In this document: piece after piece, positions 1 through 64,000 of the stretch
Layout of the letters: every line of letters starts with the position of its first letter
Position numbering within the stretch: position 1 is the first letter of the stretch
Assembly: GCA_013153895.1 (NCBI GenBank)
Contig: JAADDN010000168.1
Span: forward strand, 17,049-81,048
Length of the DNA: 64,000 nt
Direction of reading: 5' to 3'
Source of the DNA: Thermoproteota archaeon
Lineage (GTDB): Archaea; Thermoproteota; Thermoprotei; Thermoproteales; Thermocladiaceae
The notes under the pieces: generated by a model
Databases searched by the model: none
The model's input: the letters and a program-made list of their open reading frames with translations, nothing else
Told to the model about the DNA's origin: nothing
Made by a program: the position numbers and the translations under genes

Positions 1-3000
1 TTGTTCCTCAGAATAACTGCATATACCTTCTTCATTACGAAGAATCCTCTAGGAACAGAAAGTACAGTAACATTTACAGTCGTTCCAGTACGTAGACCAG
101 TGACGACAGCTATACCGCTCTTGTTCGTCTCTTTAATAATCTTCCTGGATCCATATATCACTGCTAGCTTGACATTACTTACAGGCTTCTTATCTACTGG
201 ATTCACCGTATATATTACCAGGATAGCCGTCTTGTTAACTGTTGGTGGAGGTGCATATGTAGGTATTATATATTTCAGATATATTCCATGTGTAACAACT
301 ATATTGCTCCATGAATGAGTAAAGACTTTTCCATCAACATGTGCAACAACAGTAATATTTATACGCACTCCAGCTTTCACATACGTCTCATACTTTCCTT
401 CACTGTCCGTCTTTCCACTTATTTTTCCTCCACTACTTGTCACTATCGTTACATCGGCTCCCTGGAATGGTGTACCATCCTCATACATTACCATAACAAT
501 TACAGGATACTTACTCACATGTCTACCCGTTACTGCTGGAGGTGCTCCACCTCCTCCAGTTACTCCTCCCCCACTTACTCCTCCACCTCCTCCACTGATC
601 GATATTCCTCCATTGCTTACAAGTGCTACATTTATTATAGTTGTCCTATTTGTTACATATATTGTTGATTCATATGGTGAATAACTATCATATGATACAT
701 CTATCTCATATTTATTAAACATTTTTACTATGAATACAGCTATTCCACTCGTGTTCGTCTTCTCACTCTTTATCTTTACAAATCCAGGTAATGCATATAC
801 TGTCACTGTTGCATTGGCAATATTCTTTCCACTATATGGATCATATACATGTACTATCAAGAGAGCTGGTCCATGTTTTGCAGGTGGTAATGTGACCCAT
901 GTCTTATATATGTCATTGCTTTTTACTGCGTCATATTCTGCATGTATTATCTTTGCTACTACTATAAGTATAGTATTGTTATATTTTGCTGATAATATAG
1001 GAAGATACTGCAGCATCTTAGACACAACACCTGCAATAGGTACTCTAGGACTAAGAGTAACATGGTCTCCATATGCTGTAAAGTTGACTGTAGCGTTCCC
1101 AAGATCATAGGCTATGTAGAGGCTACCATTAATGTTTGCTCCTAGATAGAAGTGGAAGAGAACACTGACGTTCTGTGTGACAGTGCTATACACGGCTACA
1201 CGTACATCATGTGGAATAGTGCTATAGGTCAATGAGCCATTTATGAAGATCCTCACAATACCTACATCTAGTGGCAATGTTCTCCATACTGTGAAACTAT
1301 ATACGCTACCTGGAACTAGGTAGCCTCCACCTAACTGAACTATGAGGCTTCTATTATAGGTTATGAAGTAGTCCAGTGTCATGTTCCTAAACTTTCTAGT
1401 ACCGTTCAGATTGAATAATGAACCATAGTGTACATATGCTTGCCATATTGTACTGTTACCAAATATCATACCTATCTTCTTTTCAAGACTCTTATTCACC
1501 CATGCTATACCACTCATAGCTGTCTTACCAATCTTCCAGTAATACTCAATGAAATATGCAGGAGATGGAATAGCAAAGATACCAATCTTCTCGACCCTGA
1601 ATACTGTGTTCTTTGGAGCCTTCTTCGGAGGATAATACACTAACTCGCATCTGTATCCTGCCTTGCTCATGTTTCCATAACTTACAGGTGTGCAATTTCT
1701 AATAAACAGGAACGTGGTTATCACCTTACCGTTAATAATAAAGTGTTGTAACCCAGTAACAATAAACCTTCTTAAAGGAACACTGAAATATATTGTACAT
1801 TCCGCATAATGTTTCTCAGGCACACATGTCACATTACTGATCAAGTTACCGTACTTAACCTTCAACATATTCTCAACTATCTGTGCAATAACTTTCGGAT
1901 CCTTAATCACATTATATTTAATGTATATTGCTGCAATGTGTGTAATAGCTCTGAATCCATCATAGAAATATGTTGGATTTGTATGAAACACATTATGAAG
2001 ACCCGCATATATTAACTGCCCTAGAGCACCGAAGAACCCCTGCGTATATGTAGTGAAGACAAATACTAGAGTGCCCGTTCCAAGTATCTCATCTGGATAT
2101 AGTGGTCCACTATCAGTCTCTATTACATAGGACCCATTTACTAGACGTATCGCTAAACTGCCAGCAAACCTGTAATAGCCTGGTGTGTTACTGCTAGTTA
2201 TTACATGTGTAGTAATTATATCATAGAGAAGCTTCTTCACATCATCTGCCGATACTCCACGTATCCTTACTGCTAGGTTATTCTGTATCTTAGATATTAT
2301 ATCGTTTAAATGATCACCAAAAACCATATATATACCACAATGTGTTCCGCTTGGTGAATATGCACCCCAACATGCATCTACTAACACATATGGTATTGTT
2401 ACGACACCATAGAACACTGTTCTTCCAAAGATCCACTCTGGGTGATATATCGCGTTTCCAACAACGTCTCCTAGAATTATTGCGAGAGTAGCTATACCTC
2501 CTGCCTGTGCGAGCCTACTTCCAAGTATCTCCTGTGCTATCTGTCTCAGTGTTATACCTGGAAAGAGCGCCGATATTGAGAATGTGACTCCAATCTTCTT
2601 ATGTTCTTTCTCAAATTTCTTGAGTATCTTGTCAATGTACTCTCCTTCTGCTGCTTTCATCCAGTACTTCCATATTCCTAATGCTCTGCTTCTAACATTG
2701 TCTAGATATGCTCTATTACTCATCAATCTATCCCACATTTTTATACAGTCCTTCTTTGTCATGTTCTCTCCAAGACATATCTTAACTATATCAACAGCAT
2801 CGTGATTAAGAACAGACATAACAACAGCCTTCCATAATGGAGCTAATCCACGTGGGAATCCTATAGGTAACGCAGTAAGGTACCGCCATGATGATCTTGG
2901 AACAGGAAATACACCACCAATAGTAACAACAGGATCGCCCTTACCTGGAGATACTGCAGGCTCAACAAGCTTGAGCTTATCTGGATGATCAATCATATTT

Positions 3001-4763
3001 ATTAGATCATTAACCATTTCAGTACTTAACAGAGCATTAATAGATATCTCATTTCTAGACTTGACAATTCTCCACTTTATTCCTGTGATTAATGCCCCAG
3101 GGGGAGCCCAAGCACCTGTTAAAGCGTGTGTTAAAGATGATTCAAGAAGAAATGATACAATATGAAACTCAAGTGCTGCAGCTCCATTAGAGAATGCTAC
3201 TCCGCTAACAACTGCAGGTGGGAACACTATGTCTACTGTTGGTGCCCCTGGAAGTACAAACCTTACATGGCTATTAATCTCTATTGACGGGAAGGAATAT
3301 GTCAGCCACATCCACTTTACAGAGATGTCTTTTACTCCTGTCTCAGCAAAATAATCATTAAACAAGATATCTACCGAGCCAACACGTACTCCTCTAAGGT
3401 ACTGACCATAATCCACCGTCTCTACATGCGCACTAACATCTTTATGTAGCCCCCATCCCCATGTTGTCGCTCCATACGCAAAAAGATGCACGTACCCAAA
3501 AGTCCTATAGACCACTCCTCTAGCTTCTGTAACCTTTATCTTAAATCCAGTAATAGCAAGACTATAGTTCCTACCCTCAAAACCAGATAACCTATTCACC
3601 AACGCGGTCAAGTTACCATTAAACGGAATCTCTAGATCACCCCAAACAAACAACGTAGGGCGGGTAATATTAGTCTCAACAGCTAGGTACACTCCTGTAG
3701 TAGTTGAAATAATTATATCACGAATACCTATACTCGAGATCCATATAGGTATGCCACTCACTTTAAAGTAAGATATCTGATAAACATTTCCATTACTAAT
3801 AGTATAAACATGAACAATACCTTCTCCATCCCCCGCTATTATATATGTATTATTTCCTTCTTTAACAGTTCTTACAACATAGAAACTTCCAGGTTCTCTA
3901 AATACTACTCCGAATGTTGGTGTAAGCACATATAGACCATTCATAGAAGCAACAACAATATATCTATTGTCTATAGTTTTAATATCCTGTATAAATCCTC
4001 CTAGATATGTTTTATCTACTATATCTAAAGATGGAGATACTTTAAGCAACCATCCATCATATGAACCAGCTAGTAAGTACCCACCTATGCTAGAAAATGC
4101 ATAAAACTGTGAAGAGAATGGAACAAGCTTAATCATTTTTCCATTAGATGCATCATATACTATAAATCCTTTAGCGGTCTCTAAAGTAGATACTAGGTAT
4201 CCATTCCAATAATAGACTGTATAACCTTCTGAATTGAATGGCAATGTTTTATTCCAGATTAATCTTGTTCCACATATCTTTCCTACTACATGCCCACATG
4301 TTGTTCCAAAGTACACACACCTTCCATCCGTAGTTAACCAGACCCCTTCTAGATCACCTATAAGTACATCTGCCTCTACAGATAATGACGGCAAAGATAT
4401 AGCAAATACATGTCCTTCTCCTGATCCTCCTCTATGAACTGTTGCATATAGTGTATTTCCAAGAAGGAGAAGTTGCCTAGCACGTATCATTGGGGCTTCA
4501 GCTCTAAATGCGAATCCTGGAGCGTTAAGTGTTATACATTTAACTTTTTTTAATGAAGAAATATCTACCATACATATACTTAATGGATATGCATTATATA
4601 TTATATAATTTCCATATACTACATTTGTTGTACTCGGCTTGTCTGATAAAGTATATACAACGTAGTAGAAAAATAATGTATTATTGCTTGCCGTTACTGC
4701 ATGCACCTTACATGCAAGTATTAACAGTATAAGAACAGTTATTACTAGAAGAAGCTTCCTCAT
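1..4763 (-). CDS. Very large secreted surface protein, C-terminus beyond the window (>=1587 aa here): signal peptide, possible beta-propeller region, Gly-rich linker, three prealbumin/CarboxypepD_reg-like repeats
   Basis: Absent from the ORF track because it has no stop inside the window. Manual reverse-strand translation from the ATG at 4763-4761 gives MRKLLLVITVLILLILACKVHAVTASNN... and stays open to position 1, with 2 nt left over. Linker GGISISGGGGGVSGGGVTGGGGAPP. Repeats such as PVIVMVMYEDGTPFQGADVTIVTSSGGKISGKTDSEGKYETYV. Confidence 0.8.
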   Translation of the reverse strand, partial: MRKLLLVITVLILLILACKVHAVTASNNTLFFYYVVYTLSDKPSTTNVVYGNYIIYNAYPLSICMVDISSLKKVKCITLNAPGFAFRAEAPMIRARQLLLLGNTLYATVHRGGSGEGHVFAISLPSLSVEADVLIGDLEGVWLTTDGRCVYFGTTCGHVVGKICGTRLIWNKTLPFNSEGYTVYYWNGYLVSTLETAKGFIVYDASNGKMIKLVPFSSQFYAFSSIGGYLLAGSYDGWLLKVSPSLDIVDKTYLGGFIQDIKTIDNRYIVVASMNGLYVLTPTFGVVFREPGSFYVVRTVKEGNNTYIIAGDGEGIVHVYTISNGNVYQISYFKVSGIPIWISSIGIRDIIISTTTGVYLAVETNITRPTLFVWGDLEIPFNGNLTALVNRLSGFEGRNYSLAITGFKIKVTEARGVVYRTFGYVHLFAYGATTWGWGLHKDVSAHVETVDYGQYLRGVRVGSVDILFNDYFAETGVKDISVKWMWLTYSFPSIEINSHVRFVLPGAPTVDIVFPPAVVSGVAFSNGAAALEFHIVSFLLESSLTHALTGAWAPPGALITGIKWRIVKSRNEISINALLSTEMVNDLINMIDHPDKLKLVEPAVSPGKGDPVVTIGGVFPVPRSSWRYLTALPIGFPRGLAPLWKAVVMSVLNHDAVDIVKICLGENMTKKDCIKMWDRLMSNRAYLDNVRSRALGIWKYWMKAAEGEYIDKILKKFEKEHKKIGVTFSISALFPGITLRQIAQEILGSRLAQAGGIATLAIILGDVVGNAIYHPEWIFGRTVFYGVVTIPYVLVDACWGAYSPSGTHCGIYMVFGDHLNDIISKIQNNLAVRIRGVSADDVKKLLYDIITTHVITSSNTPGYYRFAGSLAIRLVNGSYVIETDSGPLYPDEILGTGTLVFVFTTYTQGFFGALGQLIYAGLHNVFHTNPTYFYDGFRAITHIAAIYIKYNVIKDPKVIAQIVENMLKVKYGNLISNVTCVPEKHYAECTIYFSVPLRRFIVTGLQHFIINGKVITTFLFIRNCTPVSYGNMSKAGYRCELVYYPPKKAPKNTVFRVEKIGIFAIPSPAYFIEYYWKIGKTAMSGIAWVNKSLEKKIGMIFGNSTIWQAYVHYGSLFNLNGTRKFRNMTLDYFITYNRSLIVQLGGGYLVPGSVYSFTVWRTLPLDVGIVRIFINGSLTYSTIPHDVRVAVYSTVTQNVSVLFHFYLGANINGSLYIAYDLGNATVNFTAYGDHVTLSPRVPIAGVVSKMLQYLPILSAKYNNTILIVVAKIIHAEYDAVKSNDIYKTWVTLPPAKHGPALLIVHVYDPYSGKNIANATVTVYALPGFVKIKSEKTNTSGIAVFIVKMFNKYEIDVSYDSYSPYESTIYVTNRTTIINVALVSNGGISISGGGGGVSGGGVTGGGGAPPAVTGRHVSKYPVIVMVMYEDGTPFQGADVTIVTSSGGKISGKTDSEGKYETYVKAGVRINITVVAHVDGKVFTHSWSNIVVTHGIYLKYIIPTYAPPPTVNKTAILVIYTVNPVDKKPVSNVKLAVIYGSRKIIKETNKSGIAVVTGLRTGTTVNVTVLSVPRGFFVMKKVYAVILRN

Positions 4764-4802
4764 GTTTTTAAGTTGGGTTTTTGGGTTTTAATTTCTTATG
4801 TT

Positions 4803-7448
4803 TTATGTTTGTTTGAACATTTTTCTTCTTTTTTGTGTTATTATGCTTGTTTTATGTGCTAGGAGTATCAGTATTATGGCTATTATTGTTAGTGTGGCTA
4901 TTCCTGTTATTATGATTATTGGTGTTTTTTTCTGTGATATATTTATCTTTATTTTCATGTTACTGTTCTCAAATATTGTGCTGTTTCCTGCTGTTTCAAG
5001 TATTATTGTTCTGTTACATGATGGCATGGTTAGCATGAAGTTTCCATGTTTGTCTGTTCTTGTTGTGTTAATTATCTGTCTATTATTGCAGTATTCTACT
5101 GCTCTTATCTCTATGTTGGGTATTGGTGTAGCATTGTAGTCTACTACTGTTCCATTTATTACTACTTTTCCATTTACTGTTCTTGTTTTAACATTTTTAA
5201 ATATTAATGATACCTTATATATGGCTATTATAGTCATATTGTTTGGTTTCATTATTACTATACTTGTCTTATTTGCTAGTGGTAGCCCCAGCTTAAGTAC
5301 TCCTGCATGTACTGTCTTCTGTAGTGTTATGTTTGTTCCTGGGCACTTCCATATATGTAATATCTTTATTATTCTTCCTAATGCATCGCGTATTATTATT
5401 GTTAGGTTGTAGAGGTCCTCTATTATTGTTCTGTTGCTTCTGCAGTATACTTCTGCTATTGTCTTATTTTTTAATAGTAGTTTACATTTTCCTTCTATTA
5501 TACCTATTTTTGGTGGTAATGTACCATTTATGATTAGAGTGTAATTCGTAGAGTTTGCTAGTACTAGTGTCTTGGCGTATGGATAGATCTTTACTAGTGG
5601 TATCAGGGTAATGTTTATTGTAGCATTTGCAAGTATTGTTCTCTCTCCCTTATACGTTACTATTCTATGGATGTTGCATCTTGGTATTACTGTCACATTC
5701 ATATGAAAAGCATCTATTCTTGCTTTAGCTATACATATAGGTACGTGTATGAAATGTATCTTTATTGTCCAGTTTCCAGCTGTGAGGTTTGCTAGTCTAA
5801 TTATCTTCAGACACTTCAGTTTAATTGCCCTTCCACAGCATTCTGCATATATAGTTCCATGACATATTGGTGTTATAATGGTCATATTTGGTATAACGGT
5901 TTTTAGTCCTGTAGCTAGGTAGCCGAGAACTACGTTTCTTAGGTCTCTGTAATATACTGTTAGTATTGTTGGTCTTCTCACTATGAAGCATATCTCTGGT
6001 CTGTGAATGATGAGTGTCCTGTTTGTAACTACTTTCCATGTCTTGTTAATGTATTCTGCTATTACTATTCTTGGGTTAAATAGTCTGAACCATCTGTTTA
6101 TTAGACAGATATGACTCATGTTTGCTACTGTGTAGGTAGTGTTGAATCTTACTTCTCTACCGTCTATATATATTATTGTGTTGTTATATATATTATATAT
6201 CTTTCCTGCTATGTTTGGTACACCCATTAGATCTTTAATGTAGCATTCTATTGTTCCTTCTACAGGTTCCCAACATTTCTTCTCTCCTTTCGCCATTCTT
6301 ATTGTTGTGTTAATGTTCTCTGGATACCATATATGTCCATATGTTCTTATCCATGTAGTATTTATTCCAAACATCATTCCACAATATATCCATCTTGATC
6401 CATCATAGATATCGCATGGCACGTTCATTGTCATGTTTTTCATAAATGTAAACCACACTCCATTTATTGATAAACTGCCTCTTGACCATGTTGTCGCGTT
6501 TATTATGACCCAGATATAGCTAGTGAATACAGGTGAGTTAATTCTGGCTCTGTTGCCACAGTACTCTTTTATGGTTCTGTTGCTCAGCATAACTTTTACA
6601 CATATTTGATATTTGATGGATCCTCCTACTGTAATGTTAGCAGTATAGTTTATTAGTCTCATTATATATGATGGAAGGTATAGTAAATATTCTAGTATTC
6701 CCTCATTTAAATATCCTGACTCGTTATATGTGTCTATTAGTGCTACATAATCAATATTAACATAGTATGGATATTTAACATTGGTATAATTGTAACATAT
6801 CATCGTCATATTTATCTTACCAGTATAGTTAAGTGCTGGTACATGTATCCAATAGATCTCCCTTGTATTTGTCAGATTAATTGTTCGTAGGAAAGTCTTC
6901 TCTGGATATGTCATAGATAGGTTACATGCATATCCTATACTGCTTCCACCTACCGCTATTATTAGCCATGTCTTTTCTGTCTTTGATAGATATGGCTGTC
7001 TTACTTTGAAGACTAGTAATATTGTCTTGTTTGGACTATCTATCATATATTTGATATATTTTCCATCTAGCTTCCATATTAGACTGGTATTGAATATTCC
7101 TGTACTACTAATGTTTGTAATAGTTATTGATGGTATATATGTTATGTTTACTTTCCTTGAATAGAGCTCTATCTCATATATTCCCTGTTCTGGTGAATAT
7201 ATTGGCGCTATATTTGGCATCCCAGTCCTATAACTAATTTTTGTGTTCATTGGTGGAATAAAAAGAACATTATATATGAAGGTCAGATTGTATCTGAACC
7301 CGTTAGGTATGTTCCATGTCACAACTATTGGCGTCGCTATGTTAGATGGTAGTGGCTGTATTACTCTTATCTGTGCATTAACCATGCATGCTATAGCTAT
7401 TGCCAGCGCTAGCACTAGTATTAGACCTATCTTACCTATCTTATCCAT
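4803..7448 (-). CDS. Type I membrane glycoprotein (881 aa), surface or envelope protein
   Basis: Signal peptide MDKIGKIGLILVLALAIAIACMVNAQ. C-terminal TM helix IIIITGIATLTIIAIILILLA followed by a basic tail ending QKRRKMFKQT. Very many N-x-S/T sequons. CarboxypepD_reg-like segment VVINGTVVDYNATPIPNIEIRAVEY...TDKHGNF. Confidence 0.85.
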   Translation of the reverse strand: MDKIGKIGLILVLALAIAIACMVNAQIRVIQPLPSNIATPIVVTWNIPNGFRYNLTFIYNVLFIPPMNTKISYRTGMPNIAPIYSPEQGIYEIELYSRKVNITYIPSITITNISSTGIFNTSLIWKLDGKYIKYMIDSPNKTILLVFKVRQPYLSKTEKTWLIIAVGGSSIGYACNLSMTYPEKTFLRTINLTNTREIYWIHVPALNYTGKINMTMICYNYTNVKYPYYVNIDYVALIDTYNESGYLNEGILEYLLYLPSYIMRLINYTANITVGGSIKYQICVKVMLSNRTIKEYCGNRARINSPVFTSYIWVIINATTWSRGSLSINGVWFTFMKNMTMNVPCDIYDGSRWIYCGMMFGINTTWIRTYGHIWYPENINTTIRMAKGEKKCWEPVEGTIECYIKDLMGVPNIAGKIYNIYNNTIIYIDGREVRFNTTYTVANMSHICLINRWFRLFNPRIVIAEYINKTWKVVTNRTLIIHRPEICFIVRRPTILTVYYRDLRNVVLGYLATGLKTVIPNMTIITPICHGTIYAECCGRAIKLKCLKIIRLANLTAGNWTIKIHFIHVPICIAKARIDAFHMNVTVIPRCNIHRIVTYKGERTILANATINITLIPLVKIYPYAKTLVLANSTNYTLIINGTLPPKIGIIEGKCKLLLKNKTIAEVYCRSNRTIIEDLYNLTIIIRDALGRIIKILHIWKCPGTNITLQKTVHAGVLKLGLPLANKTSIVIMKPNNMTIIAIYKVSLIFKNVKTRTVNGKVVINGTVVDYNATPIPNIEIRAVEYCNNRQIINTTRTDKHGNFMLTMPSCNRTIILETAGNSTIFENSNMKIKINISQKKTPIIIITGIATLTIIAIILILLAHKTSIITQKRRKMFKQT

Positions 7449-7498
7449 AGAGTAATAATTCTTTAAGAGTCAAAAAGCATTTCCACTATATAGATACG

Positions 7499-7927
7499 TT
7501 ATAACCTATCTCCAATATATATTACTAGTCTATCTTTTCCATATCCTACCATTATACACTTGTCTTCTAATACACCTATCTCCGTTCTATCTATTCTATA
7601 TGTCTGTGATATCTTGAACATACATGCTGCTTTTAATGGTATTTTAAGTTCTCCCTTCCATATATGTCCATTATTGTCTTTTCCTTCTATCTTATCCTCA
7701 TCTATATATACTTCTCTCAGTGCTGTAAGATTCAGATCAGCTAGCGTAGATGACTCTGCTACTGTTGAAAGCTCCTCTCCTTTCCTGTTGAAGAGAAGTT
7801 CCATACATGTTGGAAGATGTGAGATCTCAAGGTTCCTAACTTCTCTCCCTGTTGCTCTTACTAGTGTTATCAGATTATGCTCTCTCCTACCTATCCTATA
7901 GACCTCGTTATTATAGGTGCAATACAT
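7499..7927 (-). CDS. Hypothetical protein, last gene of the left cassette (P6)
   Basis: ATG start. Lies 2 nt downstream of the stop of 7930-8643, on the same strand as the rest of the cassette. Confidence 0.7.
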   Translation of the reverse strand: MYCTYNNEVYRIGRREHNLITLVRATGREVRNLEISHLPTCMELLFNRKGEELSTVAESSTLADLNLTALREVYIDEDKIEGKDNNGHIWKGELKIPLKAACMFKISQTYRIDRTEIGVLEDKCIMVGYGKDRLVIYIGDRL

Positions 7928-7929
7928 GG

Positions 7930-8643
7930 TTAACTATGTGTTATAATGGCTTTAACATTGTTCTCTCCTTCAAGTATTAGGATTGGATGCTCATGTTCCC
8001 ATGGTAGGAAGAACATGTATACTCTTGCTGGCTTGATCTTCTCGAATGCTCTCCTGATCTCCTCGGTACTATATCTTCCTCTTCCTTTCCAGTTTCCTCT
8101 AAGCTCTAGCTCTGTGCTTAGATTTACATATTCTCCCTCTGCTATGATTCTCCTCTTCTCACCATCTATCTCTATGCTAGATGGTTCAAGTTCTAGAGCT
8201 GTTCTAAGCTTATCCATGTTCTCCGTCTCTATGTAGAGTCCATATTCTGGATCAAGCTTGATAAGCGATATACAGCAGCAGGCTCTGCAGTCTGCATAGT
8301 TTTCTGCTCTTATCTCTATGCTGTTCTTCTTTCTCTCTGCTTTCAATTCTATTCCTGTACTGCATCTAGATGATCCATACTCTTCTATGTAGCTCGCAGG
8401 TACGCAGCATACTGCTCCTCTGCCTATAATATATCCATGTGTTCTGTCTGGGCTGATACAGACTATGGTATTATTATTACAGTAGTATCTGACCATGTTT
8501 TTACAATATTTCTCAGCTATGTCTAGTATCTCTCTGCTAGGCTTCTCAACATATGTCTCAGCTATCGGTATCTTCTCCTCTGAGCTTCCACTTCTTAGAG
8601 CCGTGTCTACAAGTCTTTCTATTTTCTCTTCTATACTACTCAT
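7930..8643 (-). CDS. Hypothetical Cys-rich protein (P5)
   Basis: ATG start overlaps the upstream gene. The N-terminus MSSIEEKIERLVDTAL resembles the partial ORF at 63957 (MNSEKIRKTVEEAFE). Confidence 0.8.
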   Translation of the reverse strand: MSSIEEKIERLVDTALRSGSSEEKIPIAETYVEKPSREILDIAEKYCKNMVRYYCNNNTIVCISPDRTHGYIIGRGAVCCVPASYIEEYGSSRCSTGIELKAERKKNSIEIRAENYADCRACCCISLIKLDPEYGLYIETENMDKLRTALELEPSSIEIDGEKRRIIAEGEYVNLSTELELRGNWKGRGRYSTEEIRRAFEKIKPARVYMFFLPWEHEHPILILEGENNVKAIITHS

Positions 8644-9085
8644 GGTTTATCACCATACACATATAATCATAATATGTTTCCCTTTTCCTGTTCATCATAT
8701 ATGTAGCATAGTCTATCCTGCAGTTAATATCCATGTTACCATAATCATACCTCTTTCCCCTCCATAGAATAGTCATTCTCGGGTTCCCAATAACTTTCAT
8801 GCTCATGTTCATCATGTTCTCTAGATCTGTTATAGGTACAACACCATTATCTATGAAACATCTTGCCTCTATTGTGAAGTCCAGCTCTCTCCTGCCTGTC
8901 CTAAATATCTTGGAGAGAATGTTCTCTATCTCTTCGATGTTCTCTGCTGTCTCTATCATATCTTCTTCTCCAGATAATATCGATATTGTATAACTCTGCC
9001 TACCATTCAACATGTTACACATGTTTGAAAACTTTCTCAGAAGCTCACTGACCTCCCTATACTTTGGATGTAATCTATCGGTCAT
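8636..9085 (-). CDS. Hypothetical protein (P4), paralog of 63537-63953
   Basis: ATGA stop/start overlap with the upstream gene. Shared KRYDYG motif and matching length with 63537-63953. Confidence 0.8.
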   Translation of the reverse strand: MTDRLHPKYREVSELLRKFSNMCNMLNGRQSYTISILSGEEDMIETAENIEEIENILSKIFRTGRRELDFTIEARCFIDNGVVPITDLENMMNMSMKVIGNPRMTILWRGKRYDYGNMDINCRIDYATYMMNRKRETYYDYMCMVINHE

Positions 9086-9423
9086 GACTCTCCCTCGACT
9101 ATTTTTCCTGGAACTATTACTAGTCTATACTTATCTGTATCATCTATAATGAATATATATCTAATAAAGTTGCAATGTTCTTCTAATGGTAGCCTATTAC
9201 TATAATATACTATTACTGGCTTCTCCTCTCCTTTCATATAGATTTCTAATGGTATTCTATCAATTTTTAAACTGTTTTTAGATATGTAAGCTCCATCTAG
9301 GTTCTTCCTGTTTTTAAAATTGTTAGATACTATACATGTATTTCCCTGTCTCTCTCCTCCTAATAATGTACATAGTTGTTCTATGTCCAGTCTGTCTCCA
9401 TCTATCCTCTCTCGAGCTATCAT
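9082..9423 (-). CDS. Hypothetical protein (P3), paralog of 63226-63540
   Basis: ATGA overlaps on both sides. IEQLCTLLGGERQGNTCIVSNNF compares with LEELCNMFGGEYRDGMCIIKNF. Confidence 0.8.
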   Translation of the reverse strand: MIARERIDGDRLDIEQLCTLLGGERQGNTCIVSNNFKNRKNLDGAYISKNSLKIDRIPLEIYMKGEEKPVIVYYSNRLPLEEHCNFIRYIFIIDDTDKYRLVIVPGKIVEGES

Positions 9424-9755
9424 ATGATTATGATTCTGCTCTTCTCCTTATATACTGCTACCCTCCTAGCCAGTCCCCTAGCTCTATATGCTACTGTTCC
9501 TGCCTCTCCTCTTCCAAGTATGCCCATCTCTATGGTCTCTACATCTCTTAGATGTGCCTCCTCTACCTCTCCATGTACATGTTCCTCTCCTATTCTTCTA
9601 AGCTCTATCCTGTTAAGTATTGTTCTATTAGGCTTATAGTAGAGGTCTAATACTGTCTCTATATCATTGTTGAAATATGCTATACAGTAACTACCTGTCT
9701 CTACATATTTTCCACCATATTTATCTACTAGTCTTCTAAGCTGTTCACAGTTCAT
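9420..9755 (-). CDS. Hypothetical protein (P2), paralog of 62897-63229
   Basis: ATGA overlaps. MNCEQLRRLVDKYGGKYVETGSYCIAYF compares with MNCNVLRTLAEKLSGKFFENESACVVYF. Confidence 0.8.
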   Translation of the reverse strand: MNCEQLRRLVDKYGGKYVETGSYCIAYFNNDIETVLDLYYKPNRTILNRIELRRIGEEHVHGEVEEAHLRDVETIEMGILGRGEAGTVAYRARGLARRVAVYKEKSRIIII

Positions 9756-10054
9756 ATCTCCTCACATACTAGCTCCAGTATGAGTCTACCGTTTCTACTT
9801 GTTTTAACTATTCTACACTTCATATCTGCCCTGACATCGCAGAGCTTAGGCAGTAGATATGTTCTGAATAGTGCTTCACATATATGTGCTACTCCTCTAG
9901 GCATTGTACATGTTTCTCCCTGTTCTAGACATCCTCTACATATCAGCTCTCCATCTATTATATCAACTTCCCTACACTTCTCTCTCAACATTCTAACAAT
10001 ATCCTCTCGATACCTCTCCTCGCTAAGTCTAGCTATCTTCTCGAAAATACTCAT
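9752..10054 (-). CDS. Hypothetical Cys-rich protein (P1)
   Basis: ATGA overlaps with both neighbours. It holds the same position in the cassette as 62544-62900. Confidence 0.75.
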   Translation of the reverse strand: MSIFEKIARLSEERYREDIVRMLREKCREVDIIDGELICRGCLEQGETCTMPRGVAHICEALFRTYLLPKLCDVRADMKCRIVKTSRNGRLILELVCEEI

Positions 10055-10515
10055 CTCTTCACCTCTCTAAGATACTCCTCGACAGCTTTCCTAGTAGCCA
10101 TGTTTACAGCCTCCATTCCTGAGAAGACACAGTCATATAGGTTAGAGAGGTTCTTCTCACGTAGAGCAATGTGACAGTAATTTACTAGATCTTTCAGCCT
10201 GCTCTTCCTCTTCTCAAGCTCAGTGTTTACACATGTCATGAACCTGTTAAAGTCTCTATGTTTCTTATACTCGCTGTAACAGTTTATAAAGATATCATTA
10301 ATATTTTTATACTCATTATCTAACTGTTTTGCTACACATTTCTTAAATTCTTTAGGGTCAGAAATATTTAAACATGAGGAGACTATGCTCACAAGATGTT
10401 TGCCTGGGTCAAACTTTGATGTGTCTAAATATTCTTCTACTGGCTTCACACGGCTTATTATGGTTATGAACCTGTCAGCTATGTTACTCATCGATAGATC
10501 TATATACTCTATCAA
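10051..10515 (-). CDS. Hypothetical protein (P0), paralog of 57148-57597
   Basis: The track start is TTG at 10515, and an in-frame ATG at 10491 is the alternative start. HRDFNRFMTCV matches THDFNKFTACV, and the C-termini are similar. Confidence 0.75.
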   Translation of the reverse strand: MIEYIDLSMSNIADRFITIISRVKPVEEYLDTSKFDPGKHLVSIVSSCLNISDPKEFKKCVAKQLDNEYKNINDIFINCYSEYKKHRDFNRFMTCVNTELEKRKSRLKDLVNYCHIALREKNLSNLYDCVFSGMEAVNMATRKAVEEYLREVKR

Positions 10516-10655
10516 ATAAATACTATCCTAATGTTCAGAAGGAGAAAAGAGGAGAAGGAAGGAAAGAAGGAGAACATTCTAGATGAGGTGCTTGGGCTTG
10601 GAGAGAAGAAAAAGAAGGGAGATATGTGTATTGAGACTGACTGGAGAAGCAGCTG

Positions 10656-11516
10656 CTAGCATATTTCAATGCTTAGATTCTTATCAAGCAGATCAAAGTT
10701 CTTGTACACCATGTTTCCACATATGCCTCTTCTAATAGCCTCCTCCATGATCTTCATATGGTTTCCCACACGCAGCTTCTTTGCAAGTACAGCAACTAGT
10801 AGATAGGTTAGGCACTGTATTGACTGGTAGTGGTACTCTCTTACTGTCCTGTTCTTTAATAGTGTAATAGCTATCTTATATATTAATGGTCTAAATTGTT
10901 CATCTACATATTTAACTGCTTCTTCAAGTATTGGAACATACATTATCTCTTCTTTTATATATTTTGTAAACATTTTCTTTGCTTCTGGAAAATATTTATG
11001 ATCTACCCTTATCTTCTTCAGAATATATGTCATAGTCTTATAATGTATTCTAATCTTCTTACTATACTGTACATATAGTATCATCATTATCTTAACAAGT
11101 TTAAGCGTTCTCGTAGGGTCTCTAGTCTCATGTAGGAGACTTTCAACTATTTTTCTAAACGTTTCTAGTGGAATGTCAGATGTCTCTACCCTAATGTTCA
11201 GCATCTCGTTATATGCTCTCAGTGTTGATTCTAGTGCTGTGTCAAGTATTCTCCTTACCTCGTCTTCAAATGTTCTTATTCCTATCTTCTTCTTCTCCTC
11301 TATACTTATCCTGGATCCTATCATTGTTACCTTTGTTCTCTGTATATGCATACGTGCTAGATATTGTTCTGGTGTATATGCTCTTGGTTCTGGATGTTCT
11401 ATGTCTATTACTCTCTCCTGTATCACTGTTCCACAGTTTGTACATATGTATTCTCCTCTCTCTATGTCTAGTACTATTCTATCTGATCCACAGTATGGGC
11501 AGCGTTCTACTGCCAT
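10656..11516 (-). CDS. tfb: Divergent transcription factor B (TFIIB-like)
   Basis: N-terminal zinc ribbon CPYCGS...x...CTNCG, followed by IDIEHPEPRAY (B-reader/linker position) and about 200 aa of helical, cyclin-fold-sized region. GGAG lies 5 nt upstream of the ATG. Confidence 0.75.
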   Translation of the reverse strand: MAVERCPYCGSDRIVLDIERGEYICTNCGTVIQERVIDIEHPEPRAYTPEQYLARMHIQRTKVTMIGSRISIEEKKKIGIRTFEDEVRRILDTALESTLRAYNEMLNIRVETSDIPLETFRKIVESLLHETRDPTRTLKLVKIMMILYVQYSKKIRIHYKTMTYILKKIRVDHKYFPEAKKMFTKYIKEEIMYVPILEEAVKYVDEQFRPLIYKIAITLLKNRTVREYHYQSIQCLTYLLVAVLAKKLRVGNHMKIMEEAIRRGICGNMVYKNFDLLDKNLSIEIC

Positions 11517-11635
11517 GATGATCTCCTTTTTAGTTGTTCATATTCTTCGTCTGTGATTTTTATTATATATTGCTCCTCAATGTTATGCTTTCTTCTTTTT
11601 ATTCTTATCTTTATGTGATGTGGTTGATAGTGTTC

Positions 11636-11660
11636 AGACACGTGGATGTTCCACGTGTCT
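11636..11660. promoter_or_regulatory. Perfect 11-bp inverted repeat (hairpin or operator candidate) between the 70-aa ORF and the TFB gene
   Basis: AGACACGTGGA-TGT-TCCACGTGTCT read directly from the sequence. It contains two CACGTG palindromes. Confidence 0.5.
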
Positions 11661-11680
11661 ATTATTTAAGTGTTTCATCT

Positions 11681-11893
11681 TTATGAGTATATTATTATTC
11701 TGTTCTCTGTCTTCTCTATTCCGATTCTTCTGTCTCCTATCTTTACTATGTAGTGGTCTCTTGTTACTCTATGGATCTCTGCACGTATTTTCAATTCTTT
11801 TGTTACCTGTATGAGAATGTCTTCTAAGTCTATGTTCTCTGGTATGTCTTCAATATATGTTATTTTTATTTTCCTGCTCTCCTGCTTCTGCAC
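11681..11893 (-). CDS. Hypothetical 70-aa protein
   Basis: GTG start only. Purine-rich codon usage like neighbouring genes. Divergent from the helicase gene at 11925. Confidence 0.4.
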   Translation of the reverse strand: MQKQESRKIKITYIEDIPENIDLEDILIQVTKELKIRAEIHRVTRDHYIVKIGDRRIGIEKTENRIIIYS

Positions 11894-11924
11894 ATGTTAA
11901 CCTATTTATTAAGGTTTTTAAAAC

Positions 11925-13532
11925 ATGTTTAACATGGGTCATCTCCGCCATGATCAGGAGAGAGCGGTTTCACATGTATTAAAATGTCTTGAGAGGAGGA
12001 GGGTGACTGTTCTTAGGGCTCCTACAGGTTTTGGAAAGACTCTTACTGGGATCGAGATTGCTAGGAGGTGGGGTGAGTCTACTGTTGTAGCGGTTCGTAC
12101 TAGGAATCAGCTGTCTAGATATGTTGAGGATATGGTATTATTCTATAATGATGTTCCTAGGATTCTTCTTAATAGATTGTTAACATGTTTTAAATATGGT
12201 AGTAACTGTAAGTCATGCTTGTTTAACAATGTTCTTGATAAGAAGGTAATTATCAGTAATAGACTATTTGATCCATATAGTAGAGATGTCTTATACTTTT
12301 TCAGGAGTAGGGGAGCATGTTTGTATAGGTCTTTCACGTCTATTGACTCTAATCTGACTGTCTGTACGTATCCTTTCATTATTCATTCGCGTCTTCGTAG
12401 GAGGATTGGTTCTCCTTCTCTGTTGATTATTGATGAGGCTCATAATATTGAGAATATTACTTCTATTGTCATAGATGTTAATAGGGTTCTGAGATTGTTA
12501 TCAATGTTTCTTGATGTTGTTAAGAGGAGGAGAATACGTGATAGTATGGTTCTTCACTGTATGAATAATGTGATGACCTATATACGGTCTGTTAAGAATC
12601 TTGATCATGTTAGGGAGATTCTTACATGTCTTGAGACAGTTTTCTCGCGTCTCTTCTCTGATTCTTCTCCTCCTCTAGAGCTTGCTGAGCTTTTTGTTGA
12701 GGTTTGTTCATGTTTTGAGACTGTTCTTGAGATGGGTCTGGACTATATTACATATGATAATAACATGTTAATGTTTAGGACTCTTGATCTTGAGATGATT
12801 GGAAGGTTTCTAGAGCAGTTTGATAGGGTTGTCCTCATGTCTGCTACCCTGCCTGATAGATGGTTTCTGCGCCAGGTATGGGGTATAGATGATGTTGAGG
12901 TTATAGATGTTGATTATAGGTATGATAATATTTCTATAAGTATTATACCTGATGTCACGTCTAGATTCTCTAGACGTAGTGTAGAGATGTATCGTTCTAC
13001 TGCTGCTATTCTTGATCGTATAGTGTCTAGGGCTGATAAGAATGTTCTGATCTTCTTCCCATCATATGAATATCTTAGAAACACGGCAAGACACATGAGG
13101 ACCAGGATAGAACAGGTATCAGATATAGGCGAGGCTGTTAAGCTTGCTAGAGAGGGAAAACATGTATATGCAGATGTCATCGGTGGAAGACTTAGCGAGG
13201 GTATAGAGCTTGTGGATAGGGTGAGGAGGACTCTACTTGTTTCTGATCTAACTGTTGTTGGGATACCATATCCAAAATATGATGAATATATGAGAAGACT
13301 GTTGAAAAGGCTTGAAGATAGAGGCATAAGACCAGAAGTATATCTAATAGAGAAGGCTTGGACTGGTGTTAGACAGGCGATAGGTAGAGCATGTAGGTTA
13401 GGATATAGTGGGCATGTAAGAATATGGCTTCTAGATGAGAGGTATAGGTCTGAGATATGGCTTAGAAAGATATATACATTGAGTAGAGATGTTAGGATAG
13501 TACCTGCATGTTCTATAATAGGTCTATCTTAG
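11925..13532 (+). CDS. XPD/Rad3/DinG-family SF2 helicase
   Basis: Motif I APTGFGKT, motif II IIDEAHNIE (DEAH), motif III MSATL, GRLSEGIEL, motif VI QAIGRACR. Four Cys between motifs I and II (TC..NCKSC...AC) fit an FeS domain. Confidence 0.85.
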   Translation: MFNMGHLRHDQERAVSHVLKCLERRRVTVLRAPTGFGKTLTGIEIARRWGESTVVAVRTRNQLSRYVEDMVLFYNDVPRILLNRLLTCFKYGSNCKSCLFNNVLDKKVIISNRLFDPYSRDVLYFFRSRGACLYRSFTSIDSNLTVCTYPFIIHSRLRRRIGSPSLLIIDEAHNIENITSIVIDVNRVLRLLSMFLDVVKRRRIRDSMVLHCMNNVMTYIRSVKNLDHVREILTCLETVFSRLFSDSSPPLELAELFVEVCSCFETVLEMGLDYITYDNNMLMFRTLDLEMIGRFLEQFDRVVLMSATLPDRWFLRQVWGIDDVEVIDVDYRYDNISISIIPDVTSRFSRRSVEMYRSTAAILDRIVSRADKNVLIFFPSYEYLRNTARHMRTRIEQVSDIGEAVKLAREGKHVYADVIGGRLSEGIELVDRVRRTLLVSDLTVVGIPYPKYDEYMRRLLKRLEDRGIRPEVYLIEKAWTGVRQAIGRACRLGYSGHVRIWLLDERYRSEIWLRKIYTLSRDVRIVPACSIIGLS

Positions 13533-14346
13533 TCTCTATCATGTCTATACTGTTCTCTCTGGCAATCTCCTCAAGCTTCTTAGTAATGTCCTGCATCTCC
13601 TCTCCTAGACCGCTATCCTCTATCTTTCTAATTATTCTCATTATCTCGCTACGTATCTTCCCTGTTATTAGTATAGGATTGTTCCTGTACTCTCTCTCAA
13701 GCTTCTTCAGGAGCTGTCTAAGATCTCTAACCTCTTCACGTATACCTGCTTTTACAAGCTCTATCATAGTCTCTCTCTGCCTCTCGAAGAGGTCTGCAAG
13801 AGACCTATCTGGGAGATACTTCTCAGCTATCTCTCTAGGCAACATCGGGAGGTAGAATACTTTAAATCTCTCTGCAATGTTCTTGCTCACTATTCTCGAA
13901 ACATATGCTTCCCAGCTTATCTTCTCGTTCTCCTCTATTATTCTCCTAGCCTCTTCAACATATTTTAAAACTTGTTCAATATCTCTCCATACATTTCTCT
14001 TAGAACTCTTCCTATAGTATAATTTATCTATTTTTCCTTCTATAAGAAACCTTTTAAGATCGTTCTCAAACTGTTCCAGTTCTTTTCTATGTTTTTCTGC
14101 GGCTTTCTCTATTTTTGGTATGTTTGCTACCTTTGTAATATACATGTCTGTATACTTTATATGTATGGTATATTTTGATAGTTCATGTCTCCATCTGTTA
14201 TATAATGCTCTTAGATAGTCTCCAAAGTATTTTAATGGGTTAAGTATCTTGCTCCCATATTTCAGCCCTGTCTTTGTGTCTATAAGCTTGAAGATTACTG
14301 ATAGCTGTCCTGGGCTTGGGTGGTCATATGTTACTAAGGTTAACAT
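13513..14346 (-). CDS. Hypothetical, largely helical/coiled-coil protein
   Basis: ATG start, 277 aa, charged heptad-like sequence. No motif recognised. Confidence 0.75.
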   Translation of the reverse strand: MLTLVTYDHPSPGQLSVIFKLIDTKTGLKYGSKILNPLKYFGDYLRALYNRWRHELSKYTIHIKYTDMYITKVANIPKIEKAAEKHRKELEQFENDLKRFLIEGKIDKLYYRKSSKRNVWRDIEQVLKYVEEARRIIEENEKISWEAYVSRIVSKNIAERFKVFYLPMLPREIAEKYLPDRSLADLFERQRETMIELVKAGIREEVRDLRQLLKKLEREYRNNPILITGKIRSEIMRIIRKIEDSGLGEEMQDITKKLEEIARENSIDMIETKIDLL

Positions 14347-14379
14347 GATATTAATATGATTAGAAGGTTTTTAACAGGA

Positions 14380-15366
14380 CTAACGTATATTCTCTACTAG
14401 ACTTCCAATCCTCTTCTTGAAGTCCTCCACAAGCTTCTGCTTCATCTTCCTGCTCAGCTCGGCATTATCTATCAAGCATAGTACTACCTCTACCATGTTC
14501 CTAGTATAGTCTATACACATCTTCACGTTCTCCTCATCTTTGAACAGTGTCCTCTCTATATCCTCTCCTAGGACTGCTCGAACAATCCTTCTCACACCCT
14601 CAACATTTTCAACATTAAGTACAGGATTCCCATTACCCTCAGATACTGATATAGTCTGAACATTCTCCTCCCTCTCTCTACTCTCCTCCTCCTCTCCCTT
14701 TCCTCTCTCCTCTTCTTTCTCCTCCTCCGCTATCTTCTCGATCTCTTCTCTTGGTGGTCCAGCTTCCTCTACTGTCTCTTCTTTCTCCGTCTCCTCATGC
14801 TCCTCCTTCTTCTCTACTGGTTTAACTATCTGGTAGTGGAGGTATGTTATTACTCTGATATTTGCCTTCGTTGTCTCTGGATTGAACGCGTACATTACTA
14901 CTAGGTCTCCCTCACTTGCCTCTCCGTTCAGTTTCATTCCTTTTATAGAGAAGTCTCCTATTAGAAGGCTCTCCTTTCCGTCTACTGTATCTAGCCAATA
15001 TCTTACTCCGCTCCTGGCTTTTCTTAGGACGCCCATATATTTTGGTGGCAGCTTTCCACTGTACTCGCTATATGATATTATCTCTGTTATCCTGTTACCG
15101 AATACTCTTGCTCTCAGCTCTACACATTTAAGGTCCTGTAACATGTATACTATCTCTGTAACCTTATCATCTAGTCTAGCTACTAGTACCCTTTCTTGTC
15201 CATCAACTAGGCATGCTAGCTGGACCTCTCTAGATCCTACACGTGCATCTATCGCTATCATCTTCCTCTCCTCTCCAAGCGGTATGCCGCTGCTAGCCCT
15301 GTTTCTGAACTCTCTAAGCTTCTCCTCAAGCGCTTTGAGGACCTCCTCACTTATCTCGAAGCTCAT
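14380..15366 (-). CDS. Hypothetical protein with a long acidic low-complexity tract
   Basis: ATG start with ATGA coupling to the upstream gene. Contains EKKEEHEETEKEETVEEAGPPREEIEKIAEEEKEEERGKGEEEESREREE. Confidence 0.8.
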   Translation of the reverse strand: MSFEISEEVLKALEEKLREFRNRASSGIPLGEERKMIAIDARVGSREVQLACLVDGQERVLVARLDDKVTEIVYMLQDLKCVELRARVFGNRITEIISYSEYSGKLPPKYMGVLRKARSGVRYWLDTVDGKESLLIGDFSIKGMKLNGEASEGDLVVMYAFNPETTKANIRVITYLHYQIVKPVEKKEEHEETEKEETVEEAGPPREEIEKIAEEEKEEERGKGEEEESREREENVQTISVSEGNGNPVLNVENVEGVRRIVRAVLGEDIERTLFKDEENVKMCIDYTRNMVEVVLCLIDNAELSRKMKQKLVEDFKKRIGSLVENIR

Positions 15367-15863
15367 GCTGTGTCACCTAGAGTGAGCTTGCTATGTGCAA
15401 CCTTCATACAATCTATTACAAAGTTTCTTACACGTTCAGGCAATATATCGAGAAAGGTGTAGTAGAGGAGAAGAGCAACATGTATAATATTGCAGAGGCT
15501 TAACCTCATATTATTGAACGGGTATACATGATTATATGATTGTAAAAGTTTGAGCTTTATAACATTTAGAAGAACAGCAGTATCATATTTTATACCTATA
15601 TTAACATAATTCTTCTTCTTTCCAAGTTTCTGTAGATTAACAAGACTGTTCTCAAGTCCGCTTCCTAGATTATTAACGATTCTTTCAACCTCCTCCAGCT
15701 CCTTTATCAGGTTGTCGTCTATTGTTCCTAGGTCAACTATTTCTGTTCTCTCTCCATCGTTTCTATTTCTCTTCTTCTTACCGTACTTTCCTATACTTTT
15801 CTCCTCTCTCTCAAGCTCTTTCAAAATCTCTTCCAGCTTCTCGAGGTCCTCTCCCTCTTTCAT
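15363..15863 (-). CDS. Hypothetical protein
   Basis: ATG start. Its stop overlaps the start of 14380-15366. Confidence 0.75.
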   Translation of the reverse strand: MKEGEDLEKLEEILKELEREEKSIGKYGKKKRNRNDGERTEIVDLGTIDDNLIKELEEVERIVNNLGSGLENSLVNLQKLGKKKNYVNIGIKYDTAVLLNVIKLKLLQSYNHVYPFNNMRLSLCNIIHVALLLYYTFLDILPERVRNFVIDCMKVAHSKLTLGDTA

Positions 15864-15926
15864 ACATGTTCTAGGTTTATTACCTTTTTAAGTCGCAAGT
15901 TCACGATTAGTGTATTTTTATGATTA

Positions 15927-17315
15927 TTATTCCTCTACTAGTTCTTTCACTGTTCTAATTTTTACTGGTCTGCTGAGTCTCTGGTACCAGTCTCCTCTAA
16001 CCACATTTGCATAATGTCTCAATGTTTCTATCATTGCTTCCCATGATCGCACGTCTAGTAGCACGACGGTGTGCTCCATGTCTCTCCTCCTGTTTGATCT
16101 ATAGTATGACTGTACGTTCACTGCATTGTTCATTATCCGTACCATGTCATATGCTAGGTCTAGATCATCATCACAGTATCCATGTGTCATATACGTAGGG
16201 TCTGCTCCTGTAGGTGTCTGATATAGGCAGAAGATGATGTCTGTATCTGGTAGTGATACTCCTCTGAACCATCTTCCACGTGTTGTCCATATTATTACCT
16301 GTATGTTCTCACCATAGTGTGGCGGTTCTCTACATGATACGTCGCTTCTCACATCTATTCCACGTTCTCTCAACATTTCTTCCAGTCTAAGAGTTATCTG
16401 ATAGTTCTTTGACGCTATTCCAATACTTTTACCCCTATCTACGAGATCTATAACAGTCTCGGCTAGCTCAGGTACCCATCTTGAGGGGCTAAGGTATTTT
16501 CCTGCTCTCTGCTCTATGCCTTCTATACTTGAGAGGTACTGTGGATAGAGCGCATATCTGTCAAGTACCTGTGCACGTATCCCAGCGTAGTATATTGTAT
16601 ATGTCTGTGGAATATTGAAACATGATATGACACGTGGATGCAGTGTAGCAGAGATGAGAACTGTCAGCCGACCTAGAGGAAGCTCAGGACGGTAGAAGTA
16701 GAGGTTTCCGAACTGTATCACGGAACGGAGCACGCGTCTAACAACCTCTCTCCAGTATCTGTCCCTTCTCATGTTTCTTACAGCATGTTCAAGCTCTCTC
16801 CTGGTGAATGCGAGTCTATATAGGTCTGCTAGACTGTCAGCCTCATCTATGACTAGTATAGTACGGTTAAATACTCTACTATTCATAAGATAGAGAACAT
16901 AGAGAAGATTATGAGTCATAACCCATATATGTCCACTACCCTGAAAGAACTCACGTATCTGAGACCTGAACTCGCAGTACGATTCTCCGCATTCACCACA
17001 TGTACGTACAAGATTGTAAAGATATTCAAGAATGTTAGAGCAGTCATGTATGCTATCTCTAACATGTGGACAAGTCTCCTCCTTGCTCCTAATCATCTCT
17101 GCACTATATCCTAGCGATGGTATATACCTCTCCACAAGCCAGTTACGTAGACTACGTAAAGGTACAGAAACTATTAGCCTAGTACCTAGTGCCCTAGCTA
17201 GAAGAATCATAGAGTAGACAACAGTCCTAGTCTTCCCACCACCTGGAAGACCATAGATATTTAATATCTTGTTTCCAAGCCTATACATTGCTATTAGTGT
17301 CCTAGCATTAAGCAT
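15927..17315 (-). CDS. Second, more divergent Rad3/XPD-like SF2 helicase
   Basis: Walker A GLPGGGKT, Walker B LVIDEADSL, ISATL, RGVSLPD. Cys cluster CPHV...DC...CGECGESYC between motifs I and II. Confidence 0.8.
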   Translation of the reverse strand: MLNARTLIAMYRLGNKILNIYGLPGGGKTRTVVYSMILLARALGTRLIVSVPLRSLRNWLVERYIPSLGYSAEMIRSKEETCPHVRDSIHDCSNILEYLYNLVRTCGECGESYCEFRSQIREFFQGSGHIWVMTHNLLYVLYLMNSRVFNRTILVIDEADSLADLYRLAFTRRELEHAVRNMRRDRYWREVVRRVLRSVIQFGNLYFYRPELPLGRLTVLISATLHPRVISCFNIPQTYTIYYAGIRAQVLDRYALYPQYLSSIEGIEQRAGKYLSPSRWVPELAETVIDLVDRGKSIGIASKNYQITLRLEEMLRERGIDVRSDVSCREPPHYGENIQVIIWTTRGRWFRGVSLPDTDIIFCLYQTPTGADPTYMTHGYCDDDLDLAYDMVRIMNNAVNVQSYYRSNRRRDMEHTVVLLDVRSWEAMIETLRHYANVVRGDWYQRLSRPVKIRTVKELVEE

Positions 17316-18477
17316 TTATGACCACCTTCAAAGCATTAACAAGAATGTCAGGGCTATTTACAACAAGAGCAGACACCTTCCTAGCAAGAGTACTAGTACA
17401 GTAACATGGAACGAACCTCCCCGTAAGAGCATTACCAAGATATATCGGGCATATTCCCTTATAAGCAAAACTGTATGTACCCCTGAGAACATTATACCTA
17501 AGATTGTTCTCGGGAGGAGTCCTACAGATATACTCCTCCCCATTTACAGTATATCTCAAACGTTGAACAATACTAAACAGCTGATCCTCACTTAACCCAA
17601 CAATCTTCAAAGCACCTAGAAACTCAACCTCAAAAACCGTATGTAATCCACGTGGTATAGATGTGGGATATGTTATAGATGGAAGCTCTATAGGTCTATT
17701 ATTTATGAGACATGTAACATAGTACCTCGTACATTCACCACATCCAGCAGCAGAAAAACAGAGCTGAGCATAGACTAGAGCCCTCTCAAGAGGGAGAGAA
17801 GTCACAATCCTCCTGACAGGACCAGGAGCCTCAGCAAGCTCTACCCTGCCCTCGATCCGTTCAACATATGTACCATAGCACACATCCTCTACAGCACGTA
17901 CAAGCATTTTCAAACGATCATAAACATCTCTAAGACACTTCTCAACACTTTCAATACCAGTCCTACTAACCTTAACATAGTGAAGCACCTCCCTACCACC
18001 ATCATACTCTATGACCAGCCTAGACGGATAAGTAATAACATAACCAAAAGTCTTATTATCAAAAACCCCTTTAACACCAGTAAACTTCCTAGCCAGATCA
18101 AGCTCATCCCTCTCCAATCTCGTGACAATATGGTACCCACCTGTAGCAGTAACCTCAACAAAAACCTCATCAGGACTAAGAAACCTCCATATCAGATCAA
18201 TAGGAACCCTAGCATCAAGATCAAGAATAAATAATCTAGAAGGAGCACCAGCAACACCAAAAGCAGAACAACCAGCACAGACACGCCTAACAGCCATCTC
18301 AGAAACATCACTATACAAGACAGCACAATCATAACAGTACCTCAACCCCCTAGGAACAAGAGGACACTTCGCAACCGCAACAGCCTCCTCACGACTACAC
18401 CCCCTACCAAAACCCCTAACAGGAACCAGCATGAAACCCTTATTAAACAGCTCCCCCACAAAATCACAGAGACCCAT
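17308..18477 (-). CDS. Archaeo-eukaryotic primase superfamily prim-pol
   Basis: LFILDLDARV (DxD) and VEVTATGGYHIV (sGGxH) in the order expected for the Prim-Pol domain. Its 3' end overlaps the helicase start by 8 nt. Confidence 0.75.
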   Translation of the reverse strand: MGLCDFVGELFNKGFMLVPVRGFGRGCSREEAVAVAKCPLVPRGLRYCYDCAVLYSDVSEMAVRRVCAGCSAFGVAGAPSRLFILDLDARVPIDLIWRFLSPDEVFVEVTATGGYHIVTRLERDELDLARKFTGVKGVFDNKTFGYVITYPSRLVIEYDGGREVLHYVKVSRTGIESVEKCLRDVYDRLKMLVRAVEDVCYGTYVERIEGRVELAEAPGPVRRIVTSLPLERALVYAQLCFSAAGCGECTRYYVTCLINNRPIELPSITYPTSIPRGLHTVFEVEFLGALKIVGLSEDQLFSIVQRLRYTVNGEEYICRTPPENNLRYNVLRGTYSFAYKGICPIYLGNALTGRFVPCYCTSTLARKVSALVVNSPDILVNALKVVINA

Positions 18478-19812
18478 CAGAAACAGAAGAAGAGAAAAAA
18501 TAAAAACAAAACACTAAACACCAACACACAGTAATAACCCAAAAAACAACAGAAAAATACACCAAGGAACAAAACAACAAACCAAAACAAAACACCACAA
18601 AAATGCGAGTAATACCCACAAAATAAAAACACACCAAGGAACAAAACCGAGTCACACTCCACATTCTCCCCCAGTTCACAGACTAAACCACCCACCAAAA
18701 CTATACACTCTTTCCACACAACACCAAAACTTGTGAACTCCCAACCTCCCTACTTCGCGTAAGTATCTCCCCCGCTACATTAAATACGAGTGCGCCCCCG
18801 CCTTCACGGGTTGTGGAAAATCTCGCAAAATAACATCTCTCTACATGTCAAAAATAAACGATTAAAAACCAATTATGATAATGCTCACACAGACTTAAAA
18901 TAACAATAAAACACAAAAACATACAACCTTAAAAACCCAAAAGAAAAAACATCAACACACAACAAAAAACAATAAGACACAACAGAACAAGATACTTCAT
19001 ACCCCACATTTAGATACCAATAACATGAAAACGAGACCTTCACACCATATATTCTACAAGGCTACCATAAACTCCACAAGAAAACAAACAACTCCACAAG
19101 AAACATCATTACAAAAATCAATTAGCCCTAATTGACCAATGCATTACTCATCAATTAGAGATGCATTATGGTAGAATTGAAATATTAATGCATTCTCAAT
19201 TGACCACCAATTAACCCCCCAGCCGAGAATACATTAACTCTCAATTGAAGCTAATGCATGAAGAATAGAAACAAAATCACAGAAAGTACATGACAAGACC
19301 AAACACCCTAAAAAGAAAACAACACTCCCAAACCAGAACACCTGTGAAAAACATATACGTAATACCACACAAAAATACAAAAACAAACTTAATTAAACAG
19401 CAAAATAATAAATTAAAAAGAGAACGAAACAACACACAGAGGTTTTCTAAAGACAAACCATACACAACTACACAGAAAACAGCAGAAAACAAGTAAAACC
19501 AATAGAATAAATATACCAATAAACCATAAACTCTAGAAAACAAACAGCACTAGAAAACTAATAACATTGATAAAACATGTATAAAAACAATCAAAACAAT
19601 ACACCACACCAGACAGAATAACCATACAATAGACCACGTCGAAGATTATAACTCAAAGTAATACTACAATTTAAGAATAGAAAAACATAAAACATCATAA
19701 AAATACATTAAAACAATAATAACCATATATAGGTAATAAAGATCAAAATAAGACATAAATAAAGTAAAAAGATATAAAAGAAGACTAACATACATGAAAG
19801 AACATATGTACC
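18478..19812. other. Non-coding arm, extremely A+C-rich on the + strand, with short internal repeats and ATGCAT/CAATTG motifs
   Basis: Positions 18481-18540 contain 51/60 A+C (counted). ACACCAAGGAACAAAAC occurs twice, and AACTCCACAAGAAA occurs twice in tandem near 19069-19104. AATGCAT occurs near 19138, 19187 and 19253. Confidence 0.7.
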
Positions 19813-20277
19813 TTATTGACGGCTTTTCAATATATTTATCCATGGATTATCCATTAAGTCCATTAGAATGTTATTATCATGTTTCTTCTCTGTATTACTC
19901 TCATTTTTATACTCTATCTTTTCTATACGTTCTCTAATGTATGATTTATCTATTTTTGATGAAAGTTCTTCAATTTTTCTTTCAAGAATTTCAATCCTAT
20001 TTTGTAAACTTTTAACTATAGTATACATATCTATACTAGACCTATCTTCTACATACATTGCAGTATTATTCACATCTCTACATGATAGTATTTTTCTGAG
20101 GTATGAAGTATCTAGCCTAAATGCTATATCTCTCATAGTTTCTAAACCTAGATGATCTATAAGCAGTTTCACTATTTCCGCACCAAGTTCTATGATTCTA
20201 CTCTGAGAAACATGCAACATATCTGCTAACTGTTCTATAAGTTTTTTAGTATGCTCTCTTACTGTTAGTGTAGGCAT
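19813..20277 (-). CDS. Ribbon-helix-helix (CopG/Arc-like) DNA-binding protein with a coiled-coil C-terminal half
   Basis: MPTLTVREHTKKLIEQLADMLHVSQSRIIELGAEIVKLL fits a strand-helix-helix pattern. It is the only normal-composition ORF inside the 3.6-kb gap. Confidence 0.65.
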   Translation of the reverse strand: MPTLTVREHTKKLIEQLADMLHVSQSRIIELGAEIVKLLIDHLGLETMRDIAFRLDTSYLRKILSCRDVNNTAMYVEDRSSIDMYTIVKSLQNRIEILERKIEELSSKIDKSYIRERIEKIEYKNESNTEKKHDNNILMDLMDNPWINILKSRQ

Positions 20278-21082
20278 GTATATTATAGATATATGAGATA
20301 TATAAACATTCTTGATTAATCATGAAAGATGAGATTGATAATATTCATAAAATATATCTAAATTATATTTATCATGTAGACGTGTCGTCGTTCAACGTAT
20401 TACCGTACTAATATGATTCTATGTTTCTATTTCTAGAATATTGTTACATGTTTGATATAGTAGTTATAGATGGTTTTTGAAGGTTTATCTATATTATTTA
20501 GAATGTATATAAATGATGTGACTGACCAGGTAACAGAGTTGGTAGGGGTCTAGGACTACCTCATAGGATGGAATTGTTCTTCATTTTTTAATTGTTAATC
20601 TATGTATCTATATGTACTATAGGTTACATTTATTTTGTCTAGTTTTTAGACGTGGTTAAAATATTTATTTTCATGTATATACTTGTTACCGTGTTTTGTA
20701 TTATTTTCAGTGTTTTTAGAACGTTCTTATCAGTGTATAATATCTATTATCTATGCTATGTTATATGTATTATGATTATCTGTGTATATTATTCTCTTAT
20801 TATAACATGTTTGGGAGCTAATTGAAACTAATTGAAGTGAAGTTGGGTATTTTTCATGTTTTATATGTTCTATGTTTTTGTGTGTTGTTTTATGTGTTTT
20901 GTTGTTGTTTGATTGGTTTTTCTTTGGTCTTGGTTCTGTTTCTGGTCTGTGCTTGTTTTTGTGTTTTTGTCTTTTAGGATGGCATTTAATTGGACATGCA
21001 TTATATGTATTTTTATGTTGTTTTATGTACTTAATTAAACGTTAATTGATTTCTTGTTCCTGTTCTGTGATTTATTTTTGAT

Positions 21083-21121
21083 GGTTTATGTATTTTTGTG
21101 ATATACATTAGGGGTCAATTA
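21083..21121 (+). repeat. Iteron-like module, copy 1
   Basis: GGTTTATGTATTTTTGTGATATACATTAGGGGTCAATTA. Confidence 0.7.
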
Positions 21122-21243
21122 ACGTATGATTAAGTGTGTTAGTATTTATAAAAATACATTTAATGCATGCTCAATTAGGTCACTGGGTCTGAGTCTACGT
21201 GTCCGTTGGCTGTGCATTATGGTGTTAATATGTGATTATTATT

Positions 21244-21274
21244 GTATTTTTGTGAGATACATTAGGGGTTAATT
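21244..21274 (+). repeat. Iteron-like module, copy 2
   Basis: GTATTTTTGTGAGATACATTAGGGGTTAATT matches 21090-21120 at 29 of 31 positions (counted). Confidence 0.7.
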
Positions 21275-21315
21275 GGTCATGGTCCTATGTGGTAGTTGGG
21301 TGTGTTCTGATTGTT

Positions 21316-21334
21316 CAATTAGTCCCTAATGTAC
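21316..21334 (-). repeat. Inverted copy of the TACATTAGGG-N-CAATT core
   Basis: The reverse complement reads GTACATTAGGGACTAATTG. Another inverted core, CCTAATGTA, lies at 21507-21515. Confidence 0.6.
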
Positions 21335-21847
21335 TTGATAAAAGGTTATTGATGTATGTTTTTGGTGACCATAATGTATGGCTAATTATGTGTATGTTTT
21401 TGATCTTTTGTTATCATGTTTATTCGTTTAATGCATCTGCGGTTAGCTGGACTCTAGTGCAGCTAGTTATTTTATGTGTATTTATAACTTTTTATGATGG
21501 GGACGACCTAATGTATCCATGATGTGGTATTTTTCTCAAGTACATTGATATAATATAGGTTATAGATGTTTGTTATTGGTGTTTAATGTTTAGATGTTAG
21601 GTGATATGGAGTTGAAATGGGGGTTATAGAATTTCTATGTATTATTATACTGTTATGGTTATTAATGTTTTCTATTGTTTTTTATGTTTCTTAATTACTG
21701 GGTTTTCACAAGTTTTCTAGTTTGTGAATTGTTTCAGAATTTAAAATGTATAGTTATGTTGTTTTTTATATTTTTATGATATATGTCTGATATGTTTGTA
21801 TGTGGTTTATTGTTTTTGGTATCATGTTTTTGCTCTGTTTTTGTGTT

Positions 21848-21880
21848 GGTTTATGTATTTTTGGCAGGTACATTAGGGAG
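21848..21880 (+). repeat. Iteron-like module, copy 3 (more diverged)
   Basis: GGTTTATGTATTTTTGGCAGGTACATTAGGGAG. The first 15 nt are identical to 21083-21097. Confidence 0.6.
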
Positions 21881-22133
21881 TTTTGGAACAATAGTATTTG
21901 TTATTGTGTTTTTATGTTTTTGTTTGGTGTTTTGTGTTGTTTTTCGTGTTTGTGGTTTATTGTTTTTCATTGTTGTTTTGTTTTCTTTTCTATGTTTTGT
22001 TTCTCGGTTTTATGTCAATGTACTTCAGATTTTTGTTAGTGTTCTTGTGCTTCTAATGTGTTGGGGATCTGGCTGCAGGTAGTGCGGCTGTGCTGTATGT
22101 TCCTATTATTAATCTTGTTAGTTAGATAGTTCT

Positions 22134-22640
22134 ATGAGGCTGTATGTTCCGTCTAGTCTGGATGAGGCTAGGAGTGTTGTTCCTGGGATTGATGAGGAGA
22201 GGTTCAGGAAGTGGAGGCGTGAGGGTGCTGTTGAGCTTGTTCTTGAGGAGGTTTATGAGGTTGATAATGGGTCTGCATATGTTTTCAGGGATCGTACGGA
22301 GCTTGCATTGACGGGTCATAGGGTTGAGCTTGTTGAGAGGAGTGGACGTTCTATCTATGTTCTATGTCCTGATGCTGTGTATGTGCTTGTTACTGAGAGG
22401 ATTAATGTTCCTAGGAGGCTTCTACCTATAGATTTTAGACCGAGGTCAAGTATTGTACGTGCGGGATGGAATATTGCTACTGCTAATATTGATCCAGGTT
22501 TTAGAGGGAGGCTAATAGTTACATTATATACAGGGAGCAGAGTTACATTATATCTAGAGGATAGATGTAGAATAGTCCAGGTAAGGTTTCTCGAGCTGGA
22601 TAGTGAAGTAGAGGGATATTCAGGTCAGTGGAATGAGTAG
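22134..22640 (+). CDS. dCTP deaminase/dUTPase-family enzyme
   Basis: NIDPGFRGRLIVTLYTGSRVTLYLEDRCRIVQVRF matches the DPGF(R/K)G...Q signature of the trimeric dCTP deaminase/archaeal dUTPase family. Confidence 0.8.
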   Translation: MRLYVPSSLDEARSVVPGIDEERFRKWRREGAVELVLEEVYEVDNGSAYVFRDRTELALTGHRVELVERSGRSIYVLCPDAVYVLVTERINVPRRLLPIDFRPRSSIVRAGWNIATANIDPGFRGRLIVTLYTGSRVTLYLEDRCRIVQVRFLELDSEVEGYSGQWNE

Positions 22641-23001
22641 GAGATATACTACTATAACAGTTGAACGTGAGGTGAAGGAGAAGCTTGAGGAGATTATACG
22701 GGAAGCTGTCGGCGAGGTCTCATGGAACGAGCTGTTTAGGAAGATGGTGAGCAATAGAACGCTTACATTATCCTATATTAGGAAGCTGTATGCAGGCATA
22801 GTAGAGGAGGATCTTCTAAAGATAATGGTAAACATAGTAGAACTGTTATATATATCAATGAGGAAGAATGGACAGTTAAAAGATAAGGAAACTAGAATAC
22901 TACTATATTTAACGGTTAGAAATATTAGAGAGAAATTGAAGGAGCATGGTATGGAGGATGAACGGGTAGAGAGAATATATGAGGAGCTTACAGGAAGCTA
23001 A
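22633..23001 (+). CDS. Hypothetical protein, possibly with an RHH-like N-terminus
   Basis: ATG overlaps the end of the dUTPase gene. TTITVEREVKEKLEEIIRE has a strand-helix pattern. Confidence 0.6.
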   Translation: MSRRYTTITVEREVKEKLEEIIREAVGEVSWNELFRKMVSNRTLTLSYIRKLYAGIVEEDLLKIMVNIVELLYISMRKNGQLKDKETRILLYLTVRNIREKLKEHGMEDERVERIYEELTGS

Positions 23002-23309
23002 TCACTATAGAACATTGGTCTAATCTTCTCACCGATCTCAACATCTTTAACATGTCTCTCAACTACTATAAAGCTCCTAGACTCCTCATCATATATAGCT
23101 ACGAACCTCGTAGGATGAAGCTCATGAGAGATAAATGCAGCAGCCCAGGGAACCCTAGTAACTATACAGTATCCCCTGTTAAGCGGTAGCTGTCTAAGCT
23201 CTCTCTCAAGATACTCGAAGACTTCCCTAGTAGGCTGTAGCTCTCTATCATTAACCTCTATAACTGTACATGGTTCTGCTGGTATTATCCTGAGAAGGTT
23301 CCTCCTCAT
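22998..23309 (-). CDS. Divergent Csx3-like protein (second copy)
   Basis: VTRVPWAAAFISHELHPTRFVAIYDEESRSFIVVERH aligns with the ISGRGPxWL...FVAVYDPR...VVV core of Csx3. It is the last gene of the operon with 23351-23641. Confidence 0.55.
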   Translation of the reverse strand: MRRNLLRIIPAEPCTVIEVNDRELQPTREVFEYLERELRQLPLNRGYCIVTRVPWAAAFISHELHPTRFVAIYDEESRSFIVVERHVKDVEIGEKIRPMFYSD

Positions 23310-23350
23310 TGAAGAAAGAGGTGTGGAGGAGACTGAGAAATCTTACCCTC

Positions 23351-23641
23351 CTATTCTAGCTTGAACATCTGTCCTCTCATTGGTCCTGAAGTTACTATAC
23401 AGGCATTCATTCTCGGCTCATATGTTGCAACTATGTCACCCTCCTTAGCAAGCTCTATGCTGAGAGCAGAGTATAGCCATACTGGTCCTCTCCCTGATAT
23501 GCATACTGGCTTCTCGCTCTTTATCTCAGGCATTGACTGTATCACCTCATTAAGCTCTGATGGCTCTAGTATTCCACCCTCTATCTCGAACTTCAGTAGT
23601 AGAACATTCTTCTTGTCCTCGACCTCCCATCTAACTGGCAT
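23351..23641 (-). CDS. csx3: Csx3 (Crn3-type cyclic tetra-adenylate ring nuclease) homolog
   Basis: 96 aa. KFEIE, CISGRGPVWLYSAL and VATYEPRMNACIV are collinear with A. fulgidus Csx3 as I recall it (HFEIE, ISGRGPIWLHCFL, VAVYDPRLGAVVV). Confidence 0.75.
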   Translation of the reverse strand: MPVRWEVEDKKNVLLLKFEIEGGILEPSELNEVIQSMPEIKSEKPVCISGRGPVWLYSALSIELAKEGDIVATYEPRMNACIVTSGPMRGQMFKLE

Positions 23642-23666
23642 ATGTACATGTACTATGATTCTCTTA

Positions 23667-24305
23667 TTAAGAATTATCTCTGTTTCTCATCTTCTCCTCA
23701 TCATATACGAACATTACTATCCTCATTGTCAGCCTGTTAACAGCATCTTTAAGAGGTAGTGGTGGACTAGGAGCATTCTCTCTTGTGAGACCAGTAAGAA
23801 TACATGTACCTGTCTCAAAGTCTACTCTCGGCTCTCCCTCTAGAGCTGACTCGCATATAGCTACTATATCTACGTTAGGAGTCCTCGATTTTATCTGGTT
23901 AACCCATCCCATCACACAGCTCTCAAAGTCATCTCTCCTGCATAGCACTATGACGCCATCAACATTTCTAAGAATCTTCTCGTTCTCAGCTGTTACTCTT
24001 ATAGGAGGCTTTCCTCCTCCTATATCTACTATAACAATATCAATATTATTATTCTTTCTAAGACCCTCCAATGATCTGACAATCCATTCAAGCTTCTTCT
24101 CAACATTCTGTCTAGATATCTCTTTCAACCTAGTCCTAAGCTCCTCTCTAAGAGACTCTAAGTACCAGGGAGGAGTAGGACTATATAGCTCAGCATCTTG
24201 AAACATTGTTCTTATACCTGACTCTGCAAGTGTACGATATATTAAATGTGATAGAACGCTCTTACCAGTATTGGGATCACCTACAACACCTATAATCCTA
24301 GCCAT
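23667..24305 (-). CDS. P-loop NTPase (SIMIBI-like), possibly a Clp1/Grc3-type polynucleotide kinase
   Basis: Walker A VVGDPNTGKSV and Walker B-like VIVDIGGG. The kinase assignment is inferred only from resemblance to the GxxDxGKS...DxGQ pattern. Confidence 0.7.
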   Translation of the reverse strand: MARIIGVVGDPNTGKSVLSHLIYRTLAESGIRTMFQDAELYSPTPPWYLESLREELRTRLKEISRQNVEKKLEWIVRSLEGLRKNNNIDIVIVDIGGGKPPIRVTAENEKILRNVDGVIVLCRRDDFESCVMGWVNQIKSRTPNVDIVAICESALEGEPRVDFETGTCILTGLTRENAPSPPLPLKDAVNRLTMRIVMFVYDEEKMRNRDNS

Positions 24306-24339
24306 ATAGGATAATACTCTTCTACATGTCTAAAATATT

Positions 24340-25476
24340 ATGAGCTTCTACCCTACAGAGCAGGAGAAGGAGAGCATACGTGTAATGATAGATGGACTGA
24401 TAGATCTGTTGAGAAGAGAGCTGGAGAGGAGAGGAGTACGGTTCTATAAGATAGTTCCAGGAGGCTCAACAGCACAGGGAACCTTCCTACATGGTGATCA
24501 TGATATAGATATTTTCATAGTAACATCAGAGCCAGACAGAGCAATCAGAGTAGTCAGAGAGCTGTTTCCAAGAGGAGTCGAGAAGAAGGGAGAGCTAGAG
24601 ATATGGAACACACATGTAGACGATTATAATATTGATATAGTAGCAGTTAATCCAGAAACCGTAGAAAGATGGTTCACACTTAAACATACTGAGATCTATT
24701 CAAAGATGAGTAATGAACAGAAAAGAATAGCGATAGCACTGAAGGCACTGTTCAAAACATGGTGCGCATATGGAGCAGAGAACGGGGGAATAAGTGGAGT
24801 AGCAGTTGAGGAGCTCGTGAGAAGATTCACAGAGCCAGGAGATACCGTAGACAGAGGAATAGTCAAAGTATGTGAACAGATAGTCATACATGAAGAACCA
24901 TTCTGGCTGCAGGACCCAGCAGCAGAGAGACATGGAATACCTAGGAACCTCCTAGCATCAGTAGTAGAAGAAAAGTGGAGCCTACTACAGAAAGCGTGTA
25001 TAGAATATTTCAACACACGTCAGATACCATATACACCACCAGGAGCGGAGAAATATAGATTCATAAGAGAAAGCGAGGGATGGAAAACAATACAGCTAGA
25101 ATCAACAGGAAACAAGCACCTAGACTTCCACAAGACCAGAAGCATCTGCATAACATACTGTAACAAGCTGAGAAACAGTGAAAAAGATGTACAAGAATGC
25201 ATCTGCGACTCATATAGCGATGGAAAGAAGGTGATAGTAGCAGTAAAAGTACCAGAACAGTTACCACCATATAGGACAGTCTGCATAGAGCCTTGGAAGA
25301 TAGGTAGAGAAGCAGTAGAAAATTTCATAGAAAAGCATCCAGATTATTATATAGATAATTATGGTAGAATATGTACAACAGTACCAAGAAAAATAACAAG
25401 ACCATTCGAATATATTAAACAAAACATAGAGAAAGAATGGGAAAGATATCTAAAAGAGAAGACAAGACACAGCTAG
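24340..25476 (+). CDS. cca: Class I (archaeal-type) CCA-adding tRNA nucleotidyltransferase homolog
   Basis: GGSTAQGTFLHGDHDIDIFIV (GS...DxD), IDIVAV, ERWFTLKHTE, ALKALFKTWCAYGAENGGISGVAVEELV and FWLQDPAAERHGIPRNL are collinear with A. fulgidus CCA enzyme motifs. Confidence 0.75.
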   Translation: MSFYPTEQEKESIRVMIDGLIDLLRRELERRGVRFYKIVPGGSTAQGTFLHGDHDIDIFIVTSEPDRAIRVVRELFPRGVEKKGELEIWNTHVDDYNIDIVAVNPETVERWFTLKHTEIYSKMSNEQKRIAIALKALFKTWCAYGAENGGISGVAVEELVRRFTEPGDTVDRGIVKVCEQIVIHEEPFWLQDPAAERHGIPRNLLASVVEEKWSLLQKACIEYFNTRQIPYTPPGAEKYRFIRESEGWKTIQLESTGNKHLDFHKTRSICITYCNKLRNSEKDVQECICDSYSDGKKVIVAVKVPEQLPPYRTVCIEPWKIGREAVENFIEKHPDYYIDNYGRICTTVPRKITRPFEYIKQNIEKEWERYLKEKTRHS

Positions 25477-25486
25477 ATGCAGTATA

Positions 25487-25609
25487 ATGCATATACATGC
25501 ATTTAGATACTATAAACAATAATAAAAGAACAATACATTACTATATATTATACAATATATCACAATGCATTGCAATGCAATATACTGCATATATATGCAT
25601 ATACATGCA
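25487..25609. repeat. ATGCAT-rich convergent intergenic element with a 15-nt direct repeat
   Basis: ATGCATATACATGCA occurs at 25487-25501 and 25595-25609. Further AATGCAT/TGCAAT units lie near 25563-25580. Confidence 0.55.
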
Positions 25610-25650
25610 GTCACAGTCACCTGTTTAAATATTCGCTACCACAACAAGCA

Positions 25651-26934
25651 TTAGAATATGCTACACGACCCACCTAGCGGACAGATATCAGGTACATAGA
25701 GCCTACTATCAAACATGTTGAAGTGATATAAGTGACCACTCTCTAACAGTCTCTTACATAGGTTTCTTCTAGTTATTTTCGATAGATAACATATGTCCCA
25801 GCTCGCGAAGTCACCACCAACATACTTAAACGATAATTTCTCCAATAGTGGCTTAAGGAACCAGAAGTATACCTTTTCTGGCGGTACCTGTGCTAGCTCT
25901 GGTATTGTCGGCTTATACATTAATGGCAGTATCGATAGTCTAGACTCTATATAGCTTGCAGAAGCATAGTCGAGACCCATAGTAATATCTAGAACATCAT
26001 CATAAGCCGTATCTCTATCTTTCCAACATGCTAGAACCATCAGACACGTCTTAACGTCAAGATCATTAAGTAGCTTAAACGTGTCAGTAATATACTTCAA
26101 GTCATGTGCAACATTTATCAGACCCATATTCTGCATCCACTTTGGTCTAAATGACCATCCAATACATATCTTACTCATATCTACATCATTGTTCTCTAAT
26201 CTGCTAACCAACTCAAACGGCATTGATGTTGAGATCGTGTAGTATGTATATACGTCCATTATGTTTCTACCACGTCTATCATAGAACTCAATTATGTAAT
26301 CACAATACTTGTTTAGATCAACACTGTATCCACTTGGTAGATCCATGCCACGTATAATATATCTTAGATCAGTTACGCGGTATAGGTCATCTATTAAATC
26401 ATTAAGCACTAGATATGGCTCACACGACCCACCAAATGATATCGAGAGATGATAAGTCGGTGGAAGCCCCCTACTATTCTTCTCTCTAATAGTCCTATAA
26501 AGAAGCTTAAGCAGTAGATTCCTTACGGCAGATACGGTCCCAGACTTAACACATGTTACATATCTCGTCCTAGAACCATAGCCTGGCGACTGAGCATAAC
26601 AGAATCTGCATCCTATTGGGCAAGTTCTCTTGTATGATACTACGAGCATTATAGCACTATCATAATCATTATCCTCAATATCTAGGTAAAAATACTCAAA
26701 ACCATTTCCACCTAATGAAGCAATTGGCAGATCACTATCCTGCCTATAATCATCTATAGTTGTAATTATTTTCTCACTACCTCTAACATATATATCATAT
26801 AGCAATCTATCAGCATCTCGTATATTTAAGACATCATCAGCAGATGAACCTCCATAACTATTATCACTATACTTTATACTCAATCTTAATCTAGAACAGT
26901 TGAACTGTATTTGAGAAAGAACCAACTTCCTCAT
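25651..26934 (-). CDS. Radical SAM enzyme with an N-terminal extension of about 100 aa and a C-terminal Cys cluster
   Basis: CPIGCRFCYAQ (CxxxCxxC) at about residue 104. Four Cys in the last 50 aa or so (DICY...NLCK...DICPLGGSCSIF). Confidence 0.85.
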   Translation of the reverse strand: MRKLVLSQIQFNCSRLRLSIKYSDNSYGGSSADDVLNIRDADRLLYDIYVRGSEKIITTIDDYRQDSDLPIASLGGNGFEYFYLDIEDNDYDSAIMLVVSYKRTCPIGCRFCYAQSPGYGSRTRYVTCVKSGTVSAVRNLLLKLLYRTIREKNSRGLPPTYHLSISFGGSCEPYLVLNDLIDDLYRVTDLRYIIRGMDLPSGYSVDLNKYCDYIIEFYDRRGRNIMDVYTYYTISTSMPFELVSRLENNDVDMSKICIGWSFRPKWMQNMGLINVAHDLKYITDTFKLLNDLDVKTCLMVLACWKDRDTAYDDVLDITMGLDYASASYIESRLSILPLMYKPTIPELAQVPPEKVYFWFLKPLLEKLSFKYVGGDFASWDICYLSKITRRNLCKRLLESGHLYHFNMFDSRLYVPDICPLGGSCSIF

Positions 26935-27069
26935 TAAATATATTGGTAGCTAAGTAAGATAAAACCGTTAAAACAACATAACTATATAGAAAAACAGGTA
27001 ATAGCACATGAAAATAGATAACACAGGAAAAAGGAAGAAGAAAATAGGAGAGAAAGAATAGAAAGAAAA

Positions 27070-27243
27070 TTAGACTAGCCCCTGAATACACTTCTCATAA
27101 CAATCACATGCTAATTTATTTTCACAGTCACATACCTCCCAGCACATTAGGTCTTCAAGTTCCTCCTCATCAATATCATTAGAAAGATTATACTTCCTAA
27201 CAATATTTTCAATTAATTGATCATTAATATTTTTTATTGTCAT
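27070..27243 (-). CDS. Small Cys-rich acidic peptide (57 aa). Candidate RiPP precursor or zinc-binding miniprotein.
   Basis: Below the ORF-track length cutoff. Translated base by base: MTIKNINDQLIENIVRKYNLSNDIDEEELEDLMCWEVCDCENKLACDCYEKCIQGLV. TATA-like TTAAATATT is centred about 25 nt upstream. Confidence 0.5.
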   Translation of the reverse strand: MTIKNINDQLIENIVRKYNLSNDIDEEELEDLMCWEVCDCENKLACDCYEKCIQGLV

Positions 27244-27263
27244 GTGACTGAACTATCTTAACT

Positions 27264-27272
27264 AATATTTAA
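27264..27272 (-). promoter_or_regulatory. TATA-like box for the 57-aa ORF
   Basis: The reverse strand reads TTAAATATT, centred about 25 nt from the ATG at 27243. Confidence 0.45.
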
Positions 27273-27369
27273 CCTTTATACCATTCACATAATATATATT
27301 ATGTATTATTCACGTTTTCTAGAAAACATGGAGAAGAGAAAAAGAAGGAAAACAATGCTCTGTATGCTA

Positions 27370-28206
27370 TTACTTGAGTTCTCTCTTCACATGTTTTAGC
27401 ATCTGTCGAACTTTCTCTCTATTCGGCAGCTCATAGTTATGTTTTCTGCATTCTTCTTCTATGTATCTCCATACGTTATTTATCGAAATAGTCTCAATCC
27501 TTCTACCCTTACTTGTTAATTCCATTATTGCTGTCCTAAGAGCATTAAGAATCTCATGGTCAGGTAAGACATCTCTCTTCACCTCTTCAATTTTCTTTCC
27601 TTCTAGAGCATCTAGTAACAGTTTCCACTCGTTCCTGTTCTCCCACTTAATCTTAAGACCAATGAACCTCCTCTGATAAGCTCTCCTCAGACCAGGATAT
27701 CTTGAACTTCCAGTAAATCCATATAACTTGACTATTACTCCCTCTACCTTTCTACCAAGTTCATTCAGTTTCTTAACTGCGAAGTCTATTGCCTGTCTTA
27801 GATCATTAAATGTCCAGTATTCTACCACCTTAAGATCATCCCTTCTAAGATCATCAACATATCTCTCAAGAGGCTCTAGTGTATAGATATCAAATACGCG
27901 ATAATCATAATCACCTTCCCATCCCTCTCTAAAACCTGCTGGAGAGTTCTTTAGTCCACCAAACTCAAAATAGAAATCGTATCTAGACTTCAATATTTCT
28001 GGAAATCTTTCCCTGATAATTTTCATTAAGTTGTCTGGTATTGGATTTAGATTACGAGTATATAACATATCGCCAAATTTTAGAATATTCGCACCATCAT
28101 ACTTCGGCTCAACATATATAACATCAAGCCTTGACTCATTGTTAAGTACTGAATAGATTACCTTTACAAACTCCTTCGGGTTTAAAAGTTCAGGATACTT
28201 TCTCAT
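27370..28206 (-). CDS. ATP-dependent RNA ligase-like nucleotidyltransferase (minimal, no OB domain)
   Basis: Motif I EPKYDGANI (KxDG), III FYFEFGG, IIIa YRVFDIY, IV EGVIVKL, V IGLKIKW. The helical C-terminal 70 aa replace a DNA-ligase OB fold. Confidence 0.8.
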   Translation of the reverse strand: MRKYPELLNPKEFVKVIYSVLNNESRLDVIYVEPKYDGANILKFGDMLYTRNLNPIPDNLMKIIRERFPEILKSRYDFYFEFGGLKNSPAGFREGWEGDYDYRVFDIYTLEPLERYVDDLRRDDLKVVEYWTFNDLRQAIDFAVKKLNELGRKVEGVIVKLYGFTGSSRYPGLRRAYQRRFIGLKIKWENRNEWKLLLDALEGKKIEEVKRDVLPDHEILNALRTAIMELTSKGRRIETISINNVWRYIEEECRKHNYELPNREKVRQMLKHVKRELK

Positions 28207-28276
28207 GTTTCTATACTTCCCTGTTTCTAATATATTTCCTATATCATTTATAGTATATAATGTCTTCCATCATAGC

Positions 28277-28284
28277 TTTATAAG
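28277..28284 (+). promoter_or_regulatory. TATA box
   Basis: TTTATAAG centred 26 nt upstream of the ATG at 28306. Confidence 0.5.
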
Positions 28285-28305
28285 TCTAATAGTGTTAGAC
28301 TAGAT

Positions 28306-29376
28306 ATGAGTAGTAGAGAGATAATTAGAAAGATACGTGAACTATCTTACCCACCTAAACATGTTAATATAAATAATGGAAGATTTAACATTATAGAACT
28401 ATTAGACAAACATAATAAAGACCTAATAAATATTATAAACCCAATATTTGAATATATTGAAGAAAATATAGACAATATAGATAATCTATTACTAATGTTT
28501 AGAAACGGTACATATATGATAGAGATATTACATGATAATCCACTAACAGATATTGATAAAATAATTAACATGATAGGTAACAGATATGATATATATGTTA
28601 TATATGATAAATATATGACAAAGATATATGCAACACCGAGAAAATATGAAGAGACAGTAAAAATATTGAAAGAACTGTTAAACTATGGGAGACCATATGC
28701 ATTAGGCATAGAATATGGAGTGATACATTGTAGTCCACTTGTAACTACTAGAGAAAACATTAGAAATATTATACAGATTTTAAAGAAAGCTTACTCATAT
28801 ATGGACAAGTTATCAATATATGTTAGAGGAATATTAATAAATATATCATATATAACAGATATAGATGATATATTGAGACTAGTTGAGGAGATATGCAGGA
28901 CAGGTACATGTAATGAATCGAACATTATAGAGTTCATGTTCGAGGGAACAACAATAACTGAGGACAGTAAGATACGTGTATTACCACATGAACTGGTACA
29001 TAGATGTGTACAACTATTAGAAAGGTATAGAATACCAGTATTCAGAATATATCCACACACTGAGACAAGTGGATACGAGATATATATGATTGGGAGCGAG
29101 GAGATGCTAAGTAAAATACTGTCAGAGATTTCTAATATAACAGTAGTAAAAACATATGAGAAATATATTGGAAACATGAAGGAAACATATGTACTAGTTG
29201 GAGAAGATGAGAATCATGTTGAGAAAGTTAGAAGAGAATATGAAGAATATGAGAAGAAGTTTAAAGAGGAAATAATAAGAACAGCAGAAAAAGTGGCGAA
29301 GGAATATGGATGTTTTCAATATGATGAAGATATAGAGGAACTAGAAGACTATTTTAATGATGAAGAAGAGTGCTAG
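28306..29376 (+). CDS. Hypothetical protein with an acidic C-terminus
   Basis: ATG start with a TATA box at -26. 356 aa. No motif recognised. Confidence 0.8.
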   Translation: MSSREIIRKIRELSYPPKHVNINNGRFNIIELLDKHNKDLINIINPIFEYIEENIDNIDNLLLMFRNGTYMIEILHDNPLTDIDKIINMIGNRYDIYVIYDKYMTKIYATPRKYEETVKILKELLNYGRPYALGIEYGVIHCSPLVTTRENIRNIIQILKKAYSYMDKLSIYVRGILINISYITDIDDILRLVEEICRTGTCNESNIIEFMFEGTTITEDSKIRVLPHELVHRCVQLLERYRIPVFRIYPHTETSGYEIYMIGSEEMLSKILSEISNITVVKTYEKYIGNMKETYVLVGEDENHVEKVRREYEEYEKKFKEEIIRTAEKVAKEYGCFQYDEDIEELEDYFNDEEEC

Positions 29377-29380
29377 CATA

Positions 29381-29923
29381 CTAGCCAATCAGCTTTTCAA
29401 GTATGCATTCTCTAAACATCTCATATTTCTCTTCTACTTCTTCAGTACTGATCTTCTTCCATAATTCTACCAGGAGGTAGTATGTTCCCTGGTTGAACCA
29501 TTTAACTTCCAGCTTCTCTGGTGCCTCAATTATTGGGTATGTATGTACACAGTTTCCTTCTTCCATACATTTCTCAATTTCTCTTAACCACTGTATGAAT
29601 TCTTTTACAAGTTCTTCACTTATTCCAACATATCTGTCTCCGTCATATGCATATGCTAGTATTCCGCAATATTTTTCTGTCACTGCATCAATTATGAAGA
29701 ATAGTGCATTATGTCTAACCTTTCTAGCATATATCTCAACATTGTCTAAATATACTACGCCATCATGTACTTCACATGTTTTTACTCCATTAATGTATAT
29801 GTTTATCCAGTCCTTATAGAACTCTATTACTATATCATCAAATCTTAATCTTCTTGTAATAGTTGGAACATATTCTCCTTTCTCTATTCTCCATAATGCT
29901 ATTGCCCAGTTGCTTAGCGCCAT
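29381..29923 (-). CDS. Hypothetical protein
   Basis: ATG start, 180 aa. Confidence 0.8.
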   Translation of the reverse strand: MALSNWAIALWRIEKGEYVPTITRRLRFDDIVIEFYKDWINIYINGVKTCEVHDGVVYLDNVEIYARKVRHNALFFIIDAVTEKYCGILAYAYDGDRYVGISEELVKEFIQWLREIEKCMEEGNCVHTYPIIEAPEKLEVKWFNQGTYYLLVELWKKISTEEVEEKYEMFRECILEKLIG

Positions 29924-29943
29924 GTATCTATCTGTCTACTATG

Positions 29944-29951
29944 TTTATAAG
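29944..29951 (+). promoter_or_regulatory. TATA box
   Basis: TTTATAAG centred 26 nt upstream of the ATG at 29973. It is the same octamer as at 28277. Confidence 0.5.
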
Positions 29952-29972
29952 GATATTACATCTAGTAGAAAT

Positions 29973-30617
29973 ATGATGAGATCGATAGCTGGATTATTAG
30001 ATAGTGAGAAGATAGATTCATCCACTGTTAGACCTGTATCTGATCTTTTTGAGAGGATAGTTGAGAAGCTTGAGAATGAGAAGGTGCTACGTACTAGGAG
30101 GGCTATTGTGAAGATATGTTATAATGATTATGATTTTAATAATTTTGAGATAGATTATAGTCCTATAAATATTGAGAAGCTTGTAACAGATATGGGAAAA
30201 AGTATTCATAGTATAGGAATGTTTCTTCTCGATTATGATCTCTATATGATGATGTATAGTATAGACCTTTTAAAGATATTGAATACTAATTTTGAGATAT
30301 GGTCATCATATGTTTTAATGAGCATAGATGAAGCATGTAGAATGATGTTAGATATAGTAGAGAAGTATGAGAATATTAGAACAATACATGCAGGAACAGG
30401 AACAGCAGTACGTCCATGTATGAGACTAGTATCAATATATAGGACAGTTAGAGACCTAGAATATGAAATAGAGAAGAGCACAGGAAAGAAGCTGTTAAAC
30501 ATAGAGAAGAAACTTGAGAATATTGATATAGTAGAGATGAGGAACAGTATGATAATAGTAAGAGCTGAAAATCCTAGAGAATATTTCGAAAAATTCTACA
30601 TGAAGATACTATCCTAG
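29973..30617 (+). CDS. Hypothetical protein
   Basis: The track ORF starts at TTG 29910 and overlaps the divergent gene. I prefer the ATG at 29973 (MMRSIAGLL...) because of the TATA position. Confidence 0.7.
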   Translation: MMRSIAGLLDSEKIDSSTVRPVSDLFERIVEKLENEKVLRTRRAIVKICYNDYDFNNFEIDYSPINIEKLVTDMGKSIHSIGMFLLDYDLYMMMYSIDLLKILNTNFEIWSSYVLMSIDEACRMMLDIVEKYENIRTIHAGTGTAVRPCMRLVSIYRTVRDLEYEIEKSTGKKLLNIEKKLENIDIVEMRNSMIIVRAENPREYFEKFYMKILS

Positions 30618-32632
30618 CTAGAATTACTTCTCTTACCGTTAAACTTTCTTAGAGCTCTCAATAGCTCTCTTATTCCAGTCTCAACATCTTCAGTATTTAT
30701 ACTAGTCATATAGATGAACAGCTGATCAAGCCCGAAAGACAACCTCTTCTTCACAAGCTTCTCAAGGTTCTCTCTCCTAAACATCACCTCTACAAACTTA
30801 GCTACGTACCTTGGATCACTATCTCTCAGCAGTCTTCTATAGCTCTTAAATATATTCACCAGTACCTCACCAATCCTATCATACTCCTGATCAATTAATC
30901 CCTCCCTCGCTAGTGATCTCATGATCTGTGCACCCTTTCTACATGTCTCTGCTAGCTGGTCAGCTGGTAGGATATCGGGGTTATAGAGCGCGTATAGGAC
31001 AGCATCAATATCAGGCTCAACAAGCTGCTCAATTCTGGCATTAAACTTCTTAGCAATCCTCTCAACAAGATAAAGCTTTGTTGAACTATCCTCCTCTATG
31101 TCTCGTATATAGATCTCCGCCTCAGGAACATAATACTCAAATGGCGGTGCCTTGCACAGTATCTTCTTCTCATCAAACATTTTCTCCACAGTCCAAACCT
31201 TCTGTAACAGGTAAGATACTGCTAGTACAAATGCTAGTGCAGACTCTATTCTGGACTCCCTGTTCAGATTCTCAAGCTCCTTCCAGTAACCATAGTTGAA
31301 ATAGAAGTCGAAGAGCGGGAAGAGGTATGACGGAACGTACTCTCTCGCTAGTACCCTCCCAAGAGGAGTCAGCTTGTTCTCCTCGTCTATTAGCCTAAGT
31401 TTCTTACAGATCTCAACTCCCGTAGAAAGCTCTGACTTATCTATGAACGGTGGAGCATATCTGACCCATATGTCAATGCTTTTTCCACTGTATGCTAAAC
31501 GTATTGGAAGTACATAATAGTCACCTAATGTTTCTAACCTACCATAAATCCTCTCTAGTGCCCTATTCACAACATCTTCCTCATCTGATGTATATATTAT
31601 GAATCCGTAGCCAACGTTCCAATATCCTGGACGTCCAGCCCTACCCAATACCTGCTGTATCACTGCAGGCTCAATATACTTGACCTCGCCTGGCAGAAAG
31701 AGCTTCAATCCAAGTACTATCACTGTCCTGAAACTGAAGTTGACTGACTGAGATAGCGTGTCAGTAGCAATAATGATCCTATACTTAGGCTCAAGCTTCT
31801 TAAGCTCGTTCTCGATCTCCCTCCTCTTATTAGTTGGTAGCCCAGCATGATGATGAACTATTTCTTCTTCACTTACCCATCCAATCCTATCACATGCTTT
31901 TCTCAATCTCTCAGCAATCTTCTCAGCCATTCTACGACATGGTACATATATTAGTATTGGCGTATATGACCTATCAAGCCTCTTCAACAGTGAAATAAGT
32001 ACCTCATATTTCGTGTTATAGTAAGGCTCAGCTCCTCTACCAAACACGTTTCCACTCATGGGAACCTTCTCTATCCTCAGCTCAACAGGTCTACCATCTA
32101 GAGCAATGACCTCAGCGTTCAGATACTTTTTCAATTCTTCGATCATTGGCATTGTTGCTGATAACATGACTATTCTAGTCCTAGCTCTCTCACTAATCAT
32201 CTTCAAGTGACATAAAATGTCGATTATAGCTGTAGCACGTTCAGGAAACAGTATATTATGAGCCTCGTCTAGGATAATTATAGAATCGTTAAGTATTTCA
32301 TGAAACATCATGATAATAGAGTCAGCACGCTCATACGTTGTAACGATAACAGGTTTAGACCATGTTACATCGAGACGCCAGTTAGGGTCTAAACGTGCGT
32401 CCGAAGTATCAACACCAACATTGTTAGGACCAGCAATTGAACGAGCAGTACGAGCAATATCATCACATGCAGCACGAGTAGGAGCAAGAATAATAATACG
32501 AGAATATTTACCCTCCTGAACAAGCTTCCAAGCAGAGGAAATAGAGTTATATGTTTTTCCAGAACCAGTAGGAGCAATAATGAGGAGGTTAGAAGATTCG
32601 AGAATTTTTGGATCAATTTTTATGAAGACCAT
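30614..32632 (-). CDS. Ski2/Hel308-like SF2 helicase
   Basis: APTGSGKT, ILDEAHNI (DEAH), LSATMP, HHAGLP, ATDTLSQSVNF, QVLGRAGRPGY. Confidence 0.85.
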   Translation of the reverse strand: MVFIKIDPKILESSNLLIIAPTGSGKTYNSISSAWKLVQEGKYSRIIILAPTRAACDDIARTARSIAGPNNVGVDTSDARLDPNWRLDVTWSKPVIVTTYERADSIIMMFHEILNDSIIILDEAHNILFPERATAIIDILCHLKMISERARTRIVMLSATMPMIEELKKYLNAEVIALDGRPVELRIEKVPMSGNVFGRGAEPYYNTKYEVLISLLKRLDRSYTPILIYVPCRRMAEKIAERLRKACDRIGWVSEEEIVHHHAGLPTNKRREIENELKKLEPKYRIIIATDTLSQSVNFSFRTVIVLGLKLFLPGEVKYIEPAVIQQVLGRAGRPGYWNVGYGFIIYTSDEEDVVNRALERIYGRLETLGDYYVLPIRLAYSGKSIDIWVRYAPPFIDKSELSTGVEICKKLRLIDEENKLTPLGRVLAREYVPSYLFPLFDFYFNYGYWKELENLNRESRIESALAFVLAVSYLLQKVWTVEKMFDEKKILCKAPPFEYYVPEAEIYIRDIEEDSSTKLYLVERIAKKFNARIEQLVEPDIDAVLYALYNPDILPADQLAETCRKGAQIMRSLAREGLIDQEYDRIGEVLVNIFKSYRRLLRDSDPRYVAKFVEVMFRRENLEKLVKKRLSFGLDQLFIYMTSINTEDVETGIRELLRALRKFNGKRSNSS

Positions 32633-32676
32633 GTGAGAGAGAAAACTATCTAATGTATAAGCCTATAATCATTAAA

Positions 32677-33150
32677 CTATATAATATGGTCAACATGTTT
32701 CATAACTTCTCTACATGCTTTCATGAACTTTTCCACATGATATACATATCCTTCAATTGATGATAATATACTCTTCTTAACTTCTTCATATTCTTTATCA
32801 ATGTTTGATACATAGTACATGAAGTTTTTCTTAATATCGCTATATACTGTAATGCATAGCATTACACGTTTACGAGATCTCAACCTACTATATGATGATA
32901 CTATCATTATGGGCAGTATAGTGATATCTCTTCCAGTAACTACACGATAGATAAGTCTGAACATGTAGATGTTTCTCTCGGTCTCCTCCAGATAGTCTGG
33001 CAAAGACTCTATTAATGATTTCACTATCTTTCTATTCTTCTCATCTATATTGCTTATAATATCACTTATAGCCGTCTCTAATGGTCTGCTAATTTTTACA
33101 GCAACTACTTTGTTTTCCAGGCTATGTTCACATTCTATTCTTATGATCAT
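32677..33150 (-). CDS. Hypothetical protein
   Basis: ATG start, 157 aa. Confidence 0.75.
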   Translation of the reverse strand: MIIRIECEHSLENKVVAVKISRPLETAISDIISNIDEKNRKIVKSLIESLPDYLEETERNIYMFRLIYRVVTGRDITILPIMIVSSYSRLRSRKRVMLCITVYSDIKKNFMYYVSNIDKEYEEVKKSILSSIEGYVYHVEKFMKACREVMKHVDHII

Positions 33151-33200
33151 GATGTTCTAGAGGTATTAGGTATTTAAGAGAGTGATAGAACATGTATATA

Positions 33201-33800
33201 TTATTTATCTTCCTCTTCACCTTCCTTTAACGCTTCCTTAAGCTCGTTAATTAGACGGCTCAAGCTGGCACGCATGTTTTCTAACCTTGTCATCATCTCG
33301 GATACTGCCTCTCTTACATTGCTCATGTCTCTGCTCACGGATACTAGCTTGCTTATCGTGTCCTCTGTAAGATTTATCAGTCGATTGACCTCGCTGTTTG
33401 CCTGTTCTATTCTACTGTTTATACTGTTTACAGCATCTACAAGCTTGTTCATTACCATACTAATCTTCTCATCTATGACCTTAGAAACCACTCCTATAAT
33501 CCCTTTAACAATATTGTTCAGTACCTCATTAGTAATTGACTCTAGAACCGTTTTAATACTTGCACGTATAGTATTCTCAACAATCATATAGTGGAAATTT
33601 GACTCTACCTGGCTGAGCCTGCTGTTCAAGTTTGCGATAACTATCTCATGCCTATTTAAGATATCTATAACATCGTTCAACTTCTTCTCAACTAGGCTGA
33701 ACTTTTCATTAATATATTTCTCTATGGCTGGTGCAATAATTGCAACTATCTTATTTATCTCATCAGGAAGAGGCTCGGGAGGAGGAACATCATATGACAT
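33201..33800 (-). CDS. Long alpha-helical/coiled-coil protein
   Basis: ATG start shares 1 nt with the upstream stop. Heptad-like N/S/V/I/E-rich sequence with an acidic tail. Confidence 0.8.
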   Translation of the reverse strand: MSYDVPPPEPLPDEINKIVAIIAPAIEKYINEKFSLVEKKLNDVIDILNRHEIVIANLNSRLSQVESNFHYMIVENTIRASIKTVLESITNEVLNNIVKGIIGVVSKVIDEKISMVMNKLVDAVNSINSRIEQANSEVNRLINLTEDTISKLVSVSRDMSNVREAVSEMMTRLENMRASLSRLINELKEALKEGEEEDK

Positions 33801-34189
33801 TACCTTTCACCTCTATTTCCGCTCCTATATACTCTTCTAATAGAGAACATCAGTATCTCACTGCTAGTAGAATCATCAGGTCTAGCATTTACATCTGCCC
33901 CCTTGCTCTTTAACTGGCTGATCATATTCATTATCGATTCAACATCTATAAACTTTCTACTCTTCTTCATCTCCTTCTCCATCTCTATCCTATACTCAAG
34001 ATCTAGAAAGTAGAGTATAAGTATTGTGGATACTGCACTAGCAAAAGTAATGATCATTATAGGAACAAGCAGGCTAGCATGACCAGCAGCCATGCTTGCT
34101 AGACCATATACAAGAGCAACATATGATGTTACACCTACAATAACTATAGATATTGCAGCTACTAGTATTATCCTAAGGTTCAGCTTCAT
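33800..34189 (-). CDS. Small 2-TM membrane protein
   Basis: The track ORF starts at TTG 34258. The in-frame ATG at 34189 (MKLNLRIILVAAIS...) removes the overlap with the divergent gene. Confidence 0.7.
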   Translation of the reverse strand: MKLNLRIILVAAISIVIVGVTSYVALVYGLASMAAGHASLLVPIMIITFASAVSTILILYFLDLEYRIEMEKEMKKSRKFIDVESIMNMISQLKSKGADVNARPDDSTSSEILMFSIRRVYRSGNRGER

Positions 34190-34219
34190 AAATAGGGTAG
34201 AAATATTAGAAATATAACC

Positions 34220-34966
34220 ATGTCTCTCAGAGAGGATAGAGATCAGAGAGATCCTCAACGTGCTGAGAGAGAGTTTGAGAGGATGCTTGAGATGGCTAGG
34301 ATAGGTAGGAAGATAATGATAGTATTAGTAATATTCCAGGGAATATATGTAATATGTCAGCTATTTCATATAAATATTTACCAGCTCTTCACCCTGGCAA
34401 GACATGTAAACATTATAAGGATCATAAGAGAGAACAAGTGGCTTCAGCCATATATAGATTTCAGCCTATGGCTGCTGATGATCATTGACCTAGCAATATG
34501 TAATCGAGCTTCAATATTCGAGAAGATGAGTCCAAGAACAGTCTTCCCAATCATAGTTATCGGTCTCTTCCTGTCAATGCTCTCAATGATGTATAGTATC
34601 ACTCCGATGAATCTGATCCTCTTCATAATATATCTAGTCTCGCTAATATATCTGCTGTCTGGGAAGGTAAGCATAGTAGAGCTCCATAGGACAGCTACAG
34701 TTGAGAGGAGGAGATCAGTTCTTAAGAGTCCAGAAACTGTACTTGAGCTCTCTTATCCTGCGTGTATAGCTTATAGTGAGGAGAACCGCAAGTATCATTC
34801 CAGTAGTTCCGAGACAGGTAGAGGTTATGGCATATATCCCATCGCTGATTATGGCAGTGAGAATAAACATGGCAGAGACATAGTATACTATGGCTATGAT
34901 TATTCTAGCACAGGTAACAATCTCAAAACTGTTAAGAATTGGGAGAATAGTATACCACCATCTTAA
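34220..34966 (+). CDS. Multi-pass membrane protein whose 3' end overlaps the convergent gene
   Basis: ATG with CATAAATAGG about 30 nt upstream. Four hydrophobic segments. The last 84 codons or so overlap 34715-35140(-) and have atypical S/G/Y-rich composition. Confidence 0.55.
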   Translation: MSLREDRDQRDPQRAEREFERMLEMARIGRKIMIVLVIFQGIYVICQLFHINIYQLFTLARHVNIIRIIRENKWLQPYIDFSLWLLMIIDLAICNRASIFEKMSPRTVFPIIVIGLFLSMLSMMYSITPMNLILFIIYLVSLIYLLSGKVSIVELHRTATVERRRSVLKSPETVLELSYPACIAYSEENRKYHSSSSETGRGYGIYPIADYGSENKHGRDIVYYGYDYSSTGNNLKTVKNWENSIPPS

Positions 34967-35140
34967 CCATATTAATACGAACATTATTATAAACGTTAGA
35001 ACAGTGAAAACATATGCTATAGGGTTACCATATATGAAAAATATTCCACTACTCATAGAGAGAAGAGAAGTAAGAAAAGCGAGAACACTCATAAAATTCA
35101 TAACCTCGCGCCTGAGCTCCAGATAGCTCTGGCTAACCAT
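34715..35140 (-). CDS. 4-TM membrane protein with a YSFWTLKN C-terminus
   Basis: ATG start and four clear hydrophobic helices. The tail resembles the RYWxxRE family. Confidence 0.7.
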   Translation of the reverse strand: MVSQSYLELRREVMNFMSVLAFLTSLLSMSSGIFFIYGNPIAYVFTVLTFIIMFVLIWLRWWYTILPILNSFEIVTCARIIIAIVYYVSAMFILTAIISDGIYAITSTCLGTTGMILAVLLTISYTRRIRELKYSFWTLKN

Positions 35141-35167
35141 TAAAATCTTTATAGAGATCAGAAATAT

Positions 35168-35497
35168 ATGATTAACCTAGTCATCCTCATATCCATCATC
35201 TTCACATATATTCTAATCCACATAATGATACATGAGTTCTCACTATATTATCCGAACATTCTTAGAAAGATTGGACTCTTCCTCTCACTTATAAGCGATA
35301 TAGTTTTTCTCTACTCACCAATGATTGGACTAGGAATATATCTTATAGTAGTTGCAATATGTTTAAACTGTTTTGAAACATGGTTAAAATATTTAATATT
35401 GATAAAGCTTGGATACCTAGTATGTCCACTTTTCCTGCTCGTCCCTACAGTCCTAATATACGTAATTATATACCTAGCAGAAAGATGTTCAGGATAG
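35168..35497 (+). CDS. 3-TM membrane protein
   Basis: ATG start, hydrophobic throughout. Confidence 0.7.
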   Translation: MINLVILISIIFTYILIHIMIHEFSLYYPNILRKIGLFLSLISDIVFLYSPMIGLGIYLIVVAICLNCFETWLKYLILIKLGYLVCPLFLLVPTVLIYVIIYLAERCSG

Positions 35498-35733
35498 AGA
35501 ACGAGAACATACACCTCTCATACCATTTCTGCCCCGATACAGATACACGTATCCTCGACCTATATAGGGACAGTGAACATGTTGCGAGAATAGTATCAGG
35601 ATATATTATCAAGATGGAGGGAGAGGCAGACGGAGTAGAGACATACTCTACAAATCTTGAGAAAAGTACAGGACAGTGGACACTGACCATAGTACGGTTA
35701 TATAATTTTAACGGGATCATAAGAATAGTATAA
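35485..35733 (+). CDS. Hypothetical 82-aa protein
   Basis: Internal ATG of track ORF 35380-35733, chosen because it overlaps the stop of the preceding gene (coupled). The N-terminal part of the track ORF lies inside 35168-35497. Confidence 0.5.
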   Translation: MFRIENENIHLSYHFCPDTDTRILDLYRDSEHVARIVSGYIIKMEGEADGVETYSTNLEKSTGQWTLTIVRLYNFNGIIRIV

Positions 35734-35734
35734 T

Positions 35735-36283
35735 ATGACCATTGCATGGGAGATAGTAGAAAGATGCGGAAGAGGACTAGAAAGATGTGCCATAAGACCT
35801 GTAGAGCTCAAGTACAGGCTCATAATATATCCATACGGGGAATCATACCTAGAATCAGCACCGAGAGTAGATCTAGGAGACCTCCATTATATTAGGTCCA
35901 GGATAAGACTGAGCGCAGACAGGGAAAGCATAGTAATAGAAGGAGCAGCAGAAGGTGTAGAAGTAGACGGAGCGTTCATACAGCCGAGAAAAGGAAGAGA
36001 AGAGCTATCTTTCAGAGAGGCATGTGTTAGGATAGGAGGAGAGTATGCACGTAGAGGAGAATACGAGATCTGTAGTATAAAGGGAGAGGTAACAATAGTA
36101 GAGGACTATGTAACAGATAGAGTAAGAATAGACAATATAGATATAGAGAACACTAGAACAGTAATAACTGAACATAGAGGAGAACTAGACCCATACTATC
36201 CAGAGAGAATCATTACACTAACATGTATAGACAAGCCATGTATAGTAGTTAAACATGGAGACAGAATAATAATACCAGAATAA
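35735..36283 (+). CDS. Hypothetical protein
   Basis: ATG 1 nt after the previous stop. 182 aa. Confidence 0.75.
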   Translation: MTIAWEIVERCGRGLERCAIRPVELKYRLIIYPYGESYLESAPRVDLGDLHYIRSRIRLSADRESIVIEGAAEGVEVDGAFIQPRKGREELSFREACVRIGGEYARRGEYEICSIKGEVTIVEDYVTDRVRIDNIDIENTRTVITEHRGELDPYYPERIITLTCIDKPCIVVKHGDRIIIPE

Positions 36284-36288
36284 TCTAC

Positions 36289-36296
36289 TTATAAAT
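36289..36296 (+). promoter_or_regulatory. TATA box inside a shared 14-mer
   Basis: TTATAAAT lies about 25 nt upstream of the ATG at 36317. ATAAATCAGATAGA (36291-36304) recurs at 42253-42266. Confidence 0.5.
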
Positions 36297-36316
36297 CAGA
36301 TAGACAATAATAAACC

Positions 36317-36724
36317 ATGTCACATACAGCGGAGATAAGAGTACGAGTAAAAATAACCAACATTTACGCACTGAAAGAAGCAATAAAAGCCGCATTCAGA
36401 GCAATACTACACCAGAATGTTGAAGTAAGAGAGGGAGGATACGTAACAGATCTATCAGGAAGAAAAACAAAAGTAGACCTAGTAGTACCATTTAAAGGAC
36501 CATTGAAAGCAAGAAACATAGGATTTAAAATAGAGAACGGTGAGCTAAAGATGGTATATGAAAGCATGATGATACCATATACAAAGGCGGAACAGCTTCT
36601 AAACGCTGTAAGAGACGCCTATACTGCATATATTGCTATGCAGGCACTGAAAAACATGGGATATAATGTAAAAGTAGACTATAGAAACGAGAGCTTTGAA
36701 ATAGTAGCAGAGTCGGTGATATGA
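36317..36724 (+). CDS. DUF1257 (Ycf35-like) family protein
   Basis: MSHTAEIRVRVKITNIYALKEAIKAA..., VREGGYVTDLSGRKTKVDLVV, NIGFKIENGELKMVYES and AYTAYIAMQALKNMGYNV follow the DUF1257 pattern as I recall it. Confidence 0.65.
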   Translation: MSHTAEIRVRVKITNIYALKEAIKAAFRAILHQNVEVREGGYVTDLSGRKTKVDLVVPFKGPLKARNIGFKIENGELKMVYESMMIPYTKAEQLLNAVRDAYTAYIAMQALKNMGYNVKVDYRNESFEIVAESVI

Positions 36725-36933
36725 TGACCAGGAGAATAATTATCAGAATAAAGGATGGTAAAGTAGACATGGACTTCCAGGGATTTATAGGACCATCATG
36801 TTTCAGAGAGCATGATAAGATCAGGCAGATACTGGAGAAGATGGGTATAAAATATGAGGACATTAAGACAAGAGAGAAACCAGAAGCAAAAATGACAGTA
36901 GGAGAGAAACATGACAGTTCAGTTAATTATTAG
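36721..36933 (+). CDS. DUF2997 family small protein
   Basis: ATGA coupling to the DUF1257 gene. RIIIRIKDGKVDMDFQGFIGPSCFREHDKIRQILEKMG fits the I.I..DG.V....G..G.sC......L pattern. Confidence 0.65.
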   Translation: MMTRRIIIRIKDGKVDMDFQGFIGPSCFREHDKIRQILEKMGIKYEDIKTREKPEAKMTVGEKHDSSVNY

Positions 36934-37060
36934 AAACGGTAGAATAATCATATATACTGAACGAGAAAAAACATGTAAAATAGTTAATGAATTAACAAGA
37001 AAACTAGAGGAGAATAATATTAAAATAGTTACAAAACTAGAAAACCTACACTGCGGTTAA
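36911..37060 (+). CDS. Second DUF2997-like miniprotein (49 aa)
   Basis: Not in the ORF track (<60 aa). MTVQLIIRNGRIIIYTEREKTCKIVNELTRKLEENNIKIVTKLENLHCG aligns with the preceding gene. It overlaps that gene by 23 nt in another frame. Confidence 0.45.
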   Translation: MTVQLIIRNGRIIIYTEREKTCKIVNELTRKLEENNIKIVTKLENLHCG

Positions 37061-37212
37061 TCTTCTTCATCTTTTTCATTCTCTTCCTCAATATAGTACT
37101 CGATCTCTTCTAGATGATCTTTCCAACATTTAATTATTCTTAAAACTTCTACCCCTATTACTACTATTATGATAATCATGTTATCTAGTGCGCAGCATGC
37201 AAGAGGAACCAT
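37057..37212 (-). CDS. Possible 51-aa single-TM protein with an acidic tail
   Basis: Not in the track. MVPLACCALDNMIIIIVVIGVEVLRIIKCWKDHLEEIEYYIEEENEKDEED. Confidence 0.35.
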   Translation of the reverse strand: MVPLACCALDNMIIIIVVIGVEVLRIIKCWKDHLEEIEYYIEEENEKDEED

Positions 37213-37262
37213 GTGTCTTTCCTATTTAGATTGATTATTTATGTGTTTGTTTGTCAATAGTT

Positions 37263-37730
37263 TTATAAAGAAGCTTGTTCTGCTAATGGTCTTCTATGAA
37301 ATATTTCTCTATATAGACCATATCCTGGCTTTGCTATTCCGAATGTGAATGCTGATACTATTATGTCATCCATAACTATGTGACGTACAGTTGGGTTCTC
37401 CTCTGTGCCTAGGTCAGGTAGTCCACGTATACAGCCTACACCTACTTTACAGAAGTATACTTCTGGGAATGGGTGTCTATGATGGTATCTTTCCATTCCT
37501 CTCCAATACATTTCAAAGTATATTCGTTTAGCATTCTCGTAAAGTGGTGAGTACTCTCCTGCTCTTGATGCATAGTACATTAGTTCTATTGGATCCCAAC
37601 ATGTTGGTGCTGGATATGCTTCCTCTCTCCAGTATGGGTTCTCTGGTAGATCGCTTCTACATATCACGAGTCGGTACTCTGGTAGTCTCTTCTTCATATG
37701 TCTACTTGAGGCTAAGTAACAGTTAAGCAT
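37263..37730 (-). CDS. Hypothetical protein (His/Trp/Tyr-rich)
   Basis: ATG start, 155 aa, contains HHRHPFPE. No family recognised. Confidence 0.75.
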   Translation of the reverse strand: MLNCYLASSRHMKKRLPEYRLVICRSDLPENPYWREEAYPAPTCWDPIELMYYASRAGEYSPLYENAKRIYFEMYWRGMERYHHRHPFPEVYFCKVGVGCIRGLPDLGTEENPTVRHIVMDDIIVSAFTFGIAKPGYGLYREIFHRRPLAEQASL

Positions 37731-37759
37731 TAATCTTTGGATGTGATGATTAGCATGTT

Positions 37760-38323
37760 ATGTCTCTACCTGATATTGGTGTTGAGATTGATTTCACAGT
37801 TTATAGGGAGGGTTCTAGGGTTCGTGGTAGGGAGCTTCATAGGCTTGTGGATATGTTAGCAGGTGAGGGTTACTGTATTAGTATTGAGGGTGGTCCTAGT
37901 CCTAGACTGGAGGTGAAGTTATGTAAGCCTGTTAAAGATGTTAGACAGATTGTAAATTATTTTGATAGTATTATCAGGAGACTGAGAGACATGGGCTACA
38001 GTGTAGACCTATCGAGAGGAAGGACACATATAACCTTGGACTATCTAGTAGACCATGAGCCATGCTTTGGAGGGAGCTTCATGAGAAAGTATCTTAATCT
38101 TGTCCTCTTGTTAGACAATTTTGATAGGAAGGTAACGTCTATCTCTGCATTATCTAGAAGTAATAGACCAATCATACCTCTAGAATCTAGAATAATGTTC
38201 CTTATAGAGGGCATGAGAAATAATGTTGAATTAGTAAAGGAGAGAGGATGCAATTACTGGCTTGTACTTGATAGGGAACTGTTAGAGCTATTAGCCAGGG
38301 GAGAGGTAAGTATAGAGGGATAG
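37760..38323 (+). CDS. Hypothetical protein
   Basis: ATG start, 187 aa. The N-terminal IGVEIDF faintly recalls amidoligase starts, but I do not rely on that. Confidence 0.75.
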   Translation: MSLPDIGVEIDFTVYREGSRVRGRELHRLVDMLAGEGYCISIEGGPSPRLEVKLCKPVKDVRQIVNYFDSIIRRLRDMGYSVDLSRGRTHITLDYLVDHEPCFGGSFMRKYLNLVLLLDNFDRKVTSISALSRSNRPIIPLESRIMFLIEGMRNNVELVKERGCNYWLVLDRELLELLARGEVSIEG

Positions 38324-38324
38324 T

Positions 38325-38963
38325 ATGCGTATAGTATCTTCAGAACGTAGAGCACTTCTCAGGACTAGGAACAGGGAAAAGATAACTATTTTCAGGAATA
38401 TTAATAGAATGTTTATACCAGTATTGAAGGACAGTTTTAAAATTGTGTTAAAAATAGATAAGAAATATATTGATATTATTGATAGGTTAGATAATTATTG
38501 TATGAAGATTAATGAAGATAGTAAATATATAACATATGAATGTTCTATAGATATTGAAGATGTTCCAACAAGCACCTTAGTAGCAGTAGAGTATAGAGGA
38601 CAGATGGCTATGACTGGAAGAGACCTAGAGAACTTAATAGCAAGCCTCATCATGTTACATCTAGATAATGTTGAGAGAAGTGAACCAAGGTTCAGAAATG
38701 TGGAGTTTCTGAGAGAGGAGAACATTATAAGAAGCGAATTAGCTAGCACGCTAATATTTGAAATATCTATAATAGAGAACTATCTTAAACATGCTTTAAA
38801 GAGCCCTGCAGAGAACTTTAATTATCTTAAAAAGGTAAGTACTGAGCTCCATAACGAGTTTATGAGTCTGTGGGAGAAGTATGGTAACATTCTTAAAAGT
38901 GAATACAGTATAGAGGAGCCTCCATCAAGATCATTCCTAGAGAAGAAGCTCAACGTCTTCTAG
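38325..38963 (+). CDS. Hypothetical protein
   Basis: ATG 1 nt after the previous stop. 212 aa. Confidence 0.75.
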   Translation: MRIVSSERRALLRTRNREKITIFRNINRMFIPVLKDSFKIVLKIDKKYIDIIDRLDNYCMKINEDSKYITYECSIDIEDVPTSTLVAVEYRGQMAMTGRDLENLIASLIMLHLDNVERSEPRFRNVEFLREENIIRSELASTLIFEISIIENYLKHALKSPAENFNYLKKVSTELHNEFMSLWEKYGNILKSEYSIEEPPSRSFLEKKLNVF

Positions 38964-39957
38964 GTCTTAACCTAGCTATCTCCTCTCTATAATATTCTAA
39001 GGATCTTCTAAATCTCTCCCAAGCCTTCCTATAACATGATGCCTTCTCTTCTATAGATATGTTAGGATCCTCAGGTCTTGGACAGCGCACTATCTCTGAG
39101 CTAAATATCATTGCTTCAACTTTTTCATCAGGTGTGAACAGTGTCTGGCAGTATCCTATCTCTTTTAAATATTCTAGGTATTTTCTACCCTTCTCTGTAC
39201 CATATGGTAATGGATATATGCAGTGTCTAGCATATTCATAGTCTAATGCTTCTTCTGGAGTATAGTTCATTCCAATATACTTCTCACCTAGTCTCCTCCT
39301 CTCCTCTACTATGTTTCTCCATAACTCTTCAAGTGTAAGTGGACCATAGATGTCTTCATTGTTTTCCGACTTTCTTATCAATATGTCTGGTGTCTTCTCT
39401 ATCTTTCCAAATGTTGGATCAATCATATATTTGCTACCTGTTACAGGGTTCTGAACTATTAGACTTATATGACTGTAACCTGGTCGGTAGGCTGCTACGG
39501 GTAAGCCAATTCTTTTAAGAACTGTTAACAGTGCTAGACTAAGCTCGCTTGATGATCCTCTCCCAAGTCTAAGCACCTCTCCAGGTGTGAGAAATGTATA
39601 TGCAAGAGAGTTCCAGTATCTTTCAGCGTTGGCATGTATCTCATCATAGTCTAGATATGTTTTGAATAGGTTAACTATCTTTGAAAGATAGTTAACAAAC
39701 TCCTCATCGTTCATGGGAGGGGGACCAGCAAGCTCGATTATTCTCTTGCTAATGGTCTCTGCTATATTGGATCTAGGTACAGTCTCTGTCTCAAACTGTG
39801 ATAGGTCTCTTACTTCTCCTCTAAAGTATCTACACCAGGGACATGGATCGTTGCTTTTCAATTCTGTTCCCATGTAATCGTATAATGGCTGTGCCATATG
39901 GTTAAGATATCTCTCCTCCAGCTTCTCAAGCTCCAGTATTCTCTGGTTTCTGCTCAT
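38950..39957 (-). CDS. Transglutaminase-like (papain-fold) protein with Ser at the nucleophile position
   Basis: GRGSSSELSLALLTVLKRIGLPVAAY...YSHISLIV...YMIDPTFG is collinear with the G-x-C-x-x-F...GIPAR...H-x-W...DPT core, with Ser in place of Cys. Confidence 0.65.
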   Translation of the reverse strand: MSRNQRILELEKLEERYLNHMAQPLYDYMGTELKSNDPCPWCRYFRGEVRDLSQFETETVPRSNIAETISKRIIELAGPPPMNDEEFVNYLSKIVNLFKTYLDYDEIHANAERYWNSLAYTFLTPGEVLRLGRGSSSELSLALLTVLKRIGLPVAAYRPGYSHISLIVQNPVTGSKYMIDPTFGKIEKTPDILIRKSENNEDIYGPLTLEELWRNIVEERRRLGEKYIGMNYTPEEALDYEYARHCIYPLPYGTEKGRKYLEYLKEIGYCQTLFTPDEKVEAMIFSSEIVRCPRPEDPNISIEEKASCYRKAWERFRRSLEYYREEIARLRPRRR

Positions 39958-39996
39958 TAGGTAACTGATATTTTTCTTCTACTTATCAGTAATAGC

Positions 39997-40314
39997 ATGT
40001 ATAGTAAGGTCCTAGCTGAGAAGTCTAGTGTTAGTAGTCTAGTTGTTCCTGATCAGATATTTATGTTTGGTAGTTATATATGTGGTAGAGTGTTTATAAA
40101 TGATGAAGTAGACTTAGAGACATATCAGAGAATAGAGGATGAGATGTATGGTATAGCTGTCCTAGAATCGGACAAGGAGCCTGAGAACAGGGTAAAGGTG
40201 AGAAGCATTGTAACATGTATACGAGGCATAGGTGAGAGAAATCTGAATGATCTAGCTAGGAGTATAGTGATAGCTTACATAAATCTGAGAGATATGTATA
40301 GGATGAGAAGATGA
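39997..40314 (+). CDS. Hypothetical 105-aa protein
   Basis: ATG start. Its stop overlaps the next start (ATGA). Confidence 0.7.
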   Translation: MYSKVLAEKSSVSSLVVPDQIFMFGSYICGRVFINDEVDLETYQRIEDEMYGIAVLESDKEPENRVKVRSIVTCIRGIGERNLNDLARSIVIAYINLRDMYRMRR

Positions 40315-41336
40315 GCCTATCACAGTCTCTTCTAAGGATTGAGGAGGAGCTTAGGAATCTTGCAACAGAGCTGCAGGAGGCTAGGACTGGGAGAGATACA
40401 TATAGTGGGGACAGGTTTCTAGAGGTCTATCATAAGCTTGTAGATGTTAATCTGAAGCTTGAGAGCATCTATAGGACGTGTCTAGAACGTTCAGAGACGG
40501 AGAAGCCGTTACAGCTCTTCTGTAGGTTGATATATAATATATATCTAGGATTGAATGATCTTATACATGACATGAATAAAAATTGTAATGTATCTAATGG
40601 AGTATTTACATGTCTTAATATTAATGTTGAGAAGATTAGAAGAGAACTATGTAACAATGTTCTAGAGCTGACTGGAAGAAAATGCGGTAACCTGATACTC
40701 TATGATACGAGCCTTCAGCCACCAGCAATTATAGATGGCATAGCTAACTGTGTACATGTACTAGCTGAGGAGCTGATGAAGATGGAGACCTGGAGAAGAG
40801 TAGGAAGATGCTACTTGAATGAGAACTCTAGCAGAAGCATTGTAGAGCTCTGTGAGAAGTGGAGCGAGTATATTAACAGGTTCGATCCATATTATATGAG
40901 TGAGGATATTGAGAACGTTTTCGGATATGGTATAGATGGTAAAGCATATTTTAGAGTAGGATCAGCAGCGGGACATGCAGCAAATATAGATTTTAACAGT
41001 GGGACATTCACATATTATGATAATGATCTTAATGTTGTATCTCTAGTACATACATATGTTGAAAAGTATATGAATGGTGCATGCATGTTTAATAGAGAGA
41101 ACAGTGAATTAAAATGTACTATACCGAATATTGATAAGAAGATAGATGATATAGCATATCTCCTAGCATCTGTAACCAGCATGGATATTAGACTAGCAAA
41201 CGCTAATGTAGATGCTAAGAAGCTTATACCGATAAAGATAGCAAAGTCAACATATAACTATGATAGAGAGATAGCATTAGAGAAAGGTCTCGAGAACACT
41301 TCTAGAACATATATAACAGTTCTAGGAGGAGAGTAG
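40311..41336 (+). CDS. Family-A protein, copy 1 (paralog of 43566-44567)
   Basis: Shares TGRxCGNLxLY..S.Q.PAxIDGxANCxHVxAEEL, RVGRC and RVGSxxGHAxxIDF with copy 2. Confidence 0.85.
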   Translation: MSLSQSLLRIEEELRNLATELQEARTGRDTYSGDRFLEVYHKLVDVNLKLESIYRTCLERSETEKPLQLFCRLIYNIYLGLNDLIHDMNKNCNVSNGVFTCLNINVEKIRRELCNNVLELTGRKCGNLILYDTSLQPPAIIDGIANCVHVLAEELMKMETWRRVGRCYLNENSSRSIVELCEKWSEYINRFDPYYMSEDIENVFGYGIDGKAYFRVGSAAGHAANIDFNSGTFTYYDNDLNVVSLVHTYVEKYMNGACMFNRENSELKCTIPNIDKKIDDIAYLLASVTSMDIRLANANVDAKKLIPIKIAKSTYNYDREIALEKGLENTSRTYITVLGGE

Positions 41337-41337
41337 T

Positions 41338-42243
41338 ATGGAGCCGATACATGTTAAAGAAATTATAAACAGGATAGCTGAGACCGTTAGAGACCTCGCT
41401 AGAGTAAAAACATGTTTAACATCTAATAATAGGAGAGAAGAAGTATCATGCCTATTAGACCTATATGAGAGAAGAGATAGACTGCTCGCACTTGTAGATG
41501 ATTTGAAGAAGCTTGCAGTAGCAGCACGGTACTTATATGGTCCAGAGTTCGGATACGTTCTCTACTATGTTAATAATATGGCTAGAGATGTTGACAAGAT
41601 AGTGAAGACGTTGGACTATGAGATAAATAGCTCAACTATAAGAAAGATGCCTACGAGACTTATAGCCCATGAGATAGGTGATGAATTGCAGGAACTAGTT
41701 ATTAACATGGTAGAGCTGGCAGACGTGTTGAGAAGACTTGGAAATGAGGATCTCTACATCTATGGTACATGTATCATACGTGGAGAACCTAGAACAGATC
41801 TGAAAACACGGTACATATGTGCAGGAGGACCTACACCACTTATAGTTGACAGAGATAAGATAGTTACATATGGAATAGACTTCCAGGGAAAAGAATATGC
41901 AGCAGAGCTTAGAGACCATGAGATAAAGCTAGAGTTTGAACTGCCTGTACTAGAGACTGGGAGAGAGTATTACCATGAGATACTTCCAAAAGATATGAAA
42001 TGTGAATCAACTATAGATGAGGAAGCTGGAACGCTAGTATATACATGTAGAGGAACAGTGCCAGATATGAAGGAGATTCTGAAAAATATTGAGCTAGCAA
42101 GAGAGCTTGAATCAATATCTCCACCACATGTAGAGAACATTCTTAGAGACACAATGCTTAGAGGAATGGAGATAGATAAGAACATGCCACTAGACATGAA
42201 CTGGAGAAGAGCACTCAAGCTGTCACTACCATTACCAGGGTAG
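41338..42243 (+). CDS. Family-B protein, copy 1 (paralog of 44564-45418)
   Basis: NEDLYIYGTCIIRGEP compares with NEDLHIYSGCIVRGRP. It holds the same position, right after the family-A gene. Confidence 0.85.
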   Translation: MEPIHVKEIINRIAETVRDLARVKTCLTSNNRREEVSCLLDLYERRDRLLALVDDLKKLAVAARYLYGPEFGYVLYYVNNMARDVDKIVKTLDYEINSSTIRKMPTRLIAHEIGDELQELVINMVELADVLRRLGNEDLYIYGTCIIRGEPRTDLKTRYICAGGPTPLIVDRDKIVTYGIDFQGKEYAAELRDHEIKLEFELPVLETGREYYHEILPKDMKCESTIDEEAGTLVYTCRGTVPDMKEILKNIELARELESISPPHVENILRDTMLRGMEIDKNMPLDMNWRRALKLSLPLPG

Positions 42244-42250
42244 CATCTAG

Positions 42251-42258
42251 TAATAAAT
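42251..42258 (+). promoter_or_regulatory. TATA box inside a shared 14-mer
   Basis: TAATAAAT lies about 25 nt upstream of the ATG at 42279. Confidence 0.5.
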
Positions 42259-42278
42259 CAGATAGATATAGTTAGATC

Positions 42279-43100
42279 ATGAAGAGACCAGTACAGATAC
42301 TTGAGAAACTGTTAGAAAAATATTACAGGTATAGAGAATCTAGACATTGTGAAGAACTTTTCAACAATGTTGAAATATGTATAGAAATAATAGGAGAGCG
42401 GAGAGGAGAGAGAACACTGATAGATAGGGAACATGTTAATGGTAGAGAGATAATATTAAACTATAATGAGCAGATATATACATTAAACATATCTGTTAGA
42501 CATGGAGAAGAGAAGGAAAGCAGAATAATAACAGTTAGAACACTAGTAGCATCAGCACCAGTAAGACTAGAAGGAGACAGGATAATAGATGTAGAGAGTA
42601 ATGGGGAACATATTATCATTTCTCTCTGTGATGATTTTGACAGCGCGGTACTCTCAATAGTTCACTCATTATTATTAAAATGTAAGGATATTGAGGTAAA
42701 GTTAAAATATTATGAGAATCTTATAAACACTATTACAGATCTAGTATATGGTGAAATTGTTAAGAAGATTAATAATAATATTATTGATAGGAGTATAAAG
42801 ATTGGAGACATGGTGATAAGGTTCATATTTACATGTGATGGAGATAGGATACATCTTACAGTGTTTGCGGATGGTAGAGCTATATATGATGAGGATAGTG
42901 TAGATAATCTTAGAGATATGATACGTAGAGCAGTTCATAGATTATTCACATCTTACTATGTTGATGATCTTATCAGCATACTATCCGTGCTGGATCGTGT
43001 GATGTCTATTGAATATGTTAGTAATAGGAGCAGGAGGCTATTGAGAACGCTCTCTAGAATATGTTCATCTATTATCTCCATGTTTTCAGGGAAAATCTAA
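42279..43100 (+). CDS. Hypothetical protein
   Basis: ATG start, 273 aa. Confidence 0.8.
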   Translation: MKRPVQILEKLLEKYYRYRESRHCEELFNNVEICIEIIGERRGERTLIDREHVNGREIILNYNEQIYTLNISVRHGEEKESRIITVRTLVASAPVRLEGDRIIDVESNGEHIIISLCDDFDSAVLSIVHSLLLKCKDIEVKLKYYENLINTITDLVYGEIVKKINNNIIDRSIKIGDMVIRFIFTCDGDRIHLTVFADGRAIYDEDSVDNLRDMIRRAVHRLFTSYYVDDLISILSVLDRVMSIEYVSNRSRRLLRTLSRICSSIISMFSGKI

Positions 43101-43130
43101 CATATTAACCCTCTCTATGATTAGTCTACT

Positions 43131-43535
43131 ATGGGTATAATAAGCAGGTTAATTGATTTTGGCATACTTATCGATCTAGTATATCTCTGCTATATCTATA
43201 GTCAGATAAGTACATTAGCCTTTCTGCTACATGTTGTACTTCTCTTTGCTTTTTCTGCATATCTTGCAATAGATATATCCAGGAAGCATCTTGTCTCTCC
43301 AGTATTCTACTATATTTATGTTCTTACTATAGGTATAGCATGTGGATGTGCTCTTTTTCTAGCTGTTGTTGATCTATATATATCAGTGTATAGTTTCCCG
43401 TTTTATCCTCTTATTCTATCAATGTTGTATATATCTGTTGCTGGTATACTTATAAAAAGCATTTTCAATCTTAAAGTGCTCTCAACCATAATGAGCGAGA
43501 GAAGGAGAAGGAGATACTGGGATCTTAGGGAATAG
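43131..43535 (+). CDS. Multi-pass membrane protein with an RRRRRYWDLRE C-terminus
   Basis: Hydrophobic helices followed by a terminal basic cluster and the YW motif. Confidence 0.8.
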   Translation: MGIISRLIDFGILIDLVYLCYIYSQISTLAFLLHVVLLFAFSAYLAIDISRKHLVSPVFYYIYVLTIGIACGCALFLAVVDLYISVYSFPFYPLILSMLYISVAGILIKSIFNLKVLSTIMSERRRRRYWDLRE

Positions 43536-43565
43536 CTTATCATTTTTCTACCTGCTATATCAAGC

Positions 43566-44567
43566 ATGGAGCTATCTAACATAGTTAGCGAGATGATGAG
43601 GATTGAGGAGGAGCTTAGGAATCTTGCAACAGAGCTGCAGAAGTCCAGGATCGAGAGGAACGAGTATGTTTATGATATTCAGAATGTTAAGAAGGTTTTA
43701 AATAATATATGTGAGAAGCTTAACAAGATTAGTGAGGAGCCGTGTGCGGATATGATATCTAACATATTGAAAAATATGGTAGATCTTGCATATGATTATA
43801 TTTCTACTATATGTAATAGGGAGGATGGTTATTATAAATGCTCCAACATTAGTACAAGAGAATTTAGAAAGTTTATAGAAGAATTTGAGAAAGTTACGGG
43901 TAGAACATGTGGGAACCTTCTACTCTATATGGACTCGGTCCAGCTTCCTGCTGTTATAGATGGACTTGCTAACTGTATACATGTTGCCGCTGAGGAGCTA
44001 GCTAAAATTAACAAACATGGTAGGAGAGTTGGTAGATGCATCATAGTTGGCTATGCTGATCCAAGGATCATAGAGCTATGTAAAAAGTGGACGGATCTTG
44101 TAGAGAAGTATCATAATATGGGTATCTACCTGGAGGAGGATTATAATAGTCTTATAGGTATTGGAAGAGGACTCTCTCTTGATCTACGTGTAGGTTCCTC
44201 TCCTGGACATGCAATGAAGATAGATTTTAAGAATGGTACACTGAAATATTATGATTCTGATATGAATGTTATAGATACTGTACGAGTATTCATAGAGAAG
44301 CATCTAGATGGGTCATGTATGTATGATTATGCGAACCAGGAGCTGACATGTAGGTTCGATCCAGGTGCTGATAAGGTATCTGACAAGCTTGCATGGATTG
44401 CTGCTAATGTTACAAGTCTAGATGTTTACCTTGATGATGAGATTCCCGAATATATGAAGGATAGAGTATCCTCAGCTGCCCGTTCTGTACAGTTGAACTA
44501 TGAGGAGGCTAGTATGAGTATTAGAGAGATGATGGATAAAGCTAGTAGAATGGTGATGCTAATATGA
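43566..44567 (+). CDS. Family-A protein, copy 2
   Basis: See 40311-41336. Contains the 42-nt stretch identical to copy 1. Confidence 0.85.
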   Translation: MELSNIVSEMMRIEEELRNLATELQKSRIERNEYVYDIQNVKKVLNNICEKLNKISEEPCADMISNILKNMVDLAYDYISTICNREDGYYKCSNISTREFRKFIEEFEKVTGRTCGNLLLYMDSVQLPAVIDGLANCIHVAAEELAKINKHGRRVGRCIIVGYADPRIIELCKKWTDLVEKYHNMGIYLEEDYNSLIGIGRGLSLDLRVGSSPGHAMKIDFKNGTLKYYDSDMNVIDTVRVFIEKHLDGSCMYDYANQELTCRFDPGADKVSDKLAWIAANVTSLDVYLDDEIPEYMKDRVSSAARSVQLNYEEASMSIREMMDKASRMVMLI

Positions 44568-45418
44568 GGCTTGTAGATTATCTTAGACAGATTAGGGAGA
44601 AGCTTGAACATATATATGAAACATGTATGAGAGATGTTGAGTCATGTATATTTGAGTATTTTACACTTGCACTTGAGCTGCCTGCGCTGGAAAAGTTGAA
44701 GAATAGTGCATGGTCAATGTATGCTGCTGAGAAGAGAAGGGAGGATAAGTATCTGTACGAGCTATTCAACTCGCTATATACTGGACATCTCCCATCTAGA
44801 TATGCGAGAGATATCTCTTCTAAAGCATCTGCAGAGGCTCTGGCAGAGACTATTAGAGAGATTGTAGAAGATGTTAAGGAACTTGAGAAATATTATGAGA
44901 ATGAGGATCTTCACATCTATTCTGGATGTATAGTGAGGGGTAGACCAGGACCAGAGAAGCTATCTATGATAGGTGCAACATGTGACACATATGGAGGATA
45001 CTATAGTAATAATAGGCTAGTAGCTGCTAATAATGATATAGCTCTCGAGCTAGATACTGAGAATCCTAGAGAGGCAAGATGCTTCTCACTTCATCCTGAG
45101 TATAAAATGTGTGAGAGACTGCTAGTATCTTCAATATCTGACTGTTATAGCAGGAATGGTGAGGTATACTGTACATCTCCTCCATATCACAATCTTGGAT
45201 ATATTTATAGGGCTCTAGATAAGGTGGAAGAGTTTAGGACATTATTATCATCTCTTGTACATACTACACTATATGGTATATATAGTAGAGGATTTGTAGA
45301 GAAGCTGGCAATGGCAGATGCATATACTAGGAAGGAGTTTGAGACTCCTCTAGTAGTTAACATGCGCAGAGAGATCGATAACGCTGCGAGCAGGGTCTTT
45401 GGAGAAAAAAGAGAATAG
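44564..45418 (+). CDS. Family-B protein, copy 2
   Basis: ATGA coupling to the family-A gene. Paralog of 41338-42243. Confidence 0.85.
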   Translation: MRLVDYLRQIREKLEHIYETCMRDVESCIFEYFTLALELPALEKLKNSAWSMYAAEKRREDKYLYELFNSLYTGHLPSRYARDISSKASAEALAETIREIVEDVKELEKYYENEDLHIYSGCIVRGRPGPEKLSMIGATCDTYGGYYSNNRLVAANNDIALELDTENPREARCFSLHPEYKMCERLLVSSISDCYSRNGEVYCTSPPYHNLGYIYRALDKVEEFRTLLSSLVHTTLYGIYSRGFVEKLAMADAYTRKEFETPLVVNMRREIDNAASRVFGEKRE

Positions 45419-45440
45419 GTAGGGTAGAGAAGTCTCTCAC

Positions 45441-46904
45441 ATGTTCGAGCTTGATGGAAAGAGGGTAAGACCTGAACGTAGACGGATGTTTAAAACTCAT
45501 CTTAAAGCGTTAATCCTTATTCTTATTGTTATGATCTGTATATCAATGTTCTTATTATATCATTATGGTATAACAATGACATTATCAAACGTTGATCCCT
45601 GGGTAGTACGCAGCGTGCTATCAGGTGAGAACACTCCTGTATGGGTATACACGTGGATAGGGGCTAAACTGCCGAAGGACTTTATAGTATGGAGGTTCGA
45701 TACTTTTGAGATAGCTGTAGGATATGTACATAGTTTATCAACATTGGAGTATCTTTCAAAACATAGCTGGTATGTTGGAGGACTAGACTACTATATTATC
45801 GCGCCTCCTAGAATGCCAGTATACTTTCCTAGGAGCGATGCATTGAATGCTTCTAGAGTGAACTATCTCGTAAAGATTCATAATCCATATATGGTATATA
45901 ACGGTACTAATGTTACCATAGCTATTCTAGATACAGGAATAGACTATCTTCTCCCAGTATTCTACACTAACTGTCATGTATCTACAAAATATAGTCATAT
46001 AATTGCAATGGTGAGCTTTGTGGATGGTGGCAGAGTATATATATGGAGTAGAAAGTACTGGCTAGAGGGAAAGAACATGTCATTAACAGAATTATATAGT
46101 TGGGAACAGTCAATATATTCTGTATACGGTGTATATCCATTCATGGACATTGTAGGACATGGAACCGCTGTAGCATCAGTAATCGTTGGACAGCCATGTT
46201 ACTATCATGGTTTCAGCGGTGTAGCTCCAGGTGCTAGGATAGTAATGTTGAAGGTCTTTCCAGACAAGTCAACTACAAGTATCATAATACTGATAGAGGC
46301 ATTGCACTGGCTCTACTTTCACTATAAGGAGTATCATATAAAGATAGTTAGCATGAGCTTGAACGCTTTCACACCAAGCTTCGGAACTTTTTCAGATCCA
46401 ATAAACATTATTCTTCAACATCTAGCAGAGAAGGGGCTCATAATCCTAGTAGCCTCAGGAAACGAGGGAAACTTTCCAGGAAGCCTAGACTCTATAGGAA
46501 ATGCTCCTAATGTATATCTTGTAGGTGCTTGGGATCCTATCCACTGGAAGATCGCGTACTTCACCTCTATGCCTACAGTTGGGCAGCATCCTATTAACTT
46601 TCTAGGAGATGGTTACATGGTGTGGAGTGTTGTTCCTAATAGTAGCATGATATTTAGAGCGGTAAGCGAGTATGTTCCATATCTGATAATGGATAAGAAA
46701 CATGGAATGGTCCTTCTCTCAGGAACATCTCTTGCAACTCCTGCTGTTGCTGGAGTAGTAGCAGACTGGTATCAGTGGTATCTAGAACATTATCATCGTG
46801 CTTCTGCTCCTGAGACACTTGTCAGGATAATATGCTCGAGAGGGTACATTACTGGGAGAATACCGCTAATAGTTACATGTGGTCTTGTGAGAGCGCCTAA
46901 ATAG
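45441..46904 (+). CDS. Membrane-anchored subtilisin-like serine protease (S8)
   Basis: N-terminal TM LKALILILIVMICISMFLLY. Catalytic motifs AILDTGIDY (D), HGTAVASVI (H), ASGNEGN (N), SGTSLATPAVAGV (S). Confidence 0.9.
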   Translation: MFELDGKRVRPERRRMFKTHLKALILILIVMICISMFLLYHYGITMTLSNVDPWVVRSVLSGENTPVWVYTWIGAKLPKDFIVWRFDTFEIAVGYVHSLSTLEYLSKHSWYVGGLDYYIIAPPRMPVYFPRSDALNASRVNYLVKIHNPYMVYNGTNVTIAILDTGIDYLLPVFYTNCHVSTKYSHIIAMVSFVDGGRVYIWSRKYWLEGKNMSLTELYSWEQSIYSVYGVYPFMDIVGHGTAVASVIVGQPCYYHGFSGVAPGARIVMLKVFPDKSTTSIIILIEALHWLYFHYKEYHIKIVSMSLNAFTPSFGTFSDPINIILQHLAEKGLIILVASGNEGNFPGSLDSIGNAPNVYLVGAWDPIHWKIAYFTSMPTVGQHPINFLGDGYMVWSVVPNSSMIFRAVSEYVPYLIMDKKHGMVLLSGTSLATPAVAGVVADWYQWYLEHYHRASAPETLVRIICSRGYITGRIPLIVTCGLVRAPK

Positions 46905-46924
46905 GTCCTATAGATATTATACCT

Positions 46925-47710
46925 ATGCTAATGATAGACTACTCTACTAGGATAGTAACCATTTCATCACCATTCTACCAGTTCTTAACATATCATAATC
47001 ACGTACCTGTAGAGAAGGGTGATCACTTGATCATGGTGCCAGCATTCTCACAGTACCGTGCCTCATATAGTGAAGGATTCTACTATCTTCTCGACATGGA
47101 GGAGCTTAAAATAATGAAGGTTGGAGTAGGGATAAGAGAGGTCTTGAATGATCATGATATTATTAGCCTTATGAGAAGGATAGTTAGGCTTCTAGGAATA
47201 GATGTAAGATATGGTGAGAACTATATCTATCTTGGTAGGCGGGCAAGAGTATTTAAATGTCCATTAATGTCAGTATATGCACTAGTTTTCGGCACTTTCA
47301 GACTAGTAGTAGAGCCGTTAGATGTGACTGATAGGATATCTCTTCTAGATCTTCCAGTTCTTGTTCAGTATGGTCCATATATGGTATATATTGATGAGGG
47401 ACGTATAATACCTATACCAGATAACTCAAATATTTACCATATAGTTAAGATAGGTAAGATAGATATCAACTATATTGGTCTTGATTCAACATTTAGAGTA
47501 TATAATCACTGTAGGCTGATACGTTCTCATGATGTGATTATTCTACGTACATGGAGGAGAGATATTGTTAAGCTATTGTCAGGTTATGTATGTAGGATAG
47601 TGAATATAGGTGATCAATATTTCCTATATTTTAACAAGGATATAGATGTTGAACGGATAGTACAGTCAGCATCTGCAGGACATATTGCTGATAAGATTGA
47701 CCTGTTATAA
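46925..47710 (+). CDS. Hypothetical protein
   Basis: ATG start, 261 aa. Confidence 0.8.
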   Translation: MLMIDYSTRIVTISSPFYQFLTYHNHVPVEKGDHLIMVPAFSQYRASYSEGFYYLLDMEELKIMKVGVGIREVLNDHDIISLMRRIVRLLGIDVRYGENYIYLGRRARVFKCPLMSVYALVFGTFRLVVEPLDVTDRISLLDLPVLVQYGPYMVYIDEGRIIPIPDNSNIYHIVKIGKIDINYIGLDSTFRVYNHCRLIRSHDVIILRTWRRDIVKLLSGYVCRIVNIGDQYFLYFNKDIDVERIVQSASAGHIADKIDLL

Positions 47711-47715
47711 TAATG

Positions 47716-47723
47716 TTTAAATT
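47716..47723 (+). promoter_or_regulatory. TATA box
   Basis: TTTAAATT centred about 25 nt upstream of the ATG at 47745. Confidence 0.5.
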
Positions 47724-47744
47724 TTTATTACAGGGAAGATACCT

Positions 47745-48032
47745 ATGGCAGAGGAGGCAGGAAAGGTAGAGATCACGGAATCAATAATATCTAAGACGCT
47801 GAGAATAATTAGAACACCAACATTTATAGCTGGTGTGGCGTTCATGCTACTTGGACTAGTATGCATGTTTGCGTTCCCAGCAATGTTTGGTCCTTTCGGT
47901 GTGCTACTTGGTATACTATGTATGACATTTCTAGAAGGTATTGCAATAGTGTTCTATGTGCTCACTGCTAAATATGTTGGCACGGTATTCAGGAGAAAGA
48001 GAACTTACAAGTATTGGGATAGTAGAGAATAA
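47745..48032 (+). CDS. 2-TM membrane protein with an RRKRTYKYWDSRE C-terminus
   Basis: Two hydrophobic helices followed by the terminal motif. Confidence 0.8.
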   Translation: MAEEAGKVEITESIISKTLRIIRTPTFIAGVAFMLLGLVCMFAFPAMFGPFGVLLGILCMTFLEGIAIVFYVLTAKYVGTVFRRKRTYKYWDSRE

Positions 48033-48057
48033 TTATATAGTTCTAACCTAGGTCTAT

Positions 48058-48065
48058 TTTTAAAT
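48058..48065 (+). promoter_or_regulatory. TATA box
   Basis: TTTTAAAT centred about 25 nt upstream of the ATG at 48086. Confidence 0.5.
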
Positions 48066-48085
48066 CCATTCTTCTCAGATCTATC

Positions 48086-49795
48086 ATGGACTGGGTTCTC
48101 AGACTATTAGAAGAATGTTACATATATAGGTACTCTACTATAGGTATAGTAGAGACAGGAGATCTGCGTCATAGTATTATTATACTCTTAAAGAAGTGTG
48201 TAAACATTAGAGATGCATTCAAGGATAGTGATGTTCCACTTCCTGAGAGAGTGATCTTCTACTCTGGTACGCAGCTATATGAGCCATATGTTGAGGAGGG
48301 GAGGATAAAGCTTAGAAAGATAAGTCTTGGGGAAGAGAACATATTTCAGAGTGGTGATGATAATATTGTTACACCATTACAGGCACTGTCATATTATAGG
48401 AAGCTTGTATATGAGGAAGGTAGGATACTTATGATATTTTCACTCTATGGCTTTCCTAGAGACAGCATAGTGACTCTCTATCCAATGATCTCTGAGATAA
48501 TTGCTGACCCTAGCCTACAGTATCAGCGTTCTGGATCTATGCTCATATTTATTGTTGATGATAGGGAGAAGCTTGCTCCCTTCATTGGGAACAGTATCCA
48601 TGTTCATGATGAGGTAAGTGATGATGAGATTAGAAGTATAGTTACTAGGTTTAGAGCGAAAATGTCTAAATATGGTTATAGTATAGATGTCTCTGATGAT
48701 AAGATAATTGAATTGTTAAGAGGGTTAGAGTATAAAGATGTTGAGAACATTATTGCAAAGATTGGACAGAAAATGAAGAGTCTTAAACCTGAAGAAGCCA
48801 AAAAGCTCAATATTATCCATGAGATTATAAGTGAGCGTAATAGGATAATCATACAGCAGCTACCGTGTCTAGAACCTATCGAGCCGAAACATGGGTTTGA
48901 AGCAGTGGGAGGATATAGCGATGTTAAGGAGATTGTTCGGAGAACATTTATCAATATATGGAAGCATAGGGACCTGGCTAGAAGTCTAGGAGCAGAGCTT
49001 CCTAAAGGAATGCTCCTCTTCGGTATACGTGGCACGGGTAAGACATGGTTTGTAAAGTGTATGGCTAAGGAGCTTGATCTGCCAATGTATAGGTTCATTA
49101 TAGAGAGCGTGAAGAGTAAATGGTATGGTGAGAGCGAGAGAGCTCTTAGACATGTTTTCAAGATGTTGAGGAAGATACAGCCAGTAATACTCTTCATAGA
49201 TGAGATAGATAAACTGATGACAGAGAGAGGAGGACAGCAGGAGCATGAGGTTTCTAGAGCTCTGAAGAATATTATTCTAGAGGAGATGAGTGAGAAGGAT
49301 GATATAATTCTTATATGTACAACAAACTTTCCTGAACAGCTTGACAAGGCTTTCCTACGTGCTGGACGTATCGATATTAAGCTACCATTCCTATTGCCAG
49401 ATTATGATGCTAGGAGACAGATCCTTGAGATACATACGAGAGTAGTAAGAAAGGTTCCTCTTGACAGGGATGTAAACCTAGACGAGCTAGCTAGAAAGAC
49501 CAGTGGATGGACTGGTGCAGAGATCGAGCAGCTTGTTAAGGAAGCTATAATATATGCGTTAGATGAGGCTGTTAGACGCGGTATAAAGAGGATGAAGGTA
49601 GGTATGAGACATTTCGAGGAGGCGTATAATAATATTGTTGTTGACCGTAAGACACGTGCAGCAGAGCTTGACAGGTTTGTAAACATTGCAAAATCATTGA
49701 CAAGCCATAGAGAGGTGATCAGATATGTAGAGAAGCAGAAGAACATGGTTACAAGCGAGATATCTATAGTAGAGGACAAGACAATATTCCTATAA
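48086..49795 (+). CDS. Classical-clade AAA+ ATPase (CDC48/FtsH/Ycf46-like module) with a unique 270-aa N-terminal region
   Basis: Walker A GIRGTGKT, GESE, Walker B ILFIDEIDKL, sensor-1 CTTN, arginine fingers LRAGRID, TGAEIEQL. Confidence 0.9.
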   Translation: MDWVLRLLEECYIYRYSTIGIVETGDLRHSIIILLKKCVNIRDAFKDSDVPLPERVIFYSGTQLYEPYVEEGRIKLRKISLGEENIFQSGDDNIVTPLQALSYYRKLVYEEGRILMIFSLYGFPRDSIVTLYPMISEIIADPSLQYQRSGSMLIFIVDDREKLAPFIGNSIHVHDEVSDDEIRSIVTRFRAKMSKYGYSIDVSDDKIIELLRGLEYKDVENIIAKIGQKMKSLKPEEAKKLNIIHEIISERNRIIIQQLPCLEPIEPKHGFEAVGGYSDVKEIVRRTFINIWKHRDLARSLGAELPKGMLLFGIRGTGKTWFVKCMAKELDLPMYRFIIESVKSKWYGESERALRHVFKMLRKIQPVILFIDEIDKLMTERGGQQEHEVSRALKNIILEEMSEKDDIILICTTNFPEQLDKAFLRAGRIDIKLPFLLPDYDARRQILEIHTRVVRKVPLDRDVNLDELARKTSGWTGAEIEQLVKEAIIYALDEAVRRGIKRMKVGMRHFEEAYNNIVVDRKTRAAELDRFVNIAKSLTSHREVIRYVEKQKNMVTSEISIVEDKTIFL

Positions 49796-49830
49796 CCTAT
49801 CAATTATATACCCTATAAAACATATCAATC

Positions 49831-50112
49831 ATGGATAAGAGAGATATAGTCCTAAATGATATATCTGAAAGACTTGTAAGCTATATTCTAGCTAACTGGA
49901 GAAGATATGCATATCTAGACAATTCTAACTGTATAAACATGCCGCTTACCAGGATAGCTAAAGAAGTTGTTAATGAGAGAGTTGACAGAGCAACACTTGG
50001 ACAGGCATATTCAAAGGTGAGGGAAAGATTCAGGAAGATGGGTTATAGGGTAGTACTGAAGAGGAGGTGGGCTAAGAATGGTTCTACCTGGATAGAGATA
50101 TGTAGGGACTAG
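49831..50112 (+). CDS. Small basic protein, possibly winged-helix
   Basis: ATG start, 93 aa. LTRIAKEVVNERVDRATLGQAYSKVRERFRKMGY looks HTH-like. Confidence 0.65.
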   Translation: MDKRDIVLNDISERLVSYILANWRRYAYLDNSNCINMPLTRIAKEVVNERVDRATLGQAYSKVRERFRKMGYRVVLKRRWAKNGSTWIEICRD

Positions 50113-51998
50113 CTTAGAACTGTCTTTCTTCTCCTGCTCATGAACTCTGCTCTTCTTCCAGGGTTCCAGTTGCTTATTGGTCTATAGTATCCGACTATTC
50201 TATCCCACTTCTCTATGTTTCTGCTACCACAGTTTGGACATTCATCATATATTCCTGTTAGTACTGTCCAACAGTTTCTACATATTGACTGTACTGGCTT
50301 ATATGCTATATATGGTATGTACGTGCTTCTACATATTTCTGTGACTAGTTTAGCAACTTTCTCAGCTTCTAGATACATTGGTGCATGGATAAACATTACA
50401 TAGCCACCATCGTAGAGCGGCTTGTTCATGAATCTGGGTCTGCATAGCTCGTTCTCTATCCATACCTTCTCCTCTAGTGGGTATATACTATAGTATGGTA
50501 CTGTCTGTGAACTATAGTATAGTTCTATTCTACCTGTCTCTGGATCAACATCACGTGGAATAAACATAAGCATCTTAGGATGATATTCAGCGTCCATCAT
50601 TGCAAGCTTGATAGAAGCCTCCTCAGCAGGTGCCTGCTCTAGATTATATAGTACCTGGTCAGCCTCGGCAAACTCTCTCAACCTCTTCTTAACATGTTCT
50701 AGAACCTTGACAGCATAGTAGACCATCTCCTTTTTAACGTTCCTATCAGGTATGTTCCATGCAGAGTAGAATGGTATGCTGTTGATCTCTGGCAGACCTG
50801 TCCTAGCTAGCTTCATTGTCTCAGAGTCATCATGATTTAGAAGATACATGATTGACATATACTCAGCTATTCCAATAGTAGCAACAGTGTTAAAATATGT
50901 TCTAAACGGGTTAGAGAGCCTATACGGATCATTTAACAGCCATGCAGTAGTCGGGTACAGACCCATCTTATAGAAGTCCAAGTATCTTCTTTTCAGATAC
51001 ATTAACGCGTTTCTACATGTCTCCAATATATCGTCTAGCATTGGAATTATCTTCTCGGGCTCTCCCCTAGATAGCCAGGCTAGTCTAGGCATGTTGATCC
51101 CTATATATCCTATAGATCCTGTAAGTATGACCCATCTCCCAGTCACTGGCACATGCTTCAATATTTCTTGTACATCTATCCTCAATCTACAGCAGAAACT
51201 TAGCGCCTCACCAGGCTCTGAAACGTTTGGATTCATGAAGTAGAATGTTCCTCTCCTAGCTATCAGCTCCCAGAACATTTCCCATAGATCATGCTCTCTC
51301 AGAATCTTGAGAAAGAAGTCTGTAAGATAGACCGAGGGTATTGGAAAGGTTAGCGGTCTTCCATGTGCGTCTCCTCTCATGAAGCTTCTAATAGTCTCTC
51401 CCATGTACTTCACTGCGTTATCTATCATTTCTATTCCTGTACCAATCTTCTTACCACATTTATATACTTCTAATTCTTTTAGAGGTTTCTCACCCATAGA
51501 TATTCCATATATCTCGTTTATGAACATTGACTGGCTGACATATCTACTAGGCTTGTTAACATTATAATGGTAGAACTCTACCATCTGTCTCAGCTCTCTA
51601 TCATCTGTTATGTATGGTGCTGCTGCAATATCAAGATAGTTTAATCCTACTGCTCCTGTACGTTCTTGTGTGAGGTATAGCGCTATATCTAATACATGGT
51701 TCATAAATACTGTACCATATTTAGCACATCTATATGTTAGGCATGTAGTCTCGATCAGTTCTCTCTTACCTATCTCAGTAGCGTTGAACCCTCCGCAGTA
51801 TGGTTCCATCCATCCTCCTGAACGTATCTTAAAAGTATATAATGTTCCTGTTATCTCATATCTATACCATTTATCGTTTATTTTAGCTATTGTTGGAAGA
51901 ATATGATTCTCCCATAGACACCTCTCCTCTAATCCTACTAGAATAGATACTGCTGTTGGCGGTATGTTCGCGTTCCTCTTTATAAGATACTCATCCAT
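50109..51998 (-). CDS. nrdD: Anaerobic (class III) ribonucleoside-triphosphate reductase
   Basis: C-terminal Zn ribbon CRNC...CPNCGS followed by the glycyl-radical motif RIVGYYRPISNWNPGRRAEF. 629 aa. Confidence 0.85.
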   Translation of the reverse strand: MDEYLIKRNANIPPTAVSILVGLEERCLWENHILPTIAKINDKWYRYEITGTLYTFKIRSGGWMEPYCGGFNATEIGKRELIETTCLTYRCAKYGTVFMNHVLDIALYLTQERTGAVGLNYLDIAAAPYITDDRELRQMVEFYHYNVNKPSRYVSQSMFINEIYGISMGEKPLKELEVYKCGKKIGTGIEMIDNAVKYMGETIRSFMRGDAHGRPLTFPIPSVYLTDFFLKILREHDLWEMFWELIARRGTFYFMNPNVSEPGEALSFCCRLRIDVQEILKHVPVTGRWVILTGSIGYIGINMPRLAWLSRGEPEKIIPMLDDILETCRNALMYLKRRYLDFYKMGLYPTTAWLLNDPYRLSNPFRTYFNTVATIGIAEYMSIMYLLNHDDSETMKLARTGLPEINSIPFYSAWNIPDRNVKKEMVYYAVKVLEHVKKRLREFAEADQVLYNLEQAPAEEASIKLAMMDAEYHPKMLMFIPRDVDPETGRIELYYSSQTVPYYSIYPLEEKVWIENELCRPRFMNKPLYDGGYVMFIHAPMYLEAEKVAKLVTEICRSTYIPYIAYKPVQSICRNCWTVLTGIYDECPNCGSRNIEKWDRIVGYYRPISNWNPGRRAEFMSRRRKTVLS

Positions 51999-52055
51999 GT
52001 GTTTATAATAGGTTATGCGATATTAAAGCGGGATCTATGATGGTTAAGTGAGTAG

Positions 52056-52063
52056 TTTATATA
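52056..52063 (+). promoter_or_regulatory. TATA box
   Basis: TTTATATA centred 27 nt upstream of the ATG at 52087. Confidence 0.5.
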
Positions 52064-52086
52064 CCCTAACACTCATCTACGGTAAC

Positions 52087-53268
52087 ATGAGTTCGAAAGT
52101 TGTTGAGAAAGAGAAGAAGACACGGGCACGGGCTAGAATAAGGGTGAAGAAGAGTAATGATGTTATTGCTAAGATTCTGGATGTAGCCTTTCCTGTAGGT
52201 GATATCCAGCTTGACCATAGTATAGAGGTACGCTCAGTATATCATCTATATGAGATGATGAAGCGTGGAGTAATATACATTGATCCAGATCTCCAGCGTG
52301 GATACGTATGGGATGATGTTAAGGCTAGCCTCTTCATCGATAGTCTCTATCGTGGATATCCTGTCCATATGATACTCCTAGCCAGGCTAGGTAAAGATAG
52401 GTACACTGTGATAGATGGTGTACAGAGACTAGTAACTATTAGAAGGTTCTTCGATAACGAGCTCAGAATACTGAAAGTATCTGTAATCCATCCAGATATA
52501 CGTGGAAGAAGCTTCTCATCGCTTAAACATGATATCCGTGAGAAGTTTGTTACCTCTATATCCATGCCCGTATGCTTTATAAATCTTGGCAATCTAGATG
52601 AGAAGGCTATATCTGTAATAACAGATATGCTGCGTAGAGTAAACATTAGTGAGCAGAAGATGACTACAATGCAGGTAATATTCTGTACATTTAAGACACC
52701 TAGTATACAGCTTATAAAGAGAATGTCAGAATATGAGAACTATAGAAAACTTCTAAAGTTCACTGAAAGTGAGATAAAGGCAATGTATGATAAGGTTCTT
52801 CTAATGAACCTTGCAATATCTGTACATAGTGGAAAGGTAGTATACTTACAGGGATACTGTTTCAGGTCAAGCATGCCATACTTCTCAAAGTTCATACTGG
52901 AGAACGATGAGAAGAAGCTTAGAGATGTTGAACAGTGGATAAAAGATATTATAGATACATGTATAGAGCTTGGACTAGAGAGGAAACATTTCACCACATC
53001 CTACTATGGTCTCTCACGTGCTATGAGAGAGGTAGTGTCGAAGTGGATCTTCACTGCTATAACGGTAGCATTGTTCAGACTGTTACGTGAACATGATAGG
53101 GAGGAGGTTATAAAGAGGAGGGAGGAGCTTGTTAGAGCTATCGAGGACTATTTCAGGAATATTGACAAGACATTATATGTACATGTTCTACGTGCATCAT
53201 CTATAGATCATATAGCTAAGATAGTTGATGGTCTGTACATGAGGTTAGAATCTGTTTTCAAGTCATAA
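52087..53268 (+). CDS. DUF262 (ParB-like/GmrSD N-terminal type) protein without a recognisable nuclease domain
   Basis: IDPDLQRGYVWDDVKASLFIDSLYRGYPV...YTVIDGVQRLVTIRRFF matches the DUF262 signature. The track ORF begins at GTG 52048, and I prefer the ATG at 52087 given the TATA position. Confidence 0.8.
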   Translation: MSSKVVEKEKKTRARARIRVKKSNDVIAKILDVAFPVGDIQLDHSIEVRSVYHLYEMMKRGVIYIDPDLQRGYVWDDVKASLFIDSLYRGYPVHMILLARLGKDRYTVIDGVQRLVTIRRFFDNELRILKVSVIHPDIRGRSFSSLKHDIREKFVTSISMPVCFINLGNLDEKAISVITDMLRRVNISEQKMTTMQVIFCTFKTPSIQLIKRMSEYENYRKLLKFTESEIKAMYDKVLLMNLAISVHSGKVVYLQGYCFRSSMPYFSKFILENDEKKLRDVEQWIKDIIDTCIELGLERKHFTTSYYGLSRAMREVVSKWIFTAITVALFRLLREHDREEVIKRREELVRAIEDYFRNIDKTLYVHVLRASSIDHIAKIVDGLYMRLESVFKS

Positions 53269-53296
53269 TTATTAATCTCCTCTACATAGTAAAACT

Positions 53297-54358
53297 GTGT
53301 CTAATCTATATAGTTACATATTGAGAGAGTATTCTGGACATGGTAGAGACAGACCGCCTACACTACCATATGAGCCTAGGACTCCTCCAGGTTTTCTAGG
53401 ACTGTATGGTCGTTATGCATATGTTCATGATATCTATCCAACTATCTATCAGATACTTGGTGTCAATATTCTCCATGATCATTATAGTGGCAGGAGAGTT
53501 CTTAGGTTCAGACTTGGGATAATAGAGGTATGGGCTTACCATCCTGAGACTAAGGATGCTATACCTCTCTCGGTTTTCGGTGTGCCTCTCAGCTACGTTC
53601 CACAGGTTATGAATAGGTTGAGAGAGGAGGGTTATAGGTTAATGACTATTGAGCAGGGTTTAGCATATTATACTGTTCCTGAGGAATATGTATACAATAT
53701 TGAACATGTTACTGAGGGTATGAGTGATGTAGTTATAATAGATCCGCATGGTCTCATGTATAAGGCAGGGGCTGTACTGCCTCCTCATGAACAGCTTAAC
53801 CGTCTAATGGAGACCGAGGAGGAGCTTCATAGGCTGCGTCTTCTCCTGACTAACCTATCTATACAGCATAGGAAGGTTCTAGGAGACTACTCTGTTCTTA
53901 GAGAGACTGTTGATAGAATGAGCAGTCTAGTAGAGACGCTCTATGCAGAGCTTAGAAACGCATTGTCTAGACTTTCAAGTCTTGAATCAGAGCTTCATAA
54001 GCTTGAGGAGGAGATTAGACTACGCTCACGTGAGGCGCTGCTCTACAGGACAATGTATAGCTATAAGGAGCTTGAGAGCATGAGTCTCACAGGTGAGATG
54101 TCTACATCATTGAAAGAGCTTAGAACAGAGATATCAACATTAATGGATATTGTACGAACATTGAGAGAAGATGTAGAGAGAATAAAGGGAGAGGTAGAGA
54201 GAACACTTACAACACCACCATCACCACATGTAGGACAGGGACAGGCAGGTACACAGGCTCCTGCCCCTGCCAGGGTCCCTGCTGCATCTCTCTTTTATAG
54301 ATCTGGTAGATACTTTAATATTGATGCCAGGAGAGAAGAAGAGGAAGGAGGAAAGTGA
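53297..54358 (+). CDS. Hypothetical protein with a coiled-coil and a Pro/Ala/Gly-rich tail
   Basis: GTG start with ATAATTATTAATC about 25 nt upstream. Long heptad region from ELHRLRLLL to VERIKGEVE. Confidence 0.7.
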   Translation: MSNLYSYILREYSGHGRDRPPTLPYEPRTPPGFLGLYGRYAYVHDIYPTIYQILGVNILHDHYSGRRVLRFRLGIIEVWAYHPETKDAIPLSVFGVPLSYVPQVMNRLREEGYRLMTIEQGLAYYTVPEEYVYNIEHVTEGMSDVVIIDPHGLMYKAGAVLPPHEQLNRLMETEEELHRLRLLLTNLSIQHRKVLGDYSVLRETVDRMSSLVETLYAELRNALSRLSSLESELHKLEEEIRLRSREALLYRTMYSYKELESMSLTGEMSTSLKELRTEISTLMDIVRTLREDVERIKGEVERTLTTPPSPHVGQGQAGTQAPAPARVPAASLFYRSGRYFNIDARREEEEGGK

Positions 54359-54977
54359 GGGATATTCTGGTCCTGGTATAGACTTATCATATCAATATGC
54401 TAGTAGTCTAGTCCAGAGATGTCTCAGTCTTCTCTCAAGTCTGGAGACTGGCAAGGTCATAGATGTCTCTACTATACTAGGAGAAGTGCGTATACTCCTC
54501 TCTAGGCTTAGATCTTCACTATTTATCTCTGATGTATATATTGGTAAGATGAGTGATACGAGGTTTGAATATATTATGAAGAAGCTTGAAGACCTTAACA
54601 ATAATATAAACATTGCACTGGAACACTTGGATAGAAAGGATATTCCATCACTTAGAGCAAAACTCTATGAGATAGATCGCGACTTATTACTATATTATCA
54701 AGCGCTCTCGCTTATAGGTAGACCAGCAGCGGCACGTAATGTAGACAGTGTGATTATAGGCATGGCAGAGCTCCCTGAGGAGACTGATAGAATGGTTCCA
54801 GAGTATGCTAAGCCTGTCCTAGCATATATACAGTCCAGGAAGAGGGTAACCATGAGAGAGCTTGTTAGAAGGTTTGGAAATGCTGTGATAGATATTTTAG
54901 AGGATCTTAAACGGCTAGGACTGATACGTTCTGGAGTAGATAAAAGGGGAGAGGTAATCTATCTCATACCCCAGTAA
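54324..54977 (+). CDS. Protein with a C-terminal winged-helix domain
   Basis: ATG one codon after the track TTG. VLAYIQSRKRVTMRELVRRFGNAVIDILEDLKRLGLIRSG. Confidence 0.7.
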   Translation: MPGEKKRKEESEGYSGPGIDLSYQYASSLVQRCLSLLSSLETGKVIDVSTILGEVRILLSRLRSSLFISDVYIGKMSDTRFEYIMKKLEDLNNNINIALEHLDRKDIPSLRAKLYEIDRDLLLYYQALSLIGRPAAARNVDSVIIGMAELPEETDRMVPEYAKPVLAYIQSRKRVTMRELVRRFGNAVIDILEDLKRLGLIRSGVDKRGEVIYLIPQ

Positions 54978-55330
54978 GCTCTTCCAAGCTTTCTTGCAAG
55001 AACCCTATTTATAGTCTCTGTCACTTTGTCTGGCATATTTATTGGGAGCTGTATCTCCTCTTCCATACTGTTCATAATACTGTTAAAAAGTTCCTCGACC
55101 TCGTTCCATACTCTATCAATCTTACGGTATATCCTGTCCATTATCCTGCTCATCTCCTCGAGCTGTATCTGCCTGAAAACCTCCTTCTTTATTTCCTCAA
55201 CAAGCTCCCTCTTCTCCTCAGGGCTCAGCTTCTTCAGCTTCTCTAGAAGCTCCCTATCCGTCGAGACTACTGTTACACGTGTATTACCATTCTTCTCTAC
55301 GATTTTTATTCCAAAAATGCTCGCATCCAT
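54959..55330 (-). CDS. Coiled-coil protein ending GRAYWGMR
   Basis: The track ORF starts at TTG 55372. I prefer the ATG at 55330 (MDASIFGIKIV...). Confidence 0.65.
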   Translation of the reverse strand: MDASIFGIKIVEKNGNTRVTVVSTDRELLEKLKKLSPEEKRELVEEIKKEVFRQIQLEEMSRIMDRIYRKIDRVWNEVEELFNSIMNSMEEEIQLPINMPDKVTETINRVLARKLGRAYWGMR

Positions 55331-55371
55331 ATATGAAACATCTTTTAACAGGAATATAATTATTTCCACCA

Positions 55372-55866
55372 ATGAGAACAGTAAGACTCATCTACCAGCA
55401 CACTACCATGTGCCCTTTCTGTGAATCAGCGAGCTATCTAATAGACATGTTTAAACGAGCAGGAATAGAAGTAGTAGAGGACATTCTAGACGCAGGAACA
55501 CGGAGACCAAGCATGAATATGGAAGTACTGAAAAGAAAGGGAATACCTGTAGGAGAAGGAACATGGGTACCATGCCTAATAGTAGAGTTCATAGAGAATG
55601 GAAAGACCGTGTATAGGCTAGTAATAAACATTGAAGAATATGTAGAATATGAAGGAAGGAAATATCCCTGCAGAATACCTTATACACATGCAGGAGCACT
55701 AGCAAGAGAGCTATTACAGACATATGGTAGAAACGCGATAGAGCTATTGGACAACATGTTTGGAGAAGACTGGAAGATAGGATTTCTCTGCTTGAGAAGA
55801 TATGAGGAGATTTTTAGAAAGATTATGAAAATAGTTTACAGCTGGGTCAGAGCTAGGAGAAGTTAA
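55372..55866 (+). CDS. Glutaredoxin/NrdH-like redoxin with a C-terminal extension
   Basis: VRLIYQHTTMCPFCESASYLIDMFKRAGIEV has the strand-CPxC-helix pattern. Confidence 0.6.
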   Translation: MRTVRLIYQHTTMCPFCESASYLIDMFKRAGIEVVEDILDAGTRRPSMNMEVLKRKGIPVGEGTWVPCLIVEFIENGKTVYRLVINIEEYVEYEGRKYPCRIPYTHAGALARELLQTYGRNAIELLDNMFGEDWKIGFLCLRRYEEIFRKIMKIVYSWVRARRS

Positions 55867-56530
55867 ACATTTTCCTGCTCTTTCTAGACATTATAGTACC
55901 TCTCTTAGCAACTATAGCTATAAGTATGAGCACTATAGCTACACCAAGTAGAATATATATGAACGGTATACCAAAGATGGCAACAGTCTTATAATTCACC
56001 TTAGCTGTTCCAGAACCATCAAATACTACTTCTCTACTAGATGAGATATACTTAACATCTCCACTTGTAGACACATTCTCAAGCTTATACATTCCAAACG
56101 GTGGAGAGTACGTAGCCTCTGGAAGCACCATACTTACAGGAGCATTGAAACATAGCTTCAGTGACTTATCTATTGTTAGACTGGTCTCAGTATTCTTGAG
56201 AAGCACGCCATGTATAGCTATGTTACTTGTAATGTTACCACAGTACGGTAGCTTAGATATATCTATTACAGTACTGTTAGCCTTAACCTCTACAACATAG
56301 AGTACACCGTTATATGTGAACGATATATTTACAGGATATGTAACAGGTATAGTCACGTTACCCTTCTCTATGCTTACAGTACCACACTTACCCTTCGCAC
56401 AGTAGTGCGCAGTCACATTTAGTAGCTTTGTCCCATATTTAAATGTTGCTTTCGTACATGCAGCATAGGCTGGGACTGTTATAGCTATTACAGCTATTAG
56501 GGACAGTAGAATCAGCAGACTTCTCCTCAT
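55853..56530 (-). CDS. Type I membrane glycoprotein
   Basis: Signal peptide MRRSLLILLSLIAVIAITVPAYA, several N-x-S/T sequons, C-terminal TM helix, and tail RKSRKMFNFS resembling the tail of 4803-7448. Confidence 0.8.
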   Translation of the reverse strand: MRRSLLILLSLIAVIAITVPAYAACTKATFKYGTKLLNVTAHYCAKGKCGTVSIEKGNVTIPVTYPVNISFTYNGVLYVVEVKANSTVIDISKLPYCGNITSNIAIHGVLLKNTETSLTIDKSLKLCFNAPVSMVLPEATYSPPFGMYKLENVSTSGDVKYISSSREVVFDGSGTAKVNYKTVAIFGIPFIYILLGVAIVLILIAIVAKRGTIMSRKSRKMFNFS

Positions 56531-56534
56531 AGTT

Positions 56535-57107
56535 TCACCTCTCCTTACTTTCTTCTAAAACTTTATTATCTTCAAACCTCCAGTACCTCATATATTTAGA
56601 AGCCATTATAGACGACGACTTTGTAGCCGCACCATGTTCTGAGTGAGATGATGTTCCTGTCTTTGTTTTTCTATGCATGTGTATGTAATATAATTCAAGA
56701 TTCTTCATCATTGCATAAATTATTGTAACAACCATGAATGCCACATCAGCTAGCAAAGCATAGTTCTGTGGGTAAGGTATCTTCCATGTAGTAAGTATCT
56801 GATAGAGCAGGTAGATACCGATAACAAGAAGTGCTCCACATATGATTACATCTCCTGCAAGGCTAGAAGGAGTAAAAGATATTGGTTTCTCTAGAGAACG
56901 CAGGTCATAATAGATGTCATACCCCACACGTACCAGACCACCAAAACATAGTATAAACAGTATTATCCACTTATAATCAAAAGCTGTCAACAGTTCAAAC
57001 ATTGATAGAGCCATACCATATATAGCTGCTAACAGTAGAGACACTAGTCCAAACATCTTCAACTCTACTGACATTATGCTCGACTTCTTTCCCATAGGTA
57101 CCTTCAT
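56535..57107 (-). CDS. Multi-pass membrane protein with a near-terminal KYMRYWRFED
   Basis: Hydrophobic helices followed by a soluble tail carrying the YW motif. Confidence 0.8.
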   Translation of the reverse strand: MKVPMGKKSSIMSVELKMFGLVSLLLAAIYGMALSMFELLTAFDYKWIILFILCFGGLVRVGYDIYYDLRSLEKPISFTPSSLAGDVIICGALLVIGIYLLYQILTTWKIPYPQNYALLADVAFMVVTIIYAMMKNLELYYIHMHRKTKTGTSSHSEHGAATKSSSIMASKYMRYWRFEDNKVLEESKER

Positions 57108-57147
57108 TGGCTATAAGATTTAAAAATTATTTGTATGGACTAGACAT

Positions 57148-57597
57148 GTGAGCACTTTTCTGACATATGTAAAAGACTATCTTAACAAGCTTACTTTCAA
57201 CCTAAAGAACATTCCTGGAAGCGAGATATTTAACGATTTCATAACATCATGCATAACAACAGACCAGCAGCTTACAACAGTACGTAGAAGCGAGATAAAA
57301 CAGTTCTACCGTTGCATACGTAGGAACGTTGATCTAGGAAGCAGATTGTTCGATACTGCAGTATCATCATGCTTATCATCATGGTACAGGACACATGACT
57401 TCAACAAGTTCACAGCATGCGTACTTGACCGTGTTGGGAGGCACCCTATATCTAACATAGTTAAAATATGTGCAGAATCACTTCCAGAGGATGAGAAGCT
57501 TCCATACGCATTGACAATGTGTGTATATGGTGGTATAGAACTGTTTAACAGTGCAGTAAATAGACTATATAAGGACCTTAAGAAGATAGTCAAGTGA
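57148..57597 (+). CDS. Paralog of 10051-10515 (P0 family)
   Basis: GTG start. See the P0 motifs above. Confidence 0.7.
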   Translation: MSTFLTYVKDYLNKLTFNLKNIPGSEIFNDFITSCITTDQQLTTVRRSEIKQFYRCIRRNVDLGSRLFDTAVSSCLSSWYRTHDFNKFTACVLDRVGRHPISNIVKICAESLPEDEKLPYALTMCVYGGIELFNSAVNRLYKDLKKIVK

Positions 57598-57958
57598 CTG
57601 GTCCATTAACATGTTTAACAGGTATAGCAATCCTATAACCATGAACGATAATATATACTCTCCTACACTGTTTAACAATTAGATCACAATAATGGATATT
57701 ATATCCATTTAATGATATGTTAGTAACAGTGTTATCGCATCCAATTCCAGATATGTTCAACATATTGTTTGAATGAATAATAATGCATATATATGTACTA
57801 TTCTCTAATGCTACTGCGTATGTTATTCCTACAACTCTCGGGTTCATATATCTTACAGGTGGAGGGGCAACATAGGTGAATGCGCATATTAGTACATAGA
57901 TGGTGAAGAGTGCAATAACAAATATGAATAGTATAGTAAGATCCTTCCAGAGATCCAT
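57590..57958 (-). CDS. Single-TM (N-terminal anchor) protein
   Basis: ATG start. LTILFIFVIALFTIYVLICAF. Confidence 0.7.
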   Translation of the reverse strand: MDLWKDLTILFIFVIALFTIYVLICAFTYVAPPPVRYMNPRVVGITYAVALENSTYICIIIHSNNMLNISGIGCDNTVTNISLNGYNIHYCDLIVKQCRRVYIIVHGYRIAIPVKHVNGPVT

Positions 57959-57982
57959 GATCTCTTCTTCATATTAGGTATA

Positions 57983-58516
57983 TTAGAGACGGAGCGTCCA
58001 GTACCTATTAGATCTTACCGTGATATTGCTTCTCCTTAATTTCTCTACTATTAGCGCAATAATATTGTTGATCATATGCATTGCTACAGGTACAATATAT
58101 GACAATACTATGGATATCTTAAACAGTAATATACATGGTATGGAATAGATGAATGCAGATATAATATAGTGACCAAAGACTAGAGCCATTGGCTCGTTAC
58201 TATATAATGATTTTATTGTACCATAGTGAGCAATTACCCACATAATATTCATAAGAATGAGAGGAATAATACATCCAGTAATATAGTAGATTACTGTTGG
58301 CAGATATCTGAAAATGAATTCCTCTACTATAGGAGCACCAAGAGCAACATAGATGATCTCACTCCAAGTATCTAACACTGCTGGTAGAGTCGACTTTGTG
58401 GTAGGGTTGAGAATGCGTAGATACGCGCACTCAGAGATAATATATACCCTGCTTGAGAAGACTGCTGTAATCATAGAGATAGCATATAGTACTATTATTA
58501 AGACTAGGAGCATCAT
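57983..58516 (-). CDS. CPBP-family (CAAX/Abi-type) intramembrane protease ending RSNRYWTLRL
   Basis: EEFIFR (EExxxR), WVIAH (FxxxH-like) and HMINN (HxxxN), in that order, within hydrophobic helices. I prefer the ATG at 58516 over the track GTG at 58555. Confidence 0.75.
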   Translation of the reverse strand: MMLLVLIIVLYAISMITAVFSSRVYIISECAYLRILNPTTKSTLPAVLDTWSEIIYVALGAPIVEEFIFRYLPTVIYYITGCIIPLILMNIMWVIAHYGTIKSLYSNEPMALVFGHYIISAFIYSIPCILLFKISIVLSYIVPVAMHMINNIIALIVEKLRRSNITVRSNRYWTLRL

Positions 58517-58517
58517 C

Positions 58518-58940
58518 TTACCCACCTCTCTTTTCTTTTTCCTTTTCACTCTCACTTTTAATATCAGGCTCGACCTCTATACCCATCATCTCTCTCAGCG
58601 CCTCCGCAACATATGGAGTGATAAGCTCTCTACTGCTCAACACGATCGTGCTAGGACCAGAACCAGTAGAACCTTCAGATTTTTCCTGTCCTGCTAGTTC
58701 AGGTACCAGATTTCTAGGAGGTATCAGGAGAGGAATATCAACATAGAGCGAGGGATCGATAATAGCAAGCTTCTGAGGATCGATCCTAATAGTAGCATAC
58801 CTACAGTCATATACTATAGGACGAAGCTGAACAACAGACTGTCTCTGTATCTGCTCCTCCTCTCTTCTCCTCTTAAAAGAGAGCTCTACAATCTTCTCTA
58901 TTAGCCTGCTAATAGCCTCTACAAATATTAGAAAGCTCAT
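58518..58940 (-). CDS. Hypothetical protein
   Basis: ATGA coupling to the upstream gene. 140 aa. Confidence 0.7.
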   Translation of the reverse strand: MSFLIFVEAISRLIEKIVELSFKRRREEEQIQRQSVVQLRPIVYDCRYATIRIDPQKLAIIDPSLYVDIPLLIPPRNLVPELAGQEKSEGSTGSGPSTIVLSSRELITPYVAEALREMMGIEVEPDIKSESEKEKEKRGG

Positions 58941-59188
58941 GTTTTAACAATCTCAAAAATCTTTTTAAGACACTCAAGAACCATTCTTCCACGATCGGTC
59001 AAGCGTAGAATCCTCCTATGATTATATGCTAGTTCCTCTGCCAGACCAGCCTCTCTCAATATCTTCTTTATCCTCCTCATGCTACGTGTATCCAGTCTAC
59101 ATTCATATGCCAGCTCAGTCACAGTCTTCTCCTCTCTCTCAAGCTCCTCTAACACGCATAGAAGCATCTCATGTATGCACCGTCTCAC
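58937..59188 (-). CDS. Winged-helix (ArsR-like) transcription regulator
   Basis: LLCVLEELEREEKTVTELAYECRLDTRSMRRIKKILREAGLAEE...RILRLTDRG. GTG start overlaps the upstream stop. Confidence 0.7.
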   Translation of the reverse strand: MRRCIHEMLLCVLEELEREEKTVTELAYECRLDTRSMRRIKKILREAGLAEELAYNHRRILRLTDRGRMVLECLKKIFEIVKT

Positions 59189-59553
59189 ATGTGATCTACT
59201 TTTCCTATTCTTCTAAACACGTCTCTTACATTACCATACTCATCAACAAACAGTATAGTATAACCATGATACTTATTAACAATATACTTAGCAACATCAT
59301 CACAACTATTACCAACAGCAACAATCCTAGAACCATAAACATATAGAAACATTGTACACACAGGCTCATACAGTGTAGAACGAGAGGAACAGTATACTGG
59401 TCTGAAAAACACCATCTTAACAATTCTTATATCACAATCATCAGAACATTCCAACATGGTTTTAACACGTATACTAACATTCCTACACTTACACCCATAC
59501 TCATAGATACTAACAATGAAATTATACTCTCGAGGAAGCTCTACCAGAGACAT
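59185..59553 (-). CDS. Hypothetical Cys-rich protein
   Basis: ATG start, 122 aa. Confidence 0.7.
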   Translation of the reverse strand: MSLVELPREYNFIVSIYEYGCKCRNVSIRVKTMLECSDDCDIRIVKMVFFRPVYCSSRSTLYEPVCTMFLYVYGSRIVAVGNSCDDVAKYIVNKYHGYTILFVDEYGNVRDVFRRIGKVDHM

Positions 59554-59599
59554 GGAGATAGAATAGAGTAGAGAAATTTAAAGGAGACAGATAAAATAA

Positions 59600-59902
59600 C
59601 TAATATACAAGACAGACCTTAAATACTCTACTAATAAAATTATTATAATATTCTAGAAAAGAAATATCAAAACATGAACGTTTTATAATATTTAAAACAT
59701 TTAGAACAGCATTACTATTAAGACCGTTCGATCTTATAATCCTAATAATCTTATCAATATTTACATGGTTTTTAAAGTCCTCTGTAAACATGATAATTAG
59801 CCTATCTCTTTCCTGTATTATCTCCAGCTCAGTACTTATCTTCCTCTCATATTCTTCTTTCACTATCTTTCCATTCTCAATAACTAGTTTATAGATCTTC
59901 AT
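59600..59902 (-). CDS. Hypothetical protein
   Basis: ATG start overlaps the stop of the small upstream ORF (ATGA). Confidence 0.7.
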   Translation of the reverse strand: MKIYKLVIENGKIVKEEYERKISTELEIIQERDRLIIMFTEDFKNHVNIDKIIRIIRSNGLNSNAVLNVLNIIKRSCFDISFLEYYNNFISRVFKVCLVY

Positions 59903-60051
59903 CTCTTCCAGTCTAATAGTGCAAGTGCTATTCCTGTTATTGCGGATATTATTATGAGATAGGCTATGTTTCCTGTAAGTGCAGATACAGCTACTGCCGC
60001 TGTCACTCCTCCTGCTAGTGTTCCTATCTTTATCTTTATTCTGCTTCTCAT
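59899..60051 (-). CDS. Possible 50-aa two-helix hydrophobic protein
   Basis: Not in the track. MRSRIKIKIGTLAGGVTAAVAVSALTGNIAYLIIISAITGIALALLDWKR. Its TGA overlaps the ATG of 59600-59902. Confidence 0.5.
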   Translation of the reverse strand: MRSRIKIKIGTLAGGVTAAVAVSALTGNIAYLIIISAITGIALALLDWKR

Positions 60052-60127
60052 GATTGATATAATGTATAGTTGATTAATAGTTGGACCGTAATGAAAGATA
60101 AAAAAGATCTAGAGGAATCTACTATCT

Positions 60128-60418
60128 ATGAGTGAGGAAGAGAAGATTGGTCCTAGGATTGGTCCTAGACTGCTTATATATCTTGTGGCTGTTATAGTGC
60201 TGATAATAATAGCGTATAAGTATGGTTATCTATGGGTATTAGAGGGGTATGGTGCTGGTTGGGTAACAATAGCTCTCTGTGTTGTAGGTATAGTAGCATT
60301 ATTATCTACCTATATTTTTATAAACATTAAGACGCATGGCGAGCTGGCAACAGTTGCAAAGTATAGAAAGTATTGGTCATATAGAGAGGATAGTGAGAAG
60401 AGAAAGAGGAGAAGATAG
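60128..60418 (+). CDS. 2-TM membrane protein with a KYRKYWSYRE tail
   Basis: Two hydrophobic helices, then the YW motif and a basic end. Confidence 0.8.
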   Translation: MSEEEKIGPRIGPRLLIYLVAVIVLIIIAYKYGYLWVLEGYGAGWVTIALCVVGIVALLSTYIFINIKTHGELATVAKYRKYWSYREDSEKRKRRR

Positions 60419-60451
60419 TTCGGATATATATCTCGTCATGTATTTACTATT

Positions 60452-60940
60452 ATGGATAAGAGAGTAAAAATACTTGTATCAGTACTTGACCTATTATATT
60501 CACTATTCATTATATATGTTCTATATCTTACTAGTCTATACGCTATAAATCATGTAACGCTTACAAGACTAATAAAGTATTTTATCATTTATACAGTACT
60601 AACATTAGTATTTGGATGGAGAACAGGAACGGTTTTTAGTAGCATGTTATCTATATTTGGTGTATATTATATGACTAAACTGTTAAACTATGTTGCAGGA
60701 TATTATAGTGTTATTGGTTCAGTAATATTTTTCTCTCTAATAGTCATATATTTCTCAGTAAAGTATAGAAATGAGATTCTCAATGGAAAGTCGCTGGTTG
60801 TTAGAGGAGTCCTATTAATATTGTATGCAGTTATTGTTGAAGGTTTGCTTTATAGATCTCCTATAGGTCTCTCATTATTTATCGGGATAGGCGTGTTCAT
60901 GATCTTTCTCCGTCTCTTCATGGAGATAGACCAGCTTTAA
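60452..60940 (+). CDS. Multi-pass membrane protein
   Basis: ATG start, hydrophobic throughout. Confidence 0.75.
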   Translation: MDKRVKILVSVLDLLYSLFIIYVLYLTSLYAINHVTLTRLIKYFIIYTVLTLVFGWRTGTVFSSMLSIFGVYYMTKLLNYVAGYYSVIGSVIFFSLIVIYFSVKYRNEILNGKSLVVRGVLLILYAVIVEGLLYRSPIGLSLFIGIGVFMIFLRLFMEIDQL

Positions 60941-60964
60941 AACCTAGATCATCATATATATCTA

Positions 60965-61807
60965 ATGTTTATTGATTTAACAGGTATCGAGCTCAAGATT
61001 CCAGTCTTTGCCAGCTCTCTTCCATGCTCTGTCTATTATCCCTATGTTCTCACTCATGTTAACTCTATTGATCGTGAATATAGGTACATGATTAAGGCTA
61101 GGCTGATCATATTAGATATTAATGTTCATAGATTCACAAGAATAGGAGACTATCCTATAAGAGAGCTAGCACGGTACTACTATACTGCTAGAAGCCTTGC
61201 TAGAAGACTGGGGGAGAGGCTGATTATCGTGCTTCCTGATCTTCCATGGGATGACTATTTTAGAGGAACTAGATACATAGATAATATACGTAGAACATAT
61301 ACATACCATTACGCATTGATTAGCAGAATAGTTGAAATATGTAGGAAATACGGTTCAAAGATGATGCCAGTAATACAGCATAGACATAGTCTAGATACGG
61401 TAACAAGATCATCACTCTATGTCCTGGACATAGCTGAGAGATATAGAGACTATATATATGGTATAGGAATAGGAAGCCTCTGCGTATCTAGAAGCATTAG
61501 AAAGATAGTCAACATAGTTAACACTGTTAGATGGGTACTAGGATATGACTATAGACTACATCTCTTCGGAGTATCTATACGCGTGCTCGACCATGTTAAA
61601 GACAGGATAAGTATAGATAGTACAGGCTGGACAAGACCAGTAGATGAAGCAACATGGAGAACAGTAGAAGGAAAGAGAAGATCGTGCACAAGCGAGAGAG
61701 CGAGAACAGTATATTTCCTACTATGGATAAGAAAGATACTTGAGAAGCTTGGACAGGATGTAGATATTGTCGATAAATATATTAATATGATAATAAAAAG
61801 ATTTTAA
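60965..61807 (+). CDS. Minimal tRNA-guanine transglycosylase superfamily protein (DpdA-like candidate)
   Basis: The ordered motifs KIPVFASS, LIILD, VLPDLPW, MPVIQHRH, YGIGIGSL, RLHLFGVS and SIDSTGWTRP parallel ArcTGT motifs TPAIMPV, DSGSFQ, LDIPTP, ATIQGS, PIGGV, VHLFGAG and LFDSASY. There is no CxCxxC zinc motif and no PUA domain. Confidence 0.6.
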   Translation: MFIDLTGIELKIPVFASSLPCSVYYPYVLTHVNSIDREYRYMIKARLIILDINVHRFTRIGDYPIRELARYYYTARSLARRLGERLIIVLPDLPWDDYFRGTRYIDNIRRTYTYHYALISRIVEICRKYGSKMMPVIQHRHSLDTVTRSSLYVLDIAERYRDYIYGIGIGSLCVSRSIRKIVNIVNTVRWVLGYDYRLHLFGVSIRVLDHVKDRISIDSTGWTRPVDEATWRTVEGKRRSCTSERARTVYFLLWIRKILEKLGQDVDIVDKYINMIIKRF

Positions 61808-61839
61808 AATTATAGAAAATAAAAGTTAGAGAGAAGAGC

Positions 61840-62487
61840 CTAAATTATTAATTCTCTAATCTTTTTAACAGATTCCTCAGCTATTTTTCTTAACTCTTCT
61901 TCACTTATGTCTTCAATCATGCTTAATATTTCTATTATTTTTCTGATTATTCTATCCTTCTTATAGTATAGGATATCATATAATAGGTCCATATTTTTAG
62001 TATTGATAATTTTTTCAAATACTCTCTGAGGCAATGGTATTGATATTATTGTATACTTTTCCTCATATGTATGTATGTGATCTATAGGTGACTGATATGA
62101 TAATGGTTTGAAATAGGTTCCATATATAATATCTTTTCTCAGACCTGATGCATGTGTGTTCTCTATCATGATCTCTGCTTTAAACGGTCTCTTAGAATAA
62201 TAGCAAATTATCCAGCTACTGTATCTCCATTTTTCGTCAATCATCATATATGGTTTTGTTCTATGGTCTTGATCTTCATCATGTTCCTCAGAAACTTTAA
62301 TGCTGTTAGGTATAGTTTCATGTCTTGTAAATATGTCCCATGCTTTTATTTTCGCTCTTCTGTTATCTTCAGAATGTGAGTAGTATACAAGTGTTCTTGT
62401 ATCATATTCATCATATTCATACTCTCTTTCTACTTCCCATATTTCATAGTCTTTTTCCTTAATAAATACTGTCCATATTATAGTCAT
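61840..62487 (-). CDS. Hypothetical protein
   Basis: ATG start, 215 aa. Confidence 0.75.
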   Translation of the reverse strand: MTIIWTVFIKEKDYEIWEVEREYEYDEYDTRTLVYYSHSEDNRRAKIKAWDIFTRHETIPNSIKVSEEHDEDQDHRTKPYMMIDEKWRYSSWIICYYSKRPFKAEIMIENTHASGLRKDIIYGTYFKPLSYQSPIDHIHTYEEKYTIISIPLPQRVFEKIINTKNMDLLYDILYYKKDRIIRKIIEILSMIEDISEEELRKIAEESVKKIRELII

Positions 62488-62543
62488 AGCATATATGTGC
62501 TTTATCTTACATATATTTTCTATATCGTTTATAGTTTTTTAAT

Positions 62544-62900
62544 ATGGTACTGTTTATTAGTTTTCTCATGGTTCTCTATGTTATGGATGTTGGAGATGTT
62601 CTAGATATTGTTGAGAGGACTAGTATGGAGCTGTTTATGAGGAAGCTTACTGAACGGTTGTCTAAAATGTGTAGGAGTGTTAGTATTGTTGGTACAGAAG
62701 TTATAGGTGATGACTGTATAACCTGTAGTGACCTGCGTAGGCTTGGGGGCGAGTCGTTTAAGGCTGATGCAATGTTTGTAGAGGAGGATTATTATCCAGA
62801 TATTGTTAATATTCGTACAAGATTTATAGGGAAGATAAAAGTTGAAAAGGGAGAGAACATGTTTATGATAGGTATAGAGTTTCCAGGTGAGAGGATATGA
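62544..62900 (+). CDS. Right-cassette P1' protein
   Basis: First gene of the right cassette. The start is uncertain: ATGs at 62544, 62568 and 62583, with GTTTATAGTT only about 10 nt upstream of the first. Confidence 0.65.
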   Translation: MVLFISFLMVLYVMDVGDVLDIVERTSMELFMRKLTERLSKMCRSVSIVGTEVIGDDCITCSDLRRLGGESFKADAMFVEEDYYPDIVNIRTRFIGKIKVEKGENMFMIGIEFPGERI

Positions 62901-63229
62901 ACTGTAATGTTCTTAGGACTCTTGCTGAGAAGCTGAGTGGAAAATTTTTCGAGAATGAGAGTGCATGTGTTGTATATTTTGACCGTCCTGTGAGGGCTAG
63001 GGCTGTTGTTGATTTTGATAGTGTTTCATATAGGGTTAATAATATTTTTCTTGAAGATGTTGATAATGTTTCTATTAATTCTGATATAATGTACATGTTT
63101 ATGACTGATGTGGAGGCTAAGGAATATGGTATAGCTGTTACTAGTGATAGAGTAGATATATATAGGGTCAGCGGTAATGTTCGTAGGATCGTAATTGATA
63201 AGAGGATTGGAAAGATGTATATGTTATGA
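62897..63229 (+). CDS. Right-cassette P2' (paralog of 9420-9755)
   Basis: ATGA coupling and the shared N-terminal motif. Confidence 0.8.
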   Translation: MNCNVLRTLAEKLSGKFFENESACVVYFDRPVRARAVVDFDSVSYRVNNIFLEDVDNVSINSDIMYMFMTDVEAKEYGIAVTSDRVDIYRVSGNVRRIVIDKRIGKMYML

Positions 63230-63540
63230 GGCTTGAAGAGCTCTGTAACATGTTTGGTGGAGAGTATAGGGATGGGATGTGTATTATTAAGAATTTTGTA
63301 ACATCTGAAAAATATCTGGATGCTACTGATAGTATTACTCTGAGGAATAGTGATATTCTAATAATTAGGAAGCCGTTTGGTGAGATAGTTAGTTCTGATA
63401 AGCCTATTATAGTTGCATTCAGCGATAAGTTGAATGTTTCTGAATATGGTCCATACTATATCTATGATATGGTTATTGGAGAGTCTGGAAACTATCTCAT
63501 TATTCTGCTTCCCGAGAAGGTGCGTAAGGTGGTGAGATGA
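63226..63540 (+). CDS. Right-cassette P3' (paralog of 9082-9423)
   Basis: ATGA coupling and the shared motif. Confidence 0.8.
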   Translation: MRLEELCNMFGGEYRDGMCIIKNFVTSEKYLDATDSITLRNSDILIIRKPFGEIVSSDKPIIVAFSDKLNVSEYGPYYIYDMVIGESGNYLIILLPEKVRKVVR

Positions 63541-63953
63541 GTCTTGGAGGGATCCTATCTAGGTTGGAAATGTTTGACAGGTTCTGCCGTTCTGTTAATG
63601 GTGTTCCAGAGTATAGGGTGGAGATATCTATGAGTAGTAGCAGTATTGAGTTCAGTACAGGTAGGCTGGATGAGGTTGAGAGCAGGATTAGTCGTCTTCA
63701 TCTTGAGAATGCTAGGAGATTTAACATGTATATAACTGCGTCATGTATAGTGTCGGGGATAGTTCCGACAGCTGAGATAAGTTCAAGATTTGACGCTCCT
63801 GTTGATGGTGTTGGCAGGTTAGCGATCTATTATAACAGGAAGAGGTATGATTATGGTGTTGGTAAGCTGAGATGTATGTATGGTATATATAAATTTAATG
63901 ATAGGAGTTATGATAATGAGAGCTGTAGTCTAAGTATAATAGAGGGTGAGTAG
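63537..63953 (+). CDS. Right-cassette P4' (paralog of 8636-9085)
   Basis: ATGA coupling and KRYDYG. Confidence 0.8.
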   Translation: MSLGGILSRLEMFDRFCRSVNGVPEYRVEISMSSSSIEFSTGRLDEVESRISRLHLENARRFNMYITASCIVSGIVPTAEISSRFDAPVDGVGRLAIYYNRKRYDYGVGKLRCMYGIYKFNDRSYDNESCSLSIIEGE

Positions 63954-63956
63954 TTA

Positions 63957-64000
63957 TGAACAGTGAGAAGATTAGGAAAACAGTTGAGGAAGCGTTTGAG
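63957..64000 (+). CDS. Right-cassette P5', N-terminal fragment running off the window
   Basis: ATG at 63957 gives MNSEKIRKTVEEAFE. Not in the track because it has no stop. It resembles the start of 7930-8643. Confidence 0.5.

Follow-up and report, generated by a model that had tools for sequence, protein, structure and literature searches.

Why should an archaeal replicon on which no cas genes are found carry two genes for Csx3, side by side behind a gene for a P-loop NTPase? The target of Csx3 (Crn3) is cA4, the alarm molecule of type III CRISPR, which it cleaves in a Mn2+-dependent reaction (PMC7371418). The window analysed here, by which we mean the whole 64-kb stretch of DNA, comes from a contig of 90,945 bp and contains two such genes, termed A and B in the following. 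We favour the reading that A and B form a heteromeric Csx3/Crn3 ring nuclease whose half-sites are divided between the two proteins, and that its role is that of an anti-CRISPR quenching type III cA4 signalling of the host; we put the probability of this reading at roughly 0.55.

A locus with two Csx3 paralogues and an NTPase

The NTPase, A and B are encoded by three separate open reading frames (ORFs), each with its own stop codon, with spacers of 25 nt between NTPase and A and of 41 nt between A and B. Both the ORF positions and the spacers behind the 212-aa P-loop protein are as an earlier note on this DNA had given them, and the motifs GDPNTGKS and VIVDIGGG that it had named were located in the translation of the NTPase. 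The features are as follows; residue numbers of AfCsx3 refer to Csx3 from A. fulgidus.

23667-24305 (-): P-loop NTPase gene, 212 aa; stand-alone homologue of the Csx3-AAA ATPase domain
24258-24281 (-): Walker A motif GDPNTGKS of the NTPase (translation)
24012-24035 (-): Walker B-like motif VIVDIGGG of the NTPase (translation)
23351-23641 (-): Csx3 paralogue A, 96 aa; only the D69 face intact
23477-23497 (-): SGRGPVW loop of A, corresponding to AfCsx3 S44-W50; cA4 contacts are S44, G45, R46 and I49 (contacts from PMC7371418)
23411-23422 (-): YEPR of A, corresponding to AfCsx3 Y68-D69-P70-R71; E replaces D69, R71 is kept
22998-23309 (-): Csx3 paralogue B, 103 aa; only the H60 face intact
23142-23174 (-): GYCIVTRVPWA of B, degenerate, replacing the S44-G45-R46-G47-P48-I49-W50 binding loop (alignment)
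23115-23126 (-): HELH of B, corresponding to AfCsx3 H57 and H60; invariant in 6/6 B-type proteins
23052-23054 (-): H86 of B, corresponding to AfCsx3 H80; invariant in 6/6 B-type proteins

A and B are both members of the Csx3/Crn3 family. The Pfam profile Cas_csx3 (PF09620) matches A with 49.7 bits (E 3.4e-13) and B with 34.8 bits (E 1.5e-08), both above the gathering score of 21, and several PADLOC Csx3 models match as well, with E-values of 6e-15 (A) and 1e-9 (B). The NCBIfam equivalog (TIGR02579) yields 44.5 bits for A and 28.8 bits for B, both under its stricter cut-off of 55.4. A aligns with AfCsx3 (PDB 6YUD/3WZI) over residues 4-85 of 96 at E 6e-12, an alignment from which we infer a Csx3 fold for this protein; FEIE, ISGRGPVWL and ATYEPRMNACIV, the stretches by which A had been recognised as a relative of AfCsx3, were all confirmed. 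For B, a sequence search finds the same PDB chains at E 5e-4. While single-sequence AlphaFold2 gave a poor model of B (pLDDT 60), the one built from an alignment of 20 sequences reached a pLDDT of 94 and a pTM of 0.86, and in a Foldseek search of the PDB its best 13 matches were all AfCsx3 (AF1864; entries 6YUD, 3WZG, 3WZH, 3WZI and 6VJG), with TM scores of 0.62-0.71 and E-values of about 4e-6 to 1e-5. Profile, sequence and model comparisons of B thus agree with its earlier description as a second, more diverged copy of Csx3; A and B themselves share about 20% identity.

A and B retain opposite faces of the active site

In canonical Csx3, the active site is formed by two opposite faces of stacked dimers: cA4 lies between two successive homodimers, one presenting its D69 face and the other its H60 face (PMC7371418). 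The D69 face, comprising S44, G45, R46, I49, D69 and R71, binds cA4, while the H60 face, comprising H57, H60 and H80, is where the eLife authors proposed the Mn2+ site, with H57 and H60 as the metal ligands; from this face, H80 of AfCsx3 pins the 2'-OH of cA4 (PMC7371418). The three histidines were termed 'absolutely conserved', and both faces are required for activity: the AfCsx3 mutants H60A and D69A are each dead alone, and a mixture of the two is active again (Athukoralage et al. 2020, PMC7371418). So far, the stacked-dimer mechanism of Crn3 derives from one crystal lattice and one mixing experiment.

The two paralogues each keep one of these faces. A has kept the D69 face (SGRGPVW, YEPR) and contains no histidine at all, with I, A and P at the positions of H57, H60 and H80. 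B contains exactly three histidines, H62, H65 and H86, which correspond to H57, H60 and H80; its cA4-binding loop is gone (VTRVP-W), with the stretch GYCIVTRVPWA falling one residue short of the canonical loop in the alignment, and R71 is absent at the aligned position (YDEE). The dead face of A and that of B each carry several changes.

When 10 canonical proteins were aligned with six of the A-type and six of the B-type, the same division appeared throughout. G45, P48, W50, H57, H60, D/E69, P70, R71 and H80 are present in 10/10 canonical proteins. All six A-type proteins have S44-G45-(R/H)46-G47-P48, W50 and (D/E)69-P70-R71, with H60 in 0/6, H80 in 0/6 and H57 in 1/6. Conversely, H57, H60 and H80 occur in 6/6 B-type proteins and S44, G45, P70 and R71 in none of them (0/6); a GYC motif (G46, Y47, C48) is specific to the B-type and invariant among its members (6/6). 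An intact D69 face and an intact H60 face are both present only when A and B are pooled. The exchange of D for E at position 69 of A is probably tolerated, since its closest fully canonical relatives (P0005 and P0006) carry E as well. By these residues, A would represent a cA4-binding half-site that lacks the conserved histidines proposed to hold Mn2+. The earlier view of one good and one diverged copy was right in counting both as Csx3, but missed that they have the makings of complementary half-enzymes.

A and B are linked and co-diversify

When 1.84 billion representative proteins were searched exhaustively with HMMER, only four clusters of B-type proteins were returned, which together with the window and one further locus (L001, protein P0008) make up six B-type lineages. 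An A-type partner was found in all of them (6/6). In five of the six, A and B lie within about 700 bp of each other on one contig; in the sixth, B (P0014) and A (P0002) are on different contigs, both of which occur in the same three samples. Among the linked lineages, order and orientation are shuffled and adjacency is retained: A precedes B in the window and in L001, B precedes A in L018, B is followed by an NTPase on the opposite strand and then by A in L017, and an NTPase fragment is followed by B, with A convergent, in L016.

A and B co-diversify, as their pairwise identities over the six lineages correlate with r = 0.88, a value reached by only 2/720 label permutations. A is under purifying selection, its dN/dS being 0.09 in the comparison with L001 and 0.21 in another; B, with a dN of 0.28 against 0.05 for A, evolves about sixfold faster. 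The NTPase accompanies the pair in three lineages, but it is not obligatory, because no NTPase adjoins the pair in L001 and because A and B are not adjacent in one lineage. A CCA-adding-like enzyme encoded nearby was also considered as a part of the module and rejected, as it adjoins only in near-identical contigs.

The NTPase belongs to the Csx3-AAA family

Judged by its sequence, the NTPase corresponds, as a stand-alone protein, to the ATPase domain found in the known 'Csx3-AAA' accessory family; 'AAA' is the label that the literature uses for these NTPases. It matches the PADLOC models PDLC01515 (E 1.2e-13), PDLC01045 (Csx3-AAA, E 6.5e-11) and PDLC01059 (AAA-Csx3, E 9.3e-6); Csx3-AAA and AAA-Csx3 correspond to clusters 35 and 67 of Shah et al. 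2019. Its identity is 38% with the NTPase portion of one Csx3-NTPase fusion (P0036), 41-53% with stand-alone homologues and 51% with the NTPase that stands between B and A in L017, and GDPxxGKSV as well as D94, G97 and G98 are invariant in 12/12 homologues. The name given to it at NCBI, 'glycosyltransferase family 4' (NPA70759.1), is at odds with the PADLOC and homologue matches. The Walker A and DxGGG motifs, together with one JGI label 'CooC', hint at a MinD/CooC-like fold; in a PDB sequence search, P-loop matches were at chance level only. The coupling of a Csx3 pair to an NTPase had been put forward as uncharacterised. As an association, the link is already known from Csx3-AAA and AAA-Csx3, but the claim holds insofar as this family is experimentally uncharacterised in the literature.

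In bacterial relatives, two Csx3-like domains and an NTPase follow each other in one fusion protein. These fusions sit among type III genes, including those for III-D Cas7, Csx1, CARF-PD-DExK, CARF-RelE and CARF-Lon. Most of their Csx3-like domains look catalytically dead, with the histidines and often also R71 absent, and no B-type domain was found among the bacterial Csx3-Csx3-NTPase fusions that were looked through manually or picked up by the Csx3 profile, which favours a sensor role for the bacterial family. That the fusions might contain the same A/B complementarity was considered and rejected, as both faces have degenerated in the second domain of these fusions.

Could the archaeal trio likewise be a cA4-sensing NTPase switch, in which A, with or without B, is the ligand sensor, the output depends on what the NTPase does, and cA4 is cleaved, if at all, only in a self-limiting side reaction? 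Shah et al. 2019 predicted for Csx3-AAA that the Csx3 domain controls the ATPase allosterically, and the bacterial fusions, with domains that look like binders, have cA4-activated effectors beside them. We nevertheless consider such a switch unlikely here. B proteins that are only 23-63% identical retain the histidine trio of the catalytic face without exception, and A has preserved R71 and E/D69, which argues that catalysis is under selection; moreover, the A-B pair also occurs without an adjoining NTPase, and no recognisable effector domain was detected in the NTPase by profile and PDB sequence searches.

The replicon resembles a mobile element

No cas genes were found among 47 ORFs of the window compared with Pfam, and in part also with PADLOC, confirming what had been stated for the 64 kb. 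Neither cas genes nor CRISPR arrays turned up in the 73.6 kb of the contig that were covered, i.e., the window and the 9.5 kb from there to the downstream end. A type III neighbourhood, present for the bacterial fusions, is found neither in these 73.6 kb nor at the archaeal relatives of the locus. The window also contains no CRISPR-like array and no Rfam match, and genes for tRNA, rRNA, ribosomal proteins and core metabolism were not found in it. Most of its ORFs are without a family match. In the parts covered, the contig as a whole is rich in unmatched genes and without housekeeping genes, and all the related contigs likewise have no cas genes and many genes without matches. The replicon encodes a resolvase, ligases, a dUTPase, NrdD and helicases, a profile typical of a mobile element, and by the gene content of these parts it looks like one.

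The more specific description of the replicon as virus-like was not borne out. No virus hallmark gene is recognisable in the parts of the contig covered, and 10 candidate structural proteins had no match in PHROGs. Against 50,697 GenBank phage records, megablast with 20 kb of the window identified no relative, and tblastn with A, the NTPase and a conserved 462-aa protein identified no match. IMG/VR scans with the B-type profile and two replicon proteins did not return the contig. DUF1874, the domain of AcrIII-1 and Crn2, has no Pfam match in A, B or the NTPase.

Alternatively, the trio could be a cellular accessory module, encoded on a crenarchaeal chromosome or an integrated island and acting as a housekeeping ring nuclease in trans for a type III system elsewhere in the host genome. 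The contig is binned in a Thermoproteota MAG, the searches for virus hallmark genes and in IMG/VR were negative as described, the characterised Csx3 proteins are all cellular, and 17.4 kb of the contig upstream of the window as well as the rest of the genome lie outside the 73.6 kb searched for cas genes. Against this stand the lack of tRNA, rRNA, ribosomal-protein and core-metabolism genes over 64 kb of mostly unmatched ORFs, a gene set typical of mobile elements, and the equally cas-free related contigs with their many unmatched genes, so that a cellular module seems distinctly unlikely to us.

A proposed ring nuclease divided between two proteins

The reading we prefer, a ring nuclease assembled from A and B, would work as follows. 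A would bind cA4 with its D69 face, and B would cap the bound ring and contribute the histidine/metal half of the site, whereupon the ring would be cut to linear di-adenylate products. Contact between A and B is suggested by the linkage of their genes together with the known mechanism of Csx3. The complex might be a stack of one A2 and one B2 dimer, or it might be built from stacked A:B heterodimers. In either case A-cA4-B would be a closed assembly, and head-to-tail filaments of the kind formed by canonical Csx3 would be impossible because the H60 face of A and the D69 face of B are dead. The NTPase may bind to the Csx3 pair, either to scaffold or recycle the complex or to be itself controlled by cA4. 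The most likely role for A and B would be that of an anti-CRISPR by which a mobile element quenches type III cA4 signalling of its host, given that the replicon is mobile-element-like and that its covered parts yielded no cas genes.

A more far-reaching version, to which we would give somewhat less than even odds, generalises from this locus. It holds that the pair represents an obligate hetero-oligomeric, non-filamenting cA4 nuclease of two co-evolving half-site paralogues, often joined by an NTPase, which serves a family of crenarchaeal mobile elements from hydrothermal metagenomes as a new kind of type III anti-CRISPR; with its composite site assembled in advance, this enzyme would be spared the concentration-dependent cooperativity by which canonical Crn3 is limited. 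The opposite position is that there is no joint enzyme: A would be a cA4 sponge without catalytic activity, comparable to a natural 'H60A', and B a diverged metal-binding protein with another job, or both would be decaying duplicates. This strikes us as highly improbable: although H60A of AfCsx3 binds cA4 without cleavage (PMC7371418), B is fast-evolving and one lineage has a small zinc-finger-like protein after A, where B would stand, no B-type protein was found without an A-type partner, the two co-diversify, both ORFs are intact in every lineage, and an exact face-by-face complementary loss is unlike random decay.

If A and B do act jointly, they would provide natural and independent support for an active site of Crn3 that extends across two stacked dimers. 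A, B and A+B would then be a simple, defined system in which to dissect the role of each face, and the pair may trap a discrete enzyme-cA4 complex rather than a filament. The NTPase, here a separate protein that can be added or omitted, opens a way to study the Csx3-associated NTPase, described since 2018 as being of unknown function. Crn3 was absent from the 28,114 phage genomes of a 2025 survey; should the replicon be a mobile element, the pair would be the first Csx3-type anti-CRISPR.

Comparison with known systems

With AfCsx3 (AF1864; PF09620, TIGR02579; 3WZI, 6YUD), A and B share fold, family and the residues on each face, and the same composite site, cA4 substrate and Mn2+ dependence would be expected for the two together. 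However, AfCsx3 carries both faces on one polypeptide, whose homodimers stack into filaments, whereas A and B have one face each; activity should therefore need both gene products, filament growth should be blocked, and the genes lie outside any cas locus found. The Csx3-AAA and AAA-Csx3 proteins (e.g., Synechocystis Slr7080) have an ATPase domain homologous to the 212-aa NTPase, a functional link of Csx3 with the NTPase would be common to both, and the bacterial members have the same number of parts, two Csx3 units and one NTPase. There, these parts form a single fusion, while in the window they are three archaeal genes in a different order, with no cas genes found nearby. Also, A and B jointly keep the full catalytic set, whereas the fused Csx3 domains are mostly degenerate and none of those inspected is B-type.

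AcrIII-1/Crn2 (DUF1874) would be the counterpart in function, since the same role is proposed here, the destruction of cA4 by a mobile element against type III effectors; it is, however, a single homodimeric protein of unrelated fold that acts independently of metal. A parallel in mechanism is the mixture of H60A and D69A AfCsx3, in which each protein is likewise dead on one face. But while those are laboratory point mutants of one gene, in which every dimer still has its second face, A and B have diverged as paralogues, and this arrangement has become fixed in nature.

A Csx3 pair behind a P-loop NTPase

Three genes on the minus strand of the window follow each other with spacers of 25 nt (NTPase to A) and 41 nt (A to B), their coordinates, order and spacing being exactly as the earlier note had them:

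23667-24305 (-), NTPase, P-loop protein, 212 aa
23351-23641 (-), Csx3 copy A, 96 aa (GXO26_08110)
22998-23309 (-), Csx3 copy B, 103 aa (GXO26_08105)

Both Csx3 copies passed the gathering score of Pfam Cas_csx3 (21), A with 49.7 bits (E 3.4e-13) and B with 34.8 bits (E 1.5e-8), and each matched several PADLOC Csx3 models. A aligned with Archaeoglobus fulgidus Csx3 (AfCsx3, AF1864) over residues 4-85 (E 6e-12), an alignment containing all motifs previously quoted for its homology to Csx3, while B aligned at E 5e-4. The AlphaFold2 model of B, with a 20-sequence alignment as input, was confident (pLDDT 94.1, pTM 0.86), and its best 13 Foldseek matches in the PDB were all AfCsx3 chains (TM 0.62-0.71), bearing out the proposal that the second copy is a Csx3 too. 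The presence of a Csx3 pair together with an NTPase is confirmed, far above chance.

Against generic libraries the NTPase gave P-loop matches only, all weak. It matched the PADLOC models PDLC01515 (E 1.2e-13), 'Csx3-AAA' PDLC01045 (E 6.5e-11) and 'AAA-Csx3' (E 9.3e-6), a profile similarity that places it among Cas-associated Csx3 ATPase models and conflicts, as do its P-loop motifs, with its NCBI name, glycosyltransferase family 4 protein (NPA70759.1). A profile search returned stand-alone homologues (41-53% identity) and a 293-aa Csx3-NTPase fusion (P0036, 38% identical). The domain was also found in 24 bacterial MAG loci (GTDB genomes; Csx3-AAA fusions at L026-L049) from Kiritimatiellae, Lentisphaerae, Planctomycetota, Treponema, Patescibacteria and others, in most of which it forms the C-terminus of proteins of ~430-480 aa. 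Several of these fusions carry two Csx3-like domains in their N-terminal half, as judged by profile match, and others likewise by eye; they sit among type III genes, including III-D Cas7, Csx1, CARF-PD-DExK, CARF-RelE and CARF-Lon. By this homology, the window trio is a split, three-gene counterpart of the Csx3-AAA accessory family, which is known and uncharacterised (Shah et al. 2019). The earlier view that a Csx3 pair coupled to an NTPase is uncharacterised thus holds for function, but the family as such was already known.

Complementary half-sites in A and B

In canonical Csx3, each of the two opposite faces of the dimer carries a half-site (Athukoralage et al., eLife 2020, PMC7371418). On the D69 face, cA4 is bound via I22, S44, G45, R46, I49 and R71, and D69 is essential; the H60 face consists of the 'absolutely conserved' H57, H60 and H80, with H57 and H60 as proposed Mn2+ ligands. 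The messenger is held between neighbouring dimers, one contributing its D69 face and the other its H60 face, and the H60A and D69A variants, each inactive alone, regain activity when mixed (PMC7371418). We read out the key positions from an alignment of AfCsx3 and nine other canonical proteins with six A-type proteins, which have only the D69 face intact, and six B-type proteins, which have only the H60 face intact.

Conservation of the two half-sites (AfCsx3 numbering)
Canonical (n=10), D69 face: G45, P48, W50, D/E69, P70, R71 in 10/10
Canonical (n=10), H60 face: H57, H60, H80 in 10/10
A-type (n=6), D69 face: S44-G45-(R/H)46-G47-P48, W50, (D/E)69-P70-R71 in 6/6
A-type (n=6), H60 face: H60 0/6, H80 0/6, H57 1/6
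B-type (n=6), D69 face: S44, G45, P70, R71 0/6; loop one residue shorter in 5/6
B-type (n=6), H60 face: H57, H60, H80 in 6/6

In translation, window A has no histidine at all and window B exactly three, the catalytic trio, at positions 62, 65 and 86. The glutamate at position 69 of A is probably tolerated, because P0005 and P0006, the nearest relatives of A that are fully canonical, carry it as well. As opposite faces are kept in A and B, the two are predicted to be complementary half-enzymes, not one good and one decayed copy. B is indeed diverged, as the earlier note had it, but the label of a more diverged copy overlooked the complementarity and the intact histidine trio. The Csx3-like domains of the bacterial fusions are mostly degenerate: the L034 fusion pairs a canonical domain 1 with a degenerate domain 2, most others are degenerate in both domains, and none of the fusions inspected has a B-type domain. 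Compared with these, the precise complementary split appears only in the archaeal pair.

A and B remain associated and co-diversify

A word-indexed search with A gave A-type relatives at 90%, 66% and 52% identity, followed by canonical ones. When 1.84 billion representative proteins were searched exhaustively by HMMER with a profile of B, only 12 matched at E <= 1e-3: four B-type proteins (P0014-P0017), one low-complexity false positive and otherwise canonical Csx3. Together with the window and L001 (P0008), this makes six B-type lineages, and all six have an A-type partner.

Arrangement of A and B in the six lineages
Window: NTPase, A, B, all on the same strand
L001: A then B, no adjoining NTPase
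L016: C-terminal end of NTPase, then B; A convergent
L017: B, NTPase, A, with the NTPase on the opposite strand
L018: B then A
P0014 (B) and P0002 (A): separate contigs, both in samples SRR32234002, SRR33956859 and GCA_006243105.1

Lasting association despite shuffled gene order and orientation is what functionally linked genes classically show. Across the six lineages, the pairwise identities of the A proteins correlate with those of the B proteins at r = 0.88, a value reached by only 2 of 720 permuted A-B pairings. A is under strong purifying selection (dN/dS 0.09 against L001, 0.21 against L002); B evolves faster (dN 0.28 against 0.05 for A in the same genome pair), and despite this its three histidines never changed.

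In the P0002 lineage, where no B follows A, the next gene (L002 6396-6596) encodes a 66-aa, zinc-finger-like protein (CxxC...HxxxxH), kept in five contigs (L002; L003-L006).

The replicon

The window corresponds to positions 17,383-81,382 of a 90,945-bp metagenomic contig (JGI 3300005095, Ga0072504_101352), assigned to a Thermoproteota ('Crenarchaeota archaeon') MAG; a syntenic 22-kb contig from another sample also carries a B-type gene. We found no tRNA, Rfam RNA or CRISPR-like array in the 64 kb, and only about a dozen of the 47 ORFs scanned had family matches: three helicases, NrdD, a Cdc48-like AAA ATPase, a subtilase, a GmrSD N-terminal domain, a TFIIB zinc ribbon, a dUTPase-like protein, a CCA-adding-like nucleotidyltransferase and very large secreted proteins bearing Ig-like repeats. 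Downstream of the window, the last 9.5 kb of the contig hold a resolvase and an Rnl1-like ligase. In agreement with the reported lack of cas genes in 64 kb, none occurred among the 47 ORFs, nor in these 9.5 kb. The gene content is typical of a large mobile element of archaea. Of the proposed virus-like replicon, this is the part that stands; the searches lend no support to the viral part, with no PHROG matches for the 10 candidate structural proteins of the window, none to phages or archaeal viruses in GenBank, and no IMG/VR match to the contig or its close relatives.

Several further features were observed. About 3.6 kb (18480-19800 and 20300-22100, flanking a gene at 19813-20277(-)) are nearly ORF-free and of mirror-image strand composition, rich in A/C on the left side and in G/T on the right, with a ~30-nt motif, GTATTTTTGTGAGATACATTAGGGGTTAATT, in three direct copies and one inverted; the stretch is possibly a replication origin or non-coding RNA region. 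The secreted proteins at 3-4763(-) (>1587 aa, cut off by the window start) and 4803-7448(-) (881 aa) have signal peptides and CarboxypepD_reg/Big_1 Ig-like repeats, and could be surface or virion-fibre proteins. An apparently duplicated two-gene cassette (40311-42243 and 43566-45418; 341/301 and 333/284 aa) encodes paralogues with similar N-termini, e.g. 'RIEEELRNLATELQ', and no family match.

Nucleic-acid repair-type genes cluster near the trio and might counter RNA damage from defence nucleases. At 24340-25476(+) lies a divergent archaeal CCA-adding-enzyme-like nucleotidyltransferase (TIGR03671 E 2.6e-20, below cut-off), at 27370-28206(-) a minimal ATP-dependent ligase-like protein with a KYDG motif and a weak PDB DNA ligase match, and further along the contig (L011 12468-13772) a T4 Rnl1-like ligase. 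The 427-aa protein at 25651-26934(-) has a radical-SAM-like CxxxCxxC motif (CPIGCRFC) and no Pfam or PDB match; its counterpart is possibly the 429-aa gene directly after the A-B pair in L001 (2541-3830), also without a family match, and the gene may be linked with the pair.

Discussion

We propose that A would hold cA4 on its intact D69 face, and that the intact histidine face of B would dock onto it to complete a composite site at which the ring is cut. With the second face dead in both partners, such an assembly would be closed, without filament growth. It might consist of two stacked homodimers, A2 on B2, keeping every canonical contact, or, as the tandem-domain fusions suggest by analogy, of stacked A:B heterodimers. 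Probably the NTPase binds the Csx3 pair, and might scaffold the complex, recycle it or be regulated by cA4. The trio could instead work as an NTPase switch that senses cA4, the role predicted for Csx3-AAA; as a complete explanation this seems unlikely, given the histidine trio strictly kept in B, R71 and E/D69 kept in A, and a B that is never found without A.

The mobile-element-like replicon and the absence of cas genes from the ORFs scanned make quenching of host type III signalling the most economical role. That these are orphan cellular genes, accessory to a type III system encoded in another part of the host genome, we regard as less likely. Least probable is that A acts as a sponge and B does something unrelated, which would leave the strict histidine trio of B, the retained R71 and E/D69 of A and their constant co-occurrence without a complete explanation. 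For the composite A-B enzyme, one may speculate that pre-assembly offers a way round the cooperativity of canonical Crn3 and its only partial protection in vivo.

The literature searched, whose scope did not extend to the key CARF classification paper, contained no Csx3 pairs with complementary half-sites and no heteromeric Csx3, and a 2025 survey found Crn3 in none of 28,114 phage genomes. Among IMG/VR viral contigs, we found seven stand-alone Csx3 genes (L019-L025, UViGs of 38-273 kb), six with both faces kept and one (L025) without an H60 equivalent; the one or two large flanking ORFs scanned per locus gave no match to cas/CARF models. The window is therefore not the only case of a Csx3 gene lying apart from cas loci, since predicted viral contigs hold others, and these genes are candidate Csx3-type anti-CRISPRs, unreported in isolate phage genomes. 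The finding made here is a predicted split, heteromeric Crn3, linked to a Csx3-associated NTPase.

Follow-up and report, generated by a model that had tools for sequence, protein, structure and literature searches.

A candidate three-gene Csx3-NTPase module beside CCA-type and RNA-ligase-like genes on an archaeal, possibly virus-like element

In a 64,000-nucleotide stretch of DNA (the window) from a hyperthermophilic crenarchaeon, genes for a P-loop protein, a CCA-adding-enzyme homologue and a ligase lie next to two csx3 genes. Do these genes form a two-part counter-defence island, in which the Csx3 proteins destroy the host signal and a kinase, a ligase and a CCA-adding enzyme repair the damaged RNA? 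This was the original prediction, which regarded the P-loop protein as a polynucleotide kinase of the Clp1/Grc3 type. The three open reading frames (ORFs) and the motif strings quoted for them (GDPNTGKS and DIGGG; GGS...DHDID; KYDG, FEFGG, FDIY, EGVIVK and KIK) were verified, and conserved homologues exclude chance ORFs in all three cases. The features of the region are:

22998-23309, minus strand: Csx3b, a Csx3/Crn3 paralog of 103 aa (PF09620, E 1.5e-8; PADLOC Csx3 models, E 1e-9)
23351-23641, minus strand: Csx3a, a Csx3/Crn3 paralog of 96 aa (PF09620, E 3.4e-13)
23667-24305, minus strand: stand-alone SIMIBI-like P-loop NTPase of the Csx3-AAA family, 212 aa (PADLOC matches)
24306-24339, no strand: AT-rich divergent spacer of 34 nt between the start codons of the NTPase and CCA-like genes (direct sequence reading)
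24340-25476, plus strand: divergent class I (archaeal-type) CCA-adding-enzyme homologue, 378 aa (TIGR03671, PF01909)
25651-26934, minus strand: 427-aa ORF between the CCA-like and ligase genes, with C105-x3-C109-x2-C112 and FGGSCEP motifs
27070-27243, minus strand: Cys-rich ORF of 57 aa (ORF list)
27370-28206, minus strand: ATP-dependent RNA-ligase-like enzyme, 278 aa (nucleotidyltransferase domain and helical C-terminal domain)

The NTPase, Csx3a and Csx3b genes form a same-strand array, with the NTPase gene first and gaps of 25 and 41 nt. The CCA-like gene is divergent from the NTPase gene, and the spacer between them may carry back-to-back promoters. The 427-aa and 57-aa ORFs, both situated between the candidates, had been left out of the original list. 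The Cys motif of the former is radical-SAM-like; searches of Pfam, NCBIfam and PDB sequences matched nothing, and a homologue was found only in locus L016, of the same lineage. The 57-aa product is acidic in the middle and rich in Cys at the C-terminus, is 83% identical to the L016 copy, and matched no Pfam or NCBIfam family.

The P-loop protein matched the PADLOC models PDLC01515 (E 1.2e-13), PDLC01045 'Csx3-AAA' (E 6.5e-11) and PDLC01059 'AAA-Csx3' (E 9e-6). A homologue was found at E 5e-42, and a profile search gave 235 relatives. A PF09620 (Cas_csx3) domain is fused in 29 of 58 relatives, the commonest architectures being Csx3-Csx3-NTPase, Csx3-NTPase and NTPase-Csx3, and the bacterial copies are surrounded by RAMP, Cmr3, Cas10 and Cas1 genes. 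Residues G9, D10, P11, G14, K15, S16, T44, W47, K61, D94, G97, G98, R103, W134 and R175 are invariant across the family. Four further lineages of elements (L002/L004/L005, L011/L019, L098 and L101) likewise have stand-alone NTPase genes that adjoin csx3 genes, and across the loci compared the NTPase gene travels with csx3 and not with the ligase gene. Judged by these relatives, the P-loop protein is an NTPase encoded by a gene of its own, whose counterpart in type III CRISPR loci follows one or two Csx3 domains within a single fusion protein; such a Crn3-ATPase fusion has been described (PMC8284326; PMC12409355; PMC9676260).

An AF2 model of the NTPase, of moderate quality (pLDDT 76) and built from 5 sequences, gave FleN, NifH, HypB, BchL, MinD and Soj as the best Foldseek matches (TM ∼0.6 for FleN, NifH, MinD, Soj and HypB), with FtsY also present. 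Thus the SIMIBI-like nature proposed for the P-loop protein held at the level of the fold, and its likeness to Clp1/Grc3 found no specific support: structures of Clp1, Grc3 and T4 Pnk were absent from the 50 best Foldseek and the 60 best profile matches. The original prediction had named a match to a non-kinase family as evidence against a kinase, and it was such a match, to Csx3-AAA (PADLOC E 1e-13 to 9e-6), that was obtained. By its Csx3-AAA membership and a fold closest to the MinD/NifH type, the protein is not Clp1/PNK-like. Because it belongs to the Csx3-AAA family, we assign the NTPase to the signal-destroying half of the island and not to the repair half. Since the SIMIBI class includes enzymes of this kind, the NTPase may nonetheless have a phosphotransfer (kinase-like) activity.

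The two Csx3 proteins were compared with AfCsx3, whose structures (6yud/3wzi) match Csx3a with E 6e-12. The reference residues were S44, G45, R46, H57, H60, D69, R71 and H80, with roles taken from PMC7371418. At the first seven positions Csx3a has S, G, R, I, K, E and R, and it lacks an equivalent of H80; hence its cA4-binding ('D69') face is preserved and none of the three histidines remains. Csx3b has V, T, R, H, H, D and E, plus a histidine at H80, so that the histidine ('H60', metal) face is kept and the cA4-binding SGR motif and R71 are gone. The independent two-Csx3 locus L098 is split in the same way (SGR-H-L-E-R without H80, and KLT-H-H-D-E with H80), and three single-Csx3 loci are intact (SGR-HH-ER plus H). 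AfCsx3 requires both faces for activity, and activity is regained when the H60A and D69A mutants are mixed (PMC7371418). This pattern of residues suggests that Csx3a and Csx3b are complementary half-enzymes. A counter-defence role of the Csx3 part is well supported.

The class I CCA homology that had been proposed was confirmed. TIGR03671 aligned with the protein over model positions 9-402 of 410 (E 2.6e-20), with a score of 72.6 bits that lies under the curated equivalog cutoff of 281 bits, and PF01909 matched with E 2e-8. The family profile matched the A. fulgidus CCA enzyme (1r89) over residues 14-287 with E 1.6e-14. Homologues were found at E 1e-126 to 4e-63, and the family has 8 members, all on metagenomic or mobile-element contigs. 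There is no variation in the family at G42 and S43, at D55 and D57 (DxD), at D99, or at R202 and N203, the pair aligned with 'RN' in AfCCA; eight further invariant positions, all Cys, lie in the divergent C-terminal half. On this conservation, the catalytic core is intact and the protein is classed as a divergent nucleotidyltransferase of the class I CCA-adding type.

The 27370-28206 product consists of a nucleotidyltransferase domain (residues 1-187) and an all-helical C-terminal domain (188-278), and, as had been noticed, it has no OB fold. Its homologues range from E 6e-80 to 2e-21, and every nucleotidyltransferase motif is invariant in the family (K35 in KYDGAN; E81, G83 and G84; D106; E155, G156 and K160; K185 and K187). 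A Pfam search with the window ligase itself gave no match, and two family members matched PF09414 (RNA_ligase) with E 3e-9. With the AF2 model (pLDDT 89), the best Foldseek matches in the PDB were Rnl3 (5d1o, 8uci and 2vug) and T4 Rnl2, and in BFVD an RNA-ligase-domain protein of the rudivirus SIRV11; DNA ligases were interspersed with RNA ligases in the list, at TM ≤0.45. Motif I is KxDGxN, in contrast to KxDGxR in the aligned DNA ligases. These results support an RNA-ligase-like enzyme, with RNA rather than DNA as the putative substrate.

The ligase and CCA-type enzymes could serve the general nucleic-acid metabolism of a virus, by sealing nicks during replication or repair, maintaining tRNA 3′ ends or circularising RNA, and lie by chance near an anti-CRISPR module in a region of accessory genes. 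The ligase gene, 1.9 kb from the CCA-like gene, is linked to the csx3, NTPase and CCA-like genes in the lineage of the window only, and its homologues in L001, L006 and L007 stand isolated among unrelated ORFs. CCA-like genes occur with no csx3 or NTPase gene nearby in L008-L010 and L012, and Csx3-NTPase pairs with no CCA-like gene in L002-L005, L098 and L101. The window also encodes a dUTPase, NrdD and several helicases, and the similar SIRV11 protein comes from a virus. However, in L011 the Csx3 (7342-7650), NTPase (7654-8250) and CCA-like (8254-9372) genes form an operon on one strand with 3-nt gaps, and the gene order of L019 is the same; this arrangement, and the adjacency in the window despite rearrangement, argue that the link is functional at least for the CCA-type gene. 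Moreover, a search for tRNA genes on the element, which would need CCA addition, found none. We therefore consider chance clustering unlikely.

The same operon raises the question of whether the CCA-like enzyme acts on the cyclic-oligoadenylate pathway rather than on tRNA, for example by extending or capping the linear A2/A4 released by Csx3, or by producing a competing oligonucleotide. Its divergent, Cys-rich C-terminal half would be in keeping with such a role. In addition, 2′-5′ oligoadenylate synthase is the second-best PDB match of the family (E 1e-5), and long bacterial Csx3-Csx3-NTPase proteins carry cytidine-deaminase-like, HD_4 and GS...DxD Pol-beta nucleotidyltransferase domains. Nevertheless, the TIGR03671 alignment is full-length and includes the body and tail regions, the RN motif (AfCCA R224 type) is invariant, the likeness to the synthase is limited to the common Pol-beta core, and the nucleotidyltransferase domain found in bacterial fusion proteins does not resemble CCA enzymes (A4 profile, E 1.8). 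A role in this pathway is thus improbable.

CARF-HEPN RNases leave 5′-OH and 2′,3′-cyclic phosphate ends. A 5′-kinase, a 2′,3′-cyclic phosphodiesterase and a 3′-phosphatase were searched for in the neighbourhood and none was detected, so that a classic ATP-dependent ligase could not seal such ends and no T4-like heal-and-seal pathway is apparent at the locus. Clp1 belongs to the SIMIBI class, the P-loop protein has weak matches to the tRNA-dependent kinases PSTK and KTI12 (E 0.015-0.05), the CCA-type and Rnl-type enzymes are genuine and cA4-activated tRNA nucleases exist, but with a P-loop protein linked to Csx3 rather than to the ligase, no Clp1-type structure among the best Foldseek and profile matches, no detectable 3′-end-healing phosphoesterase and no conserved ligase linkage, it is very improbable that the P-loop protein phosphorylates 5′-OH RNA ends for the ligase to seal, with the CCA enzyme restoring tRNA 3′ ends, once cyclic-oligoadenylate-activated RNases have done damage.

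On balance we lean towards dividing the region, as part of a virus-like element, into two functional groups: a ring-nuclease module against type III systems, and RNA-end enzymes accessory to it. The first group (22998-24305, minus strand) would be a Crn3-type ring nuclease built of three polypeptides, in which one dimer each of Csx3a and Csx3b would sandwich cA4 and together make one complete active site. SIMIBI NTPases typically dimerise upon nucleotide binding, and the NTPase might drive assembly or turnover of the Csx3a/cA4/Csx3b sandwich, with the result that the element would erase the host cA4 alarm. In the second group, the CCA-type enzyme and the ligase would restore RNA following the host response, tRNA 3′ ends and 5′-P/3′-OH nicks being the likeliest substrates; their action in RNA repair is plausible, and cA4-triggered tRNA cleavage has a known precedent (Cash, PMC13462974). 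If true, a mobile element pairs a three-gene signal-destroying module with RNA-tailing and RNA-ligase-like enzymes. As a whole, the original prediction is partly supported: signal destruction by Csx3 stands, as do the CCA family (TIGR03671) and the RNA ligase family (PF09414, via the two relatives) in the profile searches, whereas Clp1/PNK was absent from the best matches and the kinase drops out of the repair half.

The element may be virus-like; alternatively, it may be a plasmid, or the MAG may carry it as a genomic island. Its lack of tRNA genes speaks for a mobile element; most of its ORFs have no family match, lipothrixvirus helicases are the closest to one of its helicases, and an IMG/VR viral contig carries a relative of the CCA-like gene.

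The T4 Pnkp and Rnl1 pathway resembles the locus in that mobile-element genes, including one for an ATP-dependent RNA-ligase-type enzyme, possibly restore tRNA after nuclease action. Unlike in T4, no polynucleotide kinase or 3′-phosphatase is detectable in the window, its ligase is Rnl2/Rnl3-like and not Rnl1, and a CCA-type enzyme is present. With Rnl2/Rnl3 (2hvq; 5d1o, 2vug) and the SIRV11 protein the ligase shares the covalent nucleotidyltransferase core (motifs I, III, IIIa, IV and V) and a helical non-OB C-terminal domain, but the TM-scores are low (≤0.45) and the N-terminal domain of Rnl3 is missing. The CCA-like protein and the A. fulgidus enzyme have in common GS, DxD, a third carboxylate, a YGAE-type segment and the RN motif; identity to cellular CCA enzymes is ∼23-30%, and the window protein is shorter and has the eight C-terminal-half Cys. 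RlaP (PF10127) is likewise a Pol-beta-superfamily nucleotidyltransferase near an RNA ligase, for which a role in RNA repair has been proposed (PMC12776372), but the window enzyme is CCA class I-like, and it is with Csx3-NTPase rather than with the ligase that its association is conserved.

For the signal-destroying module, AcrIII-1 (DUF1874) has the same proposed job, the destruction of cA4 by a mobile-element enzyme against type III signalling (PMC7371418), although its fold is unrelated and it is one small polypeptide that lacks an NTPase partner. A survey from 2025, which covered 28,114 phage genomes, recorded AcrIII-1, Csx16 and Csx20, and did not report Crn3 (PMC12409355). The closest parallel in composition is with the Csx3-AAA/Crn3-ATPase fusions of type III loci (Synechocystis Slr7080; accessory family of Shah et al. 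2019), which combine a homologous NTPase with one or two Csx3 domains. Their NTPase domain is named AAA+ in the literature, whereas the fold predicted here is SIMIBI (MinD/NifH-like). Most Csx3 domains in the bacterial fusions lack H57 and H60 in a less reliable alignment, and for this reason the cellular module may be a cA4 sensor-effector instead of a nuclease. The cellular copies lie near Cmr and Cas10 genes; here, in contrast, three separate genes lie on what may be a virus-like element, and the two Csx3 parts carry putatively complementary half-sites.

The three candidate ORFs of the original prediction, which had proposed a T4-like repair island (a Clp1/Grc3-like kinase, a CCA-adding enzyme and an RNA ligase beside two Csx3 genes), were found in the ORF list at exactly the predicted positions, and every motif quoted for them was present. 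The observation largely stood, but its interpretation was upheld only in part, as detailed below for each protein. Two minus-strand ORFs lying between the candidates, of 427 and 57 aa, had been omitted.

Genes of the region, in window coordinates
22998-23309, minus strand: Csx3 gene (Csx3b; PF09620, E = 1.5e-8), downstream of the P-loop gene
23351-23641, minus strand: Csx3 gene (Csx3a; PF09620, E = 3e-13), directly downstream of the P-loop gene
23667-24305, minus strand: P-loop ORF, 212 aa
24340-25476, plus strand: nucleotidyltransferase ORF (CCA-like), 378 aa
25651-26934, minus strand: 427-aa protein with C105-x3-C109-x2-C112 and FGGSCEP, between the CCA-like gene and the ligase
27070-27243, minus strand: 57-aa Cys-rich ORF, between the CCA-like gene and the ligase
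27370-28206, minus strand: ligase-like ORF, 278 aa

Searches of Pfam and NCBIfam, and single-sequence searches of the PDB, returned only generic P-loop or motif-level matches for the P-loop protein. Since single-sequence PDB searches were too weak for both this and the CCA-like protein, family profiles were used. Three curated PADLOC models matched the P-loop protein: PDLC01515 ('Csx3', CAS-III-associated) with an E-value of 1.2e-13 over positions 8-177 of 183, PDLC01045 ('Csx3-AAA') with 6.5e-11 over positions 111-261 of 286, which is the AAA part, and PDLC01059 ('AAA-Csx3') with 9e-6. The membership of the P-loop protein in the Csx3-AAA family (the Crn3-associated NTPase), as predicted by these models, can be regarded as settled. 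Searching 1.8 billion representatives with a profile yielded 235 relatives of the NTPase, and the Cas_csx3 domain (PF09620) was present in 29 of the 58 that were scanned. The commonest architecture was a tandem Csx3-Csx3-NTPase of about 410-470 aa; Csx3-NTPase, NTPase-Csx3 and stand-alone forms were also observed. The NTPase gene adjoins Csx3 genes in the window and at four loci outside it (L002, L011, L098 and L101). On contigs from Great Boiling Spring (L002), NTPase homologues with 45% identity follow 8 nt downstream of a Csx3 gene, and their surroundings contain neither a ligase nor a CCA gene. [quoted passage not shown] The function of the Crn3-ATPase fusion is given as unknown in the literature (PMC8284326; PMC12409355; PMC9676260).

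Among 150 NTPase relatives, about 16 have a length of 860-920 aa. In the five of these that were scanned (P0029, P0034, P0044, P0052 and P0055), Csx3-Csx3-NTPase is followed by a cytidine-deaminase-like domain, and P0044 carries an additional GS...DxD Pol-beta nucleotidyltransferase domain. A deaminase-like domain was also observed in P0054 (722 aa), and in P0033 (599 aa) an HD_4 domain takes its place. These architectures suggest that the long relatives are cA4-sensing multi-enzyme effectors. Homology of the bacterial-fusion nucleotidyltransferase domain to the CCA-like family found no support (E = 1.8).

The AlphaFold2 (AF2) model of the NTPase was of moderate confidence (pLDDT 76). Its top Foldseek matches in the PDB were FleN, NifH, HypB, BchL, MinD, Soj and FtsY (TM 0.5-0.64), which, at that level of model confidence, points to a fold of the SIMIBI class (MinD/ParA/NifH/SRP). 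The family has an invariant Walker A, G-D-P-N-[ST]-G-K-S (G-D-P-x-[ST]-G-K-S as the family motif), from which the signature lysine of the deviant MinD/ParA Walker A (KGGxGK[ST]) is missing. An acidic switch-I motif, [DE]-x-D-x-x-[AS]-P-T-x-x-W, follows strand 2, Walker B reads hhhh-D-x-[PG]-G-G with D94 as the aspartate, and R57, K61, R103, W134 and G-L-x-R175 are further family motif residues. The likeness to Clp1/Grc3 kinases that had been proposed for this protein found nothing specific in its favour beyond the generic Walker A: Clp1, Grc3, Nol9 and T4 Pnk were absent among its 50 best Foldseek PDB matches, and Clp1/PNK entries were absent among the 60 best profile-versus-PDB matches and from the Pfam and NCBIfam matches. 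The kinase assignment was hence withdrawn, and the P-loop protein falls in a non-kinase family of the MinD/ParA or GTPase type. As the SIMIBI fold class is shared, the NTPase could still possess a 5′-OH polynucleotide kinase activity.

In AfCsx3, the A. fulgidus protein, cA4 is bound by a face comprising S44, G45, R46, D69 and R71, and the opposite face carries H57, H60 and H80; cA4 is cleaved only where one dimer presents its D69 face to the H60 face of a second dimer, and the H60A and D69A variants, each inactive, regain activity on mixing (PMC7371418). The corresponding residues of the window proteins and their relatives were mapped in AfCsx3 numbering.

Csx3 residues at the two faces (AfCsx3 numbering)
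Window Csx3a: S44 G45 R46 = S G R; H57 H60 = I K; D69 R71 = E R; H80 absent
Window Csx3b: S44 G45 R46 = V T R; H57 H60 = H H; D69 R71 = D E; H80 present
L098 first Csx3: S44 G45 R46 = S G R; H57 H60 = H L; D69 R71 = E R; H80 absent
L098 second Csx3: S44 G45 R46 = K L T; H57 H60 = H H; D69 R71 = D E; H80 present
L002, L011 and L101 single Csx3: S44 G45 R46 = S G R; H57 H60 = H H; D69 R71 = E R; H80 present

Neither Csx3a nor Csx3b has both catalytic faces; each retains one, and jointly they have both. The single-copy Csx3 proteins of L002, L011 and L101 carry both faces in the same protein. The complementary half-site split recurs in L098, an independent lineage in which the Csx3 genes (339-668 and 1305-1610) flank an NTPase gene with 51% identity to that of the window. 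From the complementary faces, taken with the face requirement and the mixing result of AfCsx3, we infer that Csx3a and Csx3b would constitute an obligate heteromeric ring nuclease. The NTPase, Csx3a and Csx3b reproduce the Csx3-Csx3-NTPase fusion as three polypeptides. Dimerisation on nucleotide binding is typical of SIMIBI proteins, and dimerisation of the NTPase could assemble or recycle the cA4 sandwich. In the bacterial fusions, where the alignment is less secure, most Csx3 domains are without H57 and H60, and these domains may thus be sensors.

The proposed homology of the second candidate to class I CCA-adding enzymes held for the catalytic core and less well for the remainder. The archaeal CCA enzyme model TIGR03671 matched positions 9-402 of 410 (E = 2.6e-20), but the score of 72.6 bits is far under the equivalog cutoff of 281, and the tail is divergent and Cys-rich. 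Only seven relatives were found in the databases, all of them metagenomic. The family profile matched the A. fulgidus enzyme (AfCCA) with an E-value of 1.6e-14 over residues 14-287, the PDB alignment ending at AfCCA residue 287; the second-best PDB match was 2′-5′ oligoadenylate synthase (E = 1e-5), over the core only. The Pol-beta core is complete, with invariant G42 S43, D55 x D57 and the third carboxylate D99 aligned with the AfCCA motifs. Also invariant are R202 and N203, aligned to the 'RN' of AfCCA, in which R224 is the nucleotide-selecting arginine. Eight cysteines are invariant in the C-terminal half of this viral CCA-like family (C178, C220, C270, C274, C287, C289, C315 and C345, within residues 178-345), and the A. 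fulgidus enzyme in the alignment does not have them as a feature; a metal site or disulfides of the body/tail region may be built from them.

At L011, genes for Csx3 (7342-7650), the NTPase (7654-8250) and the CCA-like protein (8254-9372) form an array on one strand with gaps of 3 nt, and the same gene order was found at L019, from a different sample. The window has its CCA-like and NTPase genes in divergent orientation, 34 nt apart. The link between the CCA-like gene and the Csx3-NTPase pair is recurrent, but it is not obligatory, because CCA-like genes stand alone at L008-L010 and L012, and other Csx3-NTPase pairs are without a CCA-like gene. Two rationales for a CCA enzyme were considered and set aside. 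Viral tRNA genes do not provide one: neither the window nor any of 10 related loci yielded a tRNA gene. Cleavage of the tRNA CCA tail by Csx1 was weakened as an idea and not adopted: SisCsx1 prefers 5′-C-C-3′ but cleaves poorly where such a site is near the RNA end, so that this work does not support Csx1 attacking the CCA tail directly (PMC6754442).

The 427-aa ORF, with its CxxxCxxC and GG..EP motifs, was found in the window's lineage only, and gave no Pfam, NCBIfam or PDB sequence match, radical SAM profiles included. Its motifs suggest a very divergent radical SAM enzyme. A Radical_SAM/SPASM protein is encoded at L011 (4576-5628), ~1.7 kb upstream of the Csx3-NTPase-CCA operon, and no similarity was detectable between the two. 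Neither was the 427-aa ORF similar to a 438-aa gene beside the ligase homologue of L007.

The third candidate had been described as a ligase with a full set of nucleotidyltransferase motifs and no OB domain, and this description was borne out. Across 9 sequences of the family, motifs I, III, IIIa, IV and V do not vary (K35; E81/G83/G84; D106; E155/G156/K160; K185/K187), and in the AF2 model (pLDDT 89) the nucleotidyltransferase domain is followed by a helical domain (residues 188-278) with no OB fold. PF09414 (RNA_ligase) matched two family members with an E-value of 3e-9, and the window protein itself matched no Pfam family. Archaeal Rnl3 and T4 Rnl2 led the Foldseek PDB list, in which DNA ligases were interspersed and TM values were 0.45 or less. 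In the BFVD list, a 270-aa RNA-ligase-domain protein of Sulfolobus islandicus rod-shaped virus 11 came first, and 'RNA ligase 2' proteins of phages and giant viruses came next. Motif I of the family is KxDGxN (KYDGAN, with N40 invariant), and that of the aligned DNA ligases is KxDGxR (KIDGIR); an asparagine at this position is typical of Rnl2 and Rnl3. Whereas ATP-dependent DNA ligases of the PBCV-1/Lig E type have an OB domain, which bears motif VI, together with KxDGxR, the window ligase has neither, and shows the predicted all-helical region 188-278 and KYDGAN in their place. No Csx3, NTPase or CCA-like gene lies beside the ligase homologues of L001, L006 and L007, and the window and the ligase loci have no genes in common beyond the targets. 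Linkage of the ligase to the other module genes was observed only in the window's own lineage (L016). An Rnl-like ligase is encoded nearby, as a putative associate of the Csx3-AAA module.

CARF-HEPN RNases leave 5′-OH and 2′,3′-cyclic phosphate ends, and a classic ATP-dependent ligase needs 5′-P and 3′-OH. In a Pfam scan of ten neighbouring ORFs, no 3′-end-healing phosphoesterase or kinase was detected. With the P-loop protein reassigned, no kinase or phosphoesterase detectable and these end requirements of the ligase, a T4-like heal-and-seal pathway does not appear to be encoded here. On its own, the ligase could seal 5′-P/3′-OH nicks. A bacterial Schlafen nuclease that is cA4-activated and Mg-dependent cuts tRNA loops (PMC13462974).

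The window is part of a 90,945-nt contig filed under a Crenarchaeota MAG. Most of its ORFs lack a family match; several helicases, a dUTPase, NrdD and defence-like genes are present, and the window showed no cas genes. The contig has the look of a large virus, or of a mobile element of another kind, belonging to a hyperthermophile. A 672-aa DEAD/Helicase_C protein (30614-32632, minus strand) most resembles, at 27-31% identity, the 'Holliday junction branch migration helicase' found in Betalipothrixviruses and SIFV, a likeness that ties the element to crenarchaeal filamentous viruses. In a phage collection searched by megablast and tblastn, the region, the CCA-like protein, the ligase and an 881-aa ORF gave no match, and the helicase alone gave matches, to lipothrixviruses. 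IMG/VR scans with the three families returned only 1-2 distant loci apiece. A dUTPase/dCTP-deaminase-like gene (22134-22640, plus strand) and an anaerobic ribonucleotide reductase NrdD (50109-51998, minus strand; E = 9e-78) represent the element's own nucleotide metabolism. An S8 subtilase and an AAA ATPase (45441-46904 and 48086-49795, both plus strand) look like an IetAS-type defence pair, the ATPase matching PADLOC IetA (E = 4e-35). This pair has a counterpart in L002 (3-1589 and 5433-6887), and Csx3, the NTPase and the subtilase/IetA-like pair are the only window genes common to that locus. A 406-aa protein (52048-53268, plus strand; GmrSD_N, E = 6e-19; PADLOC NsnA, E = 5e-37) is the product of a defence-type nuclease gene. 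Positions 18500-22100, ~3.5 kb nearly without credible ORFs, have a mirrored strand composition: A and C are enriched up to ~19.8 kb, G and T from ~20.6 kb onwards. GC falls as low as 0.29 there, and degenerate short tandem repeats of 20-46 nt are present; the arms flank a 154-aa ORF (19813-20277), and this may be an origin or regulatory region. No Rfam family was matched in the window between 17 and 30 kb.

The robust result of this analysis is a split, mobile-element Csx3-AAA module whose two Csx3 half-sites complement each other, and which a CCA-type nucleotidyltransferase recurrently accompanies. It is a good deal less likely, and in our judgement improbable, that the region as a whole is a virus-borne anti-type III locus in which a half-site Csx3 heterotetramer and the SIMIBI NTPase erase the signal, and the CCA-type enzyme and the Rnl-type ligase repair tRNA. 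Under such a scheme, Csx3a and Csx3b, each degenerate, would each supply half of a composite cA4-cleaving site in a capped heterotetramer without filament growth, and the dedicated NTPase would drive its assembly or turnover; the co-evolving CCA-type nucleotidyltransferase and Rnl-type ligase would mend tRNAs that cA4-activated nucleases had nicked or trimmed. If true, the locus would bring three firsts: an anti-CRISPR based on Crn3, a function assigned to the NTPase that accompanies Csx3, and a repair arm in an anti-CRISPR locus. The recurrent CCA-type link suggests RNA 3′ ends, possibly those of tRNA, as a target of crenarchaeal type III responses, which is directly testable.

The Crn3/Csx3-fused NTPase has been on record since 2019, and the three-gene split from a hyperthermophile offers its parts separately for biochemistry. 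In 28,114 phage genomes, a 2025 survey found AcrIII-1, Csx16 and Csx20, and reported no Crn3 (PMC12409355); a Crn3 module on a mobile element would be a third type of viral ring nuclease. The complementary Csx3 pair is the natural counterpart of the experiment in which the H60A and D69A variants of AfCsx3 were mixed, and it predicts a defined heteromeric ring nuclease.

What the first reader, a model, noticed from the sequence alone, without database searches (positions are those of the whole stretch)
25651..27243. Hidden 57-aa six-cysteine peptide upstream of a radical SAM enzyme (RiPP-like pair)
Seen in sequence: an ORF below the track cutoff (27070-27243, -) has its own TATA-like box at about -25. 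It encodes an acidic leader-like half (…DIDEEELEDL) and a core MCWEVCDCENKLACDCYEKCIQGLV with six Cys and an internal repeat (CDCENK / CDCYEK). The 427-aa radical SAM gene starts 136 nt downstream on the same strand. Its CxxxCxxC motif (CPIGCRFC) begins only at about residue 104, leaving room for a peptide-recognition domain. It also has four extra Cys in its last 50 aa or so, which could bind an auxiliary cluster. Established knowledge: sactipeptide and ranthipeptide (for example SCIFF) loci pair a short Cys-rich precursor with a radical SAM maturase carrying an N-terminal RRE and C-terminal auxiliary FeS clusters. Inference: this is a thioether-type RiPP system in an archaeal mobile replicon. 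The alternatives are that the peptide is just a small zinc-binding protein, or that the enzyme is a COG1533-type DNA-repair radical SAM (CxxGCxYCYA-like motif).
Basis: partly seen in the sequence, partly recalled or inferred. Interest (0 to 1): 0.7.

Follow-up and report, generated by a model that had tools for sequence, protein, structure and literature searches.

The report
Cys-rich mini-protein beside orphan radical-SAM-like gene
A real, conserved 57-residue six-cysteine protein lies next to a very rare radical-SAM-like enzyme on an uncultured archaeal mobile element, but the two genes are inherited and moved separately, so they are probably not a peptide-antibiotic (RiPP) pair.

Summary
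ORF 27070-27243(-) encodes an acidic 57-aa protein with six Cys. ORF 25651-26934(-) encodes a 427-aa protein with CPIGCRFC at residues 105-112 and four C-terminal Cys. The small gene is real (dN/dS 0.07-0.18) and is already annotated as hypothetical in NCBI.

The RiPP reading is disfavoured.
- A recombination breakpoint lies between the genes: the enzyme is 98.7% identical to a sister contig, the peptide only 78%.
- In related contigs the enzyme gene, with its own promoter-like box, sits 1.5 kb away behind three other genes, or is missing from the site.
- The 29%-identical homologue has no such peptide nearby.
- No SPASM/twitch, RRE or SCIFF signal was found.

The enzyme matches no curated family and has only three lineages among about 15 billion proteins. 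Profile-profile comparison puts its core closest to the spore-photoproduct-lyase/PA0069 (COG1533) radical SAM clade: probability 70-82%, against 1-6% for five other radical SAM enzymes compared as single sequences.

Best reading: two independent accessory genes, a small metal-binding protein and a divergent, probably nucleic-acid-directed radical SAM enzyme. Substrates are unknown and structure prediction failed.

The parts
27070..27243 (-). Gene for a 57-aa acidic protein (NPA70762.1). The N-terminal half is predicted helical and acidic. The C-terminal half carries six invariant Cys (C-x3-C-x-C-x5-C-x-C-x3-C).
   Evidence: ORF and sequence. Conserved in L001, L002, L007, L008, L009 and L010 with dN/dS 0.07-0.18. 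NCBI accession. No Pfam, NCBIfam, PADLOC or PDB match.
27262..27280 (-). TATA-like A/T box (TATAAAGGTTAAATATTAG) at -37 to -19 of the small gene. Inferred archaeal promoter.
   Evidence: Read directly. Function is inferred. The ligase-peptide intergenic region is only 36% identical to L002, so the box is not shown to be conserved.
27022..27069 (-). Pyrimidine/T-run tract just after the small gene's stop codon (TTTTCTTTCTATTCTTTCTCTCCTATTTTCTTCTTCCTTTTTCC). Inferred archaeal oligo-T termination signal separating the two genes.
   Evidence: Sequence. Termination at oligo-T is established knowledge for archaea; not tested here. This intergenic region is 58% identical to L002 with 32 gap columns.
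26954..26966 (-). Promoter-like box GGTTTTATCTTAC at about -32 to -20 of the enzyme ATG. It travels with the enzyme gene.
   Evidence: TTTATCT-x-AC is invariant upstream of the enzyme in the window, L002 and L010, and also in L001, where the gene sits in a different genomic position.
25651..26934 (-). Gene for the 427-aa radical-SAM-like protein (NPA70761.1). It behaves as a single-gene cassette.
   Evidence: ORF. Only three relative lineages among about 15 billion proteins. Cassette borders (window 26910-25670 = L001 2574-3811) and absence from the site in L007.
26650..26934 (-). N-terminal domain, residues 1-95, acidic (pI 4.3), of unknown fold. The conserved LSxIQFNCSRLRL and LLYDIYVRG motifs are here. 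A truncated 85-aa copy of this part alone, ending at a stop codon, occurs in L020.
   Evidence: No PqqD/RRE hit. Only one helix and at most two or three short strands predicted, in low-confidence models.
26599..26622 (-). CPIGCRFC, residues 105-112. Putative ligands of the radical SAM [4Fe-4S] cluster (C105, C109, C112), with an aromatic residue before the third Cys.
   Evidence: Invariant in the 29%-identical P0003. Every radical SAM enzyme tested by hhalign aligned its own cluster motif to this site.
26416..26433 (-). GGSCEP, residues 168-173, at the end of a predicted beta-strand. Candidate counterpart of the SAM-binding 'GGE' motif. Aligns with G-x-x-T-D-P-Y-Q-P of PA0069/SPL-clade enzymes.
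   Evidence: G168, G169, C171 and P173 are invariant. hhalign alignment.
25663..25791 (-). C-terminal module with four conserved Cys (C382, C393, C418, C424, ending in CPLGGxC). Possible auxiliary Fe-S or Zn site. It is not a SPASM or twitch motif.
   Evidence: Conserved in P0003. No CxxCx5Cx3C, and no CxxC outside the radical SAM motif. No SPASM family hit.

Best explanation
These are two independent accessory genes of an uncultured Thermoproteota virus- or plasmid-like element, not a precursor-maturase operon.

Gene 1 encodes a small, very acidic protein. Its six invariant, mirror-symmetric Cys most likely hold a metal centre, either Zn or a small Fe-S or Cu-thiolate cluster. The metal assignment is inferred.

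Gene 2 encodes a highly diverged radical SAM enzyme.
- C105, C109 and C112 would bind a [4Fe-4S] cluster that reductively cleaves SAM to a 5'-deoxyadenosyl radical. This is inferred from the motif, its conservation and profile similarity.
- Its core is closest to the spore-photoproduct-lyase/PA0069/Rv2578c (COG1533) clade. The characterised members of that clade act on DNA: SPL repairs a thymine lesion, and phage M6 gp53 isomerises a DNA base adduct.
- I therefore expect the substrate to be nucleic acid (repair or modification) rather than the neighbouring peptide.
- Family-specific N-terminal (about 95 aa) and four-Cys C-terminal modules presumably supply substrate binding and a second metal site.

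Each gene appears to have its own promoter-like box, and a T-run tract lies between them.
For: Separate inheritance:
- Window versus L002: enzyme 98.7% nucleotide identity, peptide 78%, flanking intergenic regions 36-58%. A recombination breakpoint therefore lies near 26,900.
- In L001, which is otherwise syntenic, the enzyme gene lies behind a reverse-strand 203-aa gene and two Csx3 genes, between Csx3b and the 121-aa/DCD genes. The peptide stays beside the ligase-like gene.
- In L007 the peptide is followed directly by the nucleotidyltransferase gene. The junction is window 27048|25467, and the enzyme is absent from the site.
- The relocated copy keeps the same TTTATCT-x-AC box at about -30.
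- The loci of the 29%-identical P0003 (L003-L005) and the truncated copy L020 have no Cys-rich peptide.

Enzyme family:
- hhalign of the family alignment against a verified PA0069/Rv2578c/mobile-pair-B/SPL-clade alignment gave probability 70-82% and score 43-48.
- Up to 156 collinear columns align, from the Cys motif through the region matched to beta5 of the PA0069 template (reference set verified).
- Controls: 60 column shuffles reached at most score 24.8, and the next-best of the 88 window ORFs scored 27.2.
- As single sequences, PflA, NrdG, AslB, BioB and MoaA scored 20-28 (probability 1-6%). COG1533 singles scored 30-35 and M6 gp53 scored 39.5 (50%).
- The enzyme gave only three weak PHROG hits. 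The one with a nucleic-acid annotation is phrog_9252 'DNA repair photolyase', the gp53 annotation (E=0.4). A stronger but unrelated hit was to a tail assembly chaperone family (E=0.004).
- Published precedent: a viral SPL-like radical SAM with the motif CTVGCAFC at residue 125 modifies DNA (PMC8989533).

Neighbourhood: the flanking genes are nucleic-acid enzymes, namely a ligase-like protein, a CCA-adding-like nucleotidyltransferase, a DCD-like protein, helicases and Csx3.
Against: - No curated HMM (Pfam Radical_SAM, any NCBIfam radical SAM model, PADLOC) detects the enzyme, even at E<=1-10.
- An HMM built from the COG1533-type set gives it only 8 bits, tied with an unrelated window ORF.
- The hhalign probability is moderate, and much of the score comes from the Cys motif.
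- Two AlphaFold runs failed (pLDDT 32 and 36). Foldseek returned only generic TIM-barrel and radical SAM hits with E>1e-3.
- All peptide-bearing contigs belong to one closely related element family, so both the adjacency and its loss carry limited weight. In L001 the two genes are still only 1.5 kb apart.
- In L010 the peptide stays with the enzyme while an insertion separates it from the ligase-like gene.
- No substrate, metal content or transcript data exist.
Confidence: 0.5

Rival explanations
1. RiPP pair. The 57-aa product is a precursor with an acidic leader and a Cys-rich core. The 427-aa radical SAM enzyme installs thioether (sacti- or ranthipeptide-like) crosslinks, using its N-terminal domain to bind the leader and its C-terminal Cys for an auxiliary cluster.
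For: - Same-strand adjacency with a 135-nt gap in the window, L002, L009 and L010.
- In L010 the adjacency survives an upstream insertion.
- Six invariant Cys and a conserved acidic N-half.
- A roughly 100-aa extension precedes the Cys motif, and four conserved C-terminal Cys are present.
- Among weak Foldseek hits to a poor model are anSME and SkfB.
Against: - There is a breakpoint between the genes, and the two have different divergence.
- The enzyme is relocated without the peptide in L001 and is absent from the site in L007.
- No peptide lies near P0003 or L020.
- No SPASM/twitch motif or HMM hit, no PqqD/RRE hit, and no SCIFF or any RiPP-family hit for either protein.
- hhalign to the SPASM enzyme AslB gives 3.8%, against 70-82% for the SPL/PA0069 clade.
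- The enzyme has its own promoter-like box, and a T-run tract follows the peptide gene.
Confidence: 0.12
2. The large protein is not a radical SAM enzyme. CxxxCxxC and the other Cys bind structural metal in an unrelated alpha/beta protein, and the small protein is an unrelated Zn-binding or anti-defence factor.
For: No Radical_SAM HMM hit at any permissive threshold. HMMER against a COG1533-type profile gives only 8 bits. Structure models have very low confidence.
Against: - The motif has the canonical aromatic residue before the third Cys and is invariant at 29% identity.
- A GG-x-C-[ED]-P motif lies at the expected spacing.
- Alternating beta/alpha elements are predicted across residues 95-335.
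- hhalign is well above the shuffle controls and the other window ORFs.
- All eight radical SAM templates align their cluster motif to this site.
Confidence: 0.15
3. The small Cys6 protein is a functional partner of the enzyme but not its substrate. For example, it could be a mini Fe-S electron donor or a regulatory subunit for the radical SAM reaction.
For: Both genes stay within the same few kb in every contig long enough to show them. Six Cys could ligate an Fe-S cluster. Radical SAM enzymes need a one-electron donor (established knowledge).
Against: - The same linkage arguments as for the RiPP rival apply.
- The distant homologue lacks such a partner.
- CxC spacing is unlike ferredoxin CxxCxxC motifs (read from the sequence).
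- No homology to any Fe-S protein.
Confidence: 0.08
4. The enzyme is a divergent activase (NrdG-like) for the element's own anaerobic ribonucleotide reductase NrdD.
For: NrdD at 50109-51998(-) has an intact Zn-ribbon and the RIVGYY glycyl-radical motif. The 427-aa protein is the only CxxxCxxC protein in the 64-kb window. No radical SAM gene was called in the 14.8 kb of the contig seen beyond the window.
Against: - The two genes are 23 kb apart and are not linked in any related contig.
- hhalign to E. coli NrdG gives 1.3-2% and to PflA 1.2-2.8%, covering the Cys motif only.
- Glycyl-radical activases carry the motif near their N-terminus and are 150-250 aa.
- The part of P0003's contig that was seen shows no NrdD.
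- The first 12 kb of the source contig were not seen and could hold a canonical NrdG, or the host could supply one.
Confidence: 0.05

Closest known systems
Spore photoproduct lyase / PA0069 / Rv2578c / 'radical SAM mobile pair protein B' clade (COG1533; NF033668, NF038135, TIGR04470, TIGR04070; Pfam PF04055 + PF20903)
   Same: - Cluster motif of the type C-x-x-G-C-x-[FY]-C-[FY]-A (CPIGCRFCYA here, CEHGCIYCFA in PA0069).
- A small-residue-[TC]-[DE]-P motif about 58 residues later (GGSCEPY versus GTNTDPYQP).
- Collinear hhalign alignment from the Cys motif through the region matched to beta5 of the template, at 70-82% probability.
- Members of the clade also occur on mobile elements.
   Different: - None of the clade's curated HMMs, nor Pfam Radical_SAM, detects the window protein, whereas they score the reference set at 1e-15 to 1e-176.
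- There is a roughly 30-residue insertion between beta2 and beta3.
- The protein has a unique acidic N-terminal domain and a four-Cys C-terminal module that the clade lacks.
Pseudomonas phage M6 gp53, an SPL-like radical SAM isomerase acting on hypermodified thymidine in DNA (phrog_9252 'DNA repair photolyase'; PMC8989533)
   Same: - Virus-encoded.
- A long N-terminal extension precedes a near-identical cluster motif (CTVGCAFC at residue 125 versus CPIGCRFC at 105).
- It gave the best single-sequence hhalign score of all templates: 39.5, probability 50%, 33% identity over 54 columns.
- Weak direct PHROG hit (E=0.4).
   Different: - Similarity does not extend beyond about 55 residues. A profile of five gp53 relatives gives only 20% probability.
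- gp53 genes sit beside a PLP enzyme, an aGPT-Pplase or a P-loop nucleotide kinase. No such cluster was recognised among the window ORFs that were scanned.
SCIFF/ranthipeptide and sactipeptide systems (precursor TIGR03973; SPASM/twitch radical SAM maturases such as CteB, AlbA, SkfB, PapB)
   Same: A short peptide with six Cys in its C-terminal half and an acidic N-half lies next to a CxxxCxxC protein that has extra C-terminal Cys.
   Different: - No SPASM/twitch Cys pattern (no CxxC outside the radical SAM motif), no SPASM/twitch or RRE HMM hit, and no SCIFF hit.
- Adjacency is not conserved.
- Core similarity points to another radical SAM clade.
Small Cys-rich metal-binding proteins (metallothionein-like CxC clusters, Zn2Cys6-type binuclear sites)
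   Same: Six Cys within 19 residues, including two CxC pairs, in a symmetric arrangement suited to a shared metal cluster. This resemblance is recalled from general knowledge and was not tested.
   Different: No sequence match to any such family or solved structure. The protein has a long conserved acidic helical N-half. Metal content is unknown.

Membership tests
Radical SAM superfamily | CxxxCx(aromatic)C cluster-binding motif after beta1 | tested here: met
   CPIGCRFC at residues 105-112, invariant in the 29%-identical P0003. Chance expectation is 0.015 in this protein.
Radical SAM superfamily | Recognition by the superfamily profile (Pfam PF04055) or any curated radical SAM model | tested here: not met
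   No hit at E<=1 for the window protein, nor at E<=10 for P0002 and P0003. Reference COG1533 proteins score 1e-15 to 1e-21.
Radical SAM superfamily | Partial (beta/alpha)6 TIM-barrel fold with a GGE-type SAM-binding motif | tested here: inconclusive
   The GGSCEP motif is conserved. Alternating beta/alpha elements are predicted, but the models have pLDDT 32-36. Foldseek gives only weak TIM-barrel and radical SAM hits.
Radical SAM superfamily | [4Fe-4S]-dependent reductive cleavage of SAM | not testable with these tools
   Needs purified protein, EPR and a 5'-deoxyadenosine assay.
SPL / PA0069 / Rv2578c clade (COG1533) | Scores above the curated cut-off of NF033668, NF038135, TIGR04470 or TIGR04070 | tested here: not met
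   No NCBIfam hit at E<=1. An HMM of the reference set gives 8 bits.
SPL / PA0069 / Rv2578c clade (COG1533) | Profile-profile similarity across the catalytic core, including the GCxxGCxYCYA and TDPYQP motifs | tested here: inconclusive
   hhalign probability 70-82% over 78-156 columns. Controls are far lower. The motifs are only partly matched.
SPASM/twitch RiPP maturases (sacti-/ranthipeptide synthases) | C-terminal SPASM (CxxCx5Cx3C plus flanking Cys) or twitch auxiliary-cluster domain | tested here: not met
   The regex finds no such motif and no CxxC outside residues 109-112. No SPASM/twitch family hit in Pfam or NCBIfam. hhalign to AslB gives 3.8%, at the radical SAM motif only.
SPASM/twitch RiPP maturases (sacti-/ranthipeptide synthases) | N-terminal RRE (PqqD-like winged helix) | tested here: inconclusive
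   No PqqD hit or other Pfam/NCBIfam hit in residues 1-95. The low-confidence models show one helix and at most two or three short strands, not a beta3-alpha3 fold. HHpred-level detection was not available.
SPASM/twitch RiPP maturases (sacti-/ranthipeptide synthases) | Precursor gene conserved next to the maturase across homologues | tested here: not met
   Separated in L001, enzyme absent from the site in L007, and no peptide near P0003 or L020.
SCIFF (six-Cys-in-forty-five) precursor family | Match to TIGR03973 | tested here: not met
   No NCBIfam hit for the 57-aa protein at E<=1.
Glycyl-radical enzyme activases (NrdG/PflA) | Sequence or profile similarity to NrdG or PflA beyond the cluster motif | tested here: not met
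   hhalign 1.2-2.8%, covering 30-33 columns around the Cys motif only.
M6 gp53-like DNA-modifying radical SAM isomerases (phrog_9252) | Similarity over the full enzyme, and linkage to thymidine-hypermodification genes | tested here: inconclusive
   phrog_9252 E=0.4. hhalign 50% to M6 gp53 and 20% to a gp53 profile, covering the motif region only. No hypermodification genes were recognised among the window ORFs that were scanned.

The most novel reading that the evidence does not exclude
The pair could still be a virus-borne archaeal RiPP system of a new type. A six-Cys peptide would be crosslinked by a radical SAM enzyme that has neither a SPASM/twitch domain nor a recognisable RRE, and whose core derives from the SPL/PA0069 clade. 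It would be the first RiPP maturase from that clade that I know of, and I know of no RiPP system described on a Thermoproteota mobile element. The loose linkage would then reflect ordinary gene shuffling within one element, since both genes remain on it in L001.
Probability: 0.1. Interest if true: 0.8.

Novelty: new variant of a known kind. Interest (0 to 1): 0.35.

Why it matters
If the favoured reading holds, this is an extremely rare, strongly diverged branch of the DNA-directed (SPL/PA0069-like) radical SAM enzymes, carried as a mobile single-gene cassette by an archaeal virus- or plasmid-like element. It has only three lineages among about 15 billion proteins. The cassette sits among ligase-like, CCA-adding-like and Csx3 genes, in what may be an anti-defence or nucleic-acid-repair region.

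The only characterised viral enzyme of this clade that I found (phage M6 gp53) installs a DNA hypermodification. An archaeal counterpart would extend radical chemistry on nucleic acids to archaeal mobile elements.

For genome mining, the case is a caution. A Cys-rich small ORF next to a CxxxCxxC protein is not enough to call a RiPP locus. Comparison with a handful of sister contigs was sufficient to show the two genes are inherited separately.

Tried and rejected
Searches that found nothing useful:
- Direct homology for the enzyme. Pfam, NCBIfam, PADLOC and PHROGs gave nothing above noise apart from phrog_9252 at E=0.4.
- PDB by phmmer and by family profile: nothing relevant.
- tblastn against phages and plasmids, even at E<=10: only noise.
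- megablast of the region against phages: no match.
- Searches for more relatives. The exhaustive HMMER search gave three lineages.
- Scans of viral and GTDB genome contigs with the enzyme alignment: none.
- Scans for the peptide: no viral contig, and the metagenome and protein-database searches returned only the known sister contigs.
- PDB search with the peptide profile: nothing.
- Rfam and tRNA scans of the window: nothing.

Structure:
- Two AlphaFold2 runs, with 3 and 4 sequences, gave pLDDT 32 and 36.
- Foldseek on the second model gave only weak, generic TIM-barrel and radical SAM hits. I do not use it as evidence.

Ideas rejected:
- NrdG-like activase. Considered because the window has NrdD but no other CxxxCxxC protein. 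Rejected as the main reading on hhalign (1-2%), architecture and lack of linkage.
- Membership of the M6 gp53 family. Similarity is confined to about 55 residues, and a gp53 family profile scored lower than the PA0069-clade profile.

Limits of what was done:
- The second genome-contig scan, with the COG1533 alignment, returned only close alphaproteobacterial PA0069 proteins. It added little diversity to the profile.
- Two look-ups of ORFs near the window's left end were not on record.
- The first 12 kb of the source contig remain unseen.
Full report
**1. What is there**

ORF 27070-27243(-) encodes MTIKNINDQLIENIVRKYNLSNDIDEEELEDLMCWEVCDCENKLACDCYEKCIQGLV.
- It has pI 4.05 and six Cys spaced C-x3-C-x-C-x5-C-x-C-x3-C.
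- A TATA-like A/T box lies at -37 to -19 of its ATG.
- A run of T-tracts follows its stop codon.

ORF 25651-26934(-) starts 135 nt downstream on the same strand.
- It encodes 427 aa with CPIGCRFC at residues 105-112.
- Cys 382, 393, 418 and 424 lie near the C-terminus.

The window is part of a 90,945-bp contig of a Crenarchaeota/Thermoproteota MAG. Both proteins are already deposited as hypothetical proteins, NPA70762.1 and NPA70761.1. The small ORF is therefore not hidden in public annotation.

**2. The small ORF is a real gene**

Four distinct variants occur on six related metagenomic contigs (L001, L002, L007, L008, L009, L010).
- All six Cys and most of both halves are invariant.
- Pairwise dN/dS is 0.07-0.18, with dS up to about 1.
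- High Cys density alone is not informative here, because many out-of-frame segments in this T/G-rich DNA reach it. The conservation is what counts.
- The protein matches nothing in Pfam, NCBIfam (including SCIFF), PADLOC or PDB. Its only PHROG hit is one weak match to a family of unknown function.

**3. What the large protein is**

No curated library recognises it.
- Pfam Radical_SAM, every NCBIfam radical SAM model, the SPASM/twitch models, PqqD and PADLOC gave nothing at permissive thresholds.
- PDB gave nothing, by sequence or by profile.
- An exhaustive HMMER scan of 1.84 billion cluster representatives found three lineages:
  - its own, with members at 99% and 78% identity;
  - P0003, 435 aa and 29% identical;
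  - an 85-aa truncated copy of the N-terminal part.

The alignment with P0003 keeps the following:
- C105, C109, F111, C112 and Y113;
- G168-G169-x-C171-x-P173, at the end of a predicted strand;
- a T-x-x-T-S strand;
- all four C-terminal Cys, ending in CPLGGxC.

Two AlphaFold2 runs failed, with pLDDT 32 and 36. Both predicted alternating beta/alpha elements across residues 95-335. Foldseek on the poor model gave only weak TIM-barrel and radical SAM hits, which I do not count as evidence.

To test the family I fetched real members of the COG1533-type clade from plasmids. I found them with a motif recalled from memory and then verified them.
- NCBIfam names them PA0069, Rv2578c and mobile pair B, with weaker SPL hits. 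Pfam gives Radical_SAM plus SPL.
- hhalign of the window family against this set gave probability 70-79%.
- With 18 more PA0069 proteins added, it gave 82% over 156 collinear columns, from the Cys motif through the region matched to beta5 of the template.

Controls:
- 60 column-shuffled queries reached at most score 24.8, against 43-48 for the real query.
- Among all 88 window ORFs this protein ranks first, at 38.6 against 27.2 for the next.
- As single sequences, E. coli PflA, NrdG, AslB (a SPASM enzyme), BioB and MoaA scored 20-28, or probability 1-6%.
- COG1533 members scored 30-35 as single sequences.
- The best single template was phage M6 gp53, with score 39.5, probability 50% and 33% identity over 54 columns.

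M6 gp53 is an experimentally characterised SPL-like radical SAM isomerase that acts on a thymidine adduct in DNA. Its cluster motif CTVGCAFC also sits behind a long N-terminal extension (PMC8989533). However, a profile of five gp53 relatives scored lower, at 20% and only around the motif.

HMMER with the COG1533-type profile gives the window protein only 8 bits.

My conclusion is that this is probably a radical SAM enzyme, at roughly 80%. Its core is nearest to the SPL/PA0069 clade, it falls outside every defined family, and it has private N- and C-terminal modules.

**4. Whether the two genes form a unit**

Comparison with sister contigs argues against it.

(a) Window versus L002, by nucleotide identity:

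| Segment | Identity |
|---|---|
| Enzyme gene | 98.7% |
| Everything downstream | 97.5-99.4% |
| Peptide gene | 78% |
| Intergenic regions flanking the peptide gene | 36% and 58% |

A recombination breakpoint therefore lies just upstream of the enzyme start.

(b) L001 is syntenic with the window: ligase-like gene, peptide, then later Csx3, Csx3, a 121-aa gene and DCD. The enzyme gene, however, sits between the second Csx3 gene and the 121-aa gene. That is 1.5 kb from the peptide and beyond a reverse-strand gene. The homologous segment is essentially the ORF alone, window 26910-25670.

(c) In L007 the peptide gene is followed directly by the nucleotidyltransferase gene. The junction is window 27048|25467. 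L001 shows the same junction sequence.

(d) The relocated L001 copy keeps the same TTTATCT-x-AC box about 30 nt upstream of its ATG. The gene therefore moves with its own promoter-like element.

(e) The three contigs carrying P0003, and the truncated copy in L020, have no Cys-rich small gene nearby.

One point runs the other way. In L010 an insertion separates the peptide from the ligase-like gene but leaves it next to the enzyme.

All peptide-bearing contigs are close relatives, so the linkage evidence is suggestive, not decisive.

**5. Context**

The neighbourhood consists of nucleic-acid and anti-defence genes:
- a KxDG ligase-like protein (27370-28206);
- a CCA-adding-like nucleotidyltransferase (24340-25476);
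- a P-loop protein matching the ATPase part of Csx3-AAA, plus two Csx3 genes;
- a dCTP-deaminase-like gene;
- helicases.

Elsewhere the element has a TFIIB-like gene, a class III ribonucleotide reductase, a GmrSD-like gene, a subtilase and an AAA ATPase. Just outside the window it has a resolvase and a T4 Rnl1-like RNA ligase. Most other ORFs scanned have no Pfam family, and there are no tRNA or Rfam hits. A virus- or plasmid-like element is a fair description.

**6. Mechanism proposed**

Shown by the evidence: the gene structures, the conservation, the separate inheritance of the two genes, and the motif and profile similarity.

Inferred:
- C105, C109 and C112 bind a [4Fe-4S] cluster that cleaves SAM to a 5'-deoxyadenosyl radical.
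- The substrate is nucleic acid, for lesion repair or base modification. This rests on analogy with SPL and M6 gp53 and on the gene neighbourhood.
- The four C-terminal Cys hold a second metal site.
- The small acidic protein binds metal through its six Cys and acts independently.

I hold this composite reading at about 0.5. The rivals are:

| Rival | Confidence |
|---|---|
| RiPP pair | 0.12 |
| Not a radical SAM enzyme at all | 0.15 |
| Peptide is a non-substrate partner | 0.08 |
| NrdG-like activase for the element's NrdD | 0.05 |

The activase idea arose because this is the only CxxxCxxC protein in the window. hhalign to NrdG and PflA gives only 1-3%.

**7. Verdict**

The gene is real, the enzyme is plausibly radical SAM, and the replicon is plausibly a mobile element. 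The RiPP inference is disfavoured.
- Novelty: a new, very rare variant of a known enzyme kind, plus an uncharacterised Cys6 mini-protein.
- Interest is moderate to low unless biochemistry shows either a peptide crosslink or a new nucleic-acid reaction.

Noticed in passing
window 22998-24305 (-): A split 'Csx3-AAA' module. A 212-aa P-loop protein (23667-24305) matches the ATPase part of the PADLOC Csx3-AAA models (E 1e-13). Two small Csx3 (cA4 ring-nuclease family) genes follow it (23351-23641 and 22998-23309). On a mobile element this looks like an anti-type-III-CRISPR device.
   Followed up: partly
window 24340-25476 (+): A 378-aa nucleotidyltransferase resembling archaeal CCA-adding enzyme across its whole length, but far below the family cut-off (TIGR03671, 72.6 bits against a cut-off of 281). 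In L001 this gene and the P-loop gene are replaced by an unrelated 203-aa gene.
   Followed up: partly
window 27370-28206 (-): A 278-aa protein with a KYDG nucleotidyl-transfer motif. It has weak matches to minimal ATP-dependent DNA ligases (PDB 7obn at E 0.0017, Chlorella virus ligase, phrog_114). It is the most constant neighbour of the Cys6 gene. With the CCA-adding-like enzyme, and with a T4 Rnl1-like RNA ligase just outside the window (L023 12468-13772), it hints at an RNA or tRNA repair toolkit.
   Followed up: partly
window 50109-51998 (-): A class III (anaerobic) ribonucleotide reductase NrdD with a C-terminal Zn-ribbon and an intact glycyl-radical motif (RIVGYY). No canonical NrdG activase lies in the window or in the 14.8 kb of flanking contig that could be read.
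   Followed up: partly
window 1-4763 (-) and 4803-7448 (-): The apparent ORF desert at the left end is a 2298-aa gene that runs off the window, so the ORF listing did not show it. It has faint Big_1 and CarboxypepD_reg hits. An 881-aa CarboxypepD_reg protein and a same-strand run of seven small genes (7499-10515) lie next to it. This may be a surface or structural module.
   Followed up: partly
window 18400-22100: Two divergently oriented clusters of small, very hydrophobic Cys/Phe/Val-rich ORFs flank a 154-aa gene. They give extreme and opposite GC and AT skews (GC 29-35%) and many imperfect inverted matches. This may be a membrane-protein cassette, or the ORFs may be artefacts of the composition.
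   Followed up: partly
L020 1024-1281: An 85-aa ORF that is 55% identical to the N-terminal domain of the enzyme ends at a stop codon, with no enzyme core downstream. About 1 kb of purine- and pyrimidine-tract sequence precedes it. It could be a decayed copy or a stand-alone N-domain.
   Followed up: no
window 10656-11516 (-), 52048-53268 (+), 45441-46904 (+), 48086-49795 (+); L023 11585-12349: Other recognisable genes on the element are a TFIIB-like protein (Zn-ribbon), a GmrSD_N/DUF262 protein (type IV restriction-like), a subtilase and a CDC48-like AAA ATPase. A serine recombinase (resolvase) lies just beyond the right end of the window.
   Followed up: no
L003 1-1409 / L005 2001-3165: The distant homologue P0003 is encoded divergently from a SocA_Panacea-like gene and a minimal nucleotidyltransferase, which look like a toxin-antitoxin pair. 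It lies on a contig that also carries a family B DNA polymerase-like gene, a DEAD_2-type (XPD-like) helicase, a DCD-like gene and a metallophosphoesterase. This is another mobile-element-like setting that shares the DCD and helicase theme.
   Followed up: no
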